Shown: one piece after another, positions 1-64,000 of the stretch
Position numbering within the stretch: position 1 is the stretch's first letter
Layout: each line of letters starts with the position of its first letter
Origin: Candidatus Moraniibacteriota bacterium
GTDB lineage: Bacteria > Patescibacteriota > Minisyncoccia > Moranbacterales > UBA2206
Direction: 5' to 3'
Assembly: GCA_049303795.1 (NCBI GenBank)
Contig: JBAQNM010000004.1
Coordinates: forward strand, 8,623 to 72,622
Length of the DNA: 64,000 nucleotides
Translations under genes and position numbers: made by a program
Notes under the pieces: model-generated
Seen by the model: only the letters and a program-made list of their open reading frames with translations
Told to the model about the DNA's origin: nothing
Databases searched by the model: none

Positions 1-375
1 AATTTCCTTGTTCAAAAGAAAACTTTCCATCACCGGCAGATCCCACCAAAGCTGATTTTTTTGTCCCATCAATAGCGCAAACTGTTTTTTATATTCATTT
101 TTCTTTTCCCACGGATCAAATCCCATCACACTTATTTCTCCACTGGTTGACTTGATTATCCCGGAAAGCATTTTTAGCGTCGTAGTTTTTCCTGCGCCAT
201 TTGGTCCAAGAAATCCCACGAACTCCCCTTCTTCAATTTCAAAACTAACATCCTGAACCGCCTCTATTTTTATAATATTAGGTTTGAATAAACTTTTTAT
301 CCCCGCCCAAATTCCCGGATCTTTCTTACTGGAAAAATAGGTCTTATTTAAATTTTTAATTGAGATAATTGACAT
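1..375 (-). CDS. ABC transporter ATP-binding protein (partial; continues beyond the window start)
   Basis: Reverse-strand translation from the ATG at 375 gives MSIISIKNLNKTYFSSKKDPGIWAGIK...GEFVGFLGPNGAGKTTTLKMLSGI with a Walker A motif (GPNGAGKTT). It lies downstream of two permease genes. Confidence 0.85.
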   Translation of the reverse strand, partial: MSIISIKNLNKTYFSSKKDPGIWAGIKSLFKPNIIKIEAVQDVSFEIEEGEFVGFLGPNGAGKTTTLKMLSGIIKSTSGEISVMGFDPWEKKNEYKKQFALLMGQKNQLWWDLPVMESFLLNKEI

Positions 376-396
376 TTTATTTAAAAAAATTATTAA

Positions 397-1209
397 TTAA
401 CTGCTGGCACTAGAATATTTACTTAGTCCAAACTTCCAAACTTTTCTGGCAAGCCAAAAAAATATTATTGCTACTAAAAAAGATTCACTGACTAGTTGCC
501 ATTGGAAACCACGCGCCAAAATTTTTGCCGGGACAGTGGCAATAAATGCCAAGGGAAAAATAAAAGAAAAAATAAAATGCATGATTTTTCCATTGAAAAT
601 ATCTGTGGGATATTGAGATACTCGCACAACCGTATCTGCTACATGAAATCCGCCTGATTCAATCGTCCAAAATTTTATAGAAGTTAACATAACTGAAATG
701 CTGTAAATTATAATAAAAGCATTAAAAACTAAAATTAAATACCAAAAAATATTCAAAATAAATCCCCAGCCAAAATTTCCCAAATGACTGAGCGCAAAAA
801 TAATCACGCCAAGTCCTGTTACAATTCTCACCGCATCTTCCAAATCTCCACGATAAACTGAAACTAGAAACTGGCAATCCATTGGTTTTATAATCAAAGA
901 ATCCAGTGTTCCCATTTTAATGTGCTGACCAAGAATATGGATGAAAGCACAGCTGACCCACATCATACCATCCAAAAGCAAAACTGTTCCCACCACCAGA
1001 AGAGCTTCGTAATAATTCCAACCATGAATACTCTGAACCCAGCCAAAAATTATTTTAATAAAAAATAAATTGAAAAATAGTTGCAAGAAAACAGCAAAAG
1101 TCATCAGGGAAAAACCAAAGCGATATGCCACCCGCTCAACGAAGTTTATCTTTTTAAAAAGAATAAAAATCTTAAAATATTTTTTAATCTTAAGCGCCTT
1201 GTCCTTCAT
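397..1209 (-). CDS. ABC-2 type transporter permease
   Basis: 270-aa polytopic hydrophobic protein immediately upstream of the ABC ATPase. It overlaps the upstream permease gene, consistent with an operon. Confidence 0.6.
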   Translation of the reverse strand: MKDKALKIKKYFKIFILFKKINFVERVAYRFGFSLMTFAVFLQLFFNLFFIKIIFGWVQSIHGWNYYEALLVVGTVLLLDGMMWVSCAFIHILGQHIKMGTLDSLIIKPMDCQFLVSVYRGDLEDAVRIVTGLGVIIFALSHLGNFGWGFILNIFWYLILVFNAFIIIYSISVMLTSIKFWTIESGGFHVADTVVRVSQYPTDIFNGKIMHFIFSFIFPLAFIATVPAKILARGFQWQLVSESFLVAIIFFWLARKVWKFGLSKYSSASS

Positions 1210-1981
1210 ATTTTTCCAAACCTTTTTTAAAAATAAAATTAGCCAAAAATCCTAGTATCAAAATCCAAATTAAGACCGGAATAAAAATCCGTAAATTCAA
1301 CTCCATCTTTCCACTCCAAATGGCAATGGGAAACCAAGTGATAAATCTAAATGGCAGAAAATTATTAATACTAGAAATTATTTTTGGCAAAAGATCCAGT
1401 GGCATAATATTCCCCGCCAGAAAAAACATAATCATCCGCACAAGAAAATTAAATCCCCTGACGTCACCCAGCCAAAAAGTGGCCAAACCGACTATATAGA
1501 AAAATAAAACAAAAATTATAAAGGCTAAAAAAATTGAAAGAATAAAAAAACCAAGCTTAACAAAATCCAAACTGCCATCAAAAAAATTAGTGCTGAATAA
1601 AATTATAGGCACCATAACAATAAAAGAAATAAGCAGATTCAAAAAAGACTTTCCCGCTACAATCCAAAACGTTGACCAAAAATAATTTATTGGCTTCAGA
1701 ATGAAGTTGGTAATATTTCCAAGTCTAATCTCATCACCAATTCTCCAAGCTACATCCACGCCTTGAATTACAAAAGAAATAATAGCCGAAAGAATATAAT
1801 AACTAATAAGCCCATTTAGTGAATATCCCCCAACCTGATTCCCTTCGGCGTAGATAGCTTTCCAAAGAAAAATAAAAACAAACAGCGAAATTGCCTGTGA
1901 AACAATAAGCATGAAAATATGCGAGCGATACATCAACGCTTCAGAAATAGAATTTTTGAAAAATAATAGGTATTTATACAT
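1190..1981 (-). CDS. ABC-2 type transporter permease
   Basis: 263-aa protein with multiple predicted TM helices. First gene of a permease-permease-ATPase operon. Confidence 0.6.
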   Translation of the reverse strand: MYKYLLFFKNSISEALMYRSHIFMLIVSQAISLFVFIFLWKAIYAEGNQVGGYSLNGLISYYILSAIISFVIQGVDVAWRIGDEIRLGNITNFILKPINYFWSTFWIVAGKSFLNLLISFIVMVPIILFSTNFFDGSLDFVKLGFFILSIFLAFIIFVLFFYIVGLATFWLGDVRGFNFLVRMIMFFLAGNIMPLDLLPKIISSINNFLPFRFITWFPIAIWSGKMELNLRIFIPVLIWILILGFLANFIFKKGLEKYEGQGA

Positions 1982-2069
1982 ATAGAAATTTTAGCTTTTC
2001 AGGTTAACATTCAATTTTTCCAATTTTAACATTTTTAGAGCTAGATGGCGAATTCATTCATAAAAAAGC

Positions 2070-2098
2070 TTGACATTATCTGAGTTATGTTGTAGTAT
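2070..2098 (+). promoter_or_regulatory. sigma70-like promoter (TTGACA-17 nt-TAGTAT)
   Basis: TTGACA at 2070-2075, a 17-nt spacer, then TAGTAT at 2093-2098. It lies upstream of the epimerase gene in the divergent intergenic region. Confidence 0.5.
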
Positions 2099-2216
2099 CT
2101 CCTGTTAATTAAAAAAGTTATAACTAAAATGAATTAGGCGGAATTATTATAAGCTATGCCTTATTTTAAGCATTTTATAGCAATAATCAATATTAAATAA
2201 ATCATATAATACCATT

Positions 2217-3230
2217 ATGAATTCTAGCATAAAAAACATTTTAGTAACTGGCAGTTCCGGCATGATTGGAACAGCGCTCGTGCAAGCACTTCAAAAAAAG
2301 GGCTATGGTGTCTATGGTTTTGATATAAAAGAACCAGCTATTTATAGTGATTTCAAATATAAAGTTGTTGACCTTACTAAACCTGTAGAGGAATCTTTTG
2401 GTGTAAATATAGATTTGGTCATTCATCTTGCTGCCCACGCCAGAGTATATGAACTTGTTATTGATCCAGCAAAAGCACTTGAAAATGCGACTATGGTTCA
2501 TAATATCTTTGAATGGTGCCGAAAAAATGAAGTTAAAAGATTTTTATTTGCTTCATCAAGAGAAACATATGGAGATCAAACAGAATTGCCCGTCAAGGAA
2601 AGTGTTGCCAATCAACGTTTTTCAAAAAGCAACTACACGGCTGGAAAGATTTTTGGCGAAGCTTATTGCTATTCATATAGCCATTGTTACAATATGCAAT
2701 GCAAAATAATGCGTCTTTCTAATGTTTATGGAAAATATGATTTCTCTGATAGATTTATTCCAAAAATAATTAACCAATTTATCAACGATCAAGATGTCAC
2801 TATATATGGAGAAAACAAAACCCTAGATTTCACCTATCTTGATGATTGTGTTAATGGAATTTGCCTACTTATAAATAAATATGATGTATCTGCTTTTTTA
2901 GAATACAATATTGCTTCAGGCACACAATCCAGCTTAATTGATGTCGCTCAAAAAATAAAAGACCTACTCGATTCAAAAGCAGAAATTAAAGTTGGTGAAA
3001 ATCTCACTGGTGAGGTTTTTAATTATCAAGCGGATATTTCTCGCATGAAAAACATAGGCTATGCACCAAAAATATCAGTTGAAGATGGAATAGAAAAATC
3101 GCTTGGCTATTATAGTGAATATTTCGCACCAAAAAAGAGCCTTGCCTCTCTTGCTATTGAACAATTAAAAATAGAATCGGAAAAATTAGGAACAGAATTT
3201 TCAGAATCGCTTTGTCCGGCTTTGGATTAA
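2217..3230 (+). CDS. NAD-dependent epimerase/dehydratase (SDR family, UDP-sugar epimerase-like)
   Basis: N-terminal Rossmann motif GSSGMIGTALV. Catalytic YxxxK (YTAGK). 337 aa. Confidence 0.85.
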   Translation: MNSSIKNILVTGSSGMIGTALVQALQKKGYGVYGFDIKEPAIYSDFKYKVVDLTKPVEESFGVNIDLVIHLAAHARVYELVIDPAKALENATMVHNIFEWCRKNEVKRFLFASSRETYGDQTELPVKESVANQRFSKSNYTAGKIFGEAYCYSYSHCYNMQCKIMRLSNVYGKYDFSDRFIPKIINQFINDQDVTIYGENKTLDFTYLDDCVNGICLLINKYDVSAFLEYNIASGTQSSLIDVAQKIKDLLDSKAEIKVGENLTGEVFNYQADISRMKNIGYAPKISVEDGIEKSLGYYSEYFAPKKSLASLAIEQLKIESEKLGTEFSESLCPALD

Positions 3231-3260
3231 TTTTTGAAAATGATAGTATTTTAGAAACAA

Positions 3261-3292
3261 AAAAACAGCGGTCAGATGACTGTTGTTTTTTT
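3261..3292 (+). terminator. rho-independent terminator
   Basis: Stem cagcggtca / tgactgttg (with G-U wobbles), loop gat, followed by a T7 run. Sits just after the epimerase stop. Confidence 0.6.
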
Positions 3293-3340
3293 GTTTAATT
3301 ATTAATCCCTTTCTTAATGTGGAAAAATGTGAAAAAAAAC

Positions 3341-3370
3341 TTGACAAAATACAGATAATCGTATTATTAT
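3341..3370 (+). promoter_or_regulatory. candidate promoter (TTGACA ... TATTAT)
   Basis: TTGACA at 3341-3346 and an AT-rich -10 (TATTAT/ATTATT) 15-18 nt downstream. Spacer length is ambiguous. Confidence 0.3.
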
Positions 3371-3521
3371 TTAATGTTATTTTATCGGCCATTTTATGGA
3401 TCGATTTATAACGGTTCATTTACAAATTATAGAATAAAAAGACTCAGAAAGGAGGGTTCTAGCTCAAAATTTTAGAGTGTCTGAAAACACAATTTTAACT
3501 TAATGAATCAGGAGGAAAAAG

Positions 3522-4253
3522 ATGGACAAAGACGATCCACGCTTTAAAAAATGGGAGACTATTTTCAAATGGGGCCTTGGATTTGGCGGTGCAATTGCCA
3601 TTTCCCAGGTAGCACTGTTGGCCATTCAAGGAATTCTTGGTCTGGTTGTAGCTATTGGTCTTGGAGAGACCATTATACAACTTGCGCCTGTTTTTTCCTT
3701 AAAATTGGCCAATTGGAAAATCAAACTTCTGACCGCTGAGGTTGAAGCCAATCCGATTGAGACATTAATCGGGTTGAAAATTGAAAAGGACCGTGAGTAT
3801 GGGCAAGCCGGTCAAGATATTGTCGCCTTTGAAACGGAAGTAAGAAACTTCCATGATGAGGTTGCAACGTTTGAGGGGCAGTTTCCCGAAGAAGCAGCTG
3901 CTTATAGAGACATCTACAAAAAAATGAGTAGTGGACTCGATGACATGAAAAAGCGCCAAGCTGAAGCTGCAACGAAACTTGATGCATTAAGCAAGACTAT
4001 CGAAAAAGCAAAGGCCATATACAAAATGTCCTTAGCGGCTGAACGAGTGACGCAACTTTCCAAGCCGGCAGAAGCAATCGTGTTTGCCGACATCAAGGAA
4101 AGGATTGCTTTTGACACAGTAAGGACGCAGTTAAATCATTCATTCGCGTCGCTAAACAATGCCGTTAACCTTCGACGAGAGATTCGCCCAAAAGCTTTTC
4201 CTCTCGGAGGAGAAAAAACCGCAGGACTTATCGAATCAAAGGAGGCCGTATGA
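3522..4253 (+). CDS. Hypothetical membrane-anchored coiled-coil protein
   Basis: AGGAGG Shine-Dalgarno 7 nt upstream. N-terminal hydrophobic segments (GLGFGGAIAISQVALLAIQGILGLVVAIGLG) followed by a charged, alanine-rich helical region. Noticeably higher GC than neighbouring genes. Confidence 0.6.
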   Translation: MDKDDPRFKKWETIFKWGLGFGGAIAISQVALLAIQGILGLVVAIGLGETIIQLAPVFSLKLANWKIKLLTAEVEANPIETLIGLKIEKDREYGQAGQDIVAFETEVRNFHDEVATFEGQFPEEAAAYRDIYKKMSSGLDDMKKRQAEAATKLDALSKTIEKAKAIYKMSLAAERVTQLSKPAEAIVFADIKERIAFDTVRTQLNHSFASLNNAVNLRREIRPKAFPLGGEKTAGLIESKEAV

Positions 4254-4399
4254 AATTCAGAATTATAGCATCAATTTTACTCATTGCTGCAACCTTAACC
4301 GGCTACTGGCTTTTTTACAGCAGTGATCAGACAACTGACAAGCCGGAAACGCAACAAATCGAAGAAACCACCCACAAATCACCTTTCATAACGAACTAA
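4250..4399 (+). CDS. Small membrane protein (49 aa), translationally coupled
   Basis: The ATG overlaps the upstream TGA stop (ATGA). MKFRIIASILLIAATLTGYWLFYSSDQTTDKPETQQIEETTHKSPFITN has one TM helix. Absent from the ORF track because it is under 60 aa. Confidence 0.4.
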   Translation: MKFRIIASILLIAATLTGYWLFYSSDQTTDKPETQQIEETTHKSPFITN

Positions 4400-4414
4400 A
4401 AAAAGGAGCAACTC

Positions 4415-5497
4415 ATGAAAAAAATGAATCGTTTGTTTTGGGCTATCGCATGTGTTTTTGGAATATTTTTTTCAAGCCCGGTATTTTCTGAGGAAGGCAA
4501 GGCTCCGGCCTCCTGCCCCAAAGAAAAAATCGCTGTGGCAACAGGAATTTCAACCGGAACATATTCAAAAATGTTTCAATCAGTCGCCAATCTGCCGGAA
4601 CTGAGCGACATCGTTTGTGAATACACGCAAACAAGTGGCGGCTATGACAACGTCCTGCTCTTGATGGATCGAAAGGTTGATGCAGGCATCGTTCAGGCCG
4701 ATGTGTTCGACTTCCTGAACAAAACCAATCCGGATATCAGGAAGAACTTAAGAAGCCTTTTTGCCATGCATGGAAGCTCCATGCACATCTTTGTTCTGAA
4801 AAATGGAACGGAGTGTAAAACGGTGACTCCTGGAAAAATTCGAATGCTGGATAAAACCGTAACATCGATTGTAAAAATCGAAAACCTTCGAGATCTCAAG
4901 GGTCTCAAAGTCGCCGCGCTCAGCAGTGCAGTTGTTACGGGAACTGAGGTGAGCGATCTGTTAAAGCTCAATCTCGACATTGTCGAGACAACAAAAGATG
5001 GTGGCTTTGAAAAGCTGAAAAATGGCGAGGTATATGCATTCCTGGCCATGGGCGGCAAGCCGATCGATTGGATTGATAAGGTTGATGCGAACATTTTCAC
5101 ATTAGCCAATGTCGATTCGACAGACATTCAAGCCCTGGGGTCTCCCTTCTACAATACCAAATTGCAGTATAAAAAATTCGGCGCTATCGGCACCAACGCC
5201 ATAACGGCGAGAAACGACTTTGTCGTCTGGGATTATAAAGGGAAAAAATCCGCCCTGCTTTCAAAAATTTATGATACTGTTTTTGAAAATCTGGCGGACG
5301 TCAAAGAGGACATGAGTTCTCATCCATGCTGGCAGGAAATAACCGAGGAAAATATTACCGACGTTTTCTGGCAGAAATATGAGCCGCCGGCCACCAATAA
5401 GTCAAAGCGGGAAAAGGTTGAATCAGAATCGACTTCTGAGCAACCATCCTCAGAAATGGTTATCACTCCTGCTGTAAAAAAACACCGCGGAAAATAA
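4415..5497 (+). CDS. Secreted periplasmic solute-binding protein, TAXI/PhnD-like fold (orphan; no permease nearby)
   Basis: AAGGAG Shine-Dalgarno 7 nt upstream. Signal peptide MKKMNRLFWAIACVFGIFFSSPVFSEEG. The motif KIAVATGISTGTYSKMF...TSGGYDNVLLLMDRKVDAGIVQADV resembles TAXI-family TRAP solute receptors. Confidence 0.5.
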   Translation: MKKMNRLFWAIACVFGIFFSSPVFSEEGKAPASCPKEKIAVATGISTGTYSKMFQSVANLPELSDIVCEYTQTSGGYDNVLLLMDRKVDAGIVQADVFDFLNKTNPDIRKNLRSLFAMHGSSMHIFVLKNGTECKTVTPGKIRMLDKTVTSIVKIENLRDLKGLKVAALSSAVVTGTEVSDLLKLNLDIVETTKDGGFEKLKNGEVYAFLAMGGKPIDWIDKVDANIFTLANVDSTDIQALGSPFYNTKLQYKKFGAIGTNAITARNDFVVWDYKGKKSALLSKIYDTVFENLADVKEDMSSHPCWQEITEENITDVFWQKYEPPATNKSKREKVESESTSEQPSSEMVITPAVKKHRGK

Positions 5498-5526
5498 TCT
5501 CATTTTCCGAAAAAAGTTAAACCAGT

Positions 5527-5563
5527 CCATCACTATGCGAAGCGTAGTGGTGGGCTTTTTTTA
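5527..5563 (+). terminator. rho-independent terminator
   Basis: Stem ccatcacta / tagtggtgg, loop tgcgaagcg, then gcttttttt. Follows the stop of the solute-binding protein gene. Confidence 0.55.
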
Positions 5564-5603
5564 TAAAAAAGCCATTTCAGAGAAATGACTTAACTATGGG
5601 ACA

Positions 5604-5636
5604 ATCGGTCTGCTCGATAAAAAATGTAGTGTGCGG
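5604..5636 (+). repeat. 33-bp perfect direct repeat, copy 1 (atcggtctgctcgataaaaaatgtagtgtgcgg)
   Basis: Identical 33-mer recurs at 8075-8107. Confidence 0.9.
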
Positions 5637-5873
5637 CGGATTCTGAAAGAAGCTCGAACTTTCTTTGAAAAGCAGGCTTGAATTTCTCCGCTCCGCTTCC
5701 GCCCGCAAACTTTGAAGAAGTTTGCGTTCCAAAACAGAAAAATTTTCTCTACTTTTCGGATTTTGTATGCGCGCCGATTTTTTCAAAAAAATGAAAAGGA
5801 AATTTTTCTGGTTTTGGAGTTCGCATAGCGAACGGCGGAAAACGGAACCTCAATAAATAAGTACTGATTATAT

Positions 5874-6629
5874 TTATTTTACTGGCTTCCCTATATCCCA
5901 TAACGCCTTATAAAAAATTCGCATGGTATCGGCATATGATTTGCTTTCAATAACAAAGCTGTAATTTTCTTCTAATGGAGCAAATGAAGCAACGACATCA
6001 TCATAAATTAAAAGTGAATTATTTAGTTTCATGCCTAGTGGCAATTCTCGTGCTTCGCGATTTGTAGGTTTCAGTGTTTCCGTCGCAAAATAGCGATGCG
6101 TGCTTTTTTGTCCATGATTTCTCAGAACTTTACTTTTGATGCCTCTCCTTCCTGCTTTTTCAATATACTGCTCAATAAACTGTTTGCCTAAAATATCCGT
6201 GGCAGCTTTATGAGCAATTGTCCAAAAGACTTCTTTTCCCCTAGCTTCCAATGCATTTAGCCAGATTCTTTTCATGCCCTCCTTACCGCGATAATATTTG
6301 AAATTAGTGGAAAACTTTTCTGCTTCAAATATTTTTTTAAGCTGTGGTAATGATTCATTTAATGCATCCTGGTTTCTTTTTTGTATTTCCCCTAAAACAT
6401 CCGGGCTCTCAGCGATATAAATTATTTTTTTACCTTTTTGCGTCTGACTTACTAACCCCAACTGAATTAACTTCTCTAAAAAATTATACACTGTCGTTCT
6501 TTTCACCTTGGCTTTGCTGGAAATTTCTTGCACCGACCCACTGCCTAATTCCAAACAAGCTAAATAAATTTTAGCTTCCTTGTCAGAAAAACCCAAATTT
6601 TTTACAAAAACGACAGCACTCTGATCCAT
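5874..6629 (-). CDS. TrmB-family HTH transcriptional regulator
   Basis: N-terminal winged-helix LGFSDKEAKIYLACLELGSGSVQEISSKAKVKRTTVYNFLEKLIQLGLV. A paralog lies at 42636-43439. Confidence 0.7.
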   Translation of the reverse strand: MDQSAVVFVKNLGFSDKEAKIYLACLELGSGSVQEISSKAKVKRTTVYNFLEKLIQLGLVSQTQKGKKIIYIAESPDVLGEIQKRNQDALNESLPQLKKIFEAEKFSTNFKYYRGKEGMKRIWLNALEARGKEVFWTIAHKAATDILGKQFIEQYIEKAGRRGIKSKVLRNHGQKSTHRYFATETLKPTNREARELPLGMKLNNSLLIYDDVVASFAPLEENYSFVIESKSYADTMRIFYKALWDIGKPVK

Positions 6630-6762
6630 AAAATAATCTATTTAATTTTGTCTATATTATAGACAAATAGTATTGAATTTGTCAAGTTTCCTGCTATACT
6701 AAACAACCATTGCAACATCGTTGTTAGTGGCAAGTTCGTTAAAATCTAAATGGAGGTTATTT

Positions 6763-7695
6763 ATGAATGATAAAAATAAAAGATTTATTTACACTCGAGG
6801 ATTTCTTCTCCCAGATGATCAGAGCACAATTATGAGCGAATCATCACTTTCTCCAGATTTTATTGCTAAATATCGTGAGGGAAAATTTAATCAATCTACT
6901 AATGATATTCCCTTTAATGTCGGCGATATTTTTAACGAAACAAAAAAGATTCTCAAAGAAATTCATGGCAAACCGCTTACCGTAGATCCGATTCCTGCAG
7001 TTTTCACTGGCGATAATTTTATTATGGCAAGAAAGCTGTTTGATCTTCGTCCTGCGTTTTCACCTGGTGCTGAAATACTAAAAGAGATTTGCGAAAATAA
7101 ATGGGCAGAAAATGGCAAAAATCGGTGGCGAACATACTGCGAACACTTGGAAGAAGATGAAAAAGAAGAAATGATTCATGATAATTTTGTCAGAAAAGTC
7201 ATTTTTTCAAATTGGCCACGCGGGTGGTATCTTTATGATGCCACTGATTTAAGAAAAGAGCGTGCTATTCTTTCTGACAAAGAACATCCTACTCACGACA
7301 AACTCGCACCTCTCATCGCAGAATTAAGAAGAACAAAAGAGGTTGGCGGATACGACAACACTCCGCCAAGCACGCGCAAATCTCTTTTTATAAACGCTGA
7401 ATGGCCAAAAGTCTTAGCCGGACAAGAGGCAATTTTGCCGTTCCTAAAAACTGGAGTGGGATCCATCCTTTCCTATTCCGCATTCTATATGATAGGGCAT
7501 ATGTACGACAAAAATTTGTTACATACATATGCAACTACTTACTTTGCTGAAATTACACGAGGACTTTTTGGTATCTGGCGACGCTCATCAATCGCTCCGT
7601 GTAAGTATCATCGCATGGAGATTAGGCAATCGGCGACAGATTCTCTTCGTCCAGTAGGAATATGTCGCACATTTTGGGGTTGGAGGACGTTGTAA
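6763..7695 (+). CDS. Hypothetical protein (310 aa, no recognisable domain)
   Basis: Start chosen at ATG 6763 with a GGAGG Shine-Dalgarno 6 nt upstream; the track's TTG at 6721 is in frame. No motifs recognised. Confidence 0.6.
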   Translation: MNDKNKRFIYTRGFLLPDDQSTIMSESSLSPDFIAKYREGKFNQSTNDIPFNVGDIFNETKKILKEIHGKPLTVDPIPAVFTGDNFIMARKLFDLRPAFSPGAEILKEICENKWAENGKNRWRTYCEHLEEDEKEEMIHDNFVRKVIFSNWPRGWYLYDATDLRKERAILSDKEHPTHDKLAPLIAELRRTKEVGGYDNTPPSTRKSLFINAEWPKVLAGQEAILPFLKTGVGSILSYSAFYMIGHMYDKNLLHTYATTYFAEITRGLFGIWRRSSIAPCKYHRMEIRQSATDSLRPVGICRTFWGWRTL

Positions 7696-7700
7696 ACAAA

Positions 7701-7736
7701 GAGGCTCAGTAGAAAATCACTGAGCCTTTATTATTT
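7701..7736. terminator. hairpin terminator (bidirectional) between convergent genes
   Basis: Stem aggctcagt / actgagcct, loop agaaaatc, with T/A-rich flanks. Confidence 0.6.
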
Positions 7737-7760
7737 AACTTTTTTATTAATAAACATTAT

Positions 7761-7958
7761 TCACTTTGATAGCTCATAAGCCGAAATTCCTAAGGCTTTT
7801 GCAATTTTTTCAATATTTAAAAGCGTGGGATTTCTTTTGTCATTTTCAATCCCGCTAATGTAAGCTCTATGCACATCTAATTTTCGGGAAATATCTCCTT
7901 GCGATATTCCTTTTTGAGTTCTGATTCTCTTTAAATTGTTGCTCGGTTTAGCAGAAAT
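7761..7958 (-). CDS. XRE-family (Cro/C1-type) HTH regulator; start codon unresolved
   Basis: Reverse translation gives ...NNLKRIRTQKGISQGDISRKLDVHRAYISGIENDKRNPTLLNIEKIAKALGISAYELSK*. No in-frame ATG/GTG/TTG precedes the HTH. The ATG at 7998 is in another frame, separated by a T5 run at 7961-7965. Confidence 0.55.
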   Translation of the reverse strand: MSAKPSNNLKRIRTQKGISQGDISRKLDVHRAYISGIENDKRNPTLLNIEKIAKALGISAYELSK

Positions 7959-8074
7959 TGTTTTTGCTTCTATTGGCGGTTTTAGTGTTTTTGATCATTT
8001 AGTTCGGGTGTCCTATTCTCCTTCGGATTTTTAGACTTTGCGATTTTTTGCAAAATGGCCTAAAATTGAGGCTC

Positions 8075-8107
8075 ATCGGTCTGCTCGATAAAAAATGTAG
8101 TGTGCGG
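8075..8107 (+). repeat. 33-bp perfect direct repeat, copy 2, overlapping the last 3 nt of tRNA-Asp
   Basis: Identical to 5604-5636. It abuts and overlaps the 3' end of tRNA-Asp at 8105-8107. Confidence 0.9.
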
Positions 8108-8178
8108 GGACGGCCGGACTCGAACCGGTGACCTACTGCGTGACAGGCAGTCGCTCTAACCAACTGAGCTACGCCCCC
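8105..8178 (-). tRNA. tRNA-Asp (GTC)
   Basis: Cloverleaf GGGGGCG..GCCTGTCACGC..GGTTCGAGTCC..CGTCCCCG. Anticodon loop CTGTCAC. No encoded CCA. Confidence 0.85.
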
Positions 8179-8207
8179 GTGTGAATATTTTATTTTAAAT
8201 CAATTCG

Positions 8208-8282
8208 TAGCAGGGGTGGGGATCGAACCCACGAACCTCAACGTTATGAGTGTTGCGCTCTAACCAACTGAGCTACCCTGCC
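8208..8282 (-). tRNA. tRNA-Met (CAT), elongator-type (or tRNA-Ile2)
   Basis: GGCAGGGTAGCTCAGTTGGTTAGAGC..CTCATAA..GGGTTCGATCCCCAC..CCCTGCTA. Closely resembles an elongator tRNA-Met. G1-U72 pair. Confidence 0.7.
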
Positions 8283-8329
8283 AACATAACAAACGACTCA
8301 CTGCGTTTTATGCTTATTATAAGTTTTTG

Positions 8330-8402
8330 TTGCGGGGGCAGGACTCGAACCTGCAACCTTGTGGTTATGAGCCACACGAGCTGCCAATTGCTCCACCCCG
8401 CT
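8330..8402 (-). tRNA. tRNA-fMet (CAT), initiator-like
   Basis: AGCGGGGTGGAGCAATTGGCAGCTCGTGTGGCTCATAACCACA..GGTTCGAGTCC..CCCCGCAA is near-identical in layout to E. coli initiator tRNA. It has A11:U24 and A73, and an unpaired A1xA72. Confidence 0.7.
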
Positions 8403-8422
8403 ATTTTTAATGACTATTTAGC

Positions 8423-8451
8423 ATTCTAGATGAGAAAAACACATTCGTCAA
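8423..8451 (-). promoter_or_regulatory. sigma70-like promoter for the tRNA cluster (TTGACG-17-TAGAAT on minus strand)
   Basis: Reverse complement reads TTGACGaatgtgtttttctcatcTAGAAT, about 20 nt upstream of tRNA-fMet. Confidence 0.45.
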
Positions 8452-8468
8452 TAAACTATCCTAGTTTG

Positions 8469-9005
8469 CTAATCTATCACCTGAAAATACTGCAAAAATT
8501 TTTCAAAATCGGCAATTGTCTTTTGCGCTTCTTCTTTGGTTAATATGAAGCTTTCATCATGAATTATGCGATTACGCACCTCATGTGCCCGCCTCAAATC
8601 TTCAATATTTTCAATTTGCCCAGGAGTAATCCCGTCCAAGCGCTCGCCAAAATTTTCTCCCTTATAGCCCATTCTTGTAATCAAATCATCGATAATATTA
8701 TCACCTTCAATAATTGCCACTTTATATTCAGACTGATTATTGCTTTTGAGTCGCGCCTTCACTTTATTCCATTTTGCTATTAACTTTCCTTTTTTAGTGA
8801 TCATCTCAGGAGGAACATTTATCCCAAGCACTGTATCACGCAAATCACCACCAAAAGGACGTTGCTTAATTAATAAAGCTAAATCAAAAAGTAGCACAAG
8901 AACATAGATAATCAAAAAATATTTTATCAATGCAAAAGTCAGCGAAGAAAGAAATAATTTCTTAACGATAGCTAGCATTGAAAATGCATCTCCTATTCCA
9001 TTCAT
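8469..9005 (-). CDS. Hypothetical membrane protein
   Basis: 178-aa ORF with an N-terminal hydrophobic helix, at the tail of the ligA-gatCA operon. Confidence 0.5.
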   Translation of the reverse strand: MNGIGDAFSMLAIVKKLFLSSLTFALIKYFLIIYVLVLLFDLALLIKQRPFGGDLRDTVLGINVPPEMITKKGKLIAKWNKVKARLKSNNQSEYKVAIIEGDNIIDDLITRMGYKGENFGERLDGITPGQIENIEDLRRAHEVRNRIIHDESFILTKEEAQKTIADFEKFLQYFQVID

Positions 9006-9010
9006 ATTAT

Positions 9011-10465
9011 TTATTTATTTATTTCATAAGCATGCGCAGCGCGCAAAACATTTTCCTCATCAAACCATCTTCCCATAAGCTGAAATCCCAGTGGCAACTT
9101 TTTACCATCAACTTCTACTTCTGGCCCTGGAACAGAAATAGTAGGTATTCCAGCAACATTTGAAATTACAGTGAAGATATCCGCCAAATACATTTCGAGC
9201 GGGTCATCAGTCTTTTCTCCTAATTTAAATGCCGGCGTCGGAGTTGTAGGAGTTAGGATTAAATCCACCTCATTAAAAGCTTTTTCAAAATCATTCTTAA
9301 TAAGCGTTCTTACTTTTTGCGCTTTCAAATAATATGCATCGTAATATCCAGCGGAAAGCGCATAAGTTCCAAGCATTATTCTTCGCTTCACCTCAGCGCC
9401 CAATCCATATTGACGAGAATCCAAATAGGTTTCTAATAATTTTTTAGGCATACTATTGGCCTCCATATGGGAATCTTTTTCATCATTAATAGACATCCCG
9501 TATTTTATACCATCATATTTTGCCAAATTGGAACTGATTTCTGAAAAGTTAATTATGTAATAAACAGGCAAAGAATACTTAGCATATGGAAGTTCAATTT
9601 CTTTTATCTCCGCGCCTAATTCCCTATATTTTTCAATTACCTTTTCGACAGATTCTTTTACGTCTGATCGCAAGGCTTCCAAATATTCTTTCACAATTCC
9701 AATTTTTAGTCCCTTAACTTCTCCGGTTAGAAAACTAATATAATCCTTATCTGAGCTATGCGCAGTAGTCGCATCCATTCTATCCTGACCGGCAATAACA
9801 CTAAGGACTATCGCGGCATCTTCGACCGTTTTCGAAATTACACCGACTTGTTCCAGGCTAGAAGCAGCGGGCAAAACGCCATAGCGTGAAACTCTACCAT
9901 AAGTAGGTTTCAATCCAACCACGCCACAAAAAGCTGCGGGTTGTCTAGTTGAACCACCAGTATCTGTTCCGAGTGTCCACGCTGCCATATCCGCAGCAAT
10001 TGCAGCAGCTGATCCACCGGAAGTTCCGCCAGGAACTCTTTCCAAATCACGCGGATTTCTAGTCGGACCATAGGCACTATTTTCAGTGCTTGATCCCATT
10101 GCAAATTCATCACAATTAGTCTTGCCCAAAAACACAGCGCCTGATTCTTTTAATTTCTTAATAACTGTTGCGTCATATGGCGCGATATAGTTATCAAGAA
10201 TTTTAGATCCTCCTGTAGTTCTTACTCCTTGAATACAGATAAGATCTTTGATTCCGCCCGGAATTCCTTCAAGCATTCCAATTTCTTTACCATTTCTAAT
10301 TTTTTCATCTATCTTTCTTGCCTGCGCCAAAGCCAACTCTTTCGTGATAGTCAAAAAAGCATTAATGTTCTCGTTTTCTTTTTCAATTCGCGCCAAATAC
10401 CCTTCCGTCAATTTTTCCGAAGTAGTCTCTCCATTAATTAATTTTTCGTGTAACTCCTTGAGCAT
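9011..10465 (-). CDS. gatA: Glutamyl-tRNA(Gln) amidotransferase subunit A
   Basis: Amidase signature region GGSSGGSAAAIAA. 484 aa. Confidence 0.95.
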   Translation of the reverse strand: MLKELHEKLINGETTSEKLTEGYLARIEKENENINAFLTITKELALAQARKIDEKIRNGKEIGMLEGIPGGIKDLICIQGVRTTGGSKILDNYIAPYDATVIKKLKESGAVFLGKTNCDEFAMGSSTENSAYGPTRNPRDLERVPGGTSGGSAAAIAADMAAWTLGTDTGGSTRQPAAFCGVVGLKPTYGRVSRYGVLPAASSLEQVGVISKTVEDAAIVLSVIAGQDRMDATTAHSSDKDYISFLTGEVKGLKIGIVKEYLEALRSDVKESVEKVIEKYRELGAEIKEIELPYAKYSLPVYYIINFSEISSNLAKYDGIKYGMSINDEKDSHMEANSMPKKLLETYLDSRQYGLGAEVKRRIMLGTYALSAGYYDAYYLKAQKVRTLIKNDFEKAFNEVDLILTPTTPTPAFKLGEKTDDPLEMYLADIFTVISNVAGIPTISVPGPEVEVDGKKLPLGFQLMGRWFDEENVLRAAHAYEINK

Positions 10466-10486
10466 AGCTATTTTAAAAATTGCAAA

Positions 10487-10768
10487 TTACATAACACTGC
10501 GCACTTTCAGATAATCATTTTTTTCTTCTGGGAAAAGCTTGATCAAATCTTTCTTTTCTTCAAAATTCAAAACATTATCTTCCCTCGAAACATTTATACT
10601 TCCGCTCACTCTGGCAGTGGGAGAAACATCAGTAATATCTACTTCTTCTAATTGTTTGACCCAATCCAAAACAGCTGAAAGATCATGAGAAAATTTTTCC
10701 AAGTCTTTTTCAGTGACGCCAATTCTTGCCAAGCTGGCAATATGCTTTGTTTCTTCAATTGATAACAT
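10487..10768 (-). CDS. gatC: Asp/Glu-tRNA amidotransferase subunit C
   Basis: 93-aa acidic protein immediately upstream of gatA. Confidence 0.85.
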   Translation of the reverse strand: MLSIEETKHIASLARIGVTEKDLEKFSHDLSAVLDWVKQLEEVDITDVSPTARVSGSINVSREDNVLNFEEKKDLIKLFPEEKNDYLKVRSVM

Positions 10769-10773
10769 AGAAT

Positions 10774-12927
<2,154 letters not shown>

Positions 12928-12937
12928 TCAATAACGC

Positions 12938-14710
12938 TTAACAACAATAGCGACTATCCCCACCACTACAACCAGAGGTGCAACTTCCACAAACAGAGCC
13001 AGGACATAACATCAATCCACAAGTTGTAGGACTATAGCAATTACCACAAGTCGGTGTACACTTACCAAAAGTAGAGCAACTATTTTGAATACAACAAGTT
13101 TCAGATGCATTCGGATGATAACCAGCACTACAAATCACCTTGCAACTTTTTGTTAAGGTATAATTGCAATCCGTCGCTCCTTTAGTACATGTTGTTCCGC
13201 TTACATTCCAACCACTCATTCCTGTTGTAAGGGCTCCGCAATATTTTATTGAATCAGTTATTATAGGAGAAGGACAGGGACGAGAACAACAACGAGATTT
13301 TGTTAAGACATTGCCTGGGGTTGGAATCCTTGGTGGTAATGTTGGAGGATAGAGAGGATTTGGTATTTCACCACCATTCATATCAACATCAATATCATGA
13401 GTTAAAGTCCAAACAGAACTGTTAATACCTTGGTCTTTATCAACATCGTTAGGAGGGCAACCTGTGCAATAACCAACTGTACGACGTGGCTTTGTGCAAC
13501 TAGCTCCAGACAAACAATTTACAGCTTTACCAACACCACAAAAACCGACTCCTCCATTGACACCATCACCTGAGTTATTTCCTGAAGGATATTCTTCAAC
13601 CTTACTAATAACAGAGCCTCTATAGTTATCACCATCAAGATATCCGTGATAATTACCTGTGCATGTTTGCAAACAACAAGTCTTTGCAGCATTAGATACC
13701 CATTCTGGACCCATACAAGACAAACAATGAGAACCATTGCAACAATTATGTGTCCCTCCATATGCGCCAGCCCCGTCAACGCTTCCAAAAATACAGCCAA
13801 GTCCAGACAAGGAGCTTCCTCCAGTACAGTCCGCACTGCCCTCTATTTGAATTGCATCATTAGGATCATAATGATAGAGTGAATCCAATTTAAAGGGGGT
13901 GCTGTTTCTTGCTTTGATAGCAAAAAAGTATTTTTCATTATACTGGCCACCAGTTGTTGCAGTTCCAGGCAATTCAGGATCACCACTTTCAATCAAACGA
14001 GTTTGATTTCTAGTGAAAAAAGAATTGACTGGTGCAGTTCTTTGCAATACTCTTATCCAACCATATTCTCCCGCATTAGCTCCATTTTCCAAAGATCCAG
14101 TGTCATTGTTTCCTGATGACATTCTAACTTCATAATTTACCACTCCGCCGGGAACAGTAGCCTGATTATCATTCACCCTAACAAGCATCTCGCATCTATT
14201 CCACGAGCAACTACCACCACCACCGCATTTCGTAACTGTCAAGCTACCATTAGTGAGCATTCCATCGACTCTATCTGAAACCGGGGCATAGACTGATCGA
14301 GTAACACCTTGATCCGTCACATCAGACTGAGAATTGAAAATGGTTGTTACTTTGTCTGTGCCAGCTGGAGCGGTTGTCCCATCACCTTTAAAACATTGGA
14401 CTCCCGAGCAAAAGCTAGTGGCAAGAGTATTTTCAGGAATTTGATTGTCTGCATAACCGGCATCAGTCCCACTGTCCAATTCATTCAATTTACTCAAAAA
14501 ACCTTCCACAGTTTGATCTGACTGTTGGTATGTAGTATAGCCTTTTTTGGAATCAGTAGTGAGTTGAATACCTTGTAAGGTTCGACTTATAATTGCCAGG
14601 GCAATCGCCGAAATCATTAAAAAAACAATCATAACACCAATAAGCAGTGAGCCCTTCCCTCTAATAAATAGTCCTTTTCTGGATTTTTTTTTGTTTATCT
14701 TTTTATTCAT
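12938..14710 (-). CDS. Large cysteine-rich surface protein with a PilX_N-like N-terminal anchor (candidate pilus-tip/adhesin protein)
   Basis: N-terminus KGLFIRGKGSLLIGVMIVFLMISAIALAI resembles PilX/pseudopilin anchors. 590 aa with about 40 Cys concentrated in the C-terminal half. Last gene of the pil operon. Confidence 0.65.
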   Translation of the reverse strand: MNKKINKKKSRKGLFIRGKGSLLIGVMIVFLMISAIALAIISRTLQGIQLTTDSKKGYTTYQQSDQTVEGFLSKLNELDSGTDAGYADNQIPENTLATSFCSGVQCFKGDGTTAPAGTDKVTTIFNSQSDVTDQGVTRSVYAPVSDRVDGMLTNGSLTVTKCGGGGSCSWNRCEMLVRVNDNQATVPGGVVNYEVRMSSGNNDTGSLENGANAGEYGWIRVLQRTAPVNSFFTRNQTRLIESGDPELPGTATTGGQYNEKYFFAIKARNSTPFKLDSLYHYDPNDAIQIEGSADCTGGSSLSGLGCIFGSVDGAGAYGGTHNCCNGSHCLSCMGPEWVSNAAKTCCLQTCTGNYHGYLDGDNYRGSVISKVEEYPSGNNSGDGVNGGVGFCGVGKAVNCLSGASCTKPRRTVGYCTGCPPNDVDKDQGINSSVWTLTHDIDVDMNGGEIPNPLYPPTLPPRIPTPGNVLTKSRCCSRPCPSPIITDSIKYCGALTTGMSGWNVSGTTCTKGATDCNYTLTKSCKVICSAGYHPNASETCCIQNSCSTFGKCTPTCGNCYSPTTCGLMLCPGSVCGSCTSGCSGGDSRYCC

Positions 14711-14735
14711 TTTATAAAAAATTATTTTTTATCTT

Positions 14736-15230
14736 TTATTTATAGCCGCTACGCATAGAGGTGGTTGTTTGAACAGATGTTCTAATTCCACCGCTTGGAT
14801 TGGTTTTTGAAATAACAACTGTAATCAGTGGTATCTGAGCTGCATTTACAACATAAAATTGACCGTTAACGCCACTGGCAATTATCTGTCCATTTCTTTC
14901 CAAATTACCACCAACAAAATTATAAGTAACGTTTACTGCTGCGCCGGAGTTTTCTTTCAAGGCAATACTATTTCTGACGCCATTAGTAGTTGGCGTAAGC
15001 GTATTGCTCATACGAATATCTTTAGAAACATAGTTCAATGCCAAAGAAAGTTCTTCATTATTCGCCTGATATTTCTTAAGACTTAAGCTACCTTTTAAAT
15101 AGGCACCAGAAACTGCCACGCTTGCGAGAATAGTAATGGAAAAAATAGCCATACCAAAAAGCAACTCTACAAGACTTAATCCTCGCCTGTTAGTATGTAA
15201 CCATTTTTTATTTTTTATTATTTGTTTCAT
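14736..15230 (-). CDS. Type IV minor pilin / pseudopilin
   Basis: Prepilin motif RRGLSLVELLFGMAIFSI (G|LSLVE, Glu at +5). Confidence 0.75.
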   Translation of the reverse strand: MKQIIKNKKWLHTNRRGLSLVELLFGMAIFSITILASVAVSGAYLKGSLSLKKYQANNEELSLALNYVSKDIRMSNTLTPTTNGVRNSIALKENSGAAVNVTYNFVGGNLERNGQIIASGVNGQFYVVNAAQIPLITVVISKTNPSGGIRTSVQTTTSMRSGYK

Positions 15231-15242
15231 TTATTTTTTTGA

Positions 15243-15752
15243 TTAATTGGCATTGGCCCAAGCAGATAAAGTATCAGTCACCACAATTGTTGTGTCTGCT
15301 GCTGCTCCAACAGGTCTCCATGTTACAGTACTTGTGATGGTTCGATCATCCCCGGCAACAGCAATTTGAATTCTTCGTGAAAACTTCGTAGCCGTTCCGC
15401 CAGCCGCATAAGAATAAAAACCAGTGGCTGTTACATTAAGTTTTCTTGTACACAAGGCAGTGCCATCGCTTCCTCCTAAATAATCGCGACAATAATTTCC
15501 TGCAGCTGGAAAAGGCAAATCAAAAGCTTTTCGTGGTGCTTTCCAATTATTATCACGAACATTACGCACAAGCTCAACTCCTTCCTGCGCCAGATTGGCA
15601 GCGATCACATAGTCACGCTTACTAAATTCTGCTCGATACATTAAAGCTAAAATATTTATAAAAACTATCAACGCCACGCCTATAATGAAAATAGCAAAAG
15701 CGGCTTCGATCATAATAAATCCTGACTTTTTTTGTTTTTTTGTTTTTCGCAT
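15243..15752 (-). CDS. Type IV minor pilin / pseudopilin
   Basis: Prepilin motif KSGFIMIEAAFAIFIIG. Confidence 0.7.
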   Translation of the reverse strand: MRKTKKQKKSGFIMIEAAFAIFIIGVALIVFINILALMYRAEFSKRDYVIAANLAQEGVELVRNVRDNNWKAPRKAFDLPFPAAGNYCRDYLGGSDGTALCTRKLNVTATGFYSYAAGGTATKFSRRIQIAVAGDDRTITSTVTWRPVGAAADTTIVVTDTLSAWANAN

Positions 15753-15763
15753 TTTTTAAAATA

Positions 15764-16183
15764 TTAATTGCAAACAGCATTATAAGGAGTAACATTTACC
15801 ACTCTGGAATCAGTGCTGGTTGGTGAAGAGCAAGTGATCACTCCGCTTACATTGCCTATACCGCTAGGAGCCGTATATGTGAAAGGACCAGCGCCGGAAC
15901 ATGTAACTACTCCTCGGAATGTATATGATTCAGAAACGCCCCCACTGATAACAACAACCGTTCCTCCGTTTACAGTCACGGTTACTACTTTATATTTACC
16001 TGAAATGGTATAATTTCTAGCTTTGTTGATTATTCCAGCCACCTGAGTGCATGCATTATGAATGTCAGATGCTTTTTTTCCCTTGCCTAGCAAGCCCCAA
16101 GAAGCCGCTGTTATAATCCCAACAATTGCAACGACTGCAAGAATTTCTATAAGACTGAAAGCTTTTATTTTTTTCTTTAACAT
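15764..16183 (-). CDS. Type IV minor pilin (Ala at the -1 cleavage position)
   Basis: KAFSLIEILAVVAIVGII prepilin-like N-terminus. Confidence 0.65.
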   Translation of the reverse strand: MLKKKIKAFSLIEILAVVAIVGIITAASWGLLGKGKKASDIHNACTQVAGIINKARNYTISGKYKVVTVTVNGGTVVVISGGVSESYTFRGVVTCSGAGPFTYTAPSGIGNVSGVITCSSPTSTDSRVVNVTPYNAVCN

Positions 16184-16192
16184 AAAAAATTA

Positions 16193-16984
16193 TTAAAAAA
16201 GAGAAAGATACCAGTTGGCTATTGAATTATAATAAAAAATTGTGACAATCGTTCCCAAGACTAGAAATGGCGCGAAAGGAACCTGACTACTCATTTTTTT
16301 CTGCTTAATTATTATTAAAATTATACCATAAATTGCACCAATAGCAAAAGCTAAAAATAATCCCAAAAGAATTTCCGGCCAACCAAGAATAAGCCCAAGT
16401 AAAATAACCAGATAAACATCACCCATACCCATCCATTTTTCTTTAGAAAAAAAAGACAACAAAAAGAAGAAAATAAATGCCACAAAAGAACCTATTAAGC
16501 CGGAAAAAGTCAGACTATTAAAAATATTGCCATCGAAAGTAGACCATTCCAAATCAATCAAGAGATTACAAAAAACAGCCAAAATAACCGTTATCCAAAG
16601 TATAATACTGGGAATTTCCATATACAAAAAATCATACACCAAAATGACGATCAAAGCCGAAACGACGGTCAAATAATAAAAAGTAATAAACCATGTCTCC
16701 GTATCAGTTAGCACAAAAAACTTCAAACTCAAAAGAGCAAAAACAATTCCGGTTCCCAATTCGACGATTGGATAGATCCAAGAAATTTTTGTTTTGCAAT
16801 CGCGACATTTAAACCGAAGAAGAATGAAACTTATAACCGGAATATTGTCATACCAACGAATTTGTTTTTTGCATTTCGGACAATATGAACGCCCCATCAA
16901 TGTCTCCGCTAGATTAATTCGATAAACAACAACATTGAGAAAACTACCAATAATTAGTCCTAAAATGAAGAAAATTATTAGCAT
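16193..16984 (-). CDS. pilD: Prepilin peptidase (A24 family)
   Basis: N-terminal CPKC...CRDC zinc-binding domain, polytopic membrane protein. Confidence 0.9.
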   Translation of the reverse strand: MLIIFFILGLIIGSFLNVVVYRINLAETLMGRSYCPKCKKQIRWYDNIPVISFILLRFKCRDCKTKISWIYPIVELGTGIVFALLSLKFFVLTDTETWFITFYYLTVVSALIVILVYDFLYMEIPSIILWITVILAVFCNLLIDLEWSTFDGNIFNSLTFSGLIGSFVAFIFFFLLSFFSKEKWMGMGDVYLVILLGLILGWPEILLGLFLAFAIGAIYGIILIIIKQKKMSSQVPFAPFLVLGTIVTIFYYNSIANWYLSLF

Positions 16985-17080
16985 AGATTTGAAATATTTT
17001 TAATTAATTTTAATTTATTTTATTCTAACATAAAAAGAATAAACTAGCAAAAAGACTTGGGCCTATTCATTAATTTTAGC

Positions 17081-17437
17081 TTACTCATTTTTTATGTTTA
17101 AAATCTTTTTTGAATATAAAATTTTAATTTTAAAATACAAAATTTCAAGTACATATATCAGAAAATTAGAAACCAGAAAAATCGTCAGAACTGAAAAAAT
17201 GAAGTTGCTAATCAAAAATTCAGTTTGTGCTGACGCCCTTTCAAGACTGAATTTTTGATAGTATTTTATTGGATCATAATCATTAAAATTTTGTTTAACA
17301 AAACCAAATGGATAGCCAAAATAAACATCTCCATTTTTATTTGACGGATCGGATTTTTGAATAACAGTAACCGAAAAAAGCACAATTATTATGCTAAATA
17401 CGAATACAATAGCTTTTTTTATAAAATAATTATTCAT
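17081..17437 (-). CDS. Hypothetical small membrane protein
   Basis: 118-aa ORF with two hydrophobic helices, embedded in the pil operon. Confidence 0.4.
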   Translation of the reverse strand: MNNYFIKKAIVFVFSIIIVLFSVTVIQKSDPSNKNGDVYFGYPFGFVKQNFNDYDPIKYYQKFSLERASAQTEFLISNFIFSVLTIFLVSNFLIYVLEILYFKIKILYSKKILNIKNE

Positions 17438-17524
17438 GAATTAAGCAAGTTTATGATAACCTTGAAAAAACATAGCCCTCACAAAAAAATATGCAAGGGC
17501 TATGCGGAAAACTAACACAAAAAA

Positions 17525-17920
17525 CTATAAACAGTCAGTTGAGTTATTAAATGCGACAGCACCAACAAACACACCGCTTTCCGTTACATTGACATCACAA
17601 GCGAGCGCTGCTGTAGTAGAGCCAAAAGCTTTAATATTTTGAGCTGTTATTGTAAATGTTCCTCCTGATGCAGCGCATGTATTAGCTCCAAGAGCCATCC
17701 AGTCAACATTTCCGGTATCAGTTGGAAGAACCAAAGCACCAGCATCGCATTGCATGACAAGTCCAGCCACACCACCACTGACTTCACCTATAAAAGCTGA
17801 CCTATTCGCCTTACCTCTTGCCCCACTCAAACTCACCAACACGATTGAAGCAAGAATACCAATAATCGCGATAACGATCAAAAGCTCAATCAAAGTGAAA
17901 CCTTTTTTCATATTATTCAT
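17525..17920 (-). CDS. pilA: Type IV major pilin
   Basis: KKGFTLIELLIVIAIIGILASIV is the canonical class III signal and N-methyl-Phe pilin N-terminus. C-terminal Cys pair. Confidence 0.9.
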   Translation of the reverse strand: MNNMKKGFTLIELLIVIAIIGILASIVLVSLSGARGKANRSAFIGEVSGGVAGLVMQCDAGALVLPTDTGNVDWMALGANTCAASGGTFTITAQNIKAFGSTTAALACDVNVTESGVFVGAVAFNNSTDCL

Positions 17921-17980
17921 TTAATTTCACCCCCCTTCCCTTCTTTTTTTATTTTCATTTTTGTCTTATTTCTAAAATAA

Positions 17981-18403
17981 TTATAAACAATCAGTATCAT
18001 TATTAAACGCTACTCCGCTAATAAAAATTCCACTTTCAGTGACATCAACAGCGCATAATCCTGCTGTTGTTATATTTCCAAAAGCTTTTACATTGTTTGC
18101 TGTTACATTAAATGTCCCAGTCGCTTCAGCGCAAGTACTTGCAGTAACTGCTGTCCAATTAACATTCCCCGTGCTAGTTGGAAGTCCGGTGCCATCCGTG
18201 AGTAGACCACCGTCATCACACAAACTCACAAGTCCAGCCACTGCCCCACCAACCTCTCCCACAAAAGCCGATCTATTCGCTTTGCCTCTGGCTCCACTCA
18301 AACTCACCAACACGATAGAAGCAAGGATACCGATAATCGCGATAACGATTAAAAGTTCAATAAGCGTAAAACCTTTTTTATTGTTTGTTTTTTTTATTTT
18401 CAT
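17981..18403 (-). CDS. pilA: Type IV major pilin, tandem paralog
   Basis: KKGFTLIELLIVIAIIGILASIVLVSLSGARGKANRSAF is identical to the neighbour over the N-terminal ~40 aa and conserved at the C-terminus (...NNDTDCL). Confidence 0.9.
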   Translation of the reverse strand: MKIKKTNNKKGFTLIELLIVIAIIGILASIVLVSLSGARGKANRSAFVGEVGGAVAGLVSLCDDGGLLTDGTGLPTSTGNVNWTAVTASTCAEATGTFNVTANNVKAFGNITTAGLCAVDVTESGIFISGVAFNNDTDCL

Positions 18404-18509
18404 TTTTTCACCTAACTTTCTAGTTTTATTCGCATCTACTACAAAATATCTGCGAAATTTTAATATTTATTTTTATATCAAACTGCTGATAATCTCAAAG
18501 AATAATTTT

Positions 18510-19733
18510 CTACTGAATTTGCCCGGCAATATTATAAATTGGCATTAGAACTCCAACCGCCAAAAAGCCCACACCGATTCCGAGCATAATCATCATTAAG
18601 GGTTCAATCAGTGTTGTCATGTTCTTGGCCATCAAATCAACTTCCTGAGAATAAAATTTATCAATATGTCCCAAGACTGCGTCGACTTGACCTGAATCTT
18701 CTCCAATTTTGATCATATGCGAAACCATTGGAGGCATTAGTTCGCTTTTCTTCAAGCTATCACTCATATTTCCGCCCATCTTAACATTTTCCGCAGTCCT
18801 TAATAATAACTCTTCATATTGAGAATTTCCCACAACGCTGCTGACAATTTTTAGTGCTTTTATGATGGGAATTCCACCAACCAAAAGCACTGCCAGATTT
18901 TCGGCAAATCGAGTAATATAAACGTAGCGAAACATCACTCCAACTATAGGCAAATTTAATTTTGCTTCATCCCATTCTTTCTTTCCCTCTGGGGTGCTGA
19001 GATAATACCAAATTCCACCAATGGCTCCAAAAATAAGTAGAATTGCAGCCCACCAATATTTAGTCATAAAATCCCCCATTAGCATCAATACTGTTGTATA
19101 CCAAGGTACAGTTGCATTCATATCTCTTATCATAACCGACAATTTTGGAATAATTAAAGTAATAACTAAAAATCCTATCACAATAAAAACGACCACGACG
19201 ATACAGGGATAAATTAAGGCTGATTTAATTTTACTAGTCAATGTATAATTTTTTTCAATATTATCCGCCACATATTCGACCGACTTTCTCAAATTTCCGG
19301 AGGATTCGCCAGATCTGATCACACTAATAGAAAGCTCAGAAAAAACCTCCTTATCCTTAGCTAGTGCATCAGAAAGCGTCATCCCGTCCTCAATATCTCT
19401 GATTGCATCAGCTAAAATCCGCTTGAAATATAAATTACTAGTTTGTTCACTGACTGCTACAAGCGCTGTAACAATTGGCACACGGGCTTCGATAAGAATT
19501 GCCAGTTGTCGGAAGAAAATCACCAATTCTTTTTCAGTAACTCGATCAAAATATTTTAGAAAAACCGTTTTTATTGAGCTTTCATTTGCCTCCGTAATAT
19601 GAATCGGAAAAAGATCATTTTTTTGCAAGATCGCCGCAACCATTTCTCTGCTTACAGCATTCATTGAACTCTCTTTGATTTCACCGGTTTTTGTTTTTGC
19701 TTTAAAATTAAATTTCATATTTTTTTCTAACAA
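18510..19733 (-). CDS. pilC: Type IV pilus platform protein (GspF family)
   Basis: 407 aa with two GspF-like repeats and three TM segments. Confidence 0.9.
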   Translation of the reverse strand: MLEKNMKFNFKAKTKTGEIKESSMNAVSREMVAAILQKNDLFPIHITEANESSIKTVFLKYFDRVTEKELVIFFRQLAILIEARVPIVTALVAVSEQTSNLYFKRILADAIRDIEDGMTLSDALAKDKEVFSELSISVIRSGESSGNLRKSVEYVADNIEKNYTLTSKIKSALIYPCIVVVVFIVIGFLVITLIIPKLSVMIRDMNATVPWYTTVLMLMGDFMTKYWWAAILLIFGAIGGIWYYLSTPEGKKEWDEAKLNLPIVGVMFRYVYITRFAENLAVLLVGGIPIIKALKIVSSVVGNSQYEELLLRTAENVKMGGNMSDSLKKSELMPPMVSHMIKIGEDSGQVDAVLGHIDKFYSQEVDLMAKNMTTLIEPLMMIMLGIGVGFLAVGVLMPIYNIAGQIQ

Positions 19734-19773
19734 ACTTTTTTATTATTTTTAGTCTAACACACTTTTTGAAAAA

Positions 19774-20847
19774 TTAATATCGCAAAATAGTTTCAAAGTT
19801 TTTTCGATCACTGGAATAGGCTTGCGCAACTTCTAGTGAAATCAAACCTCTCCGTACTAAATCAGCTAATGATTTGTCCATTGTTATCATTCCTTCGCCA
19901 GATCCAGTCTCAATCACATTAGCAATTTGATAACTTTTATTTTCTCTAATCAAATTTTCGACGGCATGATTCTTAATCATTAATTCAACAGCAGGGACTC
20001 TTCCTTCTTTATCAATTCTCGGAATTAATCTTTGAGAAACAACTGCCAAAAGCACATTAGCTAATTGGGATCTGATTTGATTTTGTTGATGAGCTGGAAA
20101 AACATCCACGATTCTATCAATTGTTTGAGCTGCATCATTTGTATGCAATGTACCAAAAATCAGATGACCTGTTTCTGCCGCAGTTATAGCTGCACTGATT
20201 GTGTCTAGATCACGCATTTCACCAATCAAAATTACATTGGCATCTTCACGAAAAACCGCTTTTAAAGCTGACTGAAAAGATTCTGTATCTTGATAAACTT
20301 CTCTTTGATTGATTATTGAACGATCTTGCTCGTAAACATACTCAATTGGCTCTTCGATTGTTACAATATGCTTCTCCTCTCTATGATTTATTTCATTAAT
20401 CAACGCTGCCAGAGTTGTTGATTTCCCATGTCCAACCGGACCAACCATTAAAAGTAGCCCCTGAGAAACTTTAGTAAAATCATACAAAATATCCGGCATG
20501 TTCAATTCTTCCAATGTTTTTATTTCTTTGGAAATTAAGCGAAATGCAATACTGGTATAGCCTTGCTGAAAAAAAGCGTTAACACGAAAACGCACTTTGT
20601 CTTCAAGGTTATAGGAAAAATCAACTTGACCATCTTTTTCCATTTTCTTTTTTCTTTCCTCATCCAAAATAACTTCAAAGATTTCATGCGTATCATTTGG
20701 CGTTAAAATTGAATCTTGATTCAGAGGATAGAGTTTTCCATCAATTCGATAGGTTGGATAACGCCCAACAACAAGATGCAAATCTGAGGCACCTCTCTGA
20801 GCCGCTATCCTCAAAAGGTTTTTTATTTTTTGTTCAGTTCTTAACAT
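19774..20847 (-). CDS. pilT: Twitching-motility retraction ATPase
   Basis: Walker A GPVGHGKSTTLAA, with Asp and His boxes. 357 aa. Confidence 0.9.
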   Translation of the reverse strand: MLRTEQKIKNLLRIAAQRGASDLHLVVGRYPTYRIDGKLYPLNQDSILTPNDTHEIFEVILDEERKKKMEKDGQVDFSYNLEDKVRFRVNAFFQQGYTSIAFRLISKEIKTLEELNMPDILYDFTKVSQGLLLMVGPVGHGKSTTLAALINEINHREEKHIVTIEEPIEYVYEQDRSIINQREVYQDTESFQSALKAVFREDANVILIGEMRDLDTISAAITAAETGHLIFGTLHTNDAAQTIDRIVDVFPAHQQNQIRSQLANVLLAVVSQRLIPRIDKEGRVPAVELMIKNHAVENLIRENKSYQIANVIETGSGEGMITMDKSLADLVRRGLISLEVAQAYSSDRKNFETILRY

Positions 20848-20869
20848 AGTAGGATATTAAATTTGTTTT

Positions 20870-21253
20870 TTATTTTTTTAGATATTGAGCGATTTTTTCC
20901 AGGACCTCAGAAGGAGTAAAGTGTGATTTAATCAGATAATCATTGGCGCCCAAACCTAAACCTCTATCCACATCATCCTTTTGACTTAAATTAGTGAGTA
21001 ATACGACGGGAATATTTTTTAAACGCTCATCCTTTTTAATTTCCGCCAACATTTCTAATCCATCCATATATGGCATTAGAATATCCAGAAGCATTAGATC
21101 TGGAATATTATTATCATCCTTTAACTTTTCCAATCCTTCTATCCCATTACCTGCCGATATAACTGAAAAACCTTCTTGCGCTAACTTAGTATGATAAATA
21201 TCCATAACGAAAGTATCATCCTCAACAATCATTATTTTTTTCTTTTGTTCCAT
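20870..21253 (-). CDS. Standalone response-regulator receiver (CheY-like, PilH/PilG-like)
   Basis: MIVEDD...DLMLLDILMPYMDG...LKNIPVVLLT...K REC-domain hallmarks, with no output domain. Confidence 0.8.
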   Translation of the reverse strand: MEQKKKIMIVEDDTFVMDIYHTKLAQEGFSVISAGNGIEGLEKLKDDNNIPDLMLLDILMPYMDGLEMLAEIKKDERLKNIPVVLLTNLSQKDDVDRGLGLGANDYLIKSHFTPSEVLEKIAQYLKK

Positions 21254-21289
21254 AAAATTGAATAAATAATTAACTTAAAAAAAACGTGA

Positions 21290-22921
21290 CTAGCCAGTAT
21301 CTTCTGCTAGAGAAAAATTACATTCGGTCACACGCTCCACTTCTTCTATTGTAGTCAATCCCTTGAGTATTTTCAAGACCCCATCTTGTTCAATCGATAA
21401 AATACCAGAATTATCTCTTATTTTTTTTATCAAATCTTCATTTCCATGTTTTTCAATAATAATATTTCTCATTTCTTCTGTAATTAAAACTGCTTCATAA
21501 ATAGCTACGCGACCCTTAAGTCCTGTCCCATTGCAAGCCTCACAACCCTCACCATGATAAAATTTAATTCCATCAGTAATATCAACTCCTTGATTAGCCA
21601 ATTCTTCTTTCGAAATATTCTCGATCTTTTTTGCTACTAAACCACTTATAATAGGAGAAACTGTCCTTTCTTTTTTGCATTTCTCACAAATTCTACGTAC
21701 CAATCTTTGAGCAATCACCAAGCGAAGTGATGATGTCAATAAAAATGGTTCAATTCCCATATCAATCATACGAGGAATGGCCCCAATAGCTGTATTGGTA
21801 TGTAAAGTGGAAAACATTAAATGACCCGTAAGAGCAGCATGTACAGAGAGTTCTGCTGTCTCGGCATCTCGGATTTCTCCCACCATAATTACATTAGGAT
21901 CTTGACGTAGCACGGTACGCAATCCTGAAGCAAAAGTATAGCCAATTTCTGGTCGTATTTGACTTTGATTCATACCTTCAATAAAATACTCAACTGGATC
22001 TTCCAGTGTAATAATATTGCGATCCTCACTGTTTAATATTTTTAAGAGGGTGTAGAGTGTTGTTGATTTTCCACTGCCGGTTGGTCCAGTGAGTAAAATC
22101 ATCCCGAAAGTTTCTTTGATCGCTGATTTTATATCTTCTAAAGCTCTGCCAGCAAGTCCCAACATATCGACGCTACTTGTCCCGGTATCTTTATCCAAAA
22201 TTCTCATTACAACTTTTTCCCCGCTAACTACTGGTAAGGATGAAACACGAAAGTCAATATCCTTGCCTTTAAAATTAAGTCTAAAACGACCATCTTGAGG
22301 TTTTCTTTTTTCATCTATCTTTAGGTTTGCCAAAATTTTTATACGCGAAACAACTGCCGGACCAAGTTCAAGAGGAAAAATAAGGCTAACATGGAGCATT
22401 CCATCCACGCGAAAACGCACACGATAGTCTTTATCCATTGGTTCAACATGAATATCACTTGCCTTTCCCTCCACAGCGTGGCTAATCAACACCTCGACTA
22501 ATTTAGCCACAGGAGCGTCTTTCAAGTTCTCCATTTCACTCAATTTGTCATTTTTTTTCGCATCCTTCTCCGCCTTCTCATTTTTAGTGTTTTCGTCTTT
22601 AAAAGACTCGATAGCTTGATTTAAAGCTTCATTAGCCTCATCATAATGAGAAAAAAGTTCTAAAAATATTTTTTCCGAAACAATGTATGGTTCAACTTGC
22701 ATACTCTCCTTATCTGAAATAAAGCCCAAAACATTCAAGGCTTCTACATTCTCAGGATCAATCATGGCAACTTTTATTACCTTGTCCGTTTTTTCGAAAG
22801 CCATCATTTTATGCCTATCAGAAACCTCTTTCGGTATAATATTAACGACAGAACCAGGAATATTACGAGGTGCTTCTAATAAACTATTCACATTTTTTTC
22901 ATCGCTGATTCCGTCTTGCAT
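21290..22921 (-). CDS. pilB: Type IV pilus assembly ATPase (GspE family)
   Basis: Walker A GPTGSGKSTTL and C-terminal tetracysteine CEKC...CEAC. 543 aa. Confidence 0.9.
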   Translation of the reverse strand: MQDGISDEKNVNSLLEAPRNIPGSVVNIIPKEVSDRHKMMAFEKTDKVIKVAMIDPENVEALNVLGFISDKESMQVEPYIVSEKIFLELFSHYDEANEALNQAIESFKDENTKNEKAEKDAKKNDKLSEMENLKDAPVAKLVEVLISHAVEGKASDIHVEPMDKDYRVRFRVDGMLHVSLIFPLELGPAVVSRIKILANLKIDEKRKPQDGRFRLNFKGKDIDFRVSSLPVVSGEKVVMRILDKDTGTSSVDMLGLAGRALEDIKSAIKETFGMILLTGPTGSGKSTTLYTLLKILNSEDRNIITLEDPVEYFIEGMNQSQIRPEIGYTFASGLRTVLRQDPNVIMVGEIRDAETAELSVHAALTGHLMFSTLHTNTAIGAIPRMIDMGIEPFLLTSSLRLVIAQRLVRRICEKCKKERTVSPIISGLVAKKIENISKEELANQGVDITDGIKFYHGEGCEACNGTGLKGRVAIYEAVLITEEMRNIIIEKHGNEDLIKKIRDNSGILSIEQDGVLKILKGLTTIEEVERVTECNFSLAEDTG

Positions 22922-22929
22922 AGTTTTAT

Positions 22930-23760
22930 TTAGTTAGCTAGAAAAAATGGGTTGCTCTTACCACTATTTCCCGGTAACACGTTATTCAGCTCAATACTTT
23001 TATTCTTATCAATTTCCGCAATAACATCTTTACTGAAAACTCCATCAAAGAAAAAGTCGGTATTAATATCTTTTTCTTCAACTCTATAGTTATCAGCAAG
23101 GTAATTAAACTCTAATTCAGCAATCATTTGCAAGCTATCACTTAAACTTTCATCTTCCTTTTTTGTTGTTTTTATTTCCAAGCTAGAAACCTTGTTGAAT
23201 CTTTTAACTTTACTAAGACTATCTAAAAGGGCCATTTCATCAGCATATGTACCAAGCACAGACACTTTAGCAATAACCTTACGCGGATTAACCACATCGA
23301 AAGGCAACTTAGCTTCTGAATTTAAGACTGCAGCATTTTCAACATCAGGAGAAGTGCCTGCGGCTATCGCTGCCAAAGAAGAATCCACCTGATCAACAAC
23401 TTCCACGACAGGTGCAATCTCGACAGGCACATCCGATAAAGAAATATTCAAAACAGCCAAATTGTTTTTAATCGCTATTGAATTAATATTTTCAAAAATC
23501 TTCTCATCTTCTTTATCTGCTGGTATATAACTAAGAAGAGTATTTTTCCCGCTGACATCGGCATCCAAATCACTCGCCAATTTTTTTACATTATCATATC
23601 GATCACTCAACTTCTCTGATAATCGCTTCTGTTCTTTTAGTTTTTGATATTTTTCCTTAACACCATCAACTCCATTTGTATATGCGGGATAAACAGTCCA
23701 AATGAAAAAAGCTGCAGCTATGACTAATAATGACGGGGCTAATAATAATTTTATTTTCAT
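22930..23760 (-). CDS. PilO-like inner-membrane pilus assembly protein
   Basis: N-terminal TM helix plus coiled-coil. Sits between pilN-like and pilB. Confidence 0.55.
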   Translation of the reverse strand: MKIKLLLAPSLLVIAAAFFIWTVYPAYTNGVDGVKEKYQKLKEQKRLSEKLSDRYDNVKKLASDLDADVSGKNTLLSYIPADKEDEKIFENINSIAIKNNLAVLNISLSDVPVEIAPVVEVVDQVDSSLAAIAAGTSPDVENAAVLNSEAKLPFDVVNPRKVIAKVSVLGTYADEMALLDSLSKVKRFNKVSSLEIKTTKKEDESLSDSLQMIAELEFNYLADNYRVEEKDINTDFFFDGVFSKDVIAEIDKNKSIELNNVLPGNSGKSNPFFLAN

Positions 23761-23766
23761 ATATTT

Positions 23767-24282
23767 TTATTTAATTGCTAGGATAATTGAAAAATTAATA
23801 GTACCCTTTAATAGGTCCAGTTTAGTTTCTCCAGATGAAACAGAGGAAAAATAGTCAGAACTTTTAAATCCCATAATCTGCTTAGCTATCGCTTCATAAT
23901 TATTAGCATAACAATCAAGAGTTATTGTGCGGCTAACTTCATCATACTTATATGAATCAACATATGTACCGTCATTAATAGTAGCTGCTACCGCATTAAG
24001 ATCTTGATTCATATTTCGTTCTTCACCAATCAAACTATTCGCAACAAGCAATCTATTTTGAAAACCCATTACCTTTCTTGCTTCCTCTCCAGTTACGAAG
24101 TTTGAGCGTTGACTATCGAATTGCGTAGCAAAACTATCAATATTTTTTTGCAAATATTTTCCATAAAATATTAACCCGAAATAAACCAAAATAACTAGCA
24201 GTAATACTGCTGCTAATTTCAAGGTTCCTGCGCCAATTATACTCTCCCTCCTTTGTGTTGTGGCTAAATTTAAATTATCCAT
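23767..24282 (-). CDS. PilN-like pilus assembly protein
   Basis: Short cytoplasmic N-terminus, single TM (LKLAAVLLLVILVYFGLIFYG) and a periplasmic domain. Follows pilM. Confidence 0.6.
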   Translation of the reverse strand: MDNLNLATTQRRESIIGAGTLKLAAVLLLVILVYFGLIFYGKYLQKNIDSFATQFDSQRSNFVTGEEARKVMGFQNRLLVANSLIGEERNMNQDLNAVAATINDGTYVDSYKYDEVSRTITLDCYANNYEAIAKQIMGFKSSDYFSSVSSGETKLDLLKGTINFSIILAIK

Positions 24283-24303
24283 CTTTTTATTTTAATAATT
24301 ATT

Positions 24304-25437
24304 TTAATTTGCTTTTTCTTTTAAATATTCATCAACGCCACCGATTGCCGATCCAATACAAATTGAAAACTTTGATCGGATATCTGAAATTATTGGCTCC
24401 AAAACAGGATCATACTTAATTTTACTAAGCGGGTTACCAATCATTGTTTTTATTTTTAATTTATCAGAAAAATAATCAGAAATACCCACCATGCTAGCTG
24501 TTCCACCAGAAAGAATAATGGCATCTATTTTTTTCTCATCATTATCTTTGGTATATGCTTTTATTATTCTACTAACCTCTCCTGTTATTGTTTCTAGTGC
24601 AAAAAAACTAATTGGAGAATTTTGTTCAAAAAAGTTTTTTTCAGAAGTTTTAAGCTCTGAAGCTCTTTCATTGTCGATCCCCATACCTTTAGCAATCGTT
24701 TTTGTTATATCAAGCCCACCGGCATTAATTGTCCTGTTTACCTTAATAATCCCCCTTTCTACCAATATGGCGTTACAAATATTCGCACCAATATCAACTA
24801 TCACAAAACTTCCTGGATCATTCCCGATTAGGGCGCGAACGATTGGAAATGTTTCCAAATTAATAGCTCTCAGATTTAGTCCGGCAGTTTTAATTAAATT
24901 TTCATACTTCATCACCTTTTCCTTTGATGCAACAATAAGAAGAACCTGAAGCATAACATCATTGCCTGTTTTTTCATCTTCTTCTTTTTTTAAAACATCG
25001 TCATTCAAATTAACAACTGGGACATTTTTTGACACCTGCTTTTTTCCAATAACTTCCCAATTAATAACCACGTCATCTAAGGATGTTGGGATGTGCTTTT
25101 GCGCCTCAAATCTGATAGCTTGCTCCATATCATCGCTAGCTATTTCTGGAAAATCTATAAGCATAATCAGACCGCTGAAAGACGGCAAGGAAATATACAC
25201 GTTCTTTCCTTTAATATTAGCTTTTTTCAATATCTTTTTTAATAAGCGTGGCAAGGCAGCGTAAAAATATTCGGAATTCACATCCCCTTTTCCTGACATA
25301 CTTTCACCTAAAGACATCCATGCATAATTAGAGAGCACGGGACTGCCATTAACAACTTTCAACTCAACAACCTTAACAGAAGAAGTTCCAATATCAACTC
25401 CTATAAATGTATCATTTCCAAAAATTGACTCAAACAT
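24304..25437 (-). CDS. pilM: Type IV pilus assembly ATPase-like actin-fold protein
   Basis: IGVDIGTSSVKVVEL actin-like phosphate-1 motif. 377 aa. Confidence 0.85.
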   Translation of the reverse strand: MFESIFGNDTFIGVDIGTSSVKVVELKVVNGSPVLSNYAWMSLGESMSGKGDVNSEYFYAALPRLLKKILKKANIKGKNVYISLPSFSGLIMLIDFPEIASDDMEQAIRFEAQKHIPTSLDDVVINWEVIGKKQVSKNVPVVNLNDDVLKKEEDEKTGNDVMLQVLLIVASKEKVMKYENLIKTAGLNLRAINLETFPIVRALIGNDPGSFVIVDIGANICNAILVERGIIKVNRTINAGGLDITKTIAKGMGIDNERASELKTSEKNFFEQNSPISFFALETITGEVSRIIKAYTKDNDEKKIDAIILSGGTASMVGISDYFSDKLKIKTMIGNPLSKIKYDPVLEPIISDIRSKFSICIGSAIGGVDEYLKEKAN

Positions 25438-25477
25438 TAAATTATTTTTTAGTTTCTATTTTAATAAATATATTATA

Positions 25478-25498
25478 GCATGTTTTGATAAAACATGT
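25478..25498. promoter_or_regulatory. Inverted repeat (catgtttt-gat-aaaacatg), candidate operator upstream of pilM
   Basis: Perfect 8-bp arms with a 3-nt spacer, about 45 nt upstream of the pilM start, in the divergent pilM/clpC intergenic region. Confidence 0.35.
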
Positions 25499-25605
25499 AA
25501 ATATTCTTTCAAGTCATTACATAAACACTTTTTTTCACAATCATTCCCTACTCATATTAGCACAAAGATACGAGACCTCAAATAGCTCATTTAAAAAAAT
25601 TTAAG

Positions 25606-25634
25606 TTGACATTTCTGCTTTTTAAAAATAGACT
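25606..25634 (+). promoter_or_regulatory. sigma70-like promoter for clpC (TTGACA-17-TAGACT)
   Basis: TTGACA at 25606-25611, a 17-nt spacer, then TAGACT at 25629-25634. Confidence 0.45.
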
Positions 25635-25670
25635 ATTAATTGATATATAAACTACTTTTAATTTAATAAT

Positions 25671-28151
25671 ATGTCCACACCAGATAATACTTTTCTAGAT
25701 TATAAAACTACTAGTCAAAAAATGACCACGCATGCTAAGAATGCTCTCTCTGAGGCTTTTAGGATTGCAAAAAAAGCCCAAGTATCGGAAATTACTGATC
25801 TGCATTTATTTTTCGCTATCTATTTGGAAACGGGCAGTCTTGGCTCTAATATTTTAAAAGAATTTGGTATTGAAGATAAGCATTTTAAAAATTTCCCAGA
25901 ACTCGGAGCGCCAAAAAATAGCGCGTCAAGAAATATCACGCCAATATTATCGCCATTGTTAAAATCTATTTTAGTTAAGGCTTATGCTATCGCCAAAAAT
26001 TTTGGATACCCCTATGTTGGAACCGAACATCTAGTTTATGCTATTTTAGAAAAACCAGAAAAATCAATCAGGGAGATTTTAACGACCGTAGGCTGGAAAA
26101 AAAATCATCCGCCTATACAGTTAATCAATGATCCGGCTATTTTGGATATAGTTAAAATGCTTGATTTTCCTGTTCTAACTATGAAAAAAAGTGAGCAAAA
26201 AAATAATCCCAATTTAGCCAAATACTGCGTCGATTTAAATGAAAAAACTAAAAAGCGAAAAGAAGTAATTATTGGCAGAGAAAGTGAGCTTAAAAGGATT
26301 ATTAATATACTTGGCCGAAAAAATAAAAATAACCCCCTCCTAATAGGGCCACCAGGCATTGGCAAGACAGCTATTATTTCACAGCTAGCGCACTTAATTA
26401 ACACTGATGCTATTCCTCCATTTCTTTTAGGTAAGAAGATTTTCAATTTAGATGTTGCCGCGCTCATAGCTGGAACCGGTTTTCGTGGAGAATTCGAATC
26501 GCGTCTCAAAAATATTCTCAACGAAATTGCCAATGATAAAAATATCATTCTTTTTATTGATGAAATTCATAATATCATTGGAGCAGGAAATATTTCCGGC
26601 AGTCTTGATTTGGCCAATATCCTCAAGCCGGCTCTTTCTAGCGGTGAAATTCAAATCATTGGTGCTACGACGCAATCAGAACATAAAAGACATTTTGAAA
26701 AAGATTCCGCACTTGATCGTCGCTTTCAACCAATCCACATCAACGAACCAAATACAGCTGAAACAAAAACTATTCTTTCCGGCATAAAAACTCAATATGA
26801 AAATTTTCATAACGTTATGATTTCTGAAAAAATAATCGATTTAATTGTTGAGTTAAGTGACCACTATCTAAAAGATCGTTTTTTTCCAGATAAAGCCATC
26901 GATGTCCTAGATGAAGCTGCCGCTAATCTTCGTGCTAAAAATGAGCTATCCCTTAATGCAAAAAAGATTCGCACATTAGAAAAAAAACTCAACGAATTAT
27001 TTTGGCAGAAAGAAGCTTTGCTTAGTGAGCAAAATTTTCAAAAAGCACTCGAGCTTAAAGATCAGGAAGATCTATTGAAAGAGCAGATTAAAAAATTTAA
27101 AACTAACAAGGAAGTTGAAAAAAAACGCCCTCTAACTGAAGACGACATAACAGAAACAGTGGCCCATATCTCTCATATTCCAAAAAGCAAGCTGGCCCAG
27201 GAAAAAAACTCTAAAATCGAAAATGTAAAAAATATTCTCTCAAATAAAATCATCGGGCAAGATGAGGCAGTTGAAAAAATATCGAGTGTGCTTATTCGTT
27301 CTCAATTTGGCTTGGGTAGTTTCGATCGCCCACTTGGCTCCTTTCTTTTTCTTGGTCCCAGCGGAACAGGCAAAACGCTTACTGCACAAATCCTAGCTCA
27401 AGAATTTTTCGGCTCATCTGCTAATGGGAGACAAGCTTTAATCCGTATCGATATGAGCGAATTCATGGAGCGTCACAGCATTTCGGGACTAATTGGCTCT
27501 CCTGCTGGCTATATTGGTTTTGGTGAAGGAGGAAGATTAACTGAAAAAGTGCGTCGCCAGCCACATTCAGTTGTGCTTTTTGATGAAATAGAAAAAGCCC
27601 ATCCAGATGTTTTTAATCTACTCCTGCAAATACTTGAAGATGGGATTCTAACCGATGCCAGCGGACTTGAAGTTAATTTTAAAAATACTATTATTATCCT
27701 CACTTCCAATATTGATGTTTCTGATATAACACTTTCGCGAAAACTAGGGTTTAAGGAAAATGACAATCTTGAATTGACCGATAGAGATCAAAAAGAAAGC
27801 ATACTGATGGATAAGTTAAGTGATAAAATAAAACCGGAAATTTTAAATCGTCTAGATCACTTAGTTGTTTTTAACGCCCTAAAGAAAAAAGATCTGGAAA
27901 AAATAACAGAACTAGAATTAGAAAAACTAAAAAATCGACTAGAAAAGCAAAATTTAAAAATAACTTTCTCTAAAAAAATATTCTCTTTCATTGCTGAAAA
28001 AAGCTTCAATGATAAATTCGGCGCAAGACTGATTCGCAGAAATATTCAAAAACTAATTGAAGAAAAAATTGCTAAACTAATTATGCAAGACGCATTTAGA
28101 AATAATGCCTTAAATATTTCAGTAAAGAATAATGAAATAATTTTAAAATAA
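25671..28151 (+). CDS. clpC: AAA+ chaperone ATPase ClpC/ClpB family
   Basis: Two nucleotide-binding domains (GPPGIGKTAI; GPSGTGKT), Clp N-domain repeats and a short coiled-coil linker. 826 aa. Confidence 0.9.
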   Translation: MSTPDNTFLDYKTTSQKMTTHAKNALSEAFRIAKKAQVSEITDLHLFFAIYLETGSLGSNILKEFGIEDKHFKNFPELGAPKNSASRNITPILSPLLKSILVKAYAIAKNFGYPYVGTEHLVYAILEKPEKSIREILTTVGWKKNHPPIQLINDPAILDIVKMLDFPVLTMKKSEQKNNPNLAKYCVDLNEKTKKRKEVIIGRESELKRIINILGRKNKNNPLLIGPPGIGKTAIISQLAHLINTDAIPPFLLGKKIFNLDVAALIAGTGFRGEFESRLKNILNEIANDKNIILFIDEIHNIIGAGNISGSLDLANILKPALSSGEIQIIGATTQSEHKRHFEKDSALDRRFQPIHINEPNTAETKTILSGIKTQYENFHNVMISEKIIDLIVELSDHYLKDRFFPDKAIDVLDEAAANLRAKNELSLNAKKIRTLEKKLNELFWQKEALLSEQNFQKALELKDQEDLLKEQIKKFKTNKEVEKKRPLTEDDITETVAHISHIPKSKLAQEKNSKIENVKNILSNKIIGQDEAVEKISSVLIRSQFGLGSFDRPLGSFLFLGPSGTGKTLTAQILAQEFFGSSANGRQALIRIDMSEFMERHSISGLIGSPAGYIGFGEGGRLTEKVRRQPHSVVLFDEIEKAHPDVFNLLLQILEDGILTDASGLEVNFKNTIIILTSNIDVSDITLSRKLGFKENDNLELTDRDQKESILMDKLSDKIKPEILNRLDHLVVFNALKKKDLEKITELELEKLKNRLEKQNLKITFSKKIFSFIAEKSFNDKFGARLIRRNIQKLIEEKIAKLIMQDAFRNNALNISVKNNEIILK

Positions 28152-28200
28152 AATCATAAAAAGCTTAGCAAAATACACGCAAAAAACAAATGCTTTCGTT

Positions 28201-28917
28201 TTAGATACACTCTTCCCAATTTCTTGCCTTCTTTGCCAAAAAGAAAATACTTGGCTCTGTGCCGAATGCGTAAAAAAAATAGAGCTGCTTTCTTTCCAAC
28301 TTTGTCCATATTGTGAAAAAGAAATCACCCAAAATGGCTGCGTTTGCAAAAAATGTGAGATTAAAAATTTGAAAGATAATTCCCTGCCAGCGCTTGATTG
28401 CCTACTTTGTGCCACAGAATATCAATCTATTTCCAAGCTGGTTCATCTATTTAAATATAATTTTGTTTCTGATTTAGGAGAACCTTTAGGAAATATAATC
28501 ACTCGTATAATTTTGAAAAACACCCTACCACTTCCTGATTTGATTATTCCTATTCCTATCCATAAACGCAAACTAAAATGGCGTGGTTTTAATCAAGCCG
28601 AGATTCTCGCCCAAGTTGTCAGTCAAAATCTGAAAGCAGCTTCTGAAATTCCTATTCGCACCGATCTGATTTATCGTAAAAAACACACCAAAGCCCAAAT
28701 GGAAATAAAAACCTACCAAGAAAGATTAAATAATTTATTTAATGCTTTTACTTTATTTGAAAACACACAAAAAATCATCAATGGGAAAAACATACTTTTA
28801 ATTGATGATATTACCACAACCGGAACGACTCTATTTGAATGTGCTAAGATTCTTAAATCCGCTGGAGCAAAAACTGTTAATGGTGCAATTATTGCAAGAC
28901 AAAAAATAAATTCATAG
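28201..28917 (+). CDS. comF: ComF-family phosphoribosyltransferase (competence protein F-like); start unresolved
   Basis: N-terminal zinc ribbon (CLLC...CAEC...CPYC...CKKC) and PRTase motif ILLIDDITTTGTT. No canonical in-frame start. The ATG at 28190 is out of frame across a T4 run at 28199-28202. Confidence 0.7.
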   Translation, partial: LDTLFPISCLLCQKENTWLCAECVKKIELLSFQLCPYCEKEITQNGCVCKKCEIKNLKDNSLPALDCLLCATEYQSISKLVHLFKYNFVSDLGEPLGNIITRIILKNTLPLPDLIIPIPIHKRKLKWRGFNQAEILAQVVSQNLKAASEIPIRTDLIYRKKHTKAQMEIKTYQERLNNLFNAFTLFENTQKIINGKNILLIDDITTTGTTLFECAKILKSAGAKTVNGAIIARQKINS

Positions 28918-28931
28918 TCAATATTATTTAG

Positions 28932-29002
28932 TCGGGCTGCTGAGAATCGAACTCAGTCTACATCCACCCCATGGACGCGTACTACCGGTATACTACAGCC
29001 CG
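28932..29002 (-). tRNA. tRNA-Pro (GGG)
   Basis: CGGGCTGTAGTAT..ATGGGGT..TTCGATT..CAGCCCGA. Confidence 0.8.
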
Positions 29003-29126
29003 CGGAAGTACTTTTATTTTTGCTGGATCCAGAAGTTTTTTATAAGACATGACATGCAGCTTAAACCTATTCGTTCCTGTAAATCTACCTTGATATAGTT
29101 ATCCATGCTTTATAATATAGTAAATG

Positions 29127-29213
29127 CGGAGAGAGTGAGATTCGAACTCACGGTACCTTTTACAGTACGACAGTTTTCAAGACTGTTGCCTTAAACCACT
29201 CGGCCATCTCTCC
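29127..29213 (-). tRNA. tRNA-Ser (TGA)
   Basis: GGAGAGATGGCCGAGTGGTTTAAGGC..CTTGAAA.. with a long variable arm, then GAGTTCGAATCTCAC..TCTCTCCG. Confidence 0.85.
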
Positions 29214-29235
29214 AAAATTAAAAACTTCAAATACA

Positions 29236-29365
29236 TGCAGAGAGGCAGGGATTCGGTCACGCATAAGTTTTCTTGCGAAAATTTGCTCGACCCCGACTCG
29301 CGCCTTCGCGCTCCGTCTTTCGAATCCCTCCACAAGCCAAATCGTTGATTTGCTCCTCTCCTTAT
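29236..29365 (-). other. tRNA-Ser-like structured remnant / candidate small RNA
   Basis: The minus strand begins GGAGAGG and ends GAATCCCTGCCTCTCT (tRNA-Ser-like ends). Internally it has an 11-bp inverted repeat GGAGGGATTCG/CGAATCCCTGCC and GC-rich hairpins. It is GC-richer than its surroundings. Confidence 0.3.
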
Positions 29366-29380
29366 TCACTTTGTTCACGG

Positions 29381-29467
29381 CGGAGAGGCAGGGATTCGAA
29401 CCCTGGAACCCGATTAAAGGTTAACACGTTAGCAGTGTGCCGCTTTCGACCACTCAGCCACCTCTCC
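29381..29467 (-). tRNA. tRNA-Ser (GCT)
   Basis: GGAGAGGTGGCTGAGTGGTCGAAAGC..CTGCTAA.. with a long variable arm, then GGGTTCGAATCCCTG..CCTCTCCG. Confidence 0.85.
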
Positions 29468-29581
29468 AAAAATAACATATAAATACTAACAGCTAGCGCT
29501 AGACTTGTAAACCCTTGAAATATTTTGTTAAATTCAGTTTAATATGTTAATATTATATTAAATTAAATTAACTTCAAAAAA

Positions 29582-30163
29582 ATGTATATTGAAAGAGTTA
29601 AAAAGTCGGACGAAAACGAAAATGAACTGCTTCTTGAAAAAGATTGGGAAAATCCAACGCTCCTAGAAACATCACAAGAAGAATTAATTGAAGAGTATTC
29701 TCGCGACACAATAATGCATTGGGAAGCACCCGAATTTGAAATGCTTGAAAAAAACAAGAAACGCCTAGCCTATGCTGCTTTGATTCTTTTGGGGATAATT
29801 GGCTATGCTTCTTTTACAAATAATCCGATTCCGGCAATCGTTTTTGTGCTTATTGGAATTGTTGCCTATATGAACTCTCAAAAAGCTCCTCGTCATTTAA
29901 ATTTCAGGATAATCCCTGAGGGAATAATTGCCGGTAAAGAATTATATGAATTTGATAATATGCATTCTTTTTGGATCTTTTATGATCCTCAGTATAAAAA
30001 AATAATCAGTCTTCACACTAAAAGCTACCTCTCACCATTCGTTCATATTCCAATTCATAATCAAGATCCTGTAGCAATTCGCAAAATTTTACTCCGCCAT
30101 ATACCAGAAATGAAACAAGATCATAATTTCGCTGAAATAGTGGAAAGGTTTTTTGGAATATAA
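29582..30163 (+). CDS. Hypothetical membrane protein
   Basis: 193 aa with an acidic N-terminus and two TM helices (LAYAALILLGIIGYASF; PIPAIVFVLIGIVAYM). Confidence 0.55.
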   Translation: MYIERVKKSDENENELLLEKDWENPTLLETSQEELIEEYSRDTIMHWEAPEFEMLEKNKKRLAYAALILLGIIGYASFTNNPIPAIVFVLIGIVAYMNSQKAPRHLNFRIIPEGIIAGKELYEFDNMHSFWIFYDPQYKKIISLHTKSYLSPFVHIPIHNQDPVAIRKILLRHIPEMKQDHNFAEIVERFFGI

Positions 30164-30252
30164 ATTAAAAGTCAGTCCTTACGGAAATATATTTAAAAAT
30201 ATTTATTTAGTTGCAAAATCAATTCTTGTATGCTAGAAATACAGAGTTAACT

Positions 30253-30325
30253 GTCTTCGTAGCTCAGTGGATAGAGCGTCTGGTTGCGGTCCAGAAGGTC
30301 GCAGGTTCGATTCCTGCCGAGGACA
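30253..30325 (+). tRNA. tRNA-Arg (GCG)
   Basis: GTCTTCGTAGCTCAGTGGATAGAGCG TCTGG TTGCGGT CCAGA..GGTTCGATTCC..CGAGGACA. Confidence 0.75.
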
Positions 30326-30350
30326 CAAAAAAGTTAATAATTTAAAAAAA

Positions 30351-30434
30351 ATGAATAAAACCAAAAAGCTACTGCTACTGGCGATTCTCGCAATGCTAGC
30401 GCCAAATGTTTGCTTGGCCAAGCTTAATGGATAA
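30351..30434 (+). CDS. 27-aa signal-peptide-like mini-ORF (MNKTKKLLLLAILAMLAPNVCLAKLNG)
   Basis: In frame with the downstream 248-aa ORF but separated from it by a TAA at 30432-30434. Confidence 0.25.
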   Translation: MNKTKKLLLLAILAMLAPNVCLAKLNG

Positions 30435-30452
30435 AATGCAGACAAAGTGAAA

Positions 30453-31193
30453 ATGAATCTCTATTTCAAACGCTCTCCTGTATGGAAAGATTATGTAAAA
30501 GCCCTTGAGCAGAGAACGAATTCTGATGGAGTGCTGGAAGCTGAAAATGTTTTGGAAGGCTGGTATAAAATAAAAATTGACGAAGATGAACAAGAAAGTG
30601 ATCAGAGCATAGCAGTTAAATTAAAGGTGCTTACAATAAAAGGCCAATATGTCGAGAACGCTAAGGTCAAATTATACACAAAAATTGGAGATACAAAATA
30701 TTTTATAAAAGAAGTTGATACTGATGAGGAAGGATACATTGAAAGTGAGGGATTACTTTCTGGTCACGAATACTACATAGAAGTTAACCCGGGAAAATAT
30801 GATCTTAGAAATTTCAATAGAATTATGAACCAACCTCGCATCAAGGTAAAAGCCAAGAAAATTGGAGAAAACAAAGAAGGTGAAAATTGGCTTCAAGGAC
30901 TCTATGCTCAAACTGACGAAAACCAAACCTTGGATGCAGGCAAGATTCAAGAAGGAACCTATAAATTCAGTCTTCGATATGGGGATATTTTACCAAAGGG
31001 ATTTTTCAATGTTAAAGCGCAAGTATTGGATACTGATGCACAGAAAATCAAAAAGCCAACGAAACTTAACTTCTACGCCTACCCTAATAATGTAAAAACT
31101 TTTGCCGGAGAAATGACCACGACTAAAGATGGAAGTATCTTATTACCAAAACTCATACCGAACATGGTATATAGCTTTTCCATTAAAAAATAG
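30453..31193 (+). CDS. Hypothetical acidic protein
   Basis: Start taken at ATG 30453; the track uses GTG 30447. No recognisable domain. Confidence 0.55.
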   Translation: MNLYFKRSPVWKDYVKALEQRTNSDGVLEAENVLEGWYKIKIDEDEQESDQSIAVKLKVLTIKGQYVENAKVKLYTKIGDTKYFIKEVDTDEEGYIESEGLLSGHEYYIEVNPGKYDLRNFNRIMNQPRIKVKAKKIGENKEGENWLQGLYAQTDENQTLDAGKIQEGTYKFSLRYGDILPKGFFNVKAQVLDTDAQKIKKPTKLNFYAYPNNVKTFAGEMTTTKDGSILLPKLIPNMVYSFSIKK

Positions 31194-31220
31194 AAACTTT
31201 TTTAGCCACAAAAAATACTA

Positions 31221-31251
31221 AACCAGCAACCTAATAAGCGCTGGTTTTTTA
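31221..31251 (+). terminator. rho-independent terminator
   Basis: Stem accagc / gctggt followed by a T6 run. Confidence 0.6.
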
Positions 31252-31304
31252 TTGGAATTGAATAGTCTCCTTAATTTTGCTATGCTTAATTTAAGATTAA
31301 TTTT

Positions 31305-33389
31305 ATGCTAAATATAAACCTTCCCCTAACATCAGTTCCCCGCATTACACCAAAATATGCCAAGGCGCTGGAAAAACTTGGGCTTTTGACTATTCGGGAT
31401 TTTTTGCAATATTTCCCTTTTCGCTATGACGATTTTTCTAAAAATATCCAACTATCAGATGAATATATCGGTGAAATTGTAACCATTTGCGGAAAAATAG
31501 TCAGCACAAAACTGAATCGAATTTTCAAACGTAAGCTGACTATCGCTGAAGTTATTTGCGAAGATGAGAATGGCACACTGCTCAAAGCTACTTGGTTCAA
31601 TCAACCTTTCATTATCGAAAATTTAGCCGTTGGCTCTGTAGTTCGTCTTTCTGGCAAGCTTGATTTGAAAGGAAAATATTATACACTCTCCGCTCCTGCT
31701 TGGGAAAAAGCTTCGCGAGAAGAAACTAACACGGGACGACTGGTGCCAATTTATAGCGAAACTCCCGGCATCACCTCCAAATGGATTCGTTGGCAAATGA
31801 AAACATTGATTGATACAGGCAAACAATTGCCAGACTATGTACCAACTGATTTACGTAAAAAATTACATCTTTACTCTCTTTTTTCCGCACTGGGACAAAT
31901 TCACTTTCCTGAAGATTTAGAAAAACTTCAAATCGCCCAAAAAACTTTCGCTTTTCGTGAAATTTTTTTAATGCAATTAAAGTCCTTGCAGGTTAAACAT
32001 GATTGGGAGATTAATCATGCAATAGAATTTAAATTTGATACAAAATTAATTGAAGATTTCACAAACAACCTGCCTTTTTCCTTGACCAATGCTCAAAAAA
32101 AAGCCTCTCTTGAAATTCTATATGATCTGGAAAAAAAATGCCCAATGAATCGTCTGCTCAATGGCGACGTTGGCGCCGGAAAAACAATTGTCGCTGCAAT
32201 TTCCGCACTGGAAGTGATTAGCAAAAAACATCAAGTGGCAATTCTGGCCCCAACAGAAGTATTGGCCAAGCAACATTTTGAAAGTCTTTGCAAGCTGTTC
32301 AAAAAATATAACTTTAAAATTGCGCTAGTAACCGGGTCTTATAAAATTATAAATGCCGAGGAATCCACAAGAAAGAATGTGCTAGAAAAAATCCACTCCG
32401 GCGAAATCAATCTCATTATCGGCACGCACGCCATAATTCAAAAGGATGTTAAGTTTAAAAATTTAGCCCTGGTTATTATCGATGAACAACATCGCTTTGG
32501 AGTGATGCAACGAGCGATGCTTTTGCAAGAAGCAATGGATTTGAAGGATGGGGAAATAAAAACCATTCCTCATCTACTCACAATGACTGCCACACCAATT
32601 CCGCGCACATTGGCCATCGCTTTTTTTGGCAGTCTCGATTTGTCTATTCTCGATGAAATGCCTAAAAACAGAAAATCTATTATCACTAAAATTGTCGTGC
32701 CTGAACAAAGAAATCAAGTTTATAATTTTATGCGTTCTGAAATCACAGCCGGTCGTCAAGTTTTCGTTATTTTTCCACTTGTAAATGAATCAGAAAAATT
32801 AACCGAGGTAAAAGCCGCGACAGCAGAATATAAAAAATTAATTGAAATATTTCCTCAATATAAAATCGGCCTTATGCATGGAAAATTAAAACCCAAAGAC
32901 AAGGAGCAAGTCATGCAAGACTTTAAAGATAAAAAAACTTGGATTCTTGTTTCCACGTCAGTTGTCGAGGTGGGCATTGATATTCCCAACGCCACAATTA
33001 TGATTATTGAAAATGCTGATCGCTTTGGACTGGCGCAATTACACCAATTTCGTGGTCGCGTCGGACGCGGAGAAAATCAATCCTATTGTTTTCTCTTTAC
33101 TGAGTCAACCAATCAGACCTCACTAGAACGATTAATAGCGCTGGAGAAGAGTAATGATGGCTTTGAGCTATCGCAAAAAGATTTAGACTCACGAGGACCA
33201 GGACAACTTCTAGGAAGGGTTCAATCCGGACTTTCGGATATTGCCATGAAAAATTTGAGTAATTTAAAATTAATTAAAATCGCTCGCGCTGAAGCGGAGA
33301 ATATTCTGCGTGCTGATCCGAAATTAAAAAAGCACCCGCTCCTAGCTGATGCTCTTAAGATTTTTTCGGAAAAAATTCATTTGGAATAA
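31305..33389 (+). CDS. recG: ATP-dependent DNA helicase RecG
   Basis: Wedge domain plus helicase motifs GDVGAGKT, DEQHRFGV and QFRGRVGRG. 694 aa. Confidence 0.95.
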   Translation: MLNINLPLTSVPRITPKYAKALEKLGLLTIRDFLQYFPFRYDDFSKNIQLSDEYIGEIVTICGKIVSTKLNRIFKRKLTIAEVICEDENGTLLKATWFNQPFIIENLAVGSVVRLSGKLDLKGKYYTLSAPAWEKASREETNTGRLVPIYSETPGITSKWIRWQMKTLIDTGKQLPDYVPTDLRKKLHLYSLFSALGQIHFPEDLEKLQIAQKTFAFREIFLMQLKSLQVKHDWEINHAIEFKFDTKLIEDFTNNLPFSLTNAQKKASLEILYDLEKKCPMNRLLNGDVGAGKTIVAAISALEVISKKHQVAILAPTEVLAKQHFESLCKLFKKYNFKIALVTGSYKIINAEESTRKNVLEKIHSGEINLIIGTHAIIQKDVKFKNLALVIIDEQHRFGVMQRAMLLQEAMDLKDGEIKTIPHLLTMTATPIPRTLAIAFFGSLDLSILDEMPKNRKSIITKIVVPEQRNQVYNFMRSEITAGRQVFVIFPLVNESEKLTEVKAATAEYKKLIEIFPQYKIGLMHGKLKPKDKEQVMQDFKDKKTWILVSTSVVEVGIDIPNATIMIIENADRFGLAQLHQFRGRVGRGENQSYCFLFTESTNQTSLERLIALEKSNDGFELSQKDLDSRGPGQLLGRVQSGLSDIAMKNLSNLKLIKIARAEAENILRADPKLKKHPLLADALKIFSEKIHLE

Positions 33390-33424
33390 AATAAAAAAGT
33401 CACTTGGCGAAACCATATAGCTTC

Positions 33425-34588
33425 TTATATTTTTGATTTTTTATAATTCGCAATCGCTTCTCGATATAATTCCAACATCCTATTCGCGCAAACCGAACTG
33501 GTAAATTTCATTTTCGCAATTCGAGCAGAAGTCTCACTAAATTTTTCTCGTAAATCTTTGTCATTGATTAATTTCAAAACTGCGTCTTCAAATTCTTGCT
33601 CATTTTCGGAAACTAAAAATCCATTACCCTTATTCAAAACTAAGCTATTTATACCAGTCGCATTTAGTGCAACAATTGGCAGTCTCATATACATCGCCTC
33701 CGTGATAATCATGCCTTGTGTTTCTGATTTTGAGCCATAAACAAAAATATCCGCAGCAGCAAAATAATTCTTAATTTCCTCTCTTTTTACTTCACCACAA
33801 AAAATGACTTTTTCTGAAATATTTTCCTTAGCGCAAAATTCTTTAAGTTTTAACATCAGATATCCGTCACTTACAACTAAAAATTTAACATTTTCTTTTT
33901 TCAAAATATTCTTAACTGACCGAAATACAAACTCAACATTTTTTTCCGAAGTTAGCCGAGACACCATAAGCAGAACTATTTCATCGTCTTTTATATTATA
34001 TTTTTCCCTAATCTTATTCCTATCAGAATCAACAAACTCCTCTTCCAGAACGCCCGATGCAATTGGCACTATATTTTTATTTTTTACTCCCCACTTTCTG
34101 AGTATTGGAATTATTGAATCGGTTGGCACGATAACTACATCCGATTTGTTTGCAAAATCAACCGCTTTTTTGATTATATAATTTGCAGAAATCTTTGGCG
34201 GAATAAATGGCACGAAATTGGTGTATTGGTCATAGAGCGTATGCCAAGTGAAAATCAAGGGAATTTTTTTTCTCCTCGCCCATTTCATTGCCACGCTTCC
34301 CAAAAGATTTGGATGCTGAGCATGAATAACATCGAGATCTAATTTTTTTATCACTCGACGGATTTTCCATGAATAGGGAATCGCCAAAGGAAATCTAAAT
34401 TTAATTTCAATATCAATTGATGGATAGCGAAAAACATTGGAATCACTATCTATGTAACCCTTCCAAAAGGGAGCAAAAATAAAAACCTCATTTCCCTGCT
34501 TTTCCAATCCACTCCGAAATGTTTCGATCGACCGCGTCACGCCATAAGGATTTGGCAAATAATTATTAGTAAAGATTCCGATTTTCAT
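33425..34588 (-). CDS. Glycosyltransferase family 4 (GT-B, group 1)
   Basis: C-terminal E..G...TEAMYMRLPIVALNATG motif typical of GT4 enzymes. Confidence 0.85.
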   Translation of the reverse strand: MKIGIFTNNYLPNPYGVTRSIETFRSGLEKQGNEVFIFAPFWKGYIDSDSNVFRYPSIDIEIKFRFPLAIPYSWKIRRVIKKLDLDVIHAQHPNLLGSVAMKWARRKKIPLIFTWHTLYDQYTNFVPFIPPKISANYIIKKAVDFANKSDVVIVPTDSIIPILRKWGVKNKNIVPIASGVLEEEFVDSDRNKIREKYNIKDDEIVLLMVSRLTSEKNVEFVFRSVKNILKKENVKFLVVSDGYLMLKLKEFCAKENISEKVIFCGEVKREEIKNYFAAADIFVYGSKSETQGMIITEAMYMRLPIVALNATGINSLVLNKGNGFLVSENEQEFEDAVLKLINDKDLREKFSETSARIAKMKFTSSVCANRMLELYREAIANYKKSKI

Positions 34589-35410
34589 TTAATTTTTATT
34601 TATAAAATTCAAAATATCTTGGAATATATGCTCGTTTTTAATATCAGAGATAAAGGTGTGATAAGCGCGATGGATATATCTTTTTTCTTTGACTTTTGAG
34701 CCTATTTTCCTATGAATTTTTTTCAAACTATTTTTTGCAATAATATGATCGCTAGCTGATTGAAGAATATAACAAGGTTGTTTTACTTTTGATAATTCTT
34801 TTCTCGAAATTTTAATAAATTTAAAAGTCTCTAAGGCACTTTTTATCGGATAGACCTGATAAGAAATTAATCTGGTTATAGTAGAAGAAGAACCAAATGT
34901 TGGTGGATAAAACTTTTTATTGTATTTTTTAAATAAATTAATTATTCTAACAACCGGCACAATAATGCTTTCAAATTTTATTTTATACGGCATTGCCATA
35001 AGAACAATACCTGAAATTTTCGGCTTATTCTTGGCAAGCATTACAGCAAGATTTGCACCAATAGATGTTCCCGCCACATAAACTTCTTGATGATTTTTTT
35101 CCAATTCCTCATAAGCTTTTGCAACATCAAAAAGCCATTCTTCCCATTTAACGTTTTCTAGATCCGTTGAAACAGTTCCATGCCCGCGAAGAAGTGGTCC
35201 CATGACCGTATAGCCATTTTCATTTAAGTATTTTCCCAGACGTCTAACTTCATACGGCACAGATGTCCAGCCATGAATAAGTAAAACGGCCTTTCCGTTT
35301 GTACCAGAAAAATAAAAAGGCTCTTTTGATAGGCCCTGCTCTTCTTTATACAGAACTTTCGGATCAGTAAAAAGAACACTCTTAAATTTATGATATATCC
35401 TTTTAACCAT
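34589..35410 (-). CDS. Alpha/beta-hydrolase (esterase/lipase-like)
   Basis: GTSIGANLAV nucleophile elbow (GxSxG). Abuts the glycosyltransferase start. Confidence 0.75.
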   Translation of the reverse strand: MVKRIYHKFKSVLFTDPKVLYKEEQGLSKEPFYFSGTNGKAVLLIHGWTSVPYEVRRLGKYLNENGYTVMGPLLRGHGTVSTDLENVKWEEWLFDVAKAYEELEKNHQEVYVAGTSIGANLAVMLAKNKPKISGIVLMAMPYKIKFESIIVPVVRIINLFKKYNKKFYPPTFGSSSTITRLISYQVYPIKSALETFKFIKISRKELSKVKQPCYILQSASDHIIAKNSLKKIHRKIGSKVKEKRYIHRAYHTFISDIKNEHIFQDILNFINKN

Positions 35411-35451
35411 ATATCATATCTTACTACGAAGAACTTTTTTAGTAAAATCAT

Positions 35452-35486
35452 AAAAAAAGCTTGCATACCCTCCGAGTATACAAGCT
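35452..35486 (-). terminator. rho-independent terminator
   Basis: Hairpin agcttgcata / tatacaagct. On the minus strand it is followed by a U7 run. Downstream of the metallophosphoesterase gene. Confidence 0.55.
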
Positions 35487-35510
35487 ATATAATGCCTAAT
35501 TTTAAGTCTG

Positions 35511-36494
35511 TTATTTATATTTTTCTATCTTAATATTTCCATCATCAAATACTTCTAAAATGAGAAAACCGCCTCCAATTCCGAACATCCCTGTCGGCGC
35601 TGGAATGAGAATTGCTCCCAATTCTTCGATAATTTTGGGAATATTCTTTCGAGAACGAAAATATTTTCCCAATTCCCGAACAATTCGCATGCTTCTTCCA
35701 GAGAAAAACCAAAAAATGATATCTAAAATTATTCGAGGAAAAATCAACCACCAGGTATTGAAAATTTTTATCATGAGTTTGGCAAAAAAGAGATTGACAC
35801 TTGAATGATAATGCCCATACAGAATCTCCTTAATTTTTTCCCGATTTGAACGAATTACATCGAGCAGATTTTTATCCATCAATGAATCGGGATCATGAAT
35901 AAATATAATAACTGGTTCGACAGAATTTTTTATGTCTTGTCGCATCTTTTTCATAAAACTTTTTTTCATCCTCCCGATATTGAAATCCTTGGCCTCTTTT
36001 TCTGTGAATAGATAAGGAACAAAAATAAACTTTAGCCCTTCAGCAACAAAAGAATAATACAACTCCTTCCTCCCGGCCAGACAAAGAAAGTTTCTGATGC
36101 TCGCCCTGGAAATTCCTCCCTGTTCGTCAGTTGACAGTGGTAGAATATAACCGCTTTCGTGATTGCCTAGGTTCAGTTTCAGTTTAGTCCCAAGATCATT
36201 TTCCAGATCAGATAGGACCGTTTTTGCCATCGCCAAGTCTCGTTCAGTTGCCAAGCCACGTTCAGTGGCGCTAGCCTCCATTAAATCACCATTGGAGATT
36301 CCCAGAGAAATACCCTCCTCTCTTATTGTTTTTTTCATTTTTTCGAAAAGTTTTTTTTCTTTGTTTTGCAGAAAAACTGCAAAAAATTGAATTACCATTT
36401 CGATAATATTCCTTTTTTGGGTCAGAAATTTTTCTGCCTTAAAAGGCGCAATATGAAGGTCGGAAAGAAATATCTTCATTTTAGTTTTCATCAT
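35511..36494 (-). CDS. Metallophosphoesterase (calcineurin-like) with a C-terminal membrane segment
   Basis: DLH...GDLME...GNHE motifs. Confidence 0.65.
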   Translation of the reverse strand: MMKTKMKIFLSDLHIAPFKAEKFLTQKRNIIEMVIQFFAVFLQNKEKKLFEKMKKTIREEGISLGISNGDLMEASATERGLATERDLAMAKTVLSDLENDLGTKLKLNLGNHESGYILPLSTDEQGGISRASIRNFLCLAGRKELYYSFVAEGLKFIFVPYLFTEKEAKDFNIGRMKKSFMKKMRQDIKNSVEPVIIFIHDPDSLMDKNLLDVIRSNREKIKEILYGHYHSSVNLFFAKLMIKIFNTWWLIFPRIILDIIFWFFSGRSMRIVRELGKYFRSRKNIPKIIEELGAILIPAPTGMFGIGGGFLILEVFDDGNIKIEKYK

Positions 36495-36641
36495 AAACTC
36501 CCCTCTTTCTTTTAAGTGTTTTATATGAAAAATTCTATTCTCTTGTTAATGACCTAGTGACTTACAATTCTATAACAAAACATGTTAAAAGTCAACCGGT
36601 CATATGCCGGAAAAAAAGATGCTCCTATATTAAAAATATTC

Positions 36642-37328
36642 CTAGCTTTTAAGTTTTTCCTCGTTATTTCCGTTTTTCTCCAAAAGTTTTTTCGATTGAT
36701 AGCTTTTATAAATATTTACCCCGACAAAAGTGGCGATTGCCCCACTAAAAATCACCCAGCCAATCCATTTAATATAAACCTGAATTTCTCGCCAAAGATA
36801 ACCATAAAAATATCCCATTGCCACCAAAAATCCACTCCAAATTATTCCACCCAGAAAAGAATATTTTACAAATTTCTTGAAGTCCATTTTCACAATTCCC
36901 GCGGCTGTGAAAGTTGCCCAACAAAGTCCAGTGGTCGATTTAACTGCAAGTATTGTTTTTCCTCCATGACGTCCAAAATATTTTTCCATTTTCAAAACTA
37001 AGTTTTCCGTGATACCAATATATTTTCCCACTCTTCTTACAAATCCCATTCCATACTTATAGCCTAAACCGTAAAGAATAATATCCCCGCTCATATCGCC
37101 AATTACAGAAAGAATTAACACTACGAAAATATTGAAAGCTCCAAGCGATGCCAGCATTGCTGCAATAATTGTCACCACCGGGCCTTCAATAATCATAAGG
37201 GGAAGCATTATCGCATAACCATAATGTGATAGAAATTGAAAAATTTGTTGTCCTGTCTGATCAAACATACTTTTTTTAAACTTTATTAAGGCTTCGTTAA
37301 TAATATCATAAATACAAAGACAACTCAA
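36642..37328 (-). CDS. DedA/SNARE-associated family membrane protein
   Basis: Conserved DedA core ...GDMSGDIILYGLGYKYG. Confidence 0.85.
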   Translation of the reverse strand: MSCLCIYDIINEALIKFKKSMFDQTGQQIFQFLSHYGYAIMLPLMIIEGPVVTIIAAMLASLGAFNIFVVLILSVIGDMSGDIILYGLGYKYGMGFVRRVGKYIGITENLVLKMEKYFGRHGGKTILAVKSTTGLCWATFTAAGIVKMDFKKFVKYSFLGGIIWSGFLVAMGYFYGYLWREIQVYIKWIGWVIFSGAIATFVGVNIYKSYQSKKLLEKNGNNEEKLKS

Positions 37329-37446
37329 ACATAACTAAAAATTATTCTACTAAATGTAATACTTTTAAAAATAACAAAAAACCAGTACTACGGAATAGCT
37401 AGCTGGCTTTTTATTTTTCTAAAAGATCTTTTACTGTTATTAGCTT

Positions 37447-38460
37447 CTACCAACCCTCAACATTAAAATCAATTGGCTGAATAGTGAAAGCTGCTCCCGA
37501 CATAATAAATTCACTTTTAATTTTATCAGCTTTAGTTCTTAGAGAAGAAAATTCGTCATGCATCTGGGAAAAATAATCCGCCACTATTCCATTCGCTTTT
37601 TCTGTGGCATTAGCAACTGCTTCCCAATTTTTAACATCCGGGGATATTTCTTTTAGTTTTTTCAAATCTTCTTTTTCTAGAGCATTAATAAGCTCTCCAT
37701 ATTGTTCAGATTTAATCTTCAACTCATCGATAGGTTTTTTATAGTCAGCCAAACCATCAGGAGTTTCAAGCGTGTTATAGAGAGCTATTTCTTTATCAAG
37801 AGTATCCTTTAGAGCTTTAAAATAACCAATCAACCCCTCAAGACTCTCAGGTACAGTCTTAAATTTATTACTAAAAGCTTCGTCTTCCTTAATAAGCGCT
37901 ACAGTTATTTTTGCGTCATCAAGAATAAATTTTGTATAAGTATCATATTTTCTTGTTATTTTTTCCGCATCAGTGAAATAACTCTTAACTAAATAATTTA
38001 GAGCATCAACTTTTGCATTACTCTTTATCTGTGATGCGTCTTGCTGCATTTTAGAGATATTAACAGCCACTTCTCCTGATTTTGTTTTTTCCACATTGAA
38101 CTTTTCCACCACTAAATCTTTATTTTCTTCACTGTCGTATTTTTTAATAAGATCTGTTTCTGTTGAAAGTCCATTAATTGCATTGACGGAATCACTAAAT
38201 ATTCTTCGCTCATCCTGAATATATATTTTCGCCTGCTTTTCTTCCGCTTTTTTATTCCAATATGCATAGCCAGCAAAAGCGCCGCCGCCGATCAAAATCA
38301 AAAGGATGCAACCAATAATTATTTTCCATAAAATACCTCCTTTATTTTTAAGTACTTTATCATGAGAATACCCACACTTTTTGCAGAAAGAATTCTGCGT
38401 TGAGTTCAGTTCGCCACAACTTGGACATTGCCACGTTTGATCATCCATTTTTTCATTCAT
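37447..38460 (-). CDS. Zinc-ribbon / single-pass membrane protein with an extracytoplasmic helical domain
   Basis: N-terminal WQCPSCG...CKKCG zinc ribbon, then a TM helix (ILWKIIIGCILLILIGGGAFAGYAYW), then a K/E-rich helical region. Confidence 0.6.
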   Translation of the reverse strand: MNEKMDDQTWQCPSCGELNSTQNSFCKKCGYSHDKVLKNKGGILWKIIIGCILLILIGGGAFAGYAYWNKKAEEKQAKIYIQDERRIFSDSVNAINGLSTETDLIKKYDSEENKDLVVEKFNVEKTKSGEVAVNISKMQQDASQIKSNAKVDALNYLVKSYFTDAEKITRKYDTYTKFILDDAKITVALIKEDEAFSNKFKTVPESLEGLIGYFKALKDTLDKEIALYNTLETPDGLADYKKPIDELKIKSEQYGELINALEKEDLKKLKEISPDVKNWEAVANATEKANGIVADYFSQMHDEFSSLRTKADKIKSEFIMSGAAFTIQPIDFNVEGW

Positions 38461-38485
38461 TTTTTTGTTTTTATTTATTATTAAA

Positions 38486-39682
38486 TTATTTTTTATTTAT
38501 TATAGGCAGAATTCCTTCCGATCTAGCACCAGTAACTCGAACTAAATTATAGGCGACTGGTGTTTTTTTATCCTGGATTAATTTCCAATTCTTAGTTGCG
38601 ATTTCAACAGCCTTTATCGGAGAGCCACTAAGGGCAGTAGATTCGATGAAAATAAATTTATCGCTATTATATCCCAACTCAATCCCAGGCCAAACATGAT
38701 TATCTGTAAAAACTAGCACCGGATCAAAACCAAGATTCTCAAGCGCTGCTGTCATGAGTAGTGATAGGTCTATGCAAATACCACTTTTTGTAGAAATGAC
38801 CTGAGCAGGATCTCTTAGCTTTTGCATTTCTAATCCGTTATAGCTAAATGGTGATGCAATATATCGTATCTCATAATCAACACTCATCGCCTTAAAAATA
38901 GCTTCCACTTGAGCTTTTGCACCTTTTTCATCGCCAGCCATATATCCAAGCATTGCGTCTTTGGGACCACCAAATTCAGCTACATATTTCGCTGCAGCAT
39001 GGACAAGCTCAACAACAGATGGATCATCCTTATCAACTAATTTCAACACGTTTTGGGTATTATTCTTGCCATTTTTTTTCCAAATTATTTCATGAATTGA
39101 ATTGAAAAAAATATCACTTTCATTGCTAAGCAAAACTTTTTCACCAGTGGAATTTATTTGAAAAACTACTATTTTTAGCTTAGTCGATTGGGCTGCCTGA
39201 CTCAATTTTCCATATCCAGCATTCGAAAAAGAAGCACCCAGATCAAGCTGTTTAGTTTCCGGTTGAATGGAAACAGTTTCAATTTTTTTATCAGTAATAC
39301 CCTCTGCTTCCAATTCTATTCTCAATTGGGTATTTTGTTGACTGGAAACTCTTAGCGTACCTAGAATATTTTTATCATCTGCAATAAGAGGCATTGTTTT
39401 ATTTACAGGACTCCATTCTAAACCGACAGCTGATTGCTGATTAATGAATGCGTCTAATTCATTTTGCTTTCTTTCAATTTCTCTATTGCTACGATAAAAA
39501 CTCCAGCTGATAATTATTGCCGATACTATTAAAATAAAAAGAACGATGGAAATATTTCTTTTTGATTTAAAGAAAAAAATAATTCTATTTGTGAACTTCT
39601 CATCTTGAAGTCCGCTTCCGCAGGATGGACAATGTTTCCATTGAAAAATATCAACTTCCTTGCCACATTGATTACAGTTCAT
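38486..39682 (-). CDS. Zinc-ribbon membrane protein with a C-terminal transglutaminase-like cysteine-protease domain
   Basis: N-terminal CNQCG...CPSCG zinc ribbon and a TM helix. C-terminal SGICIDLSLLMTAALENLGF...NHVW matches a transglutaminase-like Cys/His core. Confidence 0.65.
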   Translation of the reverse strand: MNCNQCGKEVDIFQWKHCPSCGSGLQDEKFTNRIIFFFKSKRNISIVLFILIVSAIIISWSFYRSNREIERKQNELDAFINQQSAVGLEWSPVNKTMPLIADDKNILGTLRVSSQQNTQLRIELEAEGITDKKIETVSIQPETKQLDLGASFSNAGYGKLSQAAQSTKLKIVVFQINSTGEKVLLSNESDIFFNSIHEIIWKKNGKNNTQNVLKLVDKDDPSVVELVHAAAKYVAEFGGPKDAMLGYMAGDEKGAKAQVEAIFKAMSVDYEIRYIASPFSYNGLEMQKLRDPAQVISTKSGICIDLSLLMTAALENLGFDPVLVFTDNHVWPGIELGYNSDKFIFIESTALSGSPIKAVEIATKNWKLIQDKKTPVAYNLVRVTGARSEGILPIINKK

Positions 39683-40016
39683 TAAAGAGCTTTATATTTT
39701 TTATTTTTTCCACAAAACTACTAAGCCAGTCAGCACCAACTACTGGATTAATTTCATTTTCTTGTTTTTTGAATATATCTTTTTTTTGCAGATCAATTGC
39801 AATATCTCTGGCCATTTCAACATCATTCAAGCTAGAGGGTGTCTCCTGAACAACATAGCCAAATTTTTTTTCAGCAATCTCGTTAGCAATAGGAGTGCAA
39901 ATTTCTATCATTTCCTGCTCATCAGGATTTACAGCATAAACATTATTAGAAATAAAAAAGACTGGCAATGCAATAAGTACCAAGACTAATAAATATGTGC
40001 TTAAAGTTTTTTTCAT
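39672..40016 (-). CDS. Small secreted protein
   Basis: Signal peptide MKKTLSTYLLVLVLIALPVFFISNNVYA. Overlaps the start of the downstream gene. Confidence 0.5.
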   Translation of the reverse strand: MKKTLSTYLLVLVLIALPVFFISNNVYAVNPDEQEMIEICTPIANEIAEKKFGYVVQETPSSLNDVEMARDIAIDLQKKDIFKKQENEINPVVGADWLSSFVEKIKNIKLFNEL

Positions 40017-40178
40017 GAAAGATTGATTTAAAAAAATTAATTCCCCTCTTGTTTAATTTTATCATACTAAATATTTACAAAAAAAGCAATTTTACAACCC
40101 GAAACAATCCAGCTGTTGATTTATTTTTATTTACATGTTACTATCTTTTTGAAATAGATATTCGCTATTTTTTTTATT

Positions 40179-40250
40179 GGCCTCATCGTCTATCGGTTAG
40201 GACATCAGGTTTTCATCCTGAAAAGAGGGGTCCGACTCCCCTTGAGGCTA
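40179..40250 (+). tRNA. tRNA-Glu (TTC)
   Basis: GGCCTCATCGTCTATCGGTTAGGACATCAGGTTTTCATCCTGA..AGGGGTCCGACTCCCCT TGAGGCTA. Confidence 0.8.
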
Positions 40251-40365
40251 CGATTTCGAGACTTTCCGAAATTGTTGCGGTTTTTTCTCTTTTTATGCTT
40301 TTGGCCGTCCTTGACCCAAACCACCCATTCGCGGACGGCAATAAGGAACTCCCAAGGCAACTTAC

Positions 40366-41535
40366 CTATATTTTTTTGAAAGCTTGTTCAAAATCTTTAA
40401 TAACATCGTCTATATTTTCAAACCCAACGGAATATCTCAACAAATTTCCTTTAATATCTCGCTTGTCTGCCTCAATCCTGTTTTTATAAAAAGTAAGTAT
40501 GGCATGTTGTTCTATTAAACTTTGTGACCCGCCAAAATTAGTTGCGATATATGGAATTTTTAGCGCATCTATAAACTTGCTAGTATTTTTCTCAGATGCT
40601 TTCAACGAAAAAGTTATCACTCCTCCATAGCCACTCATTTGCTTTTTGGCTAAAATAAAGTCTGGATGCGATTTCAGACCAGGATACCAAACTTTTTCAA
40701 TTTTTGGATTATTTTCAAGATATCGAGCTATTGTTAAGCCGTTTTTATTATGTACTTCCATTCTTATAGCTAATGTTTGCAAGCTTCTTAGCAAAAGATA
40801 CGAAGTGTGGGGGTCAATTATTCCTCCAAATATATCCCGATAGTGCTGAATTTTTTCAATGAGCTTAGATCTTCCAGCTATAACTCCTGCAAATAAATCA
40901 TGATGTCCTCCTAGATATTTTGTGGCACTATGCAAAACTATGTCCGCGCCAAATTCAATAGGACGCAAATTCATAGGCGTAGCGAAAGTTGAATCTACTA
41001 TTGTGATTATTCCTCGCTTTTTTGCAAAGGTAGTTAGGAGTTTTAAATCAATGATTCTCAGAAATGGATTTGTCGGAATTTCCGAAAAAAACAAAATGGT
41101 ATTCTTCTTGATATACTTTTTAATATTTGCAAAATCATTAATGGGTATTTGAGTAGCTTCTATTGAAAATTTGGGAAGAATCTTATCGAAAAATTTTTTT
41201 GTATTTCGGTAGCAATCATCAGTATATAAAATATGTTGGTTTTTATTAACCAAAGATAAGATGGTCGTTGTTATCGCGCTCATACCAGAAGAAAAAAGCA
41301 ATGCTCTGTCAGCATTTTCCAGTTCTGCAATTTTTTCCTCAACGGCACTTTGAGTAGGACAACCATATCTTCCATATTTTATGCCCTTGATTTTGCCTTG
41401 ATAAAAATCTTTTATTTGCTTGGTATTTTCAAAATAATAAGCCGCCGTTTGTTCCAGTGGAATCGTAACGGATCTATTTTGTCTTTTTCTATCCCTTTCG
41501 CCACTATGAACGGCTTTTGATTCTATTTTTTTCAT
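40366..41535 (-). CDS. Cys/Met-metabolism PLP-dependent enzyme (cystathionine gamma-synthase / beta-lyase / methionine gamma-lyase family)
   Basis: PLP-lysine region DIVLHSATKYLGGHHDLFAGVI. 389 aa. Confidence 0.85.
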   Translation of the reverse strand: MKKIESKAVHSGERDRKRQNRSVTIPLEQTAAYYFENTKQIKDFYQGKIKGIKYGRYGCPTQSAVEEKIAELENADRALLFSSGMSAITTTILSLVNKNQHILYTDDCYRNTKKFFDKILPKFSIEATQIPINDFANIKKYIKKNTILFFSEIPTNPFLRIIDLKLLTTFAKKRGIITIVDSTFATPMNLRPIEFGADIVLHSATKYLGGHHDLFAGVIAGRSKLIEKIQHYRDIFGGIIDPHTSYLLLRSLQTLAIRMEVHNKNGLTIARYLENNPKIEKVWYPGLKSHPDFILAKKQMSGYGGVITFSLKASEKNTSKFIDALKIPYIATNFGGSQSLIEQHAILTFYKNRIEADKRDIKGNLLRYSVGFENIDDVIKDFEQAFKKI

Positions 41536-42505
41536 TTTGTTCTTCAGTAAATCTTATAAATTCATGATATTTTGGGTGTCGTAAAATACACCTTGAAAAC
41601 CCATATTTTTTATAGAAATCATTAACTGATTTTAAAACTTTTTTTCCAATTCCCTCTATGCTATTAAAAATATCGCCATATAAATTTTGAGTTTCTAGCG
41701 CATAAGCGCAAGTCAAAATTTTTCCATCTGAGCCGATGCTTATGCCGTTTTTCATATAAGAACATTCGCGTCCTTCCACTAATGTGCCTAGTGGATAACT
41801 CACATCTTTATCAATGATTATATTTTTAACCTTGTTATATTTTTTATTATTCTTAGAGGCTGAGCCGATATCAATCGGTTTATTGACGACAAACACAATG
41901 TCGTCGCCACAAAATTTTTTTATTTTTTCTATCTGTTTATAGTTTTCATTATTTAAAACAAGATTAATAGCTAGGGAGACAACAGTTGATTTATGATAAG
42001 AATAAATATTATTGGTATAAATTTTTCTGATCACTTTTATATTTTTAATTAAATTTTTGTAAGCGCCTTTCTTATTAACATAGTGATTATATTTTTCTTC
42101 TTCGAAAGAATCCATATTTATAATCAGACTGGCATTATTTTGCGCAAGAAATTTGGCAAGTTTTTCATTTATTACACTGCCATTAGTAAAAATGTAGGGT
42201 ATCAGTTTATTTTTATTAGCAAATTTTACAATCGCACGAAAATTTTTATTAATGACTGGCTCACCCTCGCCAGCAATTACTAAAACTTTTGCGCCGACTT
42301 TTTGTAACCTTAAAATAGATTCTTTAATTTTAGTAAGTGATAAGTTGCCGAGGTTATATTCCCTAAAACGATTACAGCACTTAAGACACTGATAATTACA
42401 CTCAAACGGCAGGTTGAGCATAATATAGTCAATCTCACTTTTTATAAATTTGCTGCCTGCCAGATGTAAATATTGAGCAGAGCCCCTTAAAATTAATTTT
42501 TGCAT
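41504..42505 (-). CDS. Radical SAM enzyme
   Basis: CNYQCLKC (CX3CX2C) cluster near the N-terminus and extra C-terminal Cys residues. Its 3' end overlaps the PLP enzyme gene by 32 nt. Confidence 0.8.
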   Translation of the reverse strand: MQKLILRGSAQYLHLAGSKFIKSEIDYIMLNLPFECNYQCLKCCNRFREYNLGNLSLTKIKESILRLQKVGAKVLVIAGEGEPVINKNFRAIVKFANKNKLIPYIFTNGSVINEKLAKFLAQNNASLIINMDSFEEEKYNHYVNKKGAYKNLIKNIKVIRKIYTNNIYSYHKSTVVSLAINLVLNNENYKQIEKIKKFCGDDIVFVVNKPIDIGSASKNNKKYNKVKNIIIDKDVSYPLGTLVEGRECSYMKNGISIGSDGKILTCAYALETQNLYGDIFNSIEGIGKKVLKSVNDFYKKYGFSRCILRHPKYHEFIRFTEEQNEKNRIKSRS

Positions 42506-42635
42506 ATTTGTAATTTGATAATATTTTTAACTTGACCTTGACAATGTAGTATAGATGAGTATAATAAAATTGTAAATCTGTCGTCGCTAACCGACAAATA
42601 AATACATTTTCTGCTAATTATTACTTTTTGAAAAT

Positions 42636-43439
42636 ATGCTTGATAAAATTCTTGAGGAAATCGGACTTTCCGAAAACTCCATACGAATTTATATGCGACT
42701 CTTGGAAGGCTCATCATTTTCGGCCAGACAACTTGCTGAAAATCTCAATATTCCTCGCCCATCCGTTTATGACAATCTAAAAATCCTTATGAATAAAGGG
42801 TTGGTTGTTGAACATGACAAAGAAAATAAAAAAATATTTACGGCTGATGATGTTAAAAATTTACCGCAATTAATAAAATCTAAAAGAGAAACGCTAGAAG
42901 AATTTGAAACTGAAATCAAGAAAATACTTCCATTACTTACTAAACAGACCAAAAATATTGAACCAAAAATCAAATTTTATTCAGGTGCAGAGGGAATCAG
43001 GCAAGTCTTAAGAGATATGCTATGGTATGAAAACATCGAAACACTCACCATGTGGCCAATCAGCGAAATGGTTGAAGTTTTGGGCAAGGATTATTTGGCC
43101 GATCTAAACCGCAGGAGGATAAGACGAAATATATCCATCAAGGGCATCTGGCCTGAAGATAAGGCGGTAAAATTAAAGGAGCACCCGTTTTTGGGTGTAG
43201 GCAAAAAACATCTACGAGAATTGCGACTAGCTCCAAAAAATATGATTTGGAATATGAGCTACTGGTTGTATGATGACAAAGTTGCTTTTATTTCCTCAAG
43301 ACAAGAAGGCTTTGGATTTGTTATTCATAGCAAAGATTTTTCTGAACTTATCAGAACTCAATTTGAAGTCATTTGGAAGATTTCTAAAACTATAAAGCCA
43401 CAGTCAAAATACACGGATAAATTTCTTGAAACAATATAA
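42636..43439 (+). CDS. TrmB-family HTH transcriptional regulator
   Basis: N-terminal winged-helix LSENSIRIYMRLLEGSSFSARQLAENLNIPRPSVYDNLKILMNKGLV. Divergent from the radical-SAM/PLP pair. Confidence 0.7.
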   Translation: MLDKILEEIGLSENSIRIYMRLLEGSSFSARQLAENLNIPRPSVYDNLKILMNKGLVVEHDKENKKIFTADDVKNLPQLIKSKRETLEEFETEIKKILPLLTKQTKNIEPKIKFYSGAEGIRQVLRDMLWYENIETLTMWPISEMVEVLGKDYLADLNRRRIRRNISIKGIWPEDKAVKLKEHPFLGVGKKHLRELRLAPKNMIWNMSYWLYDDKVAFISSRQEGFGFVIHSKDFSELIRTQFEVIWKISKTIKPQSKYTDKFLETI

Positions 43440-43549
43440 ATAAAAAAAATAATTTTGGAGCATTGCAAATTATTTAAAGTGTTTTATTATCTTTTGCAAT
43501 TATTGATCATTTCCTCTAGAATTGACATATAATTTTTGAAAATCTTATT

Positions 43550-44620
43550 ATGTTAGTTTTAGGCATTGAAACATCTTGCGATGAAACAGCTGCTGCAATA
43601 ATCGAAACAAAAAAAGACAAAATGACTCTTTTGTCGAATATTGTTTCGTCTCAAATAGAGCTACATGCAAAATGGGGTGGAGTTGTGCCAAATTTAGCAG
43701 CGCGTGAACACTTAAAAAATATTCTTCCTGTGATCAATGAAACGCTTGAAAAGGCACAAAAAAAACCAGCAGAAATTGACCTTATCGCGATAACAAATGG
43801 ACCAGGATTAATTCCTGCGCTTTTGATTGGCACGACAACTGCTAAAACAATCAGCTATCTCTGGCAAAAACCACTGATTGGCATCCATCATATTGAAGGT
43901 CATATTTATGCTAATTTCATAAATAACAATACTGCCAAAGATGTAAAGTTTCCCGTTCTATGCTTAGTTGTTTCCGGCGGACACACTCAGCTAGTTTTAA
44001 TGAAAAAGCATTTGACTTATGAAATTATTGGTCAAACCTTAGATGATGCCGTTGGAGAGGCATTTGATAAGGTGGCACGTATTTTAGGCTTAGGATATCC
44101 AGGTGGACCGCTTGTTTCCAAGATTGCTGATGAGTATGGGTTGAAAAAAAGTAAGTTCAAAATTAAACTTCCTCGTCCTATGCTTAGATCTGCCAATTTT
44201 GATTTTTCGTTTTCTGGCATCAAAACTGCAGTACTTTATACAGTTAAAAAAAATCAGAAAAAATTAAACAACCCTGATTTTATTGCTGAAATGTGTCTAG
44301 AATTTCAAACTGCTGTCTGTGAAGTTCTAATCCACAAAACAATTAACGCAGCAAAAAAATACAAACCAAAAACAATCATGCTGGCTGGCGGTGTGAGCGC
44401 CAATAGCTACCTAAGAAAAAATTTAGCTATTGCCGTTGAAAAAGATTTAAATAATGTTTTCTATGCTATTCCTGATCGAGCTTATAGTATCGATAATGCT
44501 GCTATGATCGCCATAGCTGGATATTATCGTTGGAACAAAATGCATATTAAAAATAAAAAGAATCTATCAGCTAACTGGATTAGTCTTGAAGCTAATGCTA
44601 ATTTAAAATTAAAAAACTAA
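43550..44620 (+). CDS. tsaD: tRNA N6-adenosine threonylcarbamoyltransferase
   Basis: MLVLGIETSCDETAAAI Kae1/TsaD N-terminus with HxxH-type metal site. Confidence 0.9.
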   Translation: MLVLGIETSCDETAAAIIETKKDKMTLLSNIVSSQIELHAKWGGVVPNLAAREHLKNILPVINETLEKAQKKPAEIDLIAITNGPGLIPALLIGTTTAKTISYLWQKPLIGIHHIEGHIYANFINNNTAKDVKFPVLCLVVSGGHTQLVLMKKHLTYEIIGQTLDDAVGEAFDKVARILGLGYPGGPLVSKIADEYGLKKSKFKIKLPRPMLRSANFDFSFSGIKTAVLYTVKKNQKKLNNPDFIAEMCLEFQTAVCEVLIHKTINAAKKYKPKTIMLAGGVSANSYLRKNLAIAVEKDLNNVFYAIPDRAYSIDNAAMIAIAGYYRWNKMHIKNKKNLSANWISLEANANLKLKN

Positions 44621-44623
44621 ACT

Positions 44624-45073
44624 ATGATCATTCAAGCATTTTTCGAAGGAATCATTGCTGCGCTTGGCGCTTTAGTACTGGAGTTGTCAGTCTTAGCAAT
44701 ATTCAATCTAAATTCGGCAGAAAGCTCATTAATCACTCTTTTTATTTGTGTAATACTTGAAGAGATAATGAAATATGCCATAATCTATAATCATTATTTA
44801 AAATCAAAATATAGAGAAAAAATTATTTATAGTGCTATATTTATTGGACTAGGCTTTTCTGCAATGGAATTATTTCTTAAACAGCTTGATTACCAAAAAA
44901 CAATTACCCTGCCGATACTTGGAATTTTTCTTATTCATATAATAACCTCAAGCATTGTTGGTTTTTTTCTCTGGAAAAAATGCAACCAAACAACTATAAC
45001 TGCCACAATATTAATCATCCTAAATGCTCTAATACATTTCTTCTATAATTTTATAATTTTAAACTATTCATAA
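44624..45073 (+). CDS. Hypothetical polytopic membrane protein
   Basis: 149 aa with four hydrophobic helices. Confidence 0.5.
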   Translation: MIIQAFFEGIIAALGALVLELSVLAIFNLNSAESSLITLFICVILEEIMKYAIIYNHYLKSKYREKIIYSAIFIGLGFSAMELFLKQLDYQKTITLPILGIFLIHIITSSIVGFFLWKKCNQTTITATILIILNALIHFFYNFIILNYS

Positions 45074-45169
45074 TTGAAAAAATTTCTATCCTTAAAAAGG
45101 CCGGTTTTTGACATAATTATCAATTTTCTTAATAAAATAAGCTTTTAAAAAAATAAAGACCAAATTAAC

Positions 45170-45197
45170 TTGCCAAATGCGTGCAATCCAGTATAAT
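45170..45197 (+). promoter_or_regulatory. sigma70-like promoter for hsp20 (TTGCCA-16-TATAAT)
   Basis: TTGCCA at 45170-45175 and TATAAT at 45192-45197. Confidence 0.5.
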
Positions 45198-45231
45198 TTA
45201 GATAAGGCATTATAATAAATAAATTTGAACT

Positions 45232-45780
45232 ATGACAAAAATAAAAAAATCTTTCCTAGAAAGACTAACTGGCGCTAGGACAATTGAAACAGATGTTTAC
45301 AGATCTGAAGCCTCTGTTTCACCAAACATTGATTTTTTCGATGACCATTTTCAAGAAAGAGAAACGGAAATAGCAACGAATACCACCCCTCATCATTTTT
45401 CCAGAATACAAGAGGAGGAAGTGCAATCCACTGGCCTAGATGATAATAATGAGGGACAATTAACGATTGACGTTTATCAAACAGACACCGAGGTCGTTAT
45501 TAAATCTACAATCGCTGGTGTAAAACCAGAAGATTTGGATGTTAACATCAACAACGACATGCTTACTATTCGTGGCGAAAGAAAAAATGATGAACAAGTT
45601 TTAGAAGAAAATTATTATTACCAAGAATGTTATTGGGGATCATTTTCCCGCTCTGTTATCTTGCCAGTCGATGTTCTTGCTGATAAAATCGAAGCTTCAA
45701 TGAAAAATGGAATTCTCACTGTACGCATGCCAAAGGCGGTTAATAATAGAACTAAAAAAATTCAAGTACGGGGCTTCTAA
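45232..45780 (+). CDS. Small heat-shock protein (Hsp20/alpha-crystallin)
   Basis: Alpha-crystallin domain ...LTIDVYQTDTEVVIKSTIAGVKPEDLDVNINNDMLTIRGERK. Confidence 0.9.
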   Translation: MTKIKKSFLERLTGARTIETDVYRSEASVSPNIDFFDDHFQERETEIATNTTPHHFSRIQEEEVQSTGLDDNNEGQLTIDVYQTDTEVVIKSTIAGVKPEDLDVNINNDMLTIRGERKNDEQVLEENYYYQECYWGSFSRSVILPVDVLADKIEASMKNGILTVRMPKAVNNRTKKIQVRGF

Positions 45781-45889
45781 AAAATTACTTTTGTGTCTAG
45801 TTTTTCTAGGCTCCTGTTTAAAAAATCATACCGATTAATATTTCCCTGTTAAATCTGATGACTAAGTTATTTTTTAAACAAGCCATAAA

Positions 45890-45916
45890 CCTCGCCGGCT
45901 TGTTGCGGGGTTTTTA
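45890..45916 (+). terminator. candidate rho-independent terminator
   Basis: Stem cctcgc / gcgggg (one G-U), loop cggcttgtt, then a T5 run. Confidence 0.45.
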
Positions 45917-45967
45917 TTTCAATGTCACTTATTTAAGAAATATTCCGTTCCGCATATATACATTATT

Positions 45968-47275
45968 ATGAGAAATCTAATTTACTGCTTTATTTTATTT
46001 ATCAGTTTTTTTTCTTATATACCTGCCGTTCTCGCAGAAGATTTAGACTTGGGTTTTTTTATTGAAAATGATCTAAACAATAAATTAACCACAGACCTAA
46101 CGGTAAAGGTAAATGATGAAAATTATATAATAGCACAAGCAGAATTGCAAAACTGGTTGATGGAAAAAAATTTTTTAAACTTTGAAAAAGGCTACAATTC
46201 TGAAATAGAAAATAATAATTTTTGCTTGTATAAAAAATCTCTCATTTGTAATCTTTTTTTTAGCGCTTTAAAGCAAAATCACTTACGCAAAAAAATTTTT
46301 ATACAGCTAAACAAAGATTCGCTTAAGCAATCTATTGCTGATCTTGCTCTAAAGACCAATGAAGATCCAGTTGACGCCCGACTGAAAATTATAGATGGTA
46401 AGGTTTCTACTTTTTCTCTAAGTGAAAACGGCCTCGCTCTAGATGAAAATAAAAGTGCGGAAAAAATAATCGACTACCTCAAAAATAAAGGAGAGCCCAC
46501 TTTAATTGAATTGCCTTATCAAGAAATAAATCCAACAGTTGTCACGAGCAATGCTGATGAAATTAAAATTGATACTCTTATCGGAGAAGGACGTTCTAAT
46601 TTTAGAGGTTCACCAAAAAATCGAATTTTCAATATTAAAGTTGCCACTGAACGTTTTAACGGAATATTAATCAAGCCAGGAGAAGATTTTTCTTTTGTCC
46701 GTGTCTTAGGTGAAGTAGATGGCGAGCATGGTTATTTGCCAGAGCTAGTGATTAAAAAAGATAAAACTGAACCTGAATTTGGTGGTGGTATTTGTCAAGT
46801 ATCCACAACGGCTTTTCGTGCCGCCATTTATTCCGGACTAAAAATTACTTCCCGTCAAAATCATGCCTATCCGGTTAGTTATTATAACCCTCAGGGTATG
46901 GATTCAACTATTTATGTGCCCCGTCCGGACTTAAGGTTTAAAAATGATACCCCTGGCTACATATTAATTCAAACAAAAATTGAGGGAACAGAATTAATCT
47001 TCCAATTCTATGGCACATCAGATGGTCGAAAAACAAAAGTAATCGGACCGACTATACTAGAAAAAAATCCTGATGGCTCGATGAAGACCACCTTTACCCA
47101 AGAAATCTATGATAAAGATGATAATTTAATCCGAGAAGCTGTTTTCAATAGCAGCTATGATTCGCCTAGTAAATATCCTCATCCCGGATCTTCAACTGAT
47201 CTTCTTAGTAAAAAACCGAAAAATTGGTCTGATCGAGAATGGAAGATTTATAGAAAAGAGCATAATATGCCCTAA
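45968..47275 (+). CDS. VanW-family protein
   Basis: VanW core ...GEHGYLPELVI...GGGICQVSTTAFRAAIYSGL. N-terminal signal/anchor. Confidence 0.8.
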   Translation: MRNLIYCFILFISFFSYIPAVLAEDLDLGFFIENDLNNKLTTDLTVKVNDENYIIAQAELQNWLMEKNFLNFEKGYNSEIENNNFCLYKKSLICNLFFSALKQNHLRKKIFIQLNKDSLKQSIADLALKTNEDPVDARLKIIDGKVSTFSLSENGLALDENKSAEKIIDYLKNKGEPTLIELPYQEINPTVVTSNADEIKIDTLIGEGRSNFRGSPKNRIFNIKVATERFNGILIKPGEDFSFVRVLGEVDGEHGYLPELVIKKDKTEPEFGGGICQVSTTAFRAAIYSGLKITSRQNHAYPVSYYNPQGMDSTIYVPRPDLRFKNDTPGYILIQTKIEGTELIFQFYGTSDGRKTKVIGPTILEKNPDGSMKTTFTQEIYDKDDNLIREAVFNSSYDSPSKYPHPGSSTDLLSKKPKNWSDREWKIYRKEHNMP

Positions 47276-47280
47276 AAAGA

Positions 47281-47309
47281 TTGACTTACTTATGTATCTT
47301 TGATAGTAT
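47281..47309 (+). promoter_or_regulatory. sigma70-like promoter for the tRNA cluster (TTGACT-17-TAGTAT)
   Basis: TTGACT at 47281-47286, a 17-nt spacer, then TAGTAT at 47304-47309, about 27 nt upstream of the first tRNA. Confidence 0.5.
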
Positions 47310-47335
47310 AAACAAGTTATTTTGAAATAAAAACT

Positions 47336-47408
47336 GCGCCGGTAGCTCAGTGGATAGAGCAGTAGCCTTCTAAGCTATTGGTCGCAGGTTCGATTCCTGC
47401 CCGGCGCA
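47336..47408 (+). tRNA. tRNA-Arg (TCT)
   Basis: GCGCCGGTAGCTCAGTGGATAGAGCAGTAGCCTTCTAAGCTAT..GGTTCGATTCC..CCGGCGCA. Confidence 0.85.
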
Positions 47409-47425
47409 CATTAGTTCTAAAAAAA

Positions 47426-47501
47426 GCACCCATAGCTCAGTTGGTAGAGCAGTTGCCTCTTAAGCAAATGGTCCCAGGTTCAAATCCTGGTGGGTGCACC
47501 A
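47426..47501 (+). tRNA. tRNA-Lys (CTT), with genomically encoded CCA
   Basis: GCACCCATAGCTCAGTTGGTAGAGCAGTTGCCTCTTAAGCAAA..GGTTCAAATCC..TGGGTGCACCA. It is the only tRNA in the window with an encoded CCA. Confidence 0.85.
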
Positions 47502-47520
47502 GAATTAAAAATTTACACAT

Positions 47521-47592
47521 GGTGGCTATAGTTCAATGGTAGAACACTGGTTTGTGGTACCAGTTACAAGGGTCCGATTCCCTTTAGCCACC
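47521..47592 (+). tRNA. tRNA-His (GTG) with encoded G-1
   Basis: G-GTGGCTA...CTGGTTTGTGGTACCAG...GGGTCCGATTCCC..TAGCCAC-C. Eight-bp acceptor stem with G-1 paired to C73. Confidence 0.8.
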
Positions 47593-47607
47593 CCCGAAAA
47601 AAATAAT

Positions 47608-47681
47608 GCCTCCTTAGCTCAGCGGATTAGAGCGTCTGGCTTCGGACCAGAAGGTCGTAGGTTCGAATCCTGCAGGGGGCA
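47608..47681 (+). tRNA. tRNA-Arg (TCG)
   Basis: GCCTCCTTAGCTCAGCGGATTAGAGCGTCTGGCTTCGGACCAGA..GGTTCGAATCC..AGGGGGCA. Confidence 0.8.
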
Positions 47682-47977
47682 CATTGATGAACATCAAGGA
47701 ATTCTGAGGGTTCCTTAAAGGGCGTTTTCAGCTCTATTAAAACATTTTTTCCATCAACTAGTCGGTTCGAACTTACTTTTTTAATGATATACAGAGCAAT
47801 ACAGAGAAATTGTTTCTTTTGTAGAGACCGAAAGTTTATTGAAGAAAAAGAAAAAGAAAAAATAAATCACATAACTTTGCTTTTAGATAGTTTGGATTTA
47901 ATTTTCATTTAAAAAGACCAACGGTAATTTCTACCCTTGGCCTTTATATTCTTGATTCAATCGAATTTTAAACCCGT

Positions 47978-48469
47978 TTATTTTTTATGCTTCTCATAAA
48001 ATGCATCAATAAATTGAAAAACATTTTTTCTCATGCCGGGAATATCCGTTAAATCAATAAACTGCTGGAGTTGGTGAGCACATTCCATCCTTTGTTTGTA
48101 TCCAAAATTGTGAAAGAGGAATTCATTAAATTCGTCTATCTTAGCATTGAATTCGGCACTTTCCTTGTGGTTTTTTTCTACTGCTATTTTGGCTTCCTTT
48201 TCTTGCCTGTGGAGGTTTTCAATATATTCTTTTTCCGACCGTTGCCAGAGTTCTCTTTTCATATCTTTGGTCATCCATGGCGTTTTCCGCTTTTGAATCC
48301 GTAAGTTTTTTTGGTATATTTCATCCACTTCAAAATGCATTAGGGTTTTAAAAAAATAACTGAAAGGCCGGTGATTGAGTGCAAAGCTCAAAAGCTTAGC
48401 GCAGATTATCCAGTACGCTTGCCAAATAATAATTTTAAACTTAATAATTTTCATACTTTGTGAATTCAT
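47978..48469 (-). CDS. Hypothetical protein
   Basis: Start set at ATG 48469 (MNSQSMKII...) with an AAGGAG Shine-Dalgarno 7 nt upstream; the track's longer ORF starts at 48520. Basic, helical, no recognised domain. Confidence 0.5.
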   Translation of the reverse strand: MNSQSMKIIKFKIIIWQAYWIICAKLLSFALNHRPFSYFFKTLMHFEVDEIYQKNLRIQKRKTPWMTKDMKRELWQRSEKEYIENLHRQEKEAKIAVEKNHKESAEFNAKIDEFNEFLFHNFGYKQRMECAHQLQQFIDLTDIPGMRKNVFQFIDAFYEKHKK

Positions 48470-48649
48470 GCCCTGCTCCTTCTTTTTAGGTTTGATTGGA
48501 AACAACAATGAAAAGAACAATTAACAACTTGAAATTCTAGTATATACTGTTGATTCTGTCAATTCGGTGGGGGGGAGAGGGGAAATGAGTCACACAACGG
48601 GCATTCTTGCGACACTCCTAAGGATTAAGAAAAAATCCCGAAGTGTTGA

Positions 48650-48853
48650 GTGATATTTCAAGGCGTGTTTGGGAAAATAAAAGAAATCGCGTTGGAAGCA
48701 GTAAATCATGACGACCTGGCCCTTCAATATGCGGCGGAAAGATATCAGAGTAATATAGATGTGGTGCTGGAAGCTATCAAGCAGAATCCGCTCGCAATCG
48801 AATATGCTTCCAAGGAGATTAAAAATTCACTTAGAAAAGTTTTGGGGATATAA
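48650..48853 (+). pseudogene. Fragment of a DUF4116-like repeat protein (67-aa ORF)
   Basis: ...LEAVNHDDLALQYAAERYQSNIDVVLEAIKQNPLAIEYASKEIK resembles two DUF4116-type repeats (vLeAvkqn..ALeyAs). GC-richer than its context and preceded by a G-rich tract. Confidence 0.35.
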
Positions 48854-49035
48854 AAAATTCCTGCTTTAAGTTTAAGGATGAAGTAATTATGTTTAAATAT
48901 ATATTCTTAATGATATTCTGATAAGATTTCGAATATCTGTCGAATATCCCTTTTCTTTAGCCTGGATTTTTTCTCTTTTTGATAATCAGGCAAGTTTCCC
49001 TCTCTTCGAATTACTGCCCGAGGAGGGGCACGAAA

Positions 49036-49075
49036 AGAAAAAAGACTAGTACTTGCGAAACTTAGTCTTTTTTGT
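49036..49075 (-). terminator. hairpin terminator downstream of the second pilus-like cluster
   Basis: Stem agacta / tagtct with A-run and T-run flanks, 25 nt past the stop of the last minus-strand gene. Confidence 0.5.
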
Positions 49076-49100
49076 TTTTATCAAATACCACTCCTATTTA

Positions 49101-49421
49101 TCACTTTAAATTAAAAATGTCCGGAACATCTTTTATTTCTTCTTGATATTTATATTCTCGTGTTTGCTTTTTATCTATAATAATTTTAAATTTATCCAAA
49201 TCGAAAGTTACTTCGTTGTTTTTTGTTTTAGCATATTCACTCTTTTTAACTTCACTCCAGTGAGGTTTATAGGCATAGTCATACCAAACATAAAAACAAT
49301 AGCCCGCTAAAAACAAAAACAATAAAAAAACAAACAGTTTCATCTGCGCAACAAAAAATAGCGATACTTGATTAAAAAAATATTGAGAGAGCACTTTGTT
49401 TTTAATATTTTTTATTTTCAT
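49101..49421 (-). CDS. Hypothetical small membrane protein (pilus-cluster associated)
   Basis: 106 aa with a single TM helix. Last gene of the cluster. Confidence 0.45.
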   Translation of the reverse strand: MKIKNIKNKVLSQYFFNQVSLFFVAQMKLFVFLLFLFLAGYCFYVWYDYAYKPHWSEVKKSEYAKTKNNEVTFDLDKFKIIIDKKQTREYKYQEEIKDVPDIFNLK

Positions 49422-49423
49422 AT

Positions 49424-50122
49424 TTATTTAGTGTAAACAATAACCGTCAGAGAACTTTTCAAGACAAAATTGTCTTTCTGTGATGATTCATCTTGATTAG
49501 AATTTTTAGGAACACGAAAAATATCACCTACCTTCAATTCATCGCCTAATGATTCAGCTTTATCTTCTAAATCTTTCTTAACATTAAGCGCTATAATATT
49601 AACGTAATTCTGACTATTCTCTAATTTATGTACAAAATTTAAAAGCTTGGGATAATCACCGGTCAAATTAATTTGCATAGAAAAATAATTTCGATAAGTT
49701 AATTTTTCTTCCAGACTCTTTTCAACTTCTTTTCCTTTACTTGATAAACTTTTACTACTAACTTTCGTATTTACTTTTGTATTTCCATTACTATCAATCA
49801 TTTCAATTGTAATCTCATTCCCCGTATTTTCAGCTAACTTTTCAATATACTCAATAAAACCAACATTCTCACTAACATTTAGTATGGAATTAATAGCATC
49901 TTTGTTTTTTTCAAATTCAGCATTAATCTCCTCCATTTGTGGAATTTTCTCAATTTTTTGTTTTTCCAGACTATTATCGATGATTTTCTCTTGAATTTTA
50001 TCAGCTCGACTTTGAATATTTTTAAACAATAAAGTTGTCACAAAATAAAATAGTGGGATTGCAAATACAATAAATACGAAGATATAAACTAAGCTTTTAT
50101 ATTTTTTATAAAAATTTTTCAT
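49424..50122 (-). CDS. PilO-like assembly protein
   Basis: N-terminal TM helix plus coiled-coil, directly downstream of the PilM-PilN fusion. Confidence 0.5.
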   Translation of the reverse strand: MKNFYKKYKSLVYIFVFIVFAIPLFYFVTTLLFKNIQSRADKIQEKIIDNSLEKQKIEKIPQMEEINAEFEKNKDAINSILNVSENVGFIEYIEKLAENTGNEITIEMIDSNGNTKVNTKVSSKSLSSKGKEVEKSLEEKLTYRNYFSMQINLTGDYPKLLNFVHKLENSQNYVNIIALNVKKDLEDKAESLGDELKVGDIFRVPKNSNQDESSQKDNFVLKSSLTVIVYTK

Positions 50123-51747
50123 TCTTGTTTACTATTAAGACATTCCTCTTTTATAGTTAAATCCATCTGAAAATTAACATTGTCTTTTGAAGCCAAGTTG
50201 GATATTGGCAAATTGACTTGAGAAAAACAACCTAGCTGTTCTAATTTCCCTTTAAAAGAAACCATGGATTCTCTTGTTTTCGCATGACCTGCTAAGTATA
50301 AAGAGAGATTTTTCGTAGCAAAATCAGTTATCTCAACTTCTTCAGTTGCAGCAGAAGCTAATTCGGAAAGCATTCGAGACCAATATAGCTGATCCCTATC
50401 AATTGTAATAATTTTCTCAAGATCAGAATTTATACCTGAAAATTTATCTTCATAATATTTAATCATTTCGTACTGAGTGCCACTCGATTGACTCATGCTT
50501 GAATCAGAAATTGTTGCTAAATTTAAATTTAATAAATTTCCAATACTAAATAAAAAAGAAAAAAAACAAAGCACAATAAAAGAAATTATTAATTCCCACC
50601 CCAAAACCAATTTAAATCTCTTAGCCCGAGCAAGTGCTTCTTTTTTATTTTTTGGCAAAAGATTTATCCCCTGTCCTTCAAAATCTTTATACATTGCCAA
50701 ACCTACTGCTGTAGAAAATTGAGTAGACCTATCTTTATTGATAATTGGCAAGTTATTTCCAAAATCAAGATTAACCCAAGGATCGCCGATACTAACCTCT
50801 TTAGCTAATCTTTTTGTCAAATAGGACAACAAACCTTTTAGATTTGATCCACCACCACAAATAATAATCTTTTTTATTTTTGCTCCGACTTCGCCATTAA
50901 TGCTTTGATAGAAATCAATTGATTTTTCAATCTCCATTGCAAGACTTTCCAAATATGATTGCATTGAGTTTAAGATTGAACTTTCTTTATTGACTTGCCC
51001 TAGGCCTTGAGAAAGCTTAATTTTTTCCGCATCCTTATTGTCTATTCCTAGACTTTTTGCAATTGCATCAGTTACGCCTTCTGAAGAAAAAGGAATACTG
51101 GATGTGAAGAAAGGAATTCCATCTTGGGCAACAATAAAATTAGTAATTTTTGATCCCAAATCAACAATCAGTGAAGCGCTTTTTAATTTATTTTTATTCT
51201 GAATAAGACTCCTAATCGCAGCAATAGATTCTGACTCTAATGCAACCACTTCGAGATTTGCCAATTCTAAAACTTCTAAAATATCATCTGCTATGTCACG
51301 AGAAACCGCAACAGTCAAAATACTTAATTTGTTATCTTTATTACCAATTAAGCGCCAATCGTAGTAAATTTGATCGATAGAAAGGGGAATACTCGCTTCA
51401 ATTTCCCATTTTATAGCTTCTTCAATTTCTGATTTTTCCATATGAGGGATCGTGATGATTCTCAGAAAAATCTTTGATTCAGGTAACGAGCATATCGCTT
51501 TTTTAGTATTAATTTTTTTAGGACCGGCACTGTTGATAGCTTTTTTTATAAGTTCAGCAACTCTCTTCTTATCCAAAATACGTCCATCCGCAAAATAATC
51601 GTTAGGAATATCTACCAAGGAATAAGCTCTAATATAATCGCTAGCATTTCTTTTTTCTAATTGCAAAACCTTAAAAGAGAGCTCGCTGAGATCTATCCCG
51701 ACATATCTGTCTTCAAAATTAATTATTTTTTTATTTAAAAAATTCAT
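50119..51747 (-). CDS. PilM-PilN fusion protein
   Basis: N-terminal actin-like PilM (YVGIDLSELSFKVLQL...), a TM helix (LVLGWELIISFIVLCFFSFLF), then a PilN-like C-terminal domain. 542 aa. Confidence 0.7.
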   Translation of the reverse strand: MNFLNKKIINFEDRYVGIDLSELSFKVLQLEKRNASDYIRAYSLVDIPNDYFADGRILDKKRVAELIKKAINSAGPKKINTKKAICSLPESKIFLRIITIPHMEKSEIEEAIKWEIEASIPLSIDQIYYDWRLIGNKDNKLSILTVAVSRDIADDILEVLELANLEVVALESESIAAIRSLIQNKNKLKSASLIVDLGSKITNFIVAQDGIPFFTSSIPFSSEGVTDAIAKSLGIDNKDAEKIKLSQGLGQVNKESSILNSMQSYLESLAMEIEKSIDFYQSINGEVGAKIKKIIICGGGSNLKGLLSYLTKRLAKEVSIGDPWVNLDFGNNLPIINKDRSTQFSTAVGLAMYKDFEGQGINLLPKNKKEALARAKRFKLVLGWELIISFIVLCFFSFLFSIGNLLNLNLATISDSSMSQSSGTQYEMIKYYEDKFSGINSDLEKIITIDRDQLYWSRMLSELASAATEEVEITDFATKNLSLYLAGHAKTRESMVSFKGKLEQLGCFSQVNLPISNLASKDNVNFQMDLTIKEECLNSKQE

Positions 51748-51801
51748 AATGTTATTATACCATAAGTTCTAGGATTTATCCTATTTTTTATTTAAATAAA
51801 A

Positions 51802-53340
51802 TTATAATTCTTCCCAAAGATCAATTGCATACTCCGTTCCAGTTGGAAAATAGGGCGGCGGACAATAGAGTAAGTTATTATCATAATTATAAAGTCGAAC
51901 AGCAAAGCCACTATTACCGTGTTGAAAATATGGTTGCAGATAAGAAGCAATTGCTCCATTAAAGACTAGCGACGTCTTTCCGCTAAATCCATTATCATTT
52001 ATACCAACTGTCCCTAGTTGCGCTAAAATAGCGGCGTCAACTACATATTGGTCCGGACAAGTACCCAAAACTCTAACGTCACGCTCAGCAATTAAGCCAA
52101 GCGAGTTGTCACAATTATAAGCAACATAACGAATATTACTATTAGTTGTTCCAATATAAATATCAGAGGAAGCGCCCCTGGCTACGACGGTTATTCTTTT
52201 ATTATTGACTGTACCATCTAGCCATATGCTATTATCAACAAAAATTACTCCGTTATTTATAATAGAATAGTTATCCAAACTAACACATTTTCCTCTACTC
52301 TGCCTATTTGATTGTATATAAGGACAAGATGAGAAAATACAACATGAAGATGTGGTACAAGTATTTCCATTGGTTCCACTATAAGATCCAGAAGCGCCAC
52401 TGACAATTCCATCAAAAGAGCTTATTACGTGAGTGTTAGAATTGGCCGAATTCACTTTGCATACATCATAAGTTCCATTGCTTTTTATTATTATCCTCCT
52501 TCCTTGTCCGGAATTATCAAAATAACGTCCAGAGCCAGATATAGCTTTGTTATACATATTAGTAAGATTAGCTGAAACTCCAGTGAAACTGACCTCGGAA
52601 ATAGGAAATTCTCTTCCGCCCATAAAAACATCTGGCCGTTCAGGAATAGTACCATCTGGCCAAGGATACGCCGGCGCATGAGCATCTGCTGGATTTACGG
52701 TTGTGTGAACTCCAAACTCTTGACTGTTTCCTCCCCATGTCGGATCGTTAAATCTTGGCAAAAGTGAACTAACCGTGTTATGCGCTAAGCCATCAAAACG
52801 AATGCCATCATTAGAATGCACTTTCCCATACACCTCAGCTTCACTACCAAAATTCATAAAGCTATTAGATAAGAATGAATACTCACTCCAGGAAGGTCTT
52901 CTAAATCTCACCTTAACAGTTCTTTTCATATCAGGAAATTTATTCGACCAGCCAGTTGATTCAACATTAATTATTGTAGAACCAATAGCCGGAGGTTCTA
53001 TGGAGAGTTGATATGCGCCCATGCTATTATAATACTCCACCGGATCAGGAGAAAAACCCATAGGCCCGCCAGTTTCCAAAAAAGAATTAATTTCTAAAGC
53101 AGTCTTGCCAGAAGTTTCATGAGCAAGATACCATCTGTAATAATATATTCCTGCTTCTGCAATTTGAAAAGCCTTTTCTTTTTCAACACGATTAATGCTA
53201 AATTTAATTTGTGAAGTAATGTACCCGAGCATAGAAACTAGTATTATCGTAACTACCGTCATAATGACAAGCACATAAGCTAATGTCGATCCGCGTTGCT
53301 TTTTAAAGCATGCTTCTTTTTTATTCAATACCTGTTTCAT
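51802..53340 (-). CDS. PilX_N-domain large pseudopilin-like protein
   Basis: N-terminus QRGSTLAYVLVIMTVVTIILVSMLGYI is PilX_N-like and lacks Glu5. Large Gly/Ser/Asn-rich beta-type C-terminal region. 512 aa. Confidence 0.6.
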   Translation of the reverse strand: MKQVLNKKEACFKKQRGSTLAYVLVIMTVVTIILVSMLGYITSQIKFSINRVEKEKAFQIAEAGIYYYRWYLAHETSGKTALEINSFLETGGPMGFSPDPVEYYNSMGAYQLSIEPPAIGSTIINVESTGWSNKFPDMKRTVKVRFRRPSWSEYSFLSNSFMNFGSEAEVYGKVHSNDGIRFDGLAHNTVSSLLPRFNDPTWGGNSQEFGVHTTVNPADAHAPAYPWPDGTIPERPDVFMGGREFPISEVSFTGVSANLTNMYNKAISGSGRYFDNSGQGRRIIIKSNGTYDVCKVNSANSNTHVISSFDGIVSGASGSYSGTNGNTCTTSSCCIFSSCPYIQSNRQSRGKCVSLDNYSIINNGVIFVDNSIWLDGTVNNKRITVVARGASSDIYIGTTNSNIRYVAYNCDNSLGLIAERDVRVLGTCPDQYVVDAAILAQLGTVGINDNGFSGKTSLVFNGAIASYLQPYFQHGNSGFAVRLYNYDNNLLYCPPPYFPTGTEYAIDLWEEL

Positions 53341-53403
53341 TTTTTATTTTTTTAATGTTATAAAATTATATACCTAAAATATGATACTTTCTTGATATTA
53401 TCC

Positions 53404-54081
53404 TTAGTGAATTCTGTCATAATCATTTAGGTTTCGCATTTCAACAAATGATTGCATTTCAATATTATCAGGAGCCCGATTAGGGTCAATATTTATTTTA
53501 AGATTAATCTTTATTAGACGAATATTGGTAATATTGGCTGGCGTTGTTAATGGAAGTTGAGAAGGAGCGCCAGCGTAGTTTCCATCATAATAATAGAAAA
53601 TTGGCTCACTTTCTGTATTTACAATTCTATTCGCAATAACAATAGTCTCCTCATCACCTCCAGGATAAGTTTTAGGCATTGTCATTGTTGGCTCGGTAAC
53701 ACCCATCAAAATATTTTGACCATCCTTATATATATGTAACCTTTCAGTTATTCCATCACGATTATAATCCGAATAGACGACGAAATCATTATCATCCGCT
53801 GATTCAATTGGATAGGAACCACTATCAGACTGTCTGGCACTCCTCAAATAACCTCCTATCATATTAACTCCTCGAGAAACTGCCATAGAAGATTGTCCCA
53901 TCTCTAGAGTATATGCATTATTTTTCCAGGTATTCATAAAAAGTAAGGTGAAACCTTCCATACCTATGGCAAAAATAGCAATAGCCACTAATGTTTCAAC
54001 TAGAGTCAAGCCTTTCCTGCTAATTCTTTCTCTAGAACTAGCAATTATTTTTTTTTGTTTGTTTAAAATTTCTTTTTTCAT
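53404..54081 (-). CDS. Type IV minor pilin / pseudopilin
   Basis: RKGLTLVETLVAIAIFAIG prepilin motif. The start overlaps the upstream stop (TAATG). Confidence 0.7.
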   Translation of the reverse strand: MKKEILNKQKKIIASSRERISRKGLTLVETLVAIAIFAIGMEGFTLLFMNTWKNNAYTLEMGQSSMAVSRGVNMIGGYLRSARQSDSGSYPIESADDNDFVVYSDYNRDGITERLHIYKDGQNILMGVTEPTMTMPKTYPGGDEETIVIANRIVNTESEPIFYYYDGNYAGAPSQLPLTTPANITNIRLIKINLKINIDPNRAPDNIEMQSFVEMRNLNDYDRIH

Positions 54082-55457
54082 TATATTACGGGCTGCAATC
54101 TTACAACTTCCAATTTAAGACTATCAACCTCAATTGCAACATCAACCTCTTTATCTAAAAATCCATCAGCTGTAACTTTTATATGATAGGTTTCAGGTAA
54201 AAATGGATCGGCCGAATCTGGAAAAAAAACTTTTCCATCACTGTCAGTTATTAGATCTTTTTCATAGCCCAGAGTGACATTGGTTAGTTTAACATTTGCT
54301 CCAGAAATAGTTGAGTCATCGGTATCACTAATTATTGTAGCCAAAAGAGCAGTTACTGTTTTGCTCGCTAGTTTCACTTCAACAGATAAAGTTCCGTCTG
54401 AGGATAATAATAGAAATGGCGTAGTTTCAGCTGTATTAATTATTTCGTAATCATCAGCTGTTGAACCTATTAAAGAAAGGTTATACTCTCCAGGACTGAC
54501 TGAGCTGAGTACTTCTTTACCACTAGAATCAGTTGTAATATCGTCATCAAAACTATAAACTGGAGTAAAGGGATCGATTGCCATATTGCCAAGTTTTCTG
54601 CCTCCAGTAAGATGAAAGTTGGCATTGGAAATCGCTTCATTAAGATAGTTAACACTAGAAATTTCGATATTGGCTAATTTATTTTGAACAATATCTTTTA
54701 CATTCATTGAACCAGTCACAACCGAAGCATGAATATCAACCGGGGTATAGAGGTTTTCAGGATAAGGAGGCATGGTCATGACTGTTTCGTAGCCTGATTT
54801 TGTTATAGCAAGTTGATATTTCTGGATGGAATCAGTTACATTACTACCCATAAAAGTTACATTACCTGAAGCGTCTGTCATGCCATAGGTATTAATCCCT
54901 GTATCTGGGTTATATATTTGCACCTTGGCATCGGAAATGCCAGCTCCACCTGGCTGATTACTAAAAATATTGACAGAAAGAATCCCATCTCCAATATGAG
55001 GCACCTCTTTGCCTGGAGGAACAAAACGCGAAACCAATTCAACTTTGCTGCTATTTTCTCCGCTACCCCATGAAACAGTCACGGTGACTTTTTTATAGTC
55101 CTCAAACCAAACCGTATCGGCAAAAGCAATCCCATCAAAAGGATCATCCACATACACTACATCGATGTGCACATTATAATGACTAGCATTTTCTGATACA
55201 TTCTCATCCTGAGGAATATTTCCTTCAATAGCGCCCCCGCTAGTACCAATATCATCATATTTAAGATTACGTATAATTTCTATTTTTTCATTAGCAATCG
55301 CAAGGGCACCAAGTCTATTTTTTGAGTCTTGAATATAGCGAATGCCCACAGATAAAACAGAATAGAATGTTACTGTGATTAGGGAAAAAATAAACAAAAC
55401 GGTCAACGCCTCGATCAACAAAAAACCTTTTTTATCAACAGATTGGCTTGATTTCAT
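54081..55457 (-). CDS. Large minor pilin (PilV-like)
   Basis: KKGFLLIEALTVLFIFSLI prepilin motif. 458 aa with beta-rich, carboxypeptidase-regulatory-like repeats. Confidence 0.7.
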   Translation of the reverse strand: MKSSQSVDKKGFLLIEALTVLFIFSLITVTFYSVLSVGIRYIQDSKNRLGALAIANEKIEIIRNLKYDDIGTSGGAIEGNIPQDENVSENASHYNVHIDVVYVDDPFDGIAFADTVWFEDYKKVTVTVSWGSGENSSKVELVSRFVPPGKEVPHIGDGILSVNIFSNQPGGAGISDAKVQIYNPDTGINTYGMTDASGNVTFMGSNVTDSIQKYQLAITKSGYETVMTMPPYPENLYTPVDIHASVVTGSMNVKDIVQNKLANIEISSVNYLNEAISNANFHLTGGRKLGNMAIDPFTPVYSFDDDITTDSSGKEVLSSVSPGEYNLSLIGSTADDYEIINTAETTPFLLLSSDGTLSVEVKLASKTVTALLATIISDTDDSTISGANVKLTNVTLGYEKDLITDSDGKVFFPDSADPFLPETYHIKVTADGFLDKEVDVAIEVDSLKLEVVRLQPVI

Positions 55458-55462
55458 TTTTT

Positions 55463-56683
55463 TTATTTAATATTATCCATTATGCTATACATTGGCTGAA
55501 GCATGGAAACAGCAAAAAAACCAACTGCACCTCCAATAAACACCATCAGAACAGGCTCGATAATCGATGACATGTTTTTTGAAATTTGGCTAATCTCATC
55601 TTCGTAAAATTCAGCTAGCTTCAAAAGCACGCTTTCAGTTTTTCCAGTTTCTTCTCCTACTTGAATCATTTGCACCATCAGCACGGGGAAAATCTTAGCT
55701 TTTTTTTCAATAATATTACTCAGTGCTACTCCTTTTTGCACCTCTTCAGCACTCTCATTGAGAGCATCCTTATAATAATAATTAGTTAACGTATCAGCGA
55801 CAATTTTAAGCGATGCAACTACAGGTACACCACTTCGAAGAAGTGAACTATAGATTCTGGCAAACCTTGCACAATTGTTTTTTATAACCAAATTGCTAAC
55901 AAGCGGGATATTAATAAGAGTGAAGGCTAAAGTTTTTTTTCCCATTTTTGTGGTAAGGAAAAATTTAAGAAAAATCCCACCAAATACAAAAATGATAAGC
56001 AAAATTATATAATGATTTCTGATTGTATCGCTAAGTAAAATAAGAAACTTAGTTGAAGCGGGAAGATCAACATTCATATCCTTAAATACTCCCATCATCT
56101 TAGGAAGGATATAGGTTAACATTAGAACGCCAATTGCAATCATCACAACAATAATGACTGCTGGATAGATTAGAGCGCCTTTAATTTTACTGTTTAACTC
56201 ATGCTCTTTTTCCAATTGAATTGCTAGTATTCCTAGAATTTCTTCCAAATTTCCACTCGTCTCTCCTACTCTAATCATATTAACAAAAAGATCGCCGAAG
56301 ATTGATGGGTACCTCGCAAGTCCATCAGCAAAAGTAACACCGGCTTGAATATCCTCAAAAATATTATTTAAAATTTTCTGAAACTTTTTATTTTTGGTCT
56401 GTGTAGAGATATTTTTTACTGCTCGTGAAATTGGTAGACCAGAGGAAATCATCACACTCAAATTACGCGTAAACATCAATTTGTCTTTAAGTGAAATGCT
56501 GGAAAAACGATCCATAAACCTCACGCTCACCTTATTCTCTTTTTCTTCTTCAAGCTCCTTAAAGGAGGTCAACATGAATCCATCCGCCCTAAGTTGAGCA
56601 GCTAAATCCCTTTCATTACTAATATCCACTTCTCCAGTTTTTAATTCTCCTGAATAATTTTTAGCGCTATAGAATGCTCTCAT
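55463..56683 (-). CDS. pilC: Type IV pilus/T2SS platform protein (GspF family), second copy
   Basis: 406 aa with two GspF repeats and three TM segments. Confidence 0.9.
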   Translation of the reverse strand: MRAFYSAKNYSGELKTGEVDISNERDLAAQLRADGFMLTSFKELEEEKENKVSVRFMDRFSSISLKDKLMFTRNLSVMISSGLPISRAVKNISTQTKNKKFQKILNNIFEDIQAGVTFADGLARYPSIFGDLFVNMIRVGETSGNLEEILGILAIQLEKEHELNSKIKGALIYPAVIIVVMIAIGVLMLTYILPKMMGVFKDMNVDLPASTKFLILLSDTIRNHYIILLIIFVFGGIFLKFFLTTKMGKKTLAFTLINIPLVSNLVIKNNCARFARIYSSLLRSGVPVVASLKIVADTLTNYYYKDALNESAEEVQKGVALSNIIEKKAKIFPVLMVQMIQVGEETGKTESVLLKLAEFYEDEISQISKNMSSIIEPVLMVFIGGAVGFFAVSMLQPMYSIMDNIK

Positions 56684-56739
56684 AATTTTTATTTTTGTTA
56701 AACAAGATGACCACTAAGATTTATAACCAAATTTATACG

Positions 56740-58485
56740 CTATTCTTTTGTTACTCTTAATATTTCCTCGACTGTTGTTATTCCTTGAATACACTTTAAA
56801 AATCCATCTTCAACCATTGTCAACATGCCACCCTCTCTAGCTTCAACTTCCAATTCATGAGCCGAGGCTCTTTGTGAAATCATCTGACGAATTTTTTCAT
56901 TTATTTCTAAAACTTCATAAATACCATTTCTTCCATGGTAGCCCTCATTGCATTGTTCACAGCCCTTAGCCTTGAACAATTTTACATCTTCCCATTTGTC
57001 TTTCACTTTCAATTGATTTTTCAAAATAGCGCTTTTTTTAATTTGTTCCAAAATTTTATCCATATCATAATTCTTTTTAAGCACATCTATTTCTTTTTTA
57101 GTCATCTTATATTCAACCGCACAATCATGACAAACCTTACGTACTAAGCGCTGGGCGATAATAACATTAGTGGTTGAAGCAACTAAGAATGGCTCTGCGC
57201 CCATATCCAAAAGTCGCGGCAAAGTTCCTGCTGCGCTGTTAGTATGAAGCGTTGAAAGAACAAGATGTCCGGTCATTGCGGCTTGAATGGCCATTTCCAT
57301 TGTTTCCTTATCTCTAATTTCACCCACCATAATTATATCGGGATCTTGACGGAGTAAAGCACGTAAACCTGCTGCAAAAGTTAAGCCTACTTTTGGATAA
57401 ATTTGAGTTTGATTAATTCTTGGCATTCTATATTCTACTGGATCCTCCACTGTGCTGATATTAACATCCGAGGTGTTTAAAATATCCATAATTGTATAAA
57501 GTGTAGTGGTTTTACCGCTTCCAGTTGGTCCAGTTACCAAAATCATTCCATTTGGTTTTCGAATTTCATAATGTACCGCCTCCAATGCCTTGCCAGAAAA
57601 TCCCATTGACTCTAAGGTTAGCCCCTTTGAAGACTCATCCAGGAGACGCATTACTATTTTTTCCCCATCAAAAATTGGTAAAATGCTTACTCGAAAAGAC
57701 ATTTTAGTACCATCTCTTTCGATCTTAAAACGCCCATCCTGAGGGATACGATGCTCATCTAATTTCAAATTGGATAAAACTTTTATTCTTGCCGTTATTC
57801 CATCTTTTACCTGTTTAGGGAGTGTCATCGCTTCGTGGAGTATTCCGTCAATACGATATCTTACGCGAATTTCTTTTTCATCCGGTTCAATATGAATATC
57901 AGAAGCACCTTGGATTATTGCATGTTTAATTAAAGTATCGACGATACGAATTATCGGTAAACCCTGAGCAATTTCTTCTAAATCTTCCGAATTTTCTGAA
58001 TCCGCAATTTCAGAAACATTTTTATCAATCATGTCCCCAAATTCAGCCTTTAAACTCTTTCCGTATTGCCTAAGCACTGCTTCAATACTCTCTTCGGAAG
58101 TTATACAAATAACGATACGCAATCCAGTTTTTTTGCGAATAAAATCAACTGTTTGGATATCTTCGGGATTAAGCATCGCGATTTTTAGCTCTGCTCCATT
58201 TTTTTCAAAGGCAACAATTTTGTATTTTTTAGCAATAGGCTCTGGAACTAGCTGCAAAATATCCGACTCAATCGTTTCTTTTTGCAAATCGACAAAAGGA
58301 ACGCCTAAAATATAAGCATACAATTTGCGTAGTCGCATTTCATCAATTAATTTTTTACCCAAAATAACATCTCCCAGTTTTTTTGACTGATCTTTAGCTT
58401 CCTGAAAAGAGACTTCCAAATCTTTTTCCTCAATCATTCCAGCATCTTTGATGAAATCTCTTAGTTGTTCATTACTTATTCGCAT
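56740..58485 (-). CDS. pilB: Type IV pilus/T2SS assembly ATPase (GspE family), second copy
   Basis: GSPII_E N-terminal domain, Walker A GPTGSGKTTTL and tetracysteine CHDC...CEQC. 581 aa. Confidence 0.9.
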   Translation of the reverse strand: MRISNEQLRDFIKDAGMIEEKDLEVSFQEAKDQSKKLGDVILGKKLIDEMRLRKLYAYILGVPFVDLQKETIESDILQLVPEPIAKKYKIVAFEKNGAELKIAMLNPEDIQTVDFIRKKTGLRIVICITSEESIEAVLRQYGKSLKAEFGDMIDKNVSEIADSENSEDLEEIAQGLPIIRIVDTLIKHAIIQGASDIHIEPDEKEIRVRYRIDGILHEAMTLPKQVKDGITARIKVLSNLKLDEHRIPQDGRFKIERDGTKMSFRVSILPIFDGEKIVMRLLDESSKGLTLESMGFSGKALEAVHYEIRKPNGMILVTGPTGSGKTTTLYTIMDILNTSDVNISTVEDPVEYRMPRINQTQIYPKVGLTFAAGLRALLRQDPDIIMVGEIRDKETMEMAIQAAMTGHLVLSTLHTNSAAGTLPRLLDMGAEPFLVASTTNVIIAQRLVRKVCHDCAVEYKMTKKEIDVLKKNYDMDKILEQIKKSAILKNQLKVKDKWEDVKLFKAKGCEQCNEGYHGRNGIYEVLEINEKIRQMISQRASAHELEVEAREGGMLTMVEDGFLKCIQGITTVEEILRVTKE

Positions 58486-58546
58486 TTAATATTTATTTTA
58501 TTTTTATTCTTTTATATTTCGAATTATACCACAAAAAATTAAAAAT

Positions 58547-58580
58547 TAAAAACAACCCTGAATATCTAGGGTTGTTTTTA
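58547..58580 (-). terminator. rho-independent terminator after groEL
   Basis: Perfect stem acaaccct / agggttgt, loop gaatatct, with A-run and T-run flanks. Confidence 0.7.
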
Positions 58581-58600
58581 TATTCAAAGCTTATTCAATT

Positions 58601-60268
58601 CTACATCATCCCCCCCATACCTCCCATACCAGGCATTCCCCCGCCATGATCATGTTCTTTTTTTTCCGGCTTATCGGCTATTGCCACTTGCGATGTAAGA
58701 AAAATGGAAGCAACACTAACAGCATTTTCCAGCGCCATTCTGGTGACTTTCATCGGATCGATAATACCAGCTTTTAACATATCGGAAACAAACTCTCCAC
58801 AATTTGCATCAAAACCATAATTTAATCCTTTATTTTTTATTATTTCATACACAACAACACCAGGATCTTTTTGTCCGCCATTAGCTACAATTTGCTTAGC
58901 AGGCTCTTCCATGGATTTTAAGAGCATTTTATAGCCAACATTGTACTCCAAATTATTCTCATTGAGTTTATTGCTAGCGTTAATCTTGGCCAACAAGCTC
59001 GTTGCTACCCGTAAAAGAGCTACCCCTCCACCAGCTACAATACCCTCTTCATAAGCTGCTCGCGTTGCTGCTAAGGCATCCTCCATTTTATGTTTCATAT
59101 AGGTCAACTCTGTTTCTGTTGCAGCGCCAACTTTAATCACGGCCACGCCTCCAGAAATTTTTGCTAAACGTTTTTGCATTTTTTCCTTATCCCACTTGCT
59201 TTCACTTCCTGCTAGCTGTTTTTTGATTTGCCCAATGCGCATTTCGATTTCCTTTTTTTTACCTTTGCCTCCCACAATAGTTGTATTGTCTTTTGTGGAA
59301 ATCACCTTACTTGCTTGCCCAAGCATAGAAAGCTCCGCCGCTTCCAACTTCATACCAGTTTCTTCTGAAATAACTTTTCCTCCAGTGATAGTAGCAATAT
59401 CCTCCAGCATTGCCTTTTTATTATCACCAAATTCCGGTGCTTTAATAGCTAGGATATTTAGAATTCCCCGAAGCTTATTAACGACTAATGTAGTCAAGGC
59501 CTCGCCATCAATATCCTCGGCAATTATAACAATATCTTTCTTTCCGCTTGCTGTAATCTTTTCTAAAATCGGTAAAATCTCCGCTACAGCAGAAATCTTT
59601 TTATCCGTTATAATAATTAAAGCGTCTTTTAATTCTGCTCTTAATGATTCGCTGTTTGTAATCATATAAGGAGAGATGTAGCCCTTATCAAAATTCATCC
59701 CCTCCACAATTTCTTTTTCCAATCCAAATGTCTGTGATTCTTCAACTGTAATCACGCCATCCTTGCCCACCTCAGAAATAACTTCAGAAATCATACGTCC
59801 CATCTCAGCACTCTCCGCTGAGATAGTGGCTACTTGAGCAATTTCTTCTTTTGAGCTGATCGCCTTGGAAATCTTTTTAAGTTCTGCTACAGCATCATTT
59901 TTAGCGTCTTCAATTCCTCGTCTGATACTAATCGGATTCATGCCTGTGGCAACTAGTCGAGATCCATCGCGCACAATTGCTTGGGCTAATATTGTAGCTG
60001 TAGTAGTTCCATCTCCAGCGTTATCATTGGTTTTATTTGCAACTTCTTTAATTAAGTCAGCACCGATATTTTCAAATTTATCTTCTAGGTCAATTTCTTT
60101 GGCAATGGAAACGCCATCGTTAGTAATAACTGGGCTACCAAAACCCCTATCCATAATCACATTCCGTCCACGTGGTCCAATCGTTGTCTTAACTGCATCA
60201 GCAACTTTGTCGATTCCAGTTTTAATTTTTTGTCTCGCCTCCTCATCAAACATAATAATCTTACTCAT
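58601..60268 (-). CDS. groL: Chaperonin GroEL (60 kDa)
   Basis: AAKDVKF-type N-terminus (MSKIIMFDEEAR...), GDGTTTATILA motif and a C-terminal GGM repeat tail. 555 aa. Confidence 0.97.
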   Translation of the reverse strand: MSKIIMFDEEARQKIKTGIDKVADAVKTTIGPRGRNVIMDRGFGSPVITNDGVSIAKEIDLEDKFENIGADLIKEVANKTNDNAGDGTTTATILAQAIVRDGSRLVATGMNPISIRRGIEDAKNDAVAELKKISKAISSKEEIAQVATISAESAEMGRMISEVISEVGKDGVITVEESQTFGLEKEIVEGMNFDKGYISPYMITNSESLRAELKDALIIITDKKISAVAEILPILEKITASGKKDIVIIAEDIDGEALTTLVVNKLRGILNILAIKAPEFGDNKKAMLEDIATITGGKVISEETGMKLEAAELSMLGQASKVISTKDNTTIVGGKGKKKEIEMRIGQIKKQLAGSESKWDKEKMQKRLAKISGGVAVIKVGAATETELTYMKHKMEDALAATRAAYEEGIVAGGGVALLRVATSLLAKINASNKLNENNLEYNVGYKMLLKSMEEPAKQIVANGGQKDPGVVVYEIIKNKGLNYGFDANCGEFVSDMLKAGIIDPMKVTRMALENAVSVASIFLTSQVAIADKPEKKEHDHGGGMPGMGGMGGMM

Positions 60269-60300
60269 ATTTTTAGTTTTAAAAAAAATTAATAATTACT

Positions 60301-60327
60301 TTAGCAGTCTTATTCATTGAGTGCTAA
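60301..60327 (-). promoter_or_regulatory. CIRCE operator (HrcA box) upstream of groEL
   Basis: TTAGCAGTC-N9-GAGTGCTAA versus the consensus TTAGCACTC-N9-GAGTGCTAA (one mismatch). Starts 33 nt upstream of the groEL start. Confidence 0.75.
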
Positions 60328-60383
60328 CATACTCTATTTTTGCAAAATTTTAAAAATCCGTCAAGTGGGCTAAATTGAGGCTT

Positions 60384-61307
60384 TTATTTTATTCTTTCTA
60401 GCCTTTTTTGAAACTCATCAAAAATTCTCGGACCTTGTGGGTCGGGTAAAAACACAAGTGAATTATCATCAGCTACAATCAAGCTTCCCGCTTTTTTTGT
60501 ACGTGGATCAGCAACCACTCGACTCACTTGCCAACTTTTTAATTTACTCTCTATAAATTCAAAGCCAAAAATTGATTCGCCTATTTTTCTAATCTGTCTC
60601 GAAAAATAACTGTCTTTAATTATTTTTAGATTTTCTATTTGATCAAAAGTATAATTTTCATGATAATTTTTTATCCAAAAATTCGCCTTTTGAAACATCC
60701 TAAAGTACTCAAACCCAAAAATAGGCACAATAAAAGAATACTCTGATGAAGCAAATAAATCTTGCATGTCAATTTCCAGTGAATTTGTGGTAACAAAATA
60801 ATTCAAGCAAATACGATTGGTAATTTTTTGACCATAACGCCTCATACCTAAAAGGTGAGTTACTATTGTTACCAAAAGCCTGCCAGTAAAAATATGCTTT
60901 TTTTTCAAAACAATCAATAAATCAAGATCACTTTTTCTTTCGGTATTTTTCATAGCGATTCTGCCAGTTACAGCAATCATCCGCACAAAAGGAACCGCTC
61001 GTAGTAACCAAACAGCCCTTCTGACTAGTTTAATTTTTTTTTCTGCTATTTTATTTCTTTCAATGCGCTGAGAAACTAAATTTTTCCGACCAGCTAAAAA
61101 ATAATACCCATTATAGCTTTCGACTTTTTTCTTTAATTCCCCCATTTCCAAGCAACTAACAACATCTAAAAGTGTATTTTTCTCATCCATTATTTCATGA
61201 TCTTTTGTAATCAGATATTTCCAAATCTCAAAAACAGTTAATGGATAATCCAAAACATCATAATAACAAATAGTAACAAGAATATTTTGGGTTAATTTTT
61301 CTGACAT
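60384..61307 (-). CDS. Hypothetical protein with a nucleotidyltransferase-like motif
   Basis: GRIAMKNTERKSDLDLLIV resembles the Pol-beta-type NTase G[SG]x9DxD motif. 307 aa. Confidence 0.45.
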   Translation of the reverse strand: MSEKLTQNILVTICYYDVLDYPLTVFEIWKYLITKDHEIMDEKNTLLDVVSCLEMGELKKKVESYNGYYFLAGRKNLVSQRIERNKIAEKKIKLVRRAVWLLRAVPFVRMIAVTGRIAMKNTERKSDLDLLIVLKKKHIFTGRLLVTIVTHLLGMRRYGQKITNRICLNYFVTTNSLEIDMQDLFASSEYSFIVPIFGFEYFRMFQKANFWIKNYHENYTFDQIENLKIIKDSYFSRQIRKIGESIFGFEFIESKLKSWQVSRVVADPRTKKAGSLIVADDNSLVFLPDPQGPRIFDEFQKRLERIK

Positions 61308-61312
61308 ATTTT

Positions 61313-64000
61313 TTACAAATATTTTCCAGTCCAGCTTCTTTTGTGGTTTTTTAAATCAGCGGGGACGCCCTCAAAAACTATTTCTCCTCCACCATTGCCT
61401 CCTTCCGGACCAAGATCAATAACCCAGTCTGAATTTTTGATTACATCTAAATTATGCTCAACGACAAGTACCGTGTTTCCTTTATTTACCAATGCATCTA
61501 AAACATCTAGTAATTTACGAATATCTTCGAAATGAAGCCCGATTGTTGGTTCATCAAGAATGTATAAAGTATCTCCGGTGGAGCGACGAGAAAGCTCGGT
61601 AGCCAATTTTATGCGTTGTGCCTCTCCGCCAGAAAGATCCAGCGCGCTTTGGCCCAATTTTAAATATCCCAATCCGACTTTTTCTAGTGTAGCCAATTTT
61701 TCTGTTATCAATTTAGAACTCTTAAAAAAAGCCAGGGCATAGCTAACACTCATATCCAAAACTTGCGCTATATTAACGCCATGATATTCAATGTCCAATG
61801 TCCCTTGATTATATTTCGTTCCGCCACACGACTCACATTTAATATAAACGTCGGGCAAGAGATGCATCTCGATTTTCTTTTGTCCCTCTCCCTGACAATC
61901 CTCGCAACGCCCACCTTTCATGTTAAAACTAAAACGGCTAGCATCATAACCTCGTGTCTTTGCTTCTTCAACTTCAGAAAATAATTCTCGAATAAGTGAA
62001 AAAACTCCTGTATAGGTTGCCGCATTTGATCTTGGTGTTCGCCCAATCGGCGCCTGATCAATACTAATAACCTTATTAATATTTTCAATACCGCTAATTT
62101 TTTTGTGGCATCCCGGCGTTTCTTTCGCTCTAAAAAAATGCTTGGCAAGTGCTTTTGCCAGAATATCTAAAACCAAAGTCGATTTTCCCGATCCGGAAAC
62201 ACCTGTAACTGAAATAAACTTCCCTAAAGGAAAATCAATGTCAACATTTTTCAAATTGTGCTCGCTAGCGCCTTGAATTTTTATAAATTTTCCCGTGCCT
62301 TTTCTTATTTTCTTTTTTTGCACAACCTTTCTTTTGCCATTTAAGTATTGAGCTGTCAGTGTGTTGGATTTCAAAAGTTTCTTAAGATCTCCAGAAAAAA
62401 TCACCTCCCCACCATACTCTCCCGCACCCGGACCCATATCAATAATCCAATCAGCCGCACGAATAATTGCTTCATCATGCTCAACAGCAATTAAAGAATT
62501 ACCCGCTTCGCAAAGTTCATTTATTGTGCCGATTAATTTTTCCGTATCACGATTATGCAGGCCAATTGACGGTTCATCCAAAACATAAGTGATTCCGGAA
62601 AGTTCCGATCCGATTTGTGTTGCCAAGCGAATTCTTTGCCCTTCTCCACCAGAAATAGAATTAGTTCCCCGCGAAAGCGCCAAATATTCCAAACCAACAT
62701 TTCTAAGAGCGCCAACTCGCACTTTCATTTCCTTGATTAGTGGAGCAGTTACATTTTTCTTAGCAGTATATTGATTTGTTTTTTCTAGTTCTTCTAAAAA
62801 ATTGTCAAACTCATCCAAAGATAAATCCACTATTTGGTCAATTGATTTATCCAAAACAAGCACAGACAAATATTCACTTTTTAGTCTTTTTCCCAAGCAT
62901 AAAGGACAAGTTTTCTCAATCACATATTTTTCTATTTCACTCTTTAGATAATTAGAATTTAATTCTTCATATTTTCTCTTCATTGATGGAATAATACCTT
63001 CAAAAACAATTTTAGGATCATTCGATCCATAGAGCACAATATTTAGATGTTCGCGACTGATTTTTTTAACCGGAATATTAACAGAAAAACCATATTTTTC
63101 TCCTAACATCTCCAAGATATTATTTCCACTAGAGAGCACTGACGATCGTCCTCCTGATTTATTCCAAGATAAAATAGCTCCTTCAGCCAGAGTTAAATTT
63201 TTATTAGGAATAAGCAAATCTTCATCTATATCTTTAACAACACCGAGACCGGAGCAATATTGACAAGCCCCTTCGGGACTATTAAAGGAAAAATTTTTTG
63301 GCATAATATCGCTCACTTCAAAAAAACATTTCTTGCAAACAAAGTCGCGATTATACAGCTTCTCTGTTTCATTATCTTGGACAACTATTGCCATGCCCTT
63401 TCCCAATTTAAAAGCAGTCTCAATTGAATCCAAAATTCTTTCTTGATCAGGAGTTTTTTTATTAAACACTAACCGATCAACCACTATTTCCAAGTTGGCA
63501 CTATCCTCTAACTCTTTTTGCTCTAAGGCTTCTGCTAATAAAATTATTTTTCCATTTACTCTCAAACGCGCATAGCCTAGCTGTTTGATACTTTTCAATC
63601 TCTCCTTAAAATTCTTTTCTTTATTATTTATTTTTGCCAAAATAGCAATATTTGTTTTGTCTGGAAAATTTAAAATATCCGCCAAAACCTCAGTGTTGCT
63701 AATTTTTTCCAAAGGCGTTTTACAATGCGGACAATGCGGCGTGCCAATTTTAGCAAACAAAACTCGCAGATAATCATAGATTTCTGTAAGTGTTCCCACC
63801 GTTGAGCGTGAAGACCGTCCGATACTTTTTTGATCAATAGAAATGGTTGGCGTTAAGTTTTCGATTCTATCAACATCTGGCTTGGCAGAAATATCAAGAA
63901 ATTGCGTCGCATAACTCGACATACCCTCTAAATAGCGCCGATTACCTTCGGCATAAATTGCATCAAAAGCCAGAGACGACTTACCTGAGCCGGAAAGTCC
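61313..64000 (-). CDS. uvrA: Excinuclease ABC subunit A (N-terminus lies beyond the window end)
   Basis: The reading frame stays open to the window edge, encoding GLSGSGKSSLAFDAIYAEGNRRYLEGMSSYATQFL... with two ABC ATPase modules and zinc fingers. The track's ATG at 63922 is internal. Confidence 0.95.
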   Translation of the reverse strand, partial: GLSGSGKSSLAFDAIYAEGNRRYLEGMSSYATQFLDISAKPDVDRIENLTPTISIDQKSIGRSSRSTVGTLTEIYDYLRVLFAKIGTPHCPHCKTPLEKISNTEVLADILNFPDKTNIAILAKINNKEKNFKERLKSIKQLGYARLRVNGKIILLAEALEQKELEDSANLEIVVDRLVFNKKTPDQERILDSIETAFKLGKGMAIVVQDNETEKLYNRDFVCKKCFFEVSDIMPKNFSFNSPEGACQYCSGLGVVKDIDEDLLIPNKNLTLAEGAILSWNKSGGRSSVLSSGNNILEMLGEKYGFSVNIPVKKISREHLNIVLYGSNDPKIVFEGIIPSMKRKYEELNSNYLKSEIEKYVIEKTCPLCLGKRLKSEYLSVLVLDKSIDQIVDLSLDEFDNFLEELEKTNQYTAKKNVTAPLIKEMKVRVGALRNVGLEYLALSRGTNSISGGEGQRIRLATQIGSELSGITYVLDEPSIGLHNRDTEKLIGTINELCEAGNSLIAVEHDEAIIRAADWIIDMGPGAGEYGGEVIFSGDLKKLLKSNTLTAQYLNGKRKVVQKKKIRKGTGKFIKIQGASEHNLKNVDIDFPLGKFISVTGVSGSGKSTLVLDILAKALAKHFFRAKETPGCHKKISGIENINKVISIDQAPIGRTPRSNAATYTGVFSLIRELFSEVEEAKTRGYDASRFSFNMKGGRCEDCQGEGQKKIEMHLLPDVYIKCESCGGTKYNQGTLDIEYHGVNIAQVLDMSVSYALAFFKSSKLITEKLATLEKVGLGYLKLGQSALDLSGGEAQRIKLATELSRRSTGDTLYILDEPTIGLHFEDIRKLLDVLDALVNKGNTVLVVEHNLDVIKNSDWVIDLGPEGGNGGGEIVFEGVPADLKNHKRSWTGKYL

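Follow-up and report, generated by a model that had tools for sequence, protein, structure and literature searches.

An operon of Candidatus Moraniibacteriota encodes a predicted outward-facing transglutaminase-like cysteine enzyme and a conserved, probably helical membrane partner

We report two neighbouring genes of a Candidatus Moraniibacteriota bacterium encoding an enzyme of the transglutaminase/papain fold (g2) and a specific, probably helical membrane partner (g3), which travel together in at least three clades. With a probability of about one half, we propose that g2 and g3 form a two-protein module at the outer face of the Moranbacteria cytoplasmic membrane, in which g2 would act as a thiol hydrolase and g3 as its partner. 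g2 is an uncharacterised and rather ordinary addition to a large enzyme superfamily that is already known. All coordinates refer to the window, i.e. the whole analysed stretch of 64,000 nucleotides (contig JBAQNM010000004.1, positions 8,623 to 72,622).

A three-gene operon and a gene pair kept across clades

The open reading frame listing shows three co-oriented genes on the minus strand between positions 37447 and 40016 in the order g1, g2 and g3, as the original prediction had stated, with g1 and g2 overlapping by 11 nt and g2 and g3 being separated by 25 nt. This order is kept in homologues of 47-95 % identity on contigs differing in their flanking genes, showing that g1, g2 and g3 are real genes and not chance open reading frames. 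A terminator-like hairpin followed by a U-run lies 30 nt past the g3 stop codon (37370..37415, minus strand; RNA fold -16.4 kcal/mol, z = -2.37 versus shuffles), which a simple terminator scan missed because of its bulge and long loop. The predicted operon is supported by the gene overlap, the short intergenic gap, the synteny across homologues and this hairpin. Upstream, a consensus scan revealed no -35/-10 pair ahead of g1; reading by eye yielded a possible extended -10 element, TGATAAAAT (40056..40064, minus strand), approximately 40 nt ahead of the start of g1, a candidate of low confidence given that promoter rules of the host phylum are not established. The neighbours are housekeeping genes, encoding tRNA-Glu, a PLP enzyme, a radical SAM enzyme, a DedA/VTT protein, a hydrolase and a glycosyltransferase.

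The first gene, g1 (114 aa; 39672..40016, minus strand), encodes a protein with a signal-peptide-like N-terminus, MKKTLSTYLLVLVLIALPVFFISNNVYA, followed by VNP after the putative cleavage point; by inspection, and not by a dedicated predictor, it divides into an n-region (MKK), an h-region (LLVLVLIALPVFFI) and a cleavage site between VYA and V. No family in Pfam, NCBIfam or PADLOC matched g1. A homologue of 35 % identity occupies the equivalent position in L001, and small proteins with a hydrophobic N-terminus are found there in L002 and L003 at 20-24 % identity, while in clade 2 g1 is absent or not conserved, limiting it to the closest clade. The gene had been described as preceding the operon; it does lie upstream, but it belongs to the unit and overlaps g2. 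Likewise, the three-gene unit including a small secreted protein holds for the closest clade and is not conserved beyond it. We consider g1 most likely to be a lineage-restricted secreted accessory, which might serve as substrate or inhibitor of the enzyme.

The association of enzyme and partner extends further. In every locus of the g2 and g3 clades long enough to show it, a g3 homologue adjoins the g2 homologue. Small protein, enzyme and partner follow one another in L001, L002 and L003/L004 as well, although the flanking genes differ, and the adjacency of g2 and g3 is seen also in L088 and L089. The pair recurs in clade 2 (L005, L096-L100), with 29-33 % identity for g2 and 21-28 % for g3, and again in a third clade represented by L101 (hhalign probability 89.6 %, E=1.9e-6), in which neither protein carries a zinc ribbon. 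The L101 pair therefore identifies the ectodomains as the conserved pair and the zinc ribbon as an optional add-on rather than a defining shared feature. Helical signal-anchored proteins encoded upstream of two distant enzyme relatives (L091, L092) were considered as partners of these and rejected, being not detectably homologous to g3 (hhalign probability about 4 %). A search of JGI metagenomes added only four loci, and the GTDB species genomes, searched with close-family patterns, yielded no g2 relative.

Architecture and active site of the enzyme and its partner

g2 (398 aa; 38486..39682, minus strand) comprises a putative zinc ribbon, a transmembrane helix, a beta-sandwich and a transglutaminase-like enzyme domain. 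An AF2 model built from an alignment of 70 sequences (pLDDT 93.3, pTM 0.78), used instead of an earlier 8-sequence model that was too poor (pLDDT 68.7), shows an Ig-like/LEA-2-like beta-sandwich (residues 86-193; 39104..39427, minus strand) and a transglutaminase-like, papain-fold catalytic domain (residues 198-390; 38513..39091, minus strand) with structural similarity to solved members of this fold. At the sequence level g2 marginally passes the DUF553 model (PF04473; 21.5 bits, cut-off 20.5, E=1.7e-4) and stays below the cut-off for Transglut_core (PF01841; 17.3 bits, cut-off 23), with 21 and 10 of 70 relatives, respectively, matching these models at E<=1e-3; PDB searches by sequence gave no match, either with the single sequence or with the 70-sequence profile. 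The enzyme-domain family has 3173 cluster representatives at E<=1e-3 and no dedicated Pfam model.

The predicted nucleophile Cys303 (codon TGC; 38774..38776, minus strand) and the predicted general base His329 (codon CAT; 38696..38698, minus strand) occur in all 153 family representatives that were aligned, in agreement with the transglutaminase-like Cys/His core originally proposed for the 398-aa protein. The catalytic triad, whose absence from alignments was to have spoken against that proposal, is conserved; it differs from the proposed Cys/His/Asp only in its predicted third residue, which is Glu347 (codon GAA; 38642..38644, minus strand) rather than Asp (of the 147 representatives aligned here, 143 have Glu, 3 have Asp and 1 has Trp). 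The motifs SGICIDLSLLM, containing Cys303, and NHVWPG, containing His329, are invariant across close homologues, and further conserved family residues are Tyr274 (154 representatives) and Gln287 (150 representatives). In the model, Cys303 opens helix 303-316, His329 opens strand 330-335 and Glu347 follows strand 343-345. The Cys-His spacing of 26 residues and the His-acid spacing of 18 residues match those of the PNGase triad C191/H218/D235. In papain-like enzymes, Glu is recognised as a possible third catalytic residue (PMC10318531). Fold and residue conservation thus show g2 to be a predicted Cys303-His329-Glu347 cysteine enzyme of the transglutaminase/papain fold. Sequence alone in this superfamily fits peptidase, transglutaminase, deamidase and amidase chemistry alike. 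A hint at peptidase chemistry comes from a single locus of a distant zinc-ribbon-TM relative, P0033 (L092): 15 nt past its gene lies a gene for a lipoprotein containing a domain of the chagasin-type cysteine-peptidase inhibitors (I42, E=2.7e-11).

The putative N-terminal zinc ribbon of g2 (residues 1-25, C3-x2-C6…C18-x2-C21; 39608..39682, minus strand) was found by motif search and is predicted to be cytoplasmic; it scores below the Pfam cut-off for Zn_ribbon_3 (17.5 bits, cut-off 27, E=0.0028), and all four Cys residues are kept in 6/6 full-length close homologues. The transmembrane helix (approximately residues 44-62; 39497..39553, minus strand) corresponds to the most hydrophobic 19-residue window of the protein (mean hydropathy 2.67) and lies within an unbroken helix of the AF2 model (residues 41-82). 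Its N-terminal flank carries 5 K/R and 0 D/E compared to 4 K/R and 4 D/E on the C-terminal side, and this more positive N-terminal flank is shared by g2 homologues and clade 2. Zinc sites formed by four Cys residues are typical of the cytoplasm, and Cys303 is the sole Cys outside the ribbon. Of 156 proteins of the family, made up of 150 representatives and the close homologues, 55 begin with a signal or anchor segment, 40 have a zinc ribbon plus TM helix and 5 have another TM helix before the domain; the remainder includes several proteins with lipoprotein-like signals and a minority with neither signal nor anchor. These sequence features suggest that g2 most likely adopts an N-in/C-out topology with a single TM helix and the catalytic domain outside, as opposed to the cytoplasmic placement that was to have refuted the original prediction. 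As this minority exists and the copy of the domain in ProA, described below, is intracellular, the outward location is not intrinsic to the domain.

g3 (337 aa; 37447..38460, minus strand) repeats this layout, confirming that both large proteins begin with paired C-x2-C motifs and a hydrophobic segment. Its putative zinc ribbon (residues 10-31, C12-x2-C15…C26-x2-C29; 38368..38433, minus strand) was identified by its motif and scores below the cut-off for Zn_ribbon_3 (24.0 bits, cut-off 27, E=2.5e-5), while the clade-2 partners score above the cut-off for Zn_Ribbon_1 (30.5 versus 25). Across 11 sequences C26 and C29 never vary, and conservation of C12 and C15 is at least 90 %. The TM helix (approximately residues 43-66; 38263..38334, minus strand) contains the most hydrophobic 19-residue window, residues 43-61, with a mean hydropathy of 2.35; the charge bias around it is ambiguous in close-clade g3 proteins. 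The putative extracytoplasmic domain (residues 67-337; 37450..38262, minus strand), which is probably helical, is K/E-rich as predicted (K 13.7 %, E 10.0 %, D 8.5 %) and contains zero Cys. Conserved positions comprise P234, G236, Y240, D312-K313-I314, E317 and the tail E335-G336-W337, the C-terminus being a conserved VEGW. The ectodomain has no sequence relative in Pfam or the PDB, and a PDB search with the g3 profile returned only generic zinc-ribbon and coiled-coil noise.

The shared front ends had been taken as a sign of a paralogous family. This finds support in clade 2, in which the two proteins are clearly alike in their front ends, the TM helix (LWI..AV...TGVFGG) included, fitting a side-by-side packing; it does not extend to the g2 and g3 of the window, which show no significant similarity past CPSCG in direct comparison, nor to the third clade with its ribbon-free proteins. 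Further zinc-ribbon-TM paralogues, for which the original prediction suggested a search, are missing from the window, the only other protein with a CxxC…CxxC motif and a TM helix being a prepilin peptidase (16193-16984).

Relation to ProA and other known systems

Among named proteins, the g2 ectodomain is most closely related to the N-terminal domain of ProA (NCBIfam NF058533). Residues 115-338 of g2 match profile positions 25-239 of 1903 (E=1.7e-25, 88.8 bits), spanning part of the beta-sandwich and the transglutaminase-like core, and the profile matches all of the 70 family members scanned. Compared to a ProA encoded on a Thioclava plasmid (1909 aa, 2079.5 bits), g2 shows 27 % identity across 266 columns, with the catalytic Cys, His and Glu aligned. 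g2 is not itself a ProA, as its score lies far below the family cut-off of 1500 and the complete architecture, some 1900 aa long, is missing. ProA is a cytoplasmic helicase-nuclease of about 1900 aa related to Hhe, with no signal or TM helix ahead of the domain, and the Thioclava protein contains DUF4011, an SF1 helicase, an MTES_1575 nuclease and DUF3320. g2, in contrast, is predicted to be membrane-anchored with the domain outside and is devoid of helicase and nuclease modules, and none of DUF4011, the SF1 helicase (AAA_11/AAA_12), the MTES_1575 nuclease or DUF3320 has a Pfam match in g2 or its neighbours. We found no description of ProA or its N-terminal domain in the literature, the link being the NCBIfam name alone.

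The Transglut_core/DUF553 superfamily, reportedly described by Makarova, Aravind and Koonin in 1999, includes PNGase and the structural-genomics entries 3kd4 and 3isr, all sharing only 10-16 % sequence identity with g2, and the g2 family differs from it by its own invariant Tyr274, Gln287 and Thr349 and by Glu as the third residue. An assignment to the LapG-type BTLCPs acting with a LapD-type receptor was rejected, as g2 has no match to the LapG family in Pfam and g3 lacks HAMP, GGDEF and EAL domains; moreover, in contrast to the LapG system, g2 would itself be membrane-tethered, and genes for a giant adhesin or type 1 secretion are missing nearby. The host phylum is not known to possess an outer membrane. 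The pseudomurein endoisopeptidases PeiW and PeiP differ in being phage-derived and soluble with wall-binding repeats, and no sequence similarity to them was detected. The layout can be compared with zinc-ribbon-TM envelope proteins such as TcaA and GltJ, in which a cytoplasmic zinc ribbon at the N-terminus is followed by a linker, one TM helix and an extracytoplasmic domain; their NCBIfam models weakly match a few other family members and not g2 or g3, and their extracytoplasmic domains are unrelated to those of g2 and g3.

Proposed mechanism and alternative readings

We favour a model according to which g2 would be held by its single TM anchor with the zinc ribbon in the cytoplasm and the Ig-like beta-sandwich and papain-fold domain outside, acting as a thiol hydrolase, whether peptidase, isopeptidase or amidase, whose substrate would be an envelope protein or peptide. 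g3 would be anchored in the same way, its charged helical ectodomain binding the g2 ectodomain, and may function as regulator, scaffold or substrate-presenting partner. The roles first suggested for the operon, namely cross-linking, action on a host surface or sensing, are speculative.

That g2 is instead a true transglutaminase, introducing Gln-Lys cross-links into surface proteins such as the Lys-rich g3 ectodomain, g1, pilins or an S-layer and thereby building or stiffening the envelope, appears unlikely to us. Most characterised prokaryotic proteins of the transglutaminase-like superfamily are hydrolases, such as LapG, PeiW and the PNGase-type amidases, and the inhibitor gene adjoining the relative in L092 likewise argues against cross-linking. 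Somewhat less probable still is a role of g2 as a peptidoglycan endopeptidase or amidase in wall remodelling with g3 as a membrane-bound activator comparable to FtsEX/EnvC: Pfam detects no LysM, SH3b or PG_binding domain in g2 or g3, the NlpC/P60 and CHAP HMMs do not match, and no FtsEX-like ATPase is encoded nearby. It would be a special case of the thiol-hydrolase model and does not contradict it.

The small, predicted cytoplasmic zinc ribbon in both proteins, the likeness of their ribbon-linker-TM regions in clade 2 and the recurrence of the ribbon-TM architecture in 40/156 family proteins would suit a transmembrane signalling device, in which an extracellular event is passed through the TM helices to ribbons binding a regulator in an anti-sigma-like manner. 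The ribbon-free pair of L101 shows, however, that the conserved function does not require the ribbon, none of the loci examined co-encodes a sigma factor or regulator, and the ribbons match generic zinc-ribbon models only, below their cut-offs, leaving this explanation highly improbable. We give marginally less credence to a surface anti-phage or anti-invader device whose domain senses or cleaves foreign protein at the membrane. It draws on NF058533 being named 'anti-phage protein ProA' and on the match of g2 to this profile and to the Thioclava protein, but PADLOC matches none of g1, g2 and g3, the neighbours form no defence island, and related genomes retain the locus in synteny through vertical inheritance. 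Phage collections contain no homologue, and a viral fold library and phage genomes gave no meaningful match. We prefer the thiol-hydrolase module over these explanations.

As a summary, the current state is an annotation-level advance and no surprise, providing a concrete and testable two-protein unit. The enzyme-domain family is large and without functional annotation, its only named relative being the N-terminus of a phage-defence protein; our work shows a domain usually predicted to be displayed outside the cell, an intact Cys-His-Glu site and a specific, probably helical partner. The envelope biology of CPR bacteria and their host attachment are poorly understood, making any conserved surface enzyme a reasonable target. 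As a speculative prospect, which we consider improbable at present, the pair may represent a new envelope system of small-genome bacteria, in which a membrane-bound partner gates an outward-facing thiol protease; alternatively, the module may be a cell-surface counterpart of the sensor or effector domain of ProA. The former would be a functional analogue of the inside-out control of surface proteins by LapD/LapG, and, if true, an episymbiotic CPR cell could regulate its attachment to or release from the host.

Organisation of the three-gene unit and its genomic neighbourhood

We confirmed the three co-oriented open reading frames of the original prediction on the minus strand, i.e. g1 (39672-40016, 114 aa), g2 (38486-39682, 398 aa) and g3 (37447-38460, 337 aa), g1 and g2 overlapping by 11 nt and g2 and g3 being separated by 25 nt. 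A tRNA-Glu gene on the opposite strand (40179-40251) forms the upstream boundary, and a hairpin with a U-run lies 30 nt past the g3 stop codon (-16.4 kcal/mol, z = -2.4). A consensus promoter scan gave nothing convincing upstream of g1; TGATAAAAT, an extended -10-like element ~40 nt upstream of g1, was read by eye from the sequence only. The DNA is chromosomal and belongs to Candidatus Moraniibacteriota (Patescibacteria/CPR), with 12 tRNA genes and housekeeping genes including UvrA, ClpB, RecG, LigA and GroEL, the latter being at best 88 % identical to GroEL of MAGs labelled Moraniibacteriota.

A 146-aa ORF (40049-40489, plus) overlaps the tRNA-Glu gene and is almost certainly spurious. A radical SAM gene (41504-42505, minus), whose product gives a weak SPASM-type signal, shares 32 nt with the gene for a Cys/Met-metabolism PLP enzyme (40366-41535, minus), an overlap suggestive of coupling. 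On the other side, a 327-aa ORF (35511-36494, minus; no Pfam match at E<=0.1) lies between genes for a DedA/VTT protein and an alpha/beta hydrolase; since in the related locus L001 the hydrolase and a GT4 glycosyltransferase gene come directly after the operon, the two loci seem to differ by an insertion or deletion of the 327-aa ORF and the DedA gene. Type IV pilus genes form two distinct minus-strand clusters elsewhere in the window. The cluster at 16193-25437 encodes a prepilin peptidase (16193-16984), a PilB-like ATPase (21290-22921), PilM (24304-25437), a PilC-like T2SSF protein and a PilT-like ATPase; the cluster at 49424-58485 encodes PilM (50119-51747), an N-methyl pilin (53404-54081), PilB (56740-58485), a PilX_N protein, a CarboxypepD_reg-domain protein and T2SSF. 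A 590-aa ORF (12938-14710, minus) has a Cys-rich motif, CGNCYSPTTCGLMLCPGSVCGSC, near its C-terminus and matches no Pfam family at E<=1e-5.

Fold, active site and topology of g2

HMM matches (marginally), fold and active-site pattern all place g2 in the transglutaminase-like superfamily. Its score for Pfam DUF553 ('Transglutaminase-like domain') is marginally above threshold (21.5 vs 20.5 bits), the Pfam matches to Transglut_core and zinc-ribbon models are below threshold, and residues 115-338 partially match the N-terminus of the NCBIfam model 'anti-phage protein ProA' (positions 25-239 of 1903, E=1.7e-25). An exhaustive profile search with g2 retrieved 3173 cluster representatives at E<=1e-3, 676 at E<=1e-10, the majority spanning g2 residues ~80-395. 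In the high-confidence AlphaFold2 model, built on an alignment of 70 family sequences (pLDDT 93.3, pTM 0.78), a small ribbon at the N-terminus precedes a long helix (residues 41-82), which is followed by an all-beta domain (86-193) and then by an alpha/beta domain (198-390). Foldseek returned PNGase as top match, agreeing with the fold, and LEA-2-like and Af_0446 matches mapping to the beta-sandwich.

Residue counts cover 156 members of the family, made up of 150 representatives and close homologues. All 153 proteins that align at these positions keep Cys303 and His329, which in the model sit at the start of a helix and of a strand, respectively, as in the papain fold. The predicted Cys/His/Asp triad thus stands for Cys and His but not for the acid: position 347 is Glu in 143 proteins and Asp in 3, Glu being an accepted third triad residue (PMC10318531). 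As Cys303, His329 and Glu347 are conserved across the family, absence of the triad can be dismissed. Tyr274 (154), Gln287 (150) and Thr349 (143) are also near-invariant.

The only strongly hydrophobic segment of g2 (residues 44-62) is flanked by five K/R and no acidic residues on its N-side and by four K/R and four D/E on its C-side, a bias recurring in g2 homologues and in clade 2, a second group of loci (L005, L096-L100). A four-cysteine zinc site is expected in the cytoplasm, and the single Cys outside the ribbon is the predicted nucleophile. Within the family, an N-terminal signal or anchor is present in 55 of the 156 proteins, a zinc ribbon plus TM helix in 40 and another TM helix ahead of the domain in five; the ribbon-TM architecture is common in this family. 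Among the 29 without a segment above threshold, several begin with lipoprotein-type signals and a few appear to be truly cytoplasmic. Flank charge, ribbon, single Cys and family signals or anchors together strongly argue for an outward-facing catalytic domain. This location is not intrinsic to the domain, since it occupies the N-terminus of ProA, a cytoplasmic protein of 1909 aa with DUF4011, SF1-helicase, MTES_1575-nuclease and DUF3320 modules.

Conservation of the enzyme-partner pair

The front end of g3 comprises a zinc ribbon, which scores below cut-off on Zn_ribbon_3 (E=2.5e-5), and a single TM helix. The 271-residue ectodomain, rich in Lys/Glu/Asp, devoid of Cys and scarce in Pro, has no relatives in Pfam or the PDB; composition and weak coiled-coil matches suggest that it is helical. 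The g3 C-terminus (37447-37461) reads ...(V/I)EGW, invariant in all close-clade homologues, while the aligned clade-2 partner of L005 ends in Phe. The genes are genuine: g2 has homologues of 95, 70, 52 and 47-50 % identity and g3 of 96, 85, 62 and 48 %, and the close-clade loci L001, L002 and L003/L004 keep the order small protein (101-112 aa), enzyme (350-395 aa) and partner (338-343 aa) within varying flanks (GDE_C-like gene or alpha/beta hydrolase; 23S-IVP protein or TatD; TatD or Band_7 protein); two further enzyme-partner junctions occur in L088 and L089.

The small upstream protein diverges fast: that of L001 is 35-37 % identical to g1, those of L002 and L003 only 20-24 %, the N-terminus being hydrophobic in every case. 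As the small ORFs upstream in clade 2 are unrelated to g1 and to one another, most lacking a signal peptide, g1 is a lineage-specific addition.

A g3 profile search reached the clade-2 partners (L005, L096/L097 on one 1.14-Mb contig, L098/L099, L100). These loci are syntenic, with a class I aminoacyl-tRNA synthetase gene upstream. In each, a ribbon-TM-TGase protein of 415-428 aa (29-33 % identity to g2) comes directly before a ribbon-TM-helical protein of 327-333 aa (21-28 % identity to g3). In L101, representing a third clade, the gene for an anchored TGase-like protein of 351 aa lies 39 nt ahead of one for an anchored helical protein of 336 aa; neither protein has a ribbon, and the C-terminal 120 residues of the helical one match the g3 profile (hhalign probability 89.6 %, E=1.9e-6). 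Because this pair lacks ribbons, the conserved core is the pair of ectodomains and the zinc ribbons are optional.

The proposed paralogy of the front ends gains support for the wider family from clade 2, but not directly for g2 and g3 themselves, which have nothing significant in common beyond 'CPSCG'. Over the first ~90 residues, the clade-2 enzymes and partners are 31-39 % identical (44-58 bits), with KCPKCG…GE.FC..CG in common and TM helices that are nearly the same up to a final TGVFGG. Either a duplication of the front end or co-evolution of TM helices that pack together could account for this. The TM sequence of the adjacent proteins reads LWI..AV...L.L..TGVFGG, and the enzyme has a Pro-rich linker ahead of it. 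A search for further zinc-ribbon-TM proteins found none in the window, the prepilin peptidase excepted. A cluster of several such proteins occurs in L092 (1-7966; GCA_031554355.1, JAVBVJ010000021.1): a 164-aa ribbon plus MamF_MmsF protein, a 170-aa protein with ribbon and two TM helices, a 413-aa ribbon-TM protein with Pro/Gln-rich linker and a 444-aa TGase-like protein, together with lipoproteins, one of which carries a chagasin I42 inhibitor domain.

Proposed function and alternatives

We propose that g2 would be an outward-facing, membrane-tethered thiol hydrolase of transglutaminase/papain fold, that g3 would act as its membrane-bound extracytoplasmic partner, i.e. regulator, scaffold or substrate presenter, and that g1 may be an accessory of the pair; we give this reading of the whole module a probability of about 0.5. 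Fold, residue conservation and gene linkage are established and the topology is strongly indicated; contact between g2 and g3 is suggested by gene linkage only. Hydrolysis is somewhat tentatively favoured over cross-linking, because characterised prokaryotic members act so and because in L092 the lipoprotein with the chagasin-type (I42) cysteine-peptidase inhibitor domain (E=2.7e-11) is encoded 15 nt after a distant ribbon-TM relative; the same clues make a true transglutaminase unlikely. That g2 hydrolyses peptidoglycan with g3 as activator we regard as slightly less probable still. Signalling by the pair through the ribbons, present in both proteins but absent from the L101 pair, is very improbable.

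Least probable of these alternatives is a ProA-related role in defence at the cell surface. The 1909-aa ProA scores 2079 bits on NF058533 and shares 27 % identity with g2, its Cys, His and Glu lining up with those of g2; g2 itself was rejected as a ProA (88.8 vs 1500 bits; helicase and nuclease modules absent), PADLOC gave no match for g2, and its neighbouring genes provide no defence-island context. By tblastn, ProA-like N-terminal domains were found on 54 plasmids, mostly of Rhizobiales, Raoultella and Klebsiella. On a Thioclava plasmid (L095; NZ_CP135444.1, 142005-158769), a bona fide ProA gene (locus positions 7953-13682) is divergent from an ExbB/ExbD/ExbD cluster, with a Ser/Thr kinase and PP2C phosphatase pair downstream on the opposite strand. 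LapG/LapD offers the best functional analogy for g2 and g3; as an assignment it was rejected, there being no family match and no HAMP-GGDEF-EAL domains in the partner.

The enzyme subfamily of g2 is large and uncharacterised, its fold and chemistry being well known; what is new is that a helical partner recurs beside the TGase-like enzyme. There is a small chance that the pair would constitute a genuinely new module of regulated surface proteolysis or surface defence.

Follow-up and report, generated by a model that had tools for sequence, protein, structure and literature searches.

The window analysed here, a 64-kb stretch (64,000 nucleotides) of a Candidatus Moraniibacteriota contig, carries overlapping genes for an oxygen-sensitive radical SAM enzyme and a PLP enzyme and a divergently transcribed TrmB-type regulator, a cassette that looks like an undescribed amino-acid pathway. 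The best reading, to which we give an even chance, is that this is a regulated and transferable cassette whose enzymes would act one after the other on a free amino acid, the likeliest chemistry being that of sulfur amino acids. Function is deduced here wholly from neighbouring genes and from likeness to known families. The ultra-small bacteria of the CPR and the ultra-small archaea of the DPANN are considered nearly devoid of biosynthetic capacity and poor in regulators, so a regulated cassette that crosses the two domains is likely to be relevant to their lifestyle; furthermore, new enzymology is likely, since the radical SAM family has no name and the active-site changes of the PLP clade are fixed.

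Gene layout and conservation of the cassette

The gene order and open reading frame bounds in the window (ORF readout) match the first-pass annotation exactly, as do the overlap of the two coding regions and the 130-nt gap between the divergent regulator and radical SAM genes (42506-42635), both read from the sequence (Table 1). The final codons of the radical SAM gene, which stops with TAG at 41506-41504, contain the ATG of the PLP gene, and translational coupling is probable; in relatives, this junction is a 4-nt overlap, a gap of about 10-50 nt or, once, an in-frame fusion. The tRNA-Glu reported downstream is present, but it has no linkage to the operon: it lies on the opposite strand and converges on it, hence without co-transcription, is not found at the matching position in related loci, and is irrelevant to the cassette. 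It is the sole Rfam match at the locus, where no riboswitch or other RNA element was detected. The small precursor peptide that the annotation had suggested looking for nearby is in neither intergenic region (42506-42635, 40252-40365), where the only open reading frames are antisense or overlap the tRNA.

Table 1. Features of the cassette and its surroundings, in positions of the window
Feature	Position	Strand	Details
tRNA-Glu(UUC)	40179-40251	+	converges on radical SAM/PLP operon
PLP enzyme gene	40366..41535	-	389 aa; Cys_Met_Meta_PP 1.4e-124 (Pfam)
Overlap of radical SAM and PLP coding regions	41504..41535	-	32 nt; read directly
Radical SAM gene	41504..42505	-	333 aa; Radical_SAM 3.7e-13 (Pfam)
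Promoter-like site, regulator gene	42538..42565	+	TTGACA-16-TATAAT, 12/12
Promoter-like site, radical SAM/PLP operon	42548..42576	-	TTTACA-17-TATACT, 10/12
Candidate operator	42579..42596		TGTCGTCGCTAACCGACA; palindrome TGTCG-N8-CGACA, sole match in window
TrmB-type regulator gene	42636..43439	+	267 aa; TrmB HTH 3e-14, residues 6-70 (Pfam)

The radical SAM family is small, with 91 proteins among 5.8 billion searched. Across 185,579 species genomes, 15 loci were found, in 14 of which the protein belongs to the family; nearly all of these bear CPR or DPANN titles, and one is titled Methanosarcinales; the fifteenth (L019, Acutalibacteraceae) is a weak partial match only. All loci were drawn from MAGs and metagenomes. 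The same gene order recurs on many independent CPR and DPANN contigs, so the arrangement is not due to chance, and the neighbourhood comparison that the annotation had suggested shows the pair in both groups. Several subclades of the radical SAM tree have the PLP gene after the radical SAM gene, while the order is reversed in two loci (L046, L066) and the two genes are fused in frame in an archaeon (L014, 751 aa; a single case, in one MAG). Each of the PLP-clade loci inspected (about 17 distinct ones) adjoins either this radical SAM gene or a gene for a CADD/BesC-like diiron oxidase, and a TrmB gene adjoins the radical SAM or oxidase gene in every one that reaches far enough upstream.

Seen from the radical SAM side, the linkage is looser: a PLP gene is present in about 40% of the family loci and absent from about 60%, and about 20% have no recognisable partner, which indicates a role for the radical SAM enzyme independent of the PLP enzyme. 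Its most constant partner is the TrmB regulator, ahead of the PLP enzyme. The co-translated pair noted in the annotation is conserved, also in rearranged and in fused form, but the PLP enzyme is not a constant partner. The PLP enzymes of CPR bacteria and DPANN archaea are 66-72% identical, and at L076 the cassette is inserted within a ribosomal protein operon; a self-contained, laterally transferable cassette common to both groups is the best explanation. A literature search for this pairing in CPR or DPANN returned nothing relevant.

The diiron oxidase is paired with the PLP enzyme at L076/77 and occurs without it at L082 and L083; these versions are driven by TrmB orthologues (62-74% identity) with the same operator. 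It belongs to the TenA/PqqC family, with a CADD-like set of metal ligands and CADD, HrmI and BesC as its nearest structures. Radical SAM and oxidase genes are adjacent in three loci, in the same direction at L010 and L030 and convergent at L036. From this context only, we infer that the two enzymes are functionally equivalent. As in the pairs HemN/HemF, anSME/FGE and BchE/AcsF, an O2-independent and an O2-dependent enzyme stand opposite each other, here beside the same PLP clade; control of either enzyme by the same regulator and operator is as expected of non-orthologous displacement according to oxygen regime. With the oxidase version, the same pathway could be tested in E. coli under aerobic conditions. 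Thiamin-pyrimidine salvage (TenA-like plus ThiY-like) was considered and dropped on the oxidase ligands and nearest structures, as was a ThiY-like identity of the binding protein, which scored best with the SsuA family.

Accessory genes in relatives suggest a sulfur link. A CysH above the NCBIfam cut-off sits between the radical SAM and PLP genes at L001 and L016, and the first part of a CysH lies downstream of the radical SAM gene at L032; a CysM-like PALP enzyme adjoins a radical SAM paralogue at L039, L047, L050, L052 and L053, and an SsuA-type (sulfonate-type) ABC transporter is upstream in six loci. No sulfite reductase was seen in the loci examined. All-against-all clustering of 665 neighbour ORFs gave no conserved neighbours other than TrmB, PLP, PALP, CysH, oxidase, ABC transporter/SsuA and a 416-aa protein of unknown kind (c4). 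Of the routes that the annotation had put forward, one in sulfur-amino-acid metabolism is suggested by these sulfur genes; for SAM salvage no evidence was found.

The two enzyme families

The radical SAM enzyme matches PF04055 with 50.4 bits (Pfam gathering threshold 29.5). The reported CX3CX2C motif corresponds to C36/C40/C43, which together with GEGEP (79-83) is invariant or nearly so in 57-58 of the 58 family sequences, and the extra C-terminal cysteines to C199, C248, C266 and C306. These provide the twitch signature, a C-terminal Cx9-15Gx4C plus at least one further Cys for one auxiliary [4Fe-4S] cluster, in addition to a fold like those of twitch/SPASM structures. A full SPASM domain is absent, with no CX2CX5CX3C, only single cysteines after C266 and no SPASM Pfam match. 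Other conserved residues are specific to the family: Y27, N31, Y38, K42, N45, D132 and Y139, and further along N155, N181, N188, N208, Y250, Y268 and R309.

The expectation of a non-housekeeping enzyme was borne out by HMM classification. The best NCBIfam match is W_rSAM_matur with 69 bits against a cut-off of 380, the MoaA models reach 35-39 bits against 231-325, and MiaB, RlmN and QueE are absent among the best 25 of 41 matches; with every NCBIfam score far under its cut-off, a housekeeping assignment is ruled out. The closest structural relatives are mostly peptide or protein maturases. The enzyme is 12-21% identical to SkfB, anSME, MoaA, BtrN and BlsE (AhbD/NirJ by HMM) and approaches no cut-off; unlike the SkfB/anSME-type twitch/SPASM enzymes, it has neither an RRE domain nor a peptide substrate gene. 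It is an unnamed, new twitch-type family.

The PLP enzyme matches PF01053 over its full length (416 bits vs. 27) and has the S-x-T-K PLP lysine, the stacking Tyr and the carboxylate Arg expected of that family. The gamma-family assignment made earlier therefore stands, the lysine being K206 in HSATKYLGGHHD; 57-58 of the 58 clade members retain K206, Y109 and R367. Its best solved relative is the plant-type (O-phosphohomoserine) cystathionine gamma-synthase (CGS) of tobacco (1QGN/1I41). The alignment of the two runs end to end (361 bits), and both have the motifs DCYR.T and YGRYG.PT, the lysine for PLP and the arginine for the carboxylate. Five positions set the clade apart, K53, C59, N111, N333 and Q338, fixed in 52-58 of the 58 members, against E, N, R/K, S and E in the outgroup; in tobacco numbering the changes are E107 to K53, N to C59, K165 to N111, S388 to N333 and E393 to Q338. 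E107 and K165 presumably have functional roles in the tobacco enzyme. Measured against the plant-type CGS equivalog cut-off and the residues fixed in relatives (E107, K/R165 and S388), the enzyme falls short on both counts, with 358 bits vs. 600 for NF006097 and K53, N111 and N333 in their place.

Unlike the tobacco enzyme, the clade is always linked to a radical SAM or diiron oxidase gene. Relatives in large genomes that are 46-50% identical and lie outside the clade have neither of these as a neighbour, nor met genes nearby. The PLP gene of the window likewise lacks a canonical met-gene setting, in line with the annotation. By its sequence, the PLP enzyme is a distinct clade of the fold type I gamma-family with altered active-site residues.

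Proposed pathway and competing explanations

In the reading that we favour, the radical SAM enzyme would perform an oxygen-independent radical step, either H-atom abstraction with ensuing oxidation or an oxidative decarboxylation or desaturation; in some relatives, the O2-dependent CADD/BesC-like diiron oxidase would perform this step instead. The PLP enzyme would catalyse a gamma-replacement or gamma-elimination; since the clade has Lys53 in place of the Glu conserved in its relatives, the nucleophile is probably an anion and not cysteine. Two versions of the step order carry roughly equal weight. In version (a), the radical enzyme would make a gamma-activated or beta,gamma-unsaturated amino acid (e.g., of the vinylglycine type), and the PLP enzyme would then capture sulfur onto this product. 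In version (b), the PLP enzyme would make an S-substituted or sulfonated amino acid, which the radical enzyme would convert; relatives without the PLP gene would import the substrate of the radical enzyme. The product of CysH is sulfite, not sulfide, which in loci where no sulfite reductase was seen is a poor fit to version (a), while the end product of version (b) is without obvious use. Cystathionine gamma-synthase is known to accept vinylglycine as an alternative electrophile (bioRxiv 10.1101/2023.09.06.556532).

A bolder form of the favoured reading, which we consider quite unlikely, is a minimal O2-independent two-enzyme route to a sulfur amino acid. The radical SAM enzyme (the oxidase in oxic lineages) would oxidatively decarboxylate or desaturate a common amino acid such as glutamate, with a vinylglycine-type intermediate as the result, to which the re-tooled CGS-like enzyme would add a sulfur nucleophile, yielding homocysteine or a similar compound. 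If true, it would make the entire route from aspartate to homoserine unnecessary in organisms regarded as incapable of amino-acid synthesis, as a cassette traded between CPR bacteria and DPANN archaea.

Among the rivals, the radical SAM enzyme might be a protein maturase that modifies its neighbour, for example at the PLP enzyme's clade-specific Cys59 (active-site loop), with the diiron oxidase as the O2-dependent alternative, as FGE is to anSME. Enzymes of this kind include anSME, which converts Cys to formylglycine, and SkfB, which forms thioethers, and the structures nearest to the radical SAM enzyme do point toward maturases. We judge this unlikely, since the radical SAM or oxidase gene often stands with the regulator only and no PLP gene, Cys59 can be missing in the more distant linked PLP group (Phe in L066), and two unrelated PLP folds would be needed as partners; HrmI and BesC, two of the three structures nearest the oxidase, work on free amino acids.

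The two proteins could also act as one complex, in which a 5'-deoxyadenosyl radical attacks the PLP-bound substrate as in lysine 2,3-aminomutase, here with two polypeptides. The in-frame fusion at L014, the overlapping or abutting genes of most loci and the paralogue-specific pairing at L039 are consistent with this improbable arrangement; the radical SAM enzyme itself is not of the lysine 2,3-aminomutase type, which is defined by the sequence and fold of the KamA family and by PLP binding within a single polypeptide.

By analogy with BesC (a heme-oxygenase-like diiron oxidase) and BesB (a CGS-like PLP enzyme) of the terminal-alkyne amino acid (beta-ethynylserine) pathway, the product might be a non-proteinogenic amino acid serving as toxin, antimetabolite or host-directed signal, to which we assign a low probability. 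The pair of oxidase and CGS-like PLP enzyme at L076/77 parallels BesC plus BesB, BesC is among the top structural matches of the oxidase, the cassette is mobile (by its ribosomal operon insertion and the cross-domain identity of the PLP enzyme), and it has a dedicated regulator. Against this, the conserved neighbours include no halogenase, ligase, exporter or immunity gene, the oxidase scores 31 with the BesC HMM against a cut-off of 500, and the accessory genes indicate sulfur assimilation instead. The Bes pathway also differs in its oxidant, a diiron oxidase there and a twitch radical SAM enzyme in the window, in its halogenase, ligase and hydroxylase, which are without counterpart in the cassette, and in its Streptomyces hosts, whereas the cassette is found in CPR and DPANN with sulfur-assimilation genes.

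That the PLP enzyme is an ordinary transsulfuration enzyme or methionine gamma-lyase (MGL), with the radical SAM gene adjacent by accident, is very improbable and largely refuted by the neighbourhood census. Its strong Pfam match and roughly 359 bits to the MGL and CGS models of NCBIfam would suit such an enzyme, and methioninase has been proposed for a few Patescibacteria in a published survey (PMC11568061); every cut-off of 550-600 is missed, however (TIGR01328 for MGL, 358.8 vs. 549.7), and the "YGC" and "KD" motifs of MGL (PMC11568061) are replaced by Y109-R-N111 and R233-D234. The specificity positions are altered clade-wide, and the linkage to a radical SAM or oxidase gene holds without exception, withstands rearrangement and extends to a fusion.

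Finally, a RiPP (sactipeptide/ranthipeptide) maturase or an antiviral viperin-like enzyme is barely credible: the fold likeness to SkfB and CteB is set against about 35 residues before the CX3CX2C motif, which leave no room for an RRE domain, and against the lack of any credible adjacent small ORF, of one conserved in relatives and of a conserved transporter or protease nearby, and the weak pVip match (PADLOC, 52 bits) covers core residues 35-191 only, with 41.6 bits vs. a cut-off of 180 in NCBIfam and auxiliary-cluster cysteines present. To our knowledge, viperins have no such cysteines. A defence system was rejected, the pVip matches being weak and confined to the core domain.

The divergent regulator and its candidate operator

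The regulator consists of an N-terminal winged HTH and a C-terminal domain of about 190 aa without a Pfam match. Its assignment to the TrmB family in the annotation is confirmed by the HTH (PF01978, 53 bits vs. 25.6), and a lineage-specific conserved palindrome lies at its promoter. Most related loci have an orthologue of it, 59-93% identical in CPR and 23-39% in DPANN, placed divergently on the upstream side of the radical SAM gene.

The palindrome is matched once in the 64-kb window, where 0.03 matches are expected by chance. An equivalent (TTGTCG-N5-8-CGACAA) is in the same place in all CPR relatives, immediately followed by a TTTACA/TTGACA hexamer, and palindromes of other sequence are equally placed in the DPANN loci. 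Bound at this conserved palindrome between the divergent promoters, the regulator would control the radical SAM/PLP operon, and it probably senses the substrate or product of the pathway; additionally, the palindrome is just 3' of the implied start site of the regulator transcript, a placement that would suit autoregulation. With archaeal TrmB regulators it shares the winged HTH, the divergent placement from the target operon and a palindrome overlapping the promoter; it differs from them in having no detected sugar-binding C-terminal domain, in targets that are not sugar genes, and in being frequent in CPR bacteria. Palindrome and regulator together make up a compact regulatory system, open to testing, in organisms that are not culturable alone. 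The same window contains a TrmB paralogue, 27% identical to the regulator.

Organisation of the locus and its regulator

The three ORFs named in the first-pass annotation lie exactly where it placed them and Pfam agrees with all three families; the 32-nt overlap between the radical SAM and PLP genes was likewise read at the nucleotide level, and the divergent gap between the TrmB-like and radical SAM genes is 130 nt. The tRNA-Glu gene is indeed beside the operon but does not follow it as had been described: being on the plus strand, it converges on the operon, and it has no part in the related loci. The GC content of the cassette (these three genes and their relatives elsewhere) is the same as that of its surroundings in the window.

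Features at and around the window locus (window coordinates)
Feature	Position	Strand	Remarks
PLP enzyme	40366-41535	-	389 aa; Cys/Met family by Pfam
Radical SAM enzyme	41504-42505	-	333 aa; family by Pfam
TrmB-like gene	42636-43439	+	267 aa; family by Pfam
Palindrome	42579-42596		candidate operator
tRNA-Glu	40179-40251	+
tsaD	43550-44620	+	tRNA t6A synthesis
Second TrmB-like gene	5874-6629	-
324-aa gene	6721-7695	+	no Pfam match
Zinc-ribbon gene pair	37447-39682	-

In every locus, the TrmB–radical SAM intergenic region holds a palindrome of 15-21 bp, with the TrmB start codon some 30-40 nt away: TTGTCG-N5-8-CGACAA in CPR, and GTGGTAG...CTACCAC, GTAGTA...TACTAC or GGTGTCATGATGACACC in DPANN, where it immediately follows a TATA-like ATATAAAT. 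The window's palindrome is the only match in the window (0.03 expected by chance), just downstream of a perfect TrmB promoter and abutting the -35 hexamer of the radical SAM/PLP operon promoter. The architecture of regulator, operator and operon is conserved, and the pattern is characteristic of a regulator dedicated to its own locus, with a candidate operator that would co-evolve with the TrmB protein.

The second TrmB-like gene of the window, 27% identical over its full length to that of the cassette, is divergent from the 324-aa gene, and regulators of this type may be general local regulators in this genome. On a Micrarchaeota contig (L009), a 650-aa protein of repeated TrmB-like modules (8978-10930, minus strand) is encoded immediately past the 3' end of the radical SAM gene and convergent with it. 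tsaD, which follows the TrmB gene of the window and has its own 11/12 promoter-like site (43522-43551), is not a conserved neighbour of the cassette in other loci. The zinc-ribbon gene pair is unrelated to the cassette; both proteins carry a zinc ribbon at the N terminus, after which comes a hydrophobic stretch resembling a membrane anchor, and the C-terminal domain of one is weakly transglutaminase-like.

The radical SAM family and the PLP clade

The radical SAM enzyme is not one of the well-known housekeeping types that would have refuted the first-pass proposal: by HMM it approaches no curated NCBIfam family, its best match scoring 69 bits where the cut-off is 380 and the next (NirJ, AhbC/D, HpnH, viperin and MoaA) 35-56 bits. 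Residue conservation was judged in alignment A1 (24 sequences) and in an alignment of 58 sequences. At least 85% of the 58 keep CX3CX2C, GEGEP, the twitch half of a SPASM motif (C248-x12-G261-x4-C266 and C306), and the private polar residues Y27, N31, Y38, K42, N45, D132, Y139, N155, N181, N188, N208, Y250, Y268 and R309, while C199 is found in 48; the conserved motifs, cysteines and polar residues are the same whatever the gene context. The family numbers 91 proteins among 5.8 billion; the window's own, from a Candidatus Moraniibacteriota (CPR) genome, has a 100% identical counterpart among NCBI MAG proteins. Fifteen loci came out of a scan of 185,579 species genomes, 14 of them family members, with record titles of Parcubacteria, Falkowbacteria and other Patescibacteria on the bacterial side, and of Micrarchaeota, Aenigmatarchaeota, Iainarchaeum, Nanoarchaeota and unclassified archaea on the archaeal; one titled Methanosarcinales (L010) is possibly a mis-binned contig. 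The fifteenth, from Acutalibacteraceae (L019), is a weak partial match outside the family. Metagenomes add 47 loci, and all sequences come from MAGs or metagenomes.

The PLP enzyme falls below every NCBIfam cut-off (359 versus 550-600); of its solved relatives, tobacco cystathionine gamma-synthase (CGS) scores highest (361 bits, the next 300). It belongs to a clade of about 58 proteins at least 58% identical, generic "CGS" proteins of large genomes coming next at 46-50%. Judged against 51 of these outgroup sequences, K53 (outgroup E), N111 (outgroup R/K), N333 (outgroup S) and Q338 (outgroup E) are fixed in the clade, and C59 replaces the N of the outgroup GNPT motif in 52/58 members. Position 53 is in what we take to be the loop through which the neighbouring subunit supplies Tyr and Arg as ligands to the PLP phosphate; N111, two residues past the PLP-stacking Tyr, presumably occupies the position of Cys116 in methionine gamma-lyase. 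Since K206, Y109 and R367 are retained alongside these fixed substitutions, the enzyme is predicted to be active, with changed specificity. Between domains the PLP enzymes are 66-72% identical, versus 38-44% for the radical SAM enzymes. A methioninase was considered and rejected on the published YGC/KD motifs (PMC11568061), which the enzyme fails.

Gene neighbourhoods and the diiron oxidase

All clade members with readable context adjoin a radical SAM gene or, in L076/77, a gene for a heme-oxygenase-like protein, and TrmB precedes the pair wherever the contig extends far enough upstream; beside the "CGS" genes of two outgroup members, neither this radical SAM gene nor a heme-oxygenase-like gene was found. 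Tblastn and all-against-all clustering of 665 neighbour ORFs covered 51 non-redundant radical SAM loci, 29 with enough flank on both sides. A divergent TrmB gene is present in 18-19 of the 29, a PLP gene in 11, and a sulfonate-type ABC transporter (SsuA_fam, 119 bits) with an unknown 416-aa protein in 3-4; six have no recognisable partner. Apart from these and the variants described below, no neighbour is conserved.

The radical SAM–PLP linkage is tight and rearrangement-proof. The order is reversed in L046 and L066, and in L014 (7935-10190; JAGVON010000041.1, archaeon DeMMO3_23) the two are fused in one 751-aa in-frame ORF, a single instance in which a sequencing error at the stop codon is possible; in the related L012 they are separate genes that overlap by 4 nt. 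Sulfur-assimilation genes accompany the cassette as accessories: in L001 and L016 a CysH gene separates the radical SAM gene from the PLP gene (the L001 protein scores 191, above the NCBIfam cut-off of 154), the first part of a CysH follows the radical SAM gene at the contig end of L032, and in L039, L047, L050, L052 and L053 a radical SAM paralogue has a CysM-like PALP enzyme in front of it. L039 has both pair types around a single TrmB gene.

The order in L039 (1-4658) is PALP and radical SAM paralogue 1, TrmB, radical SAM paralogue 2 and PLP enzyme, so that each paralogue is paired with a different PLP fold. In L079 (5016-6004) and L085 (2463-4004) the PLP gene is intact and the radical SAM gene upstream of it is fragmented into two or three ORFs, through either gene decay or assembly errors.

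A CADD/BesC-like diiron oxidase follows the TrmB orthologue as a pair with the PLP gene in L076/77 and alone in L082 and L083; L010 and L030 have TrmB, oxidase and radical SAM genes together. The TrmB orthologues of the oxidase loci share 62-74% identity with that of the window, and the TTGTCG...CGACGACA putative operator and TTTACA hexamer are the same. We read this as an O2-dependent oxidase replacing or accompanying an oxygen-sensitive radical SAM enzyme in what would be the same regulated pathway. A diiron oxidase with a CGS-like PLP enzyme after it has a precedent in BesC/BesB, and an amino acid is the probable substrate, given that free amino acids are what HrmI and BesC oxidise.

In L076 (4315-7170; CAZJKG010000003.1) the TrmB, oxidase and PLP genes interrupt the conserved operon of ribosomal proteins between the genes for L2 and S19, which points to recent mobility. 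Cys-Pro-Thr is conserved in both the PLP clade (GCPTQ, 58-62) and the oxidase family (CPTGYFD, 168-174; column 168 of alignments A2/A3), possibly by coincidence.

A possible two-step pathway

The superfamilies are known already, as is the general logic of an oxidant with a gamma-family PLP enzyme; we found no description of the radical SAM/PLP pairing in the searchable literature. New are the radical SAM family, the PLP clade, the regulator link, the alternation of radical SAM enzyme and oxidase, and the CPR-DPANN distribution. The two enzymes would catalyse consecutive steps on an amino acid, a radical oxidation by the radical SAM enzyme or the oxidase and a gamma-replacement or gamma-elimination by the PLP enzyme, for which the Lys that replaces Glu at position 53 would favour an anionic nucleophile over cysteine. 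The radical enzyme might form a gamma-activated or unsaturated amino acid that the PLP enzyme captures, vinylglycine being a known cystathionine gamma-synthase substrate (bioRxiv 10.1101/2023.09.06.556532); alternatively, PLP/PALP, CysH and the ABC transporter might be alternative modules that supply the radical enzyme with an S-substituted or sulfonated amino acid to convert. The second version accounts better for the accessory genes; the first is the better fit to the alkene-forming precedents among these diiron oxidases and to similar amino acid chemistry nearby.

The main competing reading has the radical SAM enzyme maturing the PLP protein at Cys59. Its maturase-like fold and the restriction of Cys59 to the PLP clade support this reading; the many loci with a radical SAM enzyme only or an oxidase only weaken it.

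The CPR contig with radical SAM, CysH and PLP genes (L001/L002, 2329-5050 and 11326-12975) also has a three-gene 2-oxoacid:ferredoxin oxidoreductase cluster just past the TrmB gene and, downstream of the PLP gene by some 2.5 kb, an AMP-binding acyl-CoA-type ligase, which could be a link to 2-oxobutyrate use or a coincidence.

What the first reader, a model, noticed from the sequence alone, without database searches (positions are those of the whole stretch)
49101..58485. Second, pilin-less pilus/T2SS-like cluster with a PilM-PilN fusion: candidate competence or secretion pseudopilus distinct from the main T4aP operon
This cluster duplicates the ATPase (pilB2) and platform (pilC2) genes. It encodes two prepilin-type minor pilins (G|LTLVET and G|FLLIEA), a 512-aa PilX_N-like protein, a single-polypeptide PilM-PilN fusion (542 aa), a PilO-like protein and a small membrane protein. 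It has no major pilin, no pilT and no prepilin peptidase.

This is the gene set expected for a short pseudopilus such as a Com pilus or T2SS-like piston. A comF-like gene lies elsewhere in the window at 28201-28917. DNA uptake is a plausible function.
Basis: inference. Interest (0 to 1): 0.5.

Follow-up and report, generated by a model that had tools for sequence, protein, structure and literature searches.

The report
Second pilus machine with ComZ-like tip
This is a second, ancient type IV pilus assembly module of an uncultured Moraniibacteriota (CPR) bacterium; it carries its own three-protein pilus tip, one member of which is predicted to fold like the DNA-binding tip pilin ComZ of Thermus, but it must borrow the main pilin, the pilin-processing enzyme and any retraction motor from the first pilus operon.

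Summary
Window 49101-58485 (minus strand) is a tight eight-gene operon: pilB2, pilC2, three pilin-like genes (458, 225 and 512 aa), a PilM-PilN fusion, a weak PilO/GspM-like gene and a small membrane-protein gene. It has no major pilin, pilT or pilD.

The organism is a Candidatus Moraniibacteriota MAG. The module is conserved in order across about 80 species, never with a major pilin. 26 species lack pilB2 in the cluster. The M-N fusion is a rare, repeated lineage event.

PilB2 and PilB1 are 41% identical, so they are old paralogs. Both score best against T4aP PilB, not ComGA or GspE. PilMNO is present and no secretin is found. The cluster is therefore T4aP-lineage, not Com or T2SS.

- 458 aa: a GspI-like pilin followed by three CnaB/transthyretin-like domains.
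- 512 aa: a GspK-like, Glu5-less cap with an ice-binding-type beta-solenoid. ComZ is the only significant PDB match.

Best reading: a satellite T4P module with its own tip complex, using cluster-1 pilin and PilD. The ligand is unresolved. The ComZ fold favours DNA. Acidic tip proteins and the Saccharibacteria T4P-2 precedent favour adhesion. It is a new variant of a known kind, of moderate interest.

The parts
56740..58485 (-). pilB2, extension ATPase (581 aa) with a full N-terminal MshEN region
   Evidence: T2SSE E 2e-132 and MshEN E 1e-15. TIGR02538 PilB 590 bits, above GspE 547 and far above ComGA 251. Best solved relatives are T4aP PilB at 448 bits. 41% identical to PilB1.
55463..56683 (-). 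pilC2, platform protein (406 aa)
   Evidence: T2SSF E 1e-60, two repeats. GspF/PilC models score 288-320 bits against ComGB 160. 35% identical to PilC1. Present in all 72 related loci that cover this position.
54081..55457 (-). Modular minor pilin (458 aa): GspI/PilV-like pilin domain followed by three transthyretin/CnaB-like beta-sandwich domains
53404..54081 (-). Minor pilin (225 aa); GspJ/PilW-type by position and size (inferred)
   Evidence: RKG|LTLVET with Glu5; N_methyl E 9e-6. Family members hit only minor-pilin models (PilV 30/37, ComGE 24, ComGF 20, GspI 16, GspJ 16) and never major-pilin models. GAST 26% against 42% for the cluster-1 major pilins. The globular part has no match to any solved-structure sequence.
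51802..53340 (-). ComZ-like cap pilin (512 aa): GspK-like pilin domain without Glu5, plus a large ice-binding-protein-type beta-solenoid
50119..51747 (-). PilM-PilN fusion (542 aa): actin-like PilM, linker, one TM helix (about 380-398), PilN domain
   Evidence: PilM_2 E 4e-45; PilN 22.1 bits. TIGR01175 E 3e-51 and Amuc_1101 family E 6e-43. Residues 360-540 are 44% identical to a standalone PilN. TM helix. The junction joins PilM's C-terminus to PilN's GINLLP motif.
49424..50122 (-). PilO/GspM-like bitopic protein (232 aa)
   Evidence: N-terminal TM helix. T2SSM_b E 0.015. The family profile hits Myxococcus PilO 3jc8, E 0.0064. T2SSM 9/37, PilO 7/37 and T2SSM_b 4/37 members. It always follows pilN.
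49101..49421 (-). Small single-pass membrane protein (106 aa), conserved last gene, function unknown
   Evidence: One TM helix at 21-39. No Pfam or NCBIfam hit. An ortholog was detected in 47 of the 80 related loci; several of those loci end before this position.
58495..58580 (-). Boundary with groEL: terminator-like hairpin (58547-58580), then a weak promoter-like site (58495-58522)
   Evidence: Consensus scan only: 13-bp stem plus T-run, and a 9/12 promoter match. This suggests, but does not show, a separate transcription unit.
16193..16984 (-). pilD, the only prepilin peptidase in the window (cluster 1); inferred trans-acting partner
   Evidence: A24_N_bact E 2e-32 and Peptidase_A24 E 3e-11. 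The 458-aa and 225-aa proteins have canonical class III signal peptides, and no peptidase lies in cluster 2.
17525..18403 (-). Two tandem major-pilin paralogs (140 and 131 aa) in cluster 1; inferred source of the filament subunit
   Evidence: N_methyl E 1e-10 to 4e-10. They hit major-pilin models GspG, PilA and ComGC. GAST 42%. 71% identical to each other. Use by machine 2 is inference.
19774..20847 (-). pilT, the only retraction ATPase in the window (cluster 1); possible shared partner
   Evidence: TIGR01420 449 bits, above its cut-off of 319. Sharing with machine 2 is inference.

Best explanation
Cluster 2 is a satellite type IVa-lineage pilus assembly module of a Candidatus Moraniibacteriota (Parcubacteria/CPR) bacterium.

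**What it encodes**
- Its own platform (PilC2).
- Its own cytoplasmic-membrane alignment complex: PilM-PilN (fused here), a PilO-like protein and a small membrane protein.
- Its own extension ATPase (PilB2), in this genome.
- Its own tip or priming complex of GspI/J/K-type minor pilins:
  - a GspI-like subunit extended by three Ig-like (CnaB/transthyretin) domains;
  - a 225-aa J-position subunit;
  - a Glu5-less GspK-like cap carrying a ComZ-type beta-solenoid.

**How it most likely works**
Type IV filaments grow from tip to base. The module would therefore start a filament with this specialised tip. It would then polymerise a major pilin encoded elsewhere, most simply one of the two tandem PilA paralogs of cluster 1. 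Both prepilins and the major pilin would be cut by the single PilD of cluster 1. Any retraction would rely on the cluster-1 PilT. The product is a second pilus whose job is ligand capture by its tip.

**The ligand is not resolved**
- Extracellular DNA, by analogy with ComZ/PilA2 of Thermus.
- A conserved polymer on a host or surface, by analogy with Saccharibacteria T4P-2 and beta-helix or CnaB adhesins.

**Shown:** gene content, paralogy, conservation and predicted folds.
**Inferred:** trans-use of pilin, PilD and PilT; tip location; and function.
For: **Gene content and operon**
- Domain content and tight operon structure.

**T4aP lineage**
- PilB2 and PilC2 score best on T4aP/GspE-F models and far lower on ComGA/ComGB.
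- PilB2 scores best against solved T4aP PilB structures.
- PilM and PilN are present, with a PilO-like protein. PMC10191384 describes the acquisition of PilMNO as giving rise to T4aP, from which T2SS and MSHA later diversified; Com split off separately.

**Old paralogy with cluster 1**
- Identities are 27-41%.

**Conservation**
- The order pilC2, 458, 225, 512, pilM, pilN, 232 (and 106) holds in about 72-80 species-level loci.
- Median identities to the window are 40-60% for the pilC2, 458, 225, 512 and pilM/N proteins, and 30-34% for the last two genes.
- None of these loci has a small prepilin ORF, pilT or pilD in the cluster.

**Tip complex**
- Those are the same two structural neighbours (GspK and an ice-binding protein) that were reported for ComZ itself (PMC6561018).
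- The 512-aa protein lacks Glu5, as cap subunits do (PMC10191384).
- The 225-aa family hits only minor-pilin models.

**Trans-dependence**
- Two canonical class III signal peptides are in the cluster, but the only A24 peptidase, the only PilT and the only major-pilin-like genes of the window are in cluster 1.
- 26 species lack pilB2 in the cluster. The module can evidently rely on partners encoded elsewhere.

**Precedent**
- In Nanosynbacter lyticus TM7x, a second PilB/C/M/N/O locus without pilT or pilD builds a distinct thin pilus from a major pilin encoded in another locus (PMC11623550).
Against: - No experiment or expression data exist for this organism.
- Use of a cluster-1 pilin by machine 2 is inferred, not shown. 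The real major pilin could lie elsewhere in the genome, of which only 64 kb (plus about 10 kb) was seen.
- The GspJ-type assignment of the 225-aa protein rests on gene order, size and weak N-terminal matches only.
- The PilO-like call is weak.
- ComZ similarity is at fold level only. Identity is 12-14%, and the family profile does not hit the ComZ sequence.
- The folds are AlphaFold predictions. I could not inspect coordinates to confirm where the solenoid is inserted.
- No proper phylogeny with named T4aP, T2SS, Com and Tad references could be built with these tools.
Confidence: 0.62

Rival explanations
1. DNA-capture (competence) pilus. The ComZ-like cap, together with the GspI-like partner, is a tip DNA receptor. 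The module feeds DNA to ComEC/ComFC for transformation or nucleotide scavenging. This is a specific version of the best explanation and is.
For: - ComZ binds DNA, is essential for DNA uptake in Thermus (its mutants keep their pili), and pairs with PilA2, for which GspI is a close structural homolog (PMC6561018). Here, the pilin domain of the 458-aa protein is GspI-like.
- Arg140, Arg145 and Arg147 are invariant and Arg148 is nearly so (motif RFRRPSW). They sit at the sequence junction between the pilin domain and the solenoid. The ComZ DNA-contact lysines lie between its two domains (PMC6561018).
- The tip proteins are unusually conserved for pilins: median 40-56% identity across species. That fits a universal ligand.
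- A ComF-family gene is in the window.
- Com genes and T4P are widespread in CPR (PMC10633639).
Against: - There is no sequence-level link to ComZ.
- All three tip proteins are acidic: net charge about -32, -8 and -7, with a family median pI of 5.2 for the 512-aa protein and 4.4 for the 458-aa protein.
- In TM7x, deleting pilB2, pilA2 or pilX2 of the analogous second pilus left transformation unchanged (PMC11623550).
- No comEC, comEA or dprA lies in the window.
Confidence: 0.3
2. Host- or surface-adhesion pilus. The Ig-like stalk and the beta-solenoid bind a cell-wall glycan or another polymer of a host or substrate, as Saccharibacteria T4P-2 does with its large-domain minor pilin PilX2. This is also a specific version of the best explanation.
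For: - The TM7x second pilus has the same kind of locus: PilB2/C2/M2/N2/O2, with no PilT or PilD. It promotes host binding, not motility or competence, through a minor pilin that carries a bulky accessory domain (PMC11623550).
- CnaB, SpaA, SdrD_B and transthyretin-like domains are typical of Gram-positive adhesins and pilus shafts.
- The acidic surface charge disfavours DNA.
- In most relatives a HisKA kinase and a receiver protein sit directly upstream of pilB2, which suggests environmental control.
Against: - Adhesins that recognise specific hosts usually diversify. Here the tip proteins are about as conserved as the cytoplasmic PilM.
- The accessory folds differ from those of TM7x PilX1 and PilX2 (jelly-roll and beta-propeller; PMC11623550).
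- Orthology with the TM7x locus was not tested.
- The host or lifestyle of Moraniibacteriota is unknown.
Confidence: 0.32
3. T2SS-like secretion piston. A short pseudopilus made of the I/J/K-type proteins pushes folded proteins through the wall or S-layer, driven by PilB2, PilC2 and a GspL-like (PilM-N) and GspM-like pair.
For: - The gene order (E, F, I-like, J-position, K-like, L-like, M-like) is collinear with gsp operons.
- There are weak hits to GspK (E 3e-4), T2SSL (E 0.006) and GspM/T2SSM.
- The fused PilM-N has the GspL architecture.
- The cluster has no pilT.
Against: - No secretin, GspC or GspG-type major pseudopilin was found in the window.
- T2SS is restricted to diderms (PMC10191384), and CPR cells are regarded as lacking an outer membrane (my own knowledge).
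- PilB2 is closer to T4aP PilB than to GspE.
- The L-like fusion is absent from all 80 GTDB species loci and arose independently in a few lineages, so it is not a system-defining trait.
- The minor pilins of T4aP and T2SS correspond one-to-one (PilH/I/J/K to PulH/I/J/K; PMC10191384), so the I/J/K resemblance does not discriminate.
Confidence: 0.05
4. Tip-only stub. The module assembles only its three pilin-like proteins into a short membrane-anchored spike, without any major pilin. The three Ig-like domains serve as a spacer that spans the wall.
For: - A major pilin is absent from the cluster in every one of about 80 species.
- The 458-aa protein carries a stalk of three beta-sandwich domains.
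- 26 species also lack a dedicated ATPase in the cluster.
Against: - Known type IV filaments always combine minor pilins with a major pilin (PMC10191384).
- Major pilins are available in the same genome.
- Keeping a dedicated platform, alignment complex and, usually, an ATPase argues for real polymerisation.
Confidence: 0.08

Closest known systems
Saccharibacteria (Nanosynbacter lyticus TM7x) T4P-2 locus (Grossman et al., PMC11623550 / PMC12206443)
   Same: - Both are in CPR bacteria with two T4P systems.
- Both second loci have PilB2, PilC2, PilM2, PilN2 and PilO2 but no PilT and no PilD.
- In both, the major pilin is not in the machinery locus.
- In both, a minor pilin carries a bulky accessory domain.
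- In both, the first locus holds PilT, PilD and several pilins.
   Different: - In TM7x, the pilins of T4P-2 sit together in a third locus. Here the three tip pilins sit inside the machinery operon.
- The accessory folds differ. TM7x has a beta-propeller (PilX2) and a jelly-roll (PilX1). Here there is a ComZ-type solenoid and CnaB-like repeats.
- Orthology was not tested.
- The phylum differs (Moraniibacteriota against Saccharibacteria).
- pilB2 is missing from the cluster in 26 related species.
Thermus thermophilus ComZ/PilA2 competence tip pilins (Salleh et al. 2019, PMC6561018; PDB 6qvi, 6qvf)
   Same: - The predicted two-domain architecture of the 512-aa protein matches ComZ: a GspK-like pilin domain plus an ice-binding-protein-type beta-solenoid.
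- Neither protein has a typical prepilin signature: the 512-aa protein lacks Glu5, and ComZ was not recognised as a type IV pilin by PilFind (PMC6561018).
- A GspI-like partner pilin is encoded nearby.
   Different: - Identity is 12-14%, and the family profile does not hit the ComZ sequence.
- Thermus is a diderm. It encodes comZ inside its pilA1-pilA4 pilin operon, next to the major pilin, and I recall that it uses one shared machinery.
- Here the ComZ-like gene sits in a dedicated second machinery operon without a major pilin.
- The partner here carries three extra Ig-like domains.
- DNA binding is untested, and the proteins are acidic.
T4aP/T2SS core minor-pilin tip complex (PilH-I-J-K / GspH-I-J-K; GspK-I-J structure 3ci0)
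   Same: - The order is I-like, J-position, K-like.
- The cap subunit lacks Glu5.
   Different: - There is no H-type subunit in the cluster.
- Both the I-like and the K-like subunits carry large extra domains.
- The J assignment is not structurally tested.
GspL, and Amuc_1101-family PilM-like proteins (single-chain PilM-plus-membrane-segment proteins)
   Same: The window's 542-aa protein joins an actin-like PilM domain, one TM helix and a PilN-type domain in one chain. It matches the Amuc_1101 family model over residues 59-477 (E 6e-43), with a weak T2SSL hit.
   Different: - It is clearly a recent fusion of adjacent, overlapping pilM and pilN genes.
- Relatives at 61-64% identity keep them separate.
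- Fused forms with different junctions occur in a few separate lineages.

Membership tests
Type IVa pilus (T4aP) machinery | PilB-type extension ATPase and PilC-type platform | tested here: met
   T2SSE E 2e-132 and T2SSF E 1e-60. The best NCBIfam model for PilB2 is TIGR02538 PilB at 590 bits, below its strict equivalog cut-off of 675. The best solved relatives are T4aP PilB.
Type IVa pilus (T4aP) machinery | PilM-PilN-PilO cytoplasmic-membrane sub-complex | tested here: met
   PilM_2 E 4e-45. PilN shown by alignment to a standalone PilN. PilO-like support is only weak.
Type IVa pilus (T4aP) machinery | Major pilin, prepilin peptidase and PilT belonging to the system | tested here: inconclusive
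   None is in the cluster. All three are present 30 kb away in cluster 1. Sharing is inferred, not shown.
Type IVa pilus (T4aP) machinery | Core minor-pilin tip complex capped by a Glu5-less subunit | tested here: met
   GspI-like and GspK-like folds. The 512-aa protein lacks Glu5. The J-type is inferred and the H-type is absent.
Com (ComG) competence pilus of monoderms | ComGA/ComGB-type motor and platform | tested here: not met
   ComGA model 251 bits (cut-off 300) against PilB 590. ComGB 160 bits (cut-off 240) against GspF/PilC 288-320.
Com (ComG) competence pilus of monoderms | No PilMNO sub-complex; major pilin ComGC in the operon | tested here: not met
   PilM and PilN are present, with a PilO-like protein. 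No major pilin is in the operon. The rule is taken from PMC10191384.
Type II secretion system | Secretin GspD with GspC; outer membrane | tested here: not met
   No secretin or GspC domain was found in any ORF of 100 aa or more in the window that I scanned. Only 64 kb was seen. That CPR cells lack an outer membrane is my own knowledge and was not tested.
Type II secretion system | Major pseudopilin GspG in the operon | tested here: not met
   No small prepilin is in the cluster, here or in about 80 species.
Type II secretion system | GspE/GspF/GspL/GspM orthology | tested here: inconclusive
   GspE 547 bits, below PilB 590. GspL and GspM hits have E values of 0.006-0.015. The fusion is lineage-specific. 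No reference phylogeny was possible.
ComZ-type tip pilin | GspK-like pilin domain with a large ice-binding-type beta-solenoid | tested here: met
ComZ-type tip pilin | Detectable sequence homology to ComZ | tested here: not met
   A profile of 37 family members gives no hit to ComZ among PDB sequences at E up to 10. Structural alignments show 12-14% identity.
ComZ-type tip pilin | DNA binding and requirement for transformation | not testable with these tools
   Indirect evidence only: acidic proteins, and a basic RFRRPSW motif (three Arg invariant, one nearly so) at the domain junction.
Saccharibacteria-type T4P-2 | Second PilB/C/M/N/O locus lacking PilT and PilD, with the major pilin encoded elsewhere | tested here: met
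   compared with PMC11623550. That the major pilin is encoded elsewhere is shown only as absence from this cluster.
Saccharibacteria-type T4P-2 | Orthology of the machinery genes with TM7x locus two | not tested

The most novel reading that the evidence does not exclude
Moraniibacteriota (Parcubacteria) carry a dedicated DNA-receptor pilus. This would be a second T4aP-lineage machine whose only pilins are a conserved tip complex, built around a ComZ-like solenoid cap and an Ig-stalked GspI-like partner. It would be separate from the motility and adhesion pilus and would share that pilus's major pilin, PilD and PilT. That would identify a candidate DNA-binding component for DNA uptake in CPR bacteria. 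It would also show that the ComZ tip-receptor design is ancient and spread far beyond Thermus.
Probability: 0.3. Interest if true: 0.65.

Novelty: new variant of a known kind. Interest (0 to 1): 0.45.

Why it matters
- CPR/Patescibacteria are thought to depend on other cells. Type IV pili are among their most conserved surface machines, yet only Saccharibacteria have been studied experimentally.
- This locus shows that a different, very large CPR lineage keeps a phylum-wide second pilus module. Its specificity lies entirely in a conserved tip complex.
- It gives two concrete, expressible proteins (the 512-aa ComZ-like cap and the 458-aa Ig-stalked pilin) with which to test DNA capture against host binding.
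- It is also a natural example of modular sharing between two pilus machines: the pilin, the peptidase, the retraction motor and, in some species, even the extension ATPase.
- It shows how easily PilM and PilN fuse into a GspL-like chain.

Tried and rejected
- **AFDB search.** A Foldseek search of afdb50 for the 512-aa model, to see how widespread the fold is, failed because the library was not available.
- **Profile searches against PDB sequences.**
  - 512-aa family: no meaningful hit.
  - 225-aa family: only N-terminal helix matches.
  - So the J-type assignment stays inferred.
- **Cluster-1 counterparts by hhalign.**
  - The 512-aa family against the 590-aa Cys-rich protein of cluster 1 shows no relationship.
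  - The 225-aa family against the cluster-1 164-aa pilin aligns only over the N-terminal helix.
- **Walking beyond the window.** Look-up by the UvrA ORF failed, probably because the start codon differs from the called gene. The neighbouring 307-aa gene worked instead.
- **Phylogeny.** HMM and solved-structure score rankings were used as a proxy.
- **Rejected: the fusion is an assembly frameshift.** It recurs in independent assemblies and lineages.
- **Rejected: the 225-aa protein is the major pilin.** It has low GAST (26%) and hits only minor-pilin models.
- **Rejected: the 180-aa ORF at 47978-48520 is a pilin.** It has no prepilin motif and no hit in the related loci.
- **Literature.** I found no paper linking ComZ to CPR, and none describing Moranbacteria pili in detail.

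Full report
**1. What is in the sequence**

Window 49101-58485 holds eight co-directional ORFs on the minus strand. From the listed coordinates, their spacings are 56, 5, -1, 63, 54, -4 and 2 nt.

Upstream lies groEL (58601-60268). It is followed by a 13-bp terminator-like hairpin and a weak promoter-like site (consensus matches only). Downstream lie an orphan 180-aa ORF and four tRNA genes, then vanW on the other strand.

Pfam and NCBIfam results:

| Protein | Result |
|---|---|
| PilB2 (581 aa) | T2SSE E 2e-132, MshEN |
| PilC2 (406 aa) | T2SSF E 1e-60 |
| 458 aa | KKG\|FLLIEA motif plus CarboxypepD_reg, SpaA and SdrD_B domains |
| 225 aa | RKG\|LTLVET, N_methyl |
| 512 aa | PilX_N E 1e-6; GspK model E 3e-4 |
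| 542 aa | PilM_2 at residues 17-352 and PilN at 458-531 (just under the Pfam cut-off), with one TM helix at about 380-398 |
| 232 aa | Bitopic protein with weak T2SSM_b/GspM hits |
| 106 aa | Single-pass membrane protein, no hit |

A six-frame scan for prepilin motifs finds only the 458-aa and 225-aa genes here, plus the cluster-1 pilins.

**2. The other pilus operon and the paralogy**

Cluster 1 (about 12938-25437, minus strand) encodes, in order:
- pilM, pilN, pilO and pilB1;
- a receiver-only response regulator;
- pilT and pilC1;
- two tandem major-pilin paralogs (140 and 131 aa; 71% identical; GAST 42%);
- a 118-aa membrane protein and pilD;
- three minor pilins;
- a 590-aa Cys-rich protein.

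Identities between the two clusters are 41% for PilB1/B2, 35% for PilC1/C2 and 27% for PilM1/M2. PilB2 orthologs from other species are 54-84% identical to the window's PilB2. The duplication is therefore older than the radiation of the phylum.

**3. Organism and conservation**

The exact proteins belong to a Candidatus Moraniibacteriota MAG on a 187-kb contig.

Gene neighbourhoods of homologs and 80 loci from GTDB species representatives were analysed with my own ORF caller and BLAST. The conserved layout is:

- uvrA, then a gene of about 310 aa;
- then groEL and/or a HisKA kinase with a receiver protein;
- then pilB2, pilC2, a pilin of about 460 aa, one of about 210-230 aa, a PilX_N protein of about 480-540 aa, pilM, pilN, a gene of about 210-260 aa and one of about 105-150 aa;
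- then vanW, hsp20 and tsaD on the other strand.

No locus has a small prepilin ORF, pilT or pilD inside the module.

Two variations matter:
- In 26 of 72 loci that cover the position, the 310-aa gene abuts pilC2 directly (gaps of 16-376 nt in most). That clade has no pilB2 in the cluster.
- pilM and pilN are separate in all 80 GTDB loci.

The fusion occurs only in the window's close relatives and in a few more distant lineages. The junction sequences differ between them. In unfused relatives the two genes overlap by 4-17 nt in different frames. The fusion is therefore a small, repeated event that tethers an already obligate pair. PilN's N-terminal INLLP-type motif is the known PilM-binding peptide (my own knowledge). 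The fusion is not a marker of a different system.

One genome (L005) has the fused pilMN and the two downstream genes close to cluster 1 instead.

**4. Which family**

PilB2 scores:
- NCBIfam models: T4aP PilB 590 bits, GspE 547, ComGA 251.
- Solved structures: T4aP PilB 448 bits, GspE 368.

PilB1 behaves similarly.

According to the T4F review PMC10191384:
- T4aP arose by gain of PilMNO.
- T2SS derives from T4aP and is restricted to diderms.

Cluster 2 has PilM and PilN and a PilO-like protein. The PilO-like call rests on a family-profile hit to PilO 3jc8 (E 0.0064) and on T2SSM or PilO hits in 9 and 7 of 37 members.

No secretin, GspC, ComEC, ComEA or DprA domain occurs in any scanned ORF of the window. 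A ComF-family gene does occur.

The cluster is therefore T4aP-lineage, not Com and not T2SS. The collinearity with gsp operons (E, F, I, J, K, L, M) is real. It is explained by the one-to-one correspondence between the T4aP and T2SS components (PMC10191384).

**5. The three pilin-like proteins**

Both large families are unusually conserved for pilins. The 512-aa family has 980 hits, and the 120 listed clusters are 53-74% identical. The 458-aa family is 46-88% identical over its listed clusters.

AlphaFold2 with 37-40-sequence alignments gave confident models: pLDDT 84.6 and 84.5.

*The 458-aa protein*
- Its N-terminal 70 residues align with the PilV-like 169-aa protein of cluster 1 (hhalign probability 95%).

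*The 512-aa protein*
- Its secondary structure runs in this order: a long N-terminal helix, a four-stranded pilin sheet, a beta-solenoid of about 330 residues and a final strand.
- Foldseek finds ComZ as the only significant PDB hit (E 3e-8).
- GspK and an ice-binding protein are the two structural neighbours that the ComZ paper reported for ComZ itself. In ComZ the solenoid is inserted before the last pilin strand (PMC6561018).
- The protein lacks Glu5 (G|STLAY), as tip-capping subunits do (PMC10191384).
- There is no sequence-level link to ComZ.

*The 225-aa protein*
- It has a canonical prepilin signal.
- Family-wide, it hits only minor-pilin models.
- Its J-type role is inferred from position and size.

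**6. Mechanism**

Type IV filaments are built from tip to base, starting with the minor-pilin complex (PMC10191384). The simplest reading has four steps:

1. Cluster 2 provides an alternative initiation site (PilC2 with PilM, PilN and the PilO-like protein, and PilB2 where present) and an alternative tip (I-like, J-position, K-like).
2. PilD of cluster 1 processes the two prepilins.
3. A major pilin encoded elsewhere fills in the shaft.
4. PilT of cluster 1 could retract the filament.

The two tandem PilA paralogs of cluster 1 are the obvious candidates for the shaft subunit. The clade without pilB2 in the cluster shows that the module tolerates borrowing even the motor.

This matches the logic demonstrated in Nanosynbacter lyticus TM7x. 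There, a second PilB2/C2/M2/N2/O2 locus without PilT or PilD builds a distinct thin pilus from PilA2, which is encoded in another locus (PMC11623550).

**7. What the tip binds**

For DNA:
- The ComZ fold. ComZ binds DNA, is essential for DNA uptake in Thermus (its mutants keep their pili), and pairs with PilA2, for which GspI is a close structural homolog (PMC6561018).
- A basic RFRRPSW motif (three Arg invariant, one nearly so) at the sequence junction of the two domains.
- High conservation, which fits a universal ligand.
- The general link between com genes and T4P in CPR (PMC10633639).

For adhesion to a host or surface polymer:
- CnaB-like stalk domains.
- Tapirin and polysaccharide-lyase-like beta-helix matches.
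- Strongly acidic tip proteins, with net charges of about -32, -8 and -7.
- A kinase and a receiver protein upstream in most relatives.
- In TM7x, the second pilus promotes host binding and is dispensable for transformation (PMC11623550).

I cannot separate these two readings with the tools available. I rate them about equal, near 0.3 each. The T2SS-like piston reading gets about 0.05. The reading in which the module assembles only its three tip pilins, with no major pilin, gets about 0.08.

**8. Novelty and verdict**

- Two T4P systems in a CPR bacterium, with a machinery locus lacking the major pilin, PilT and PilD, are already described for Saccharibacteria.
- The ComZ-type cap is described for Thermus.
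- What appears new, and was not found in the searched literature, is this combination in Moraniibacteriota:
  - a phylum-wide module that contains only a tip complex;
  - a ComZ-like solenoid cap and an Ig-stalked GspI-like pilin;
  - an ATPase that is missing from the cluster in some species;
  - recurrent PilM-PilN fusion.
- I file it as a new variant of a known kind, with moderate interest.
Its Com/T2SS label is not supported. Its DNA-uptake idea remains open and has gained one real, though indirect, piece of support.

Noticed in passing
window 12938-14710 (-): The last gene of cluster 1 encodes a 590-aa protein. It has an N-terminal TM helix, 40 cysteines and 37% Gly/Ala/Ser/Thr, and no Pfam or NCBIfam hit. 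It may be the tip or cap protein of the first pilus. It shows no profile similarity to the 512-aa protein.
   Followed up: partly
window 17525-18403 (-): Two tandem major-pilin paralogs (140 and 131 aa) are 71% identical, with an identical N-terminal helix. A relative (L005) also has two pilin genes after pilC1. One paralog could serve each machine.
   Followed up: partly
window 28150-28917 (+): The ComF-family gene scores E 1.5e-25 on TIGR00201. Its CxxC zinc-finger N-terminus lies in frame upstream of the first ATG/GTG/TTG (28369), directly after clpB. This suggests a non-canonical start codon or a mis-called start.
   Followed up: partly
L039, L040, L058-L065, L067, L069, L073-L075, L077-L079, L081-L083, L085-L087 (24 of the 26 loci; L071 and L076 have ~2-kb gaps): In 26 species-level loci, the conserved gene of about 310 aa abuts pilC2 directly. 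The module has no pilB2 and no kinase or receiver genes there. Whether pilB2 has moved elsewhere or PilB1 is shared is unknown.
   Followed up: partly
L005 (GCA_021833765.1) 1-13000: A fused pilMN, a 232-aa gene and a 107-aa gene sit six housekeeping genes downstream of pilB1, the response regulator, pilT, pilC1 and two pilins. They are not next to pilC2 or the three tip pilins. This is a rearranged or reduced arrangement.
   Followed up: no
L001 1610-3036; L003 1986-3376; L007 2058-3426: Most relatives carry a HisKA/HATPase kinase and a receiver-only response regulator immediately upstream of pilB2. The window has groEL there instead, and a receiver-only regulator between pilB1 and pilT (window 20870-21253).
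   Followed up: no
window 58321-58455 (-), PilB2 residues 11-55: The PilB2 N-terminus weakly matches the MshE-type c-di-GMP-binding motif model (NF053729, E 1.6e-4; cut-off not reached). PilB1 lacks this N-terminal stretch.
   Followed up: no
window 47336-47682 (+): A cluster of four tRNA genes (Arg-tct, Lys-ctt, His-gtg, Arg-tcg) lies between vanW and the pilus module. It is followed by a 180-aa orphan ORF (47978-48520, -) that has no homolog in the related loci.
   Followed up: no
L015, L023-L025, L037, L040, L046, L051 and others: Many GTDB species-representative records titled 'uncultured Bdellovibrionales bacterium' carry this Moraniibacteriota-type module with the same flanking genes. 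The record titles are probably taxonomic mislabels.
   Followed up: no
window 30447-31193 (+): A 248-aa protein has a SpaA/transthyretin-like prealbumin fold hit and a weak match to a radical-SAM-associated lipoprotein model. It is another surface-type beta-sandwich protein, located near the comF-like gene.
   Followed up: no
L088 1853-9995 (sibling assembly GCA_049286985.1, beyond the window's 3' end): Two UvrA paralogs (965 and 933 aa) flank uvrC and a YgjP-like gene upstream of the module. There is no pilin motif in these 10 kb.
   Followed up: yes
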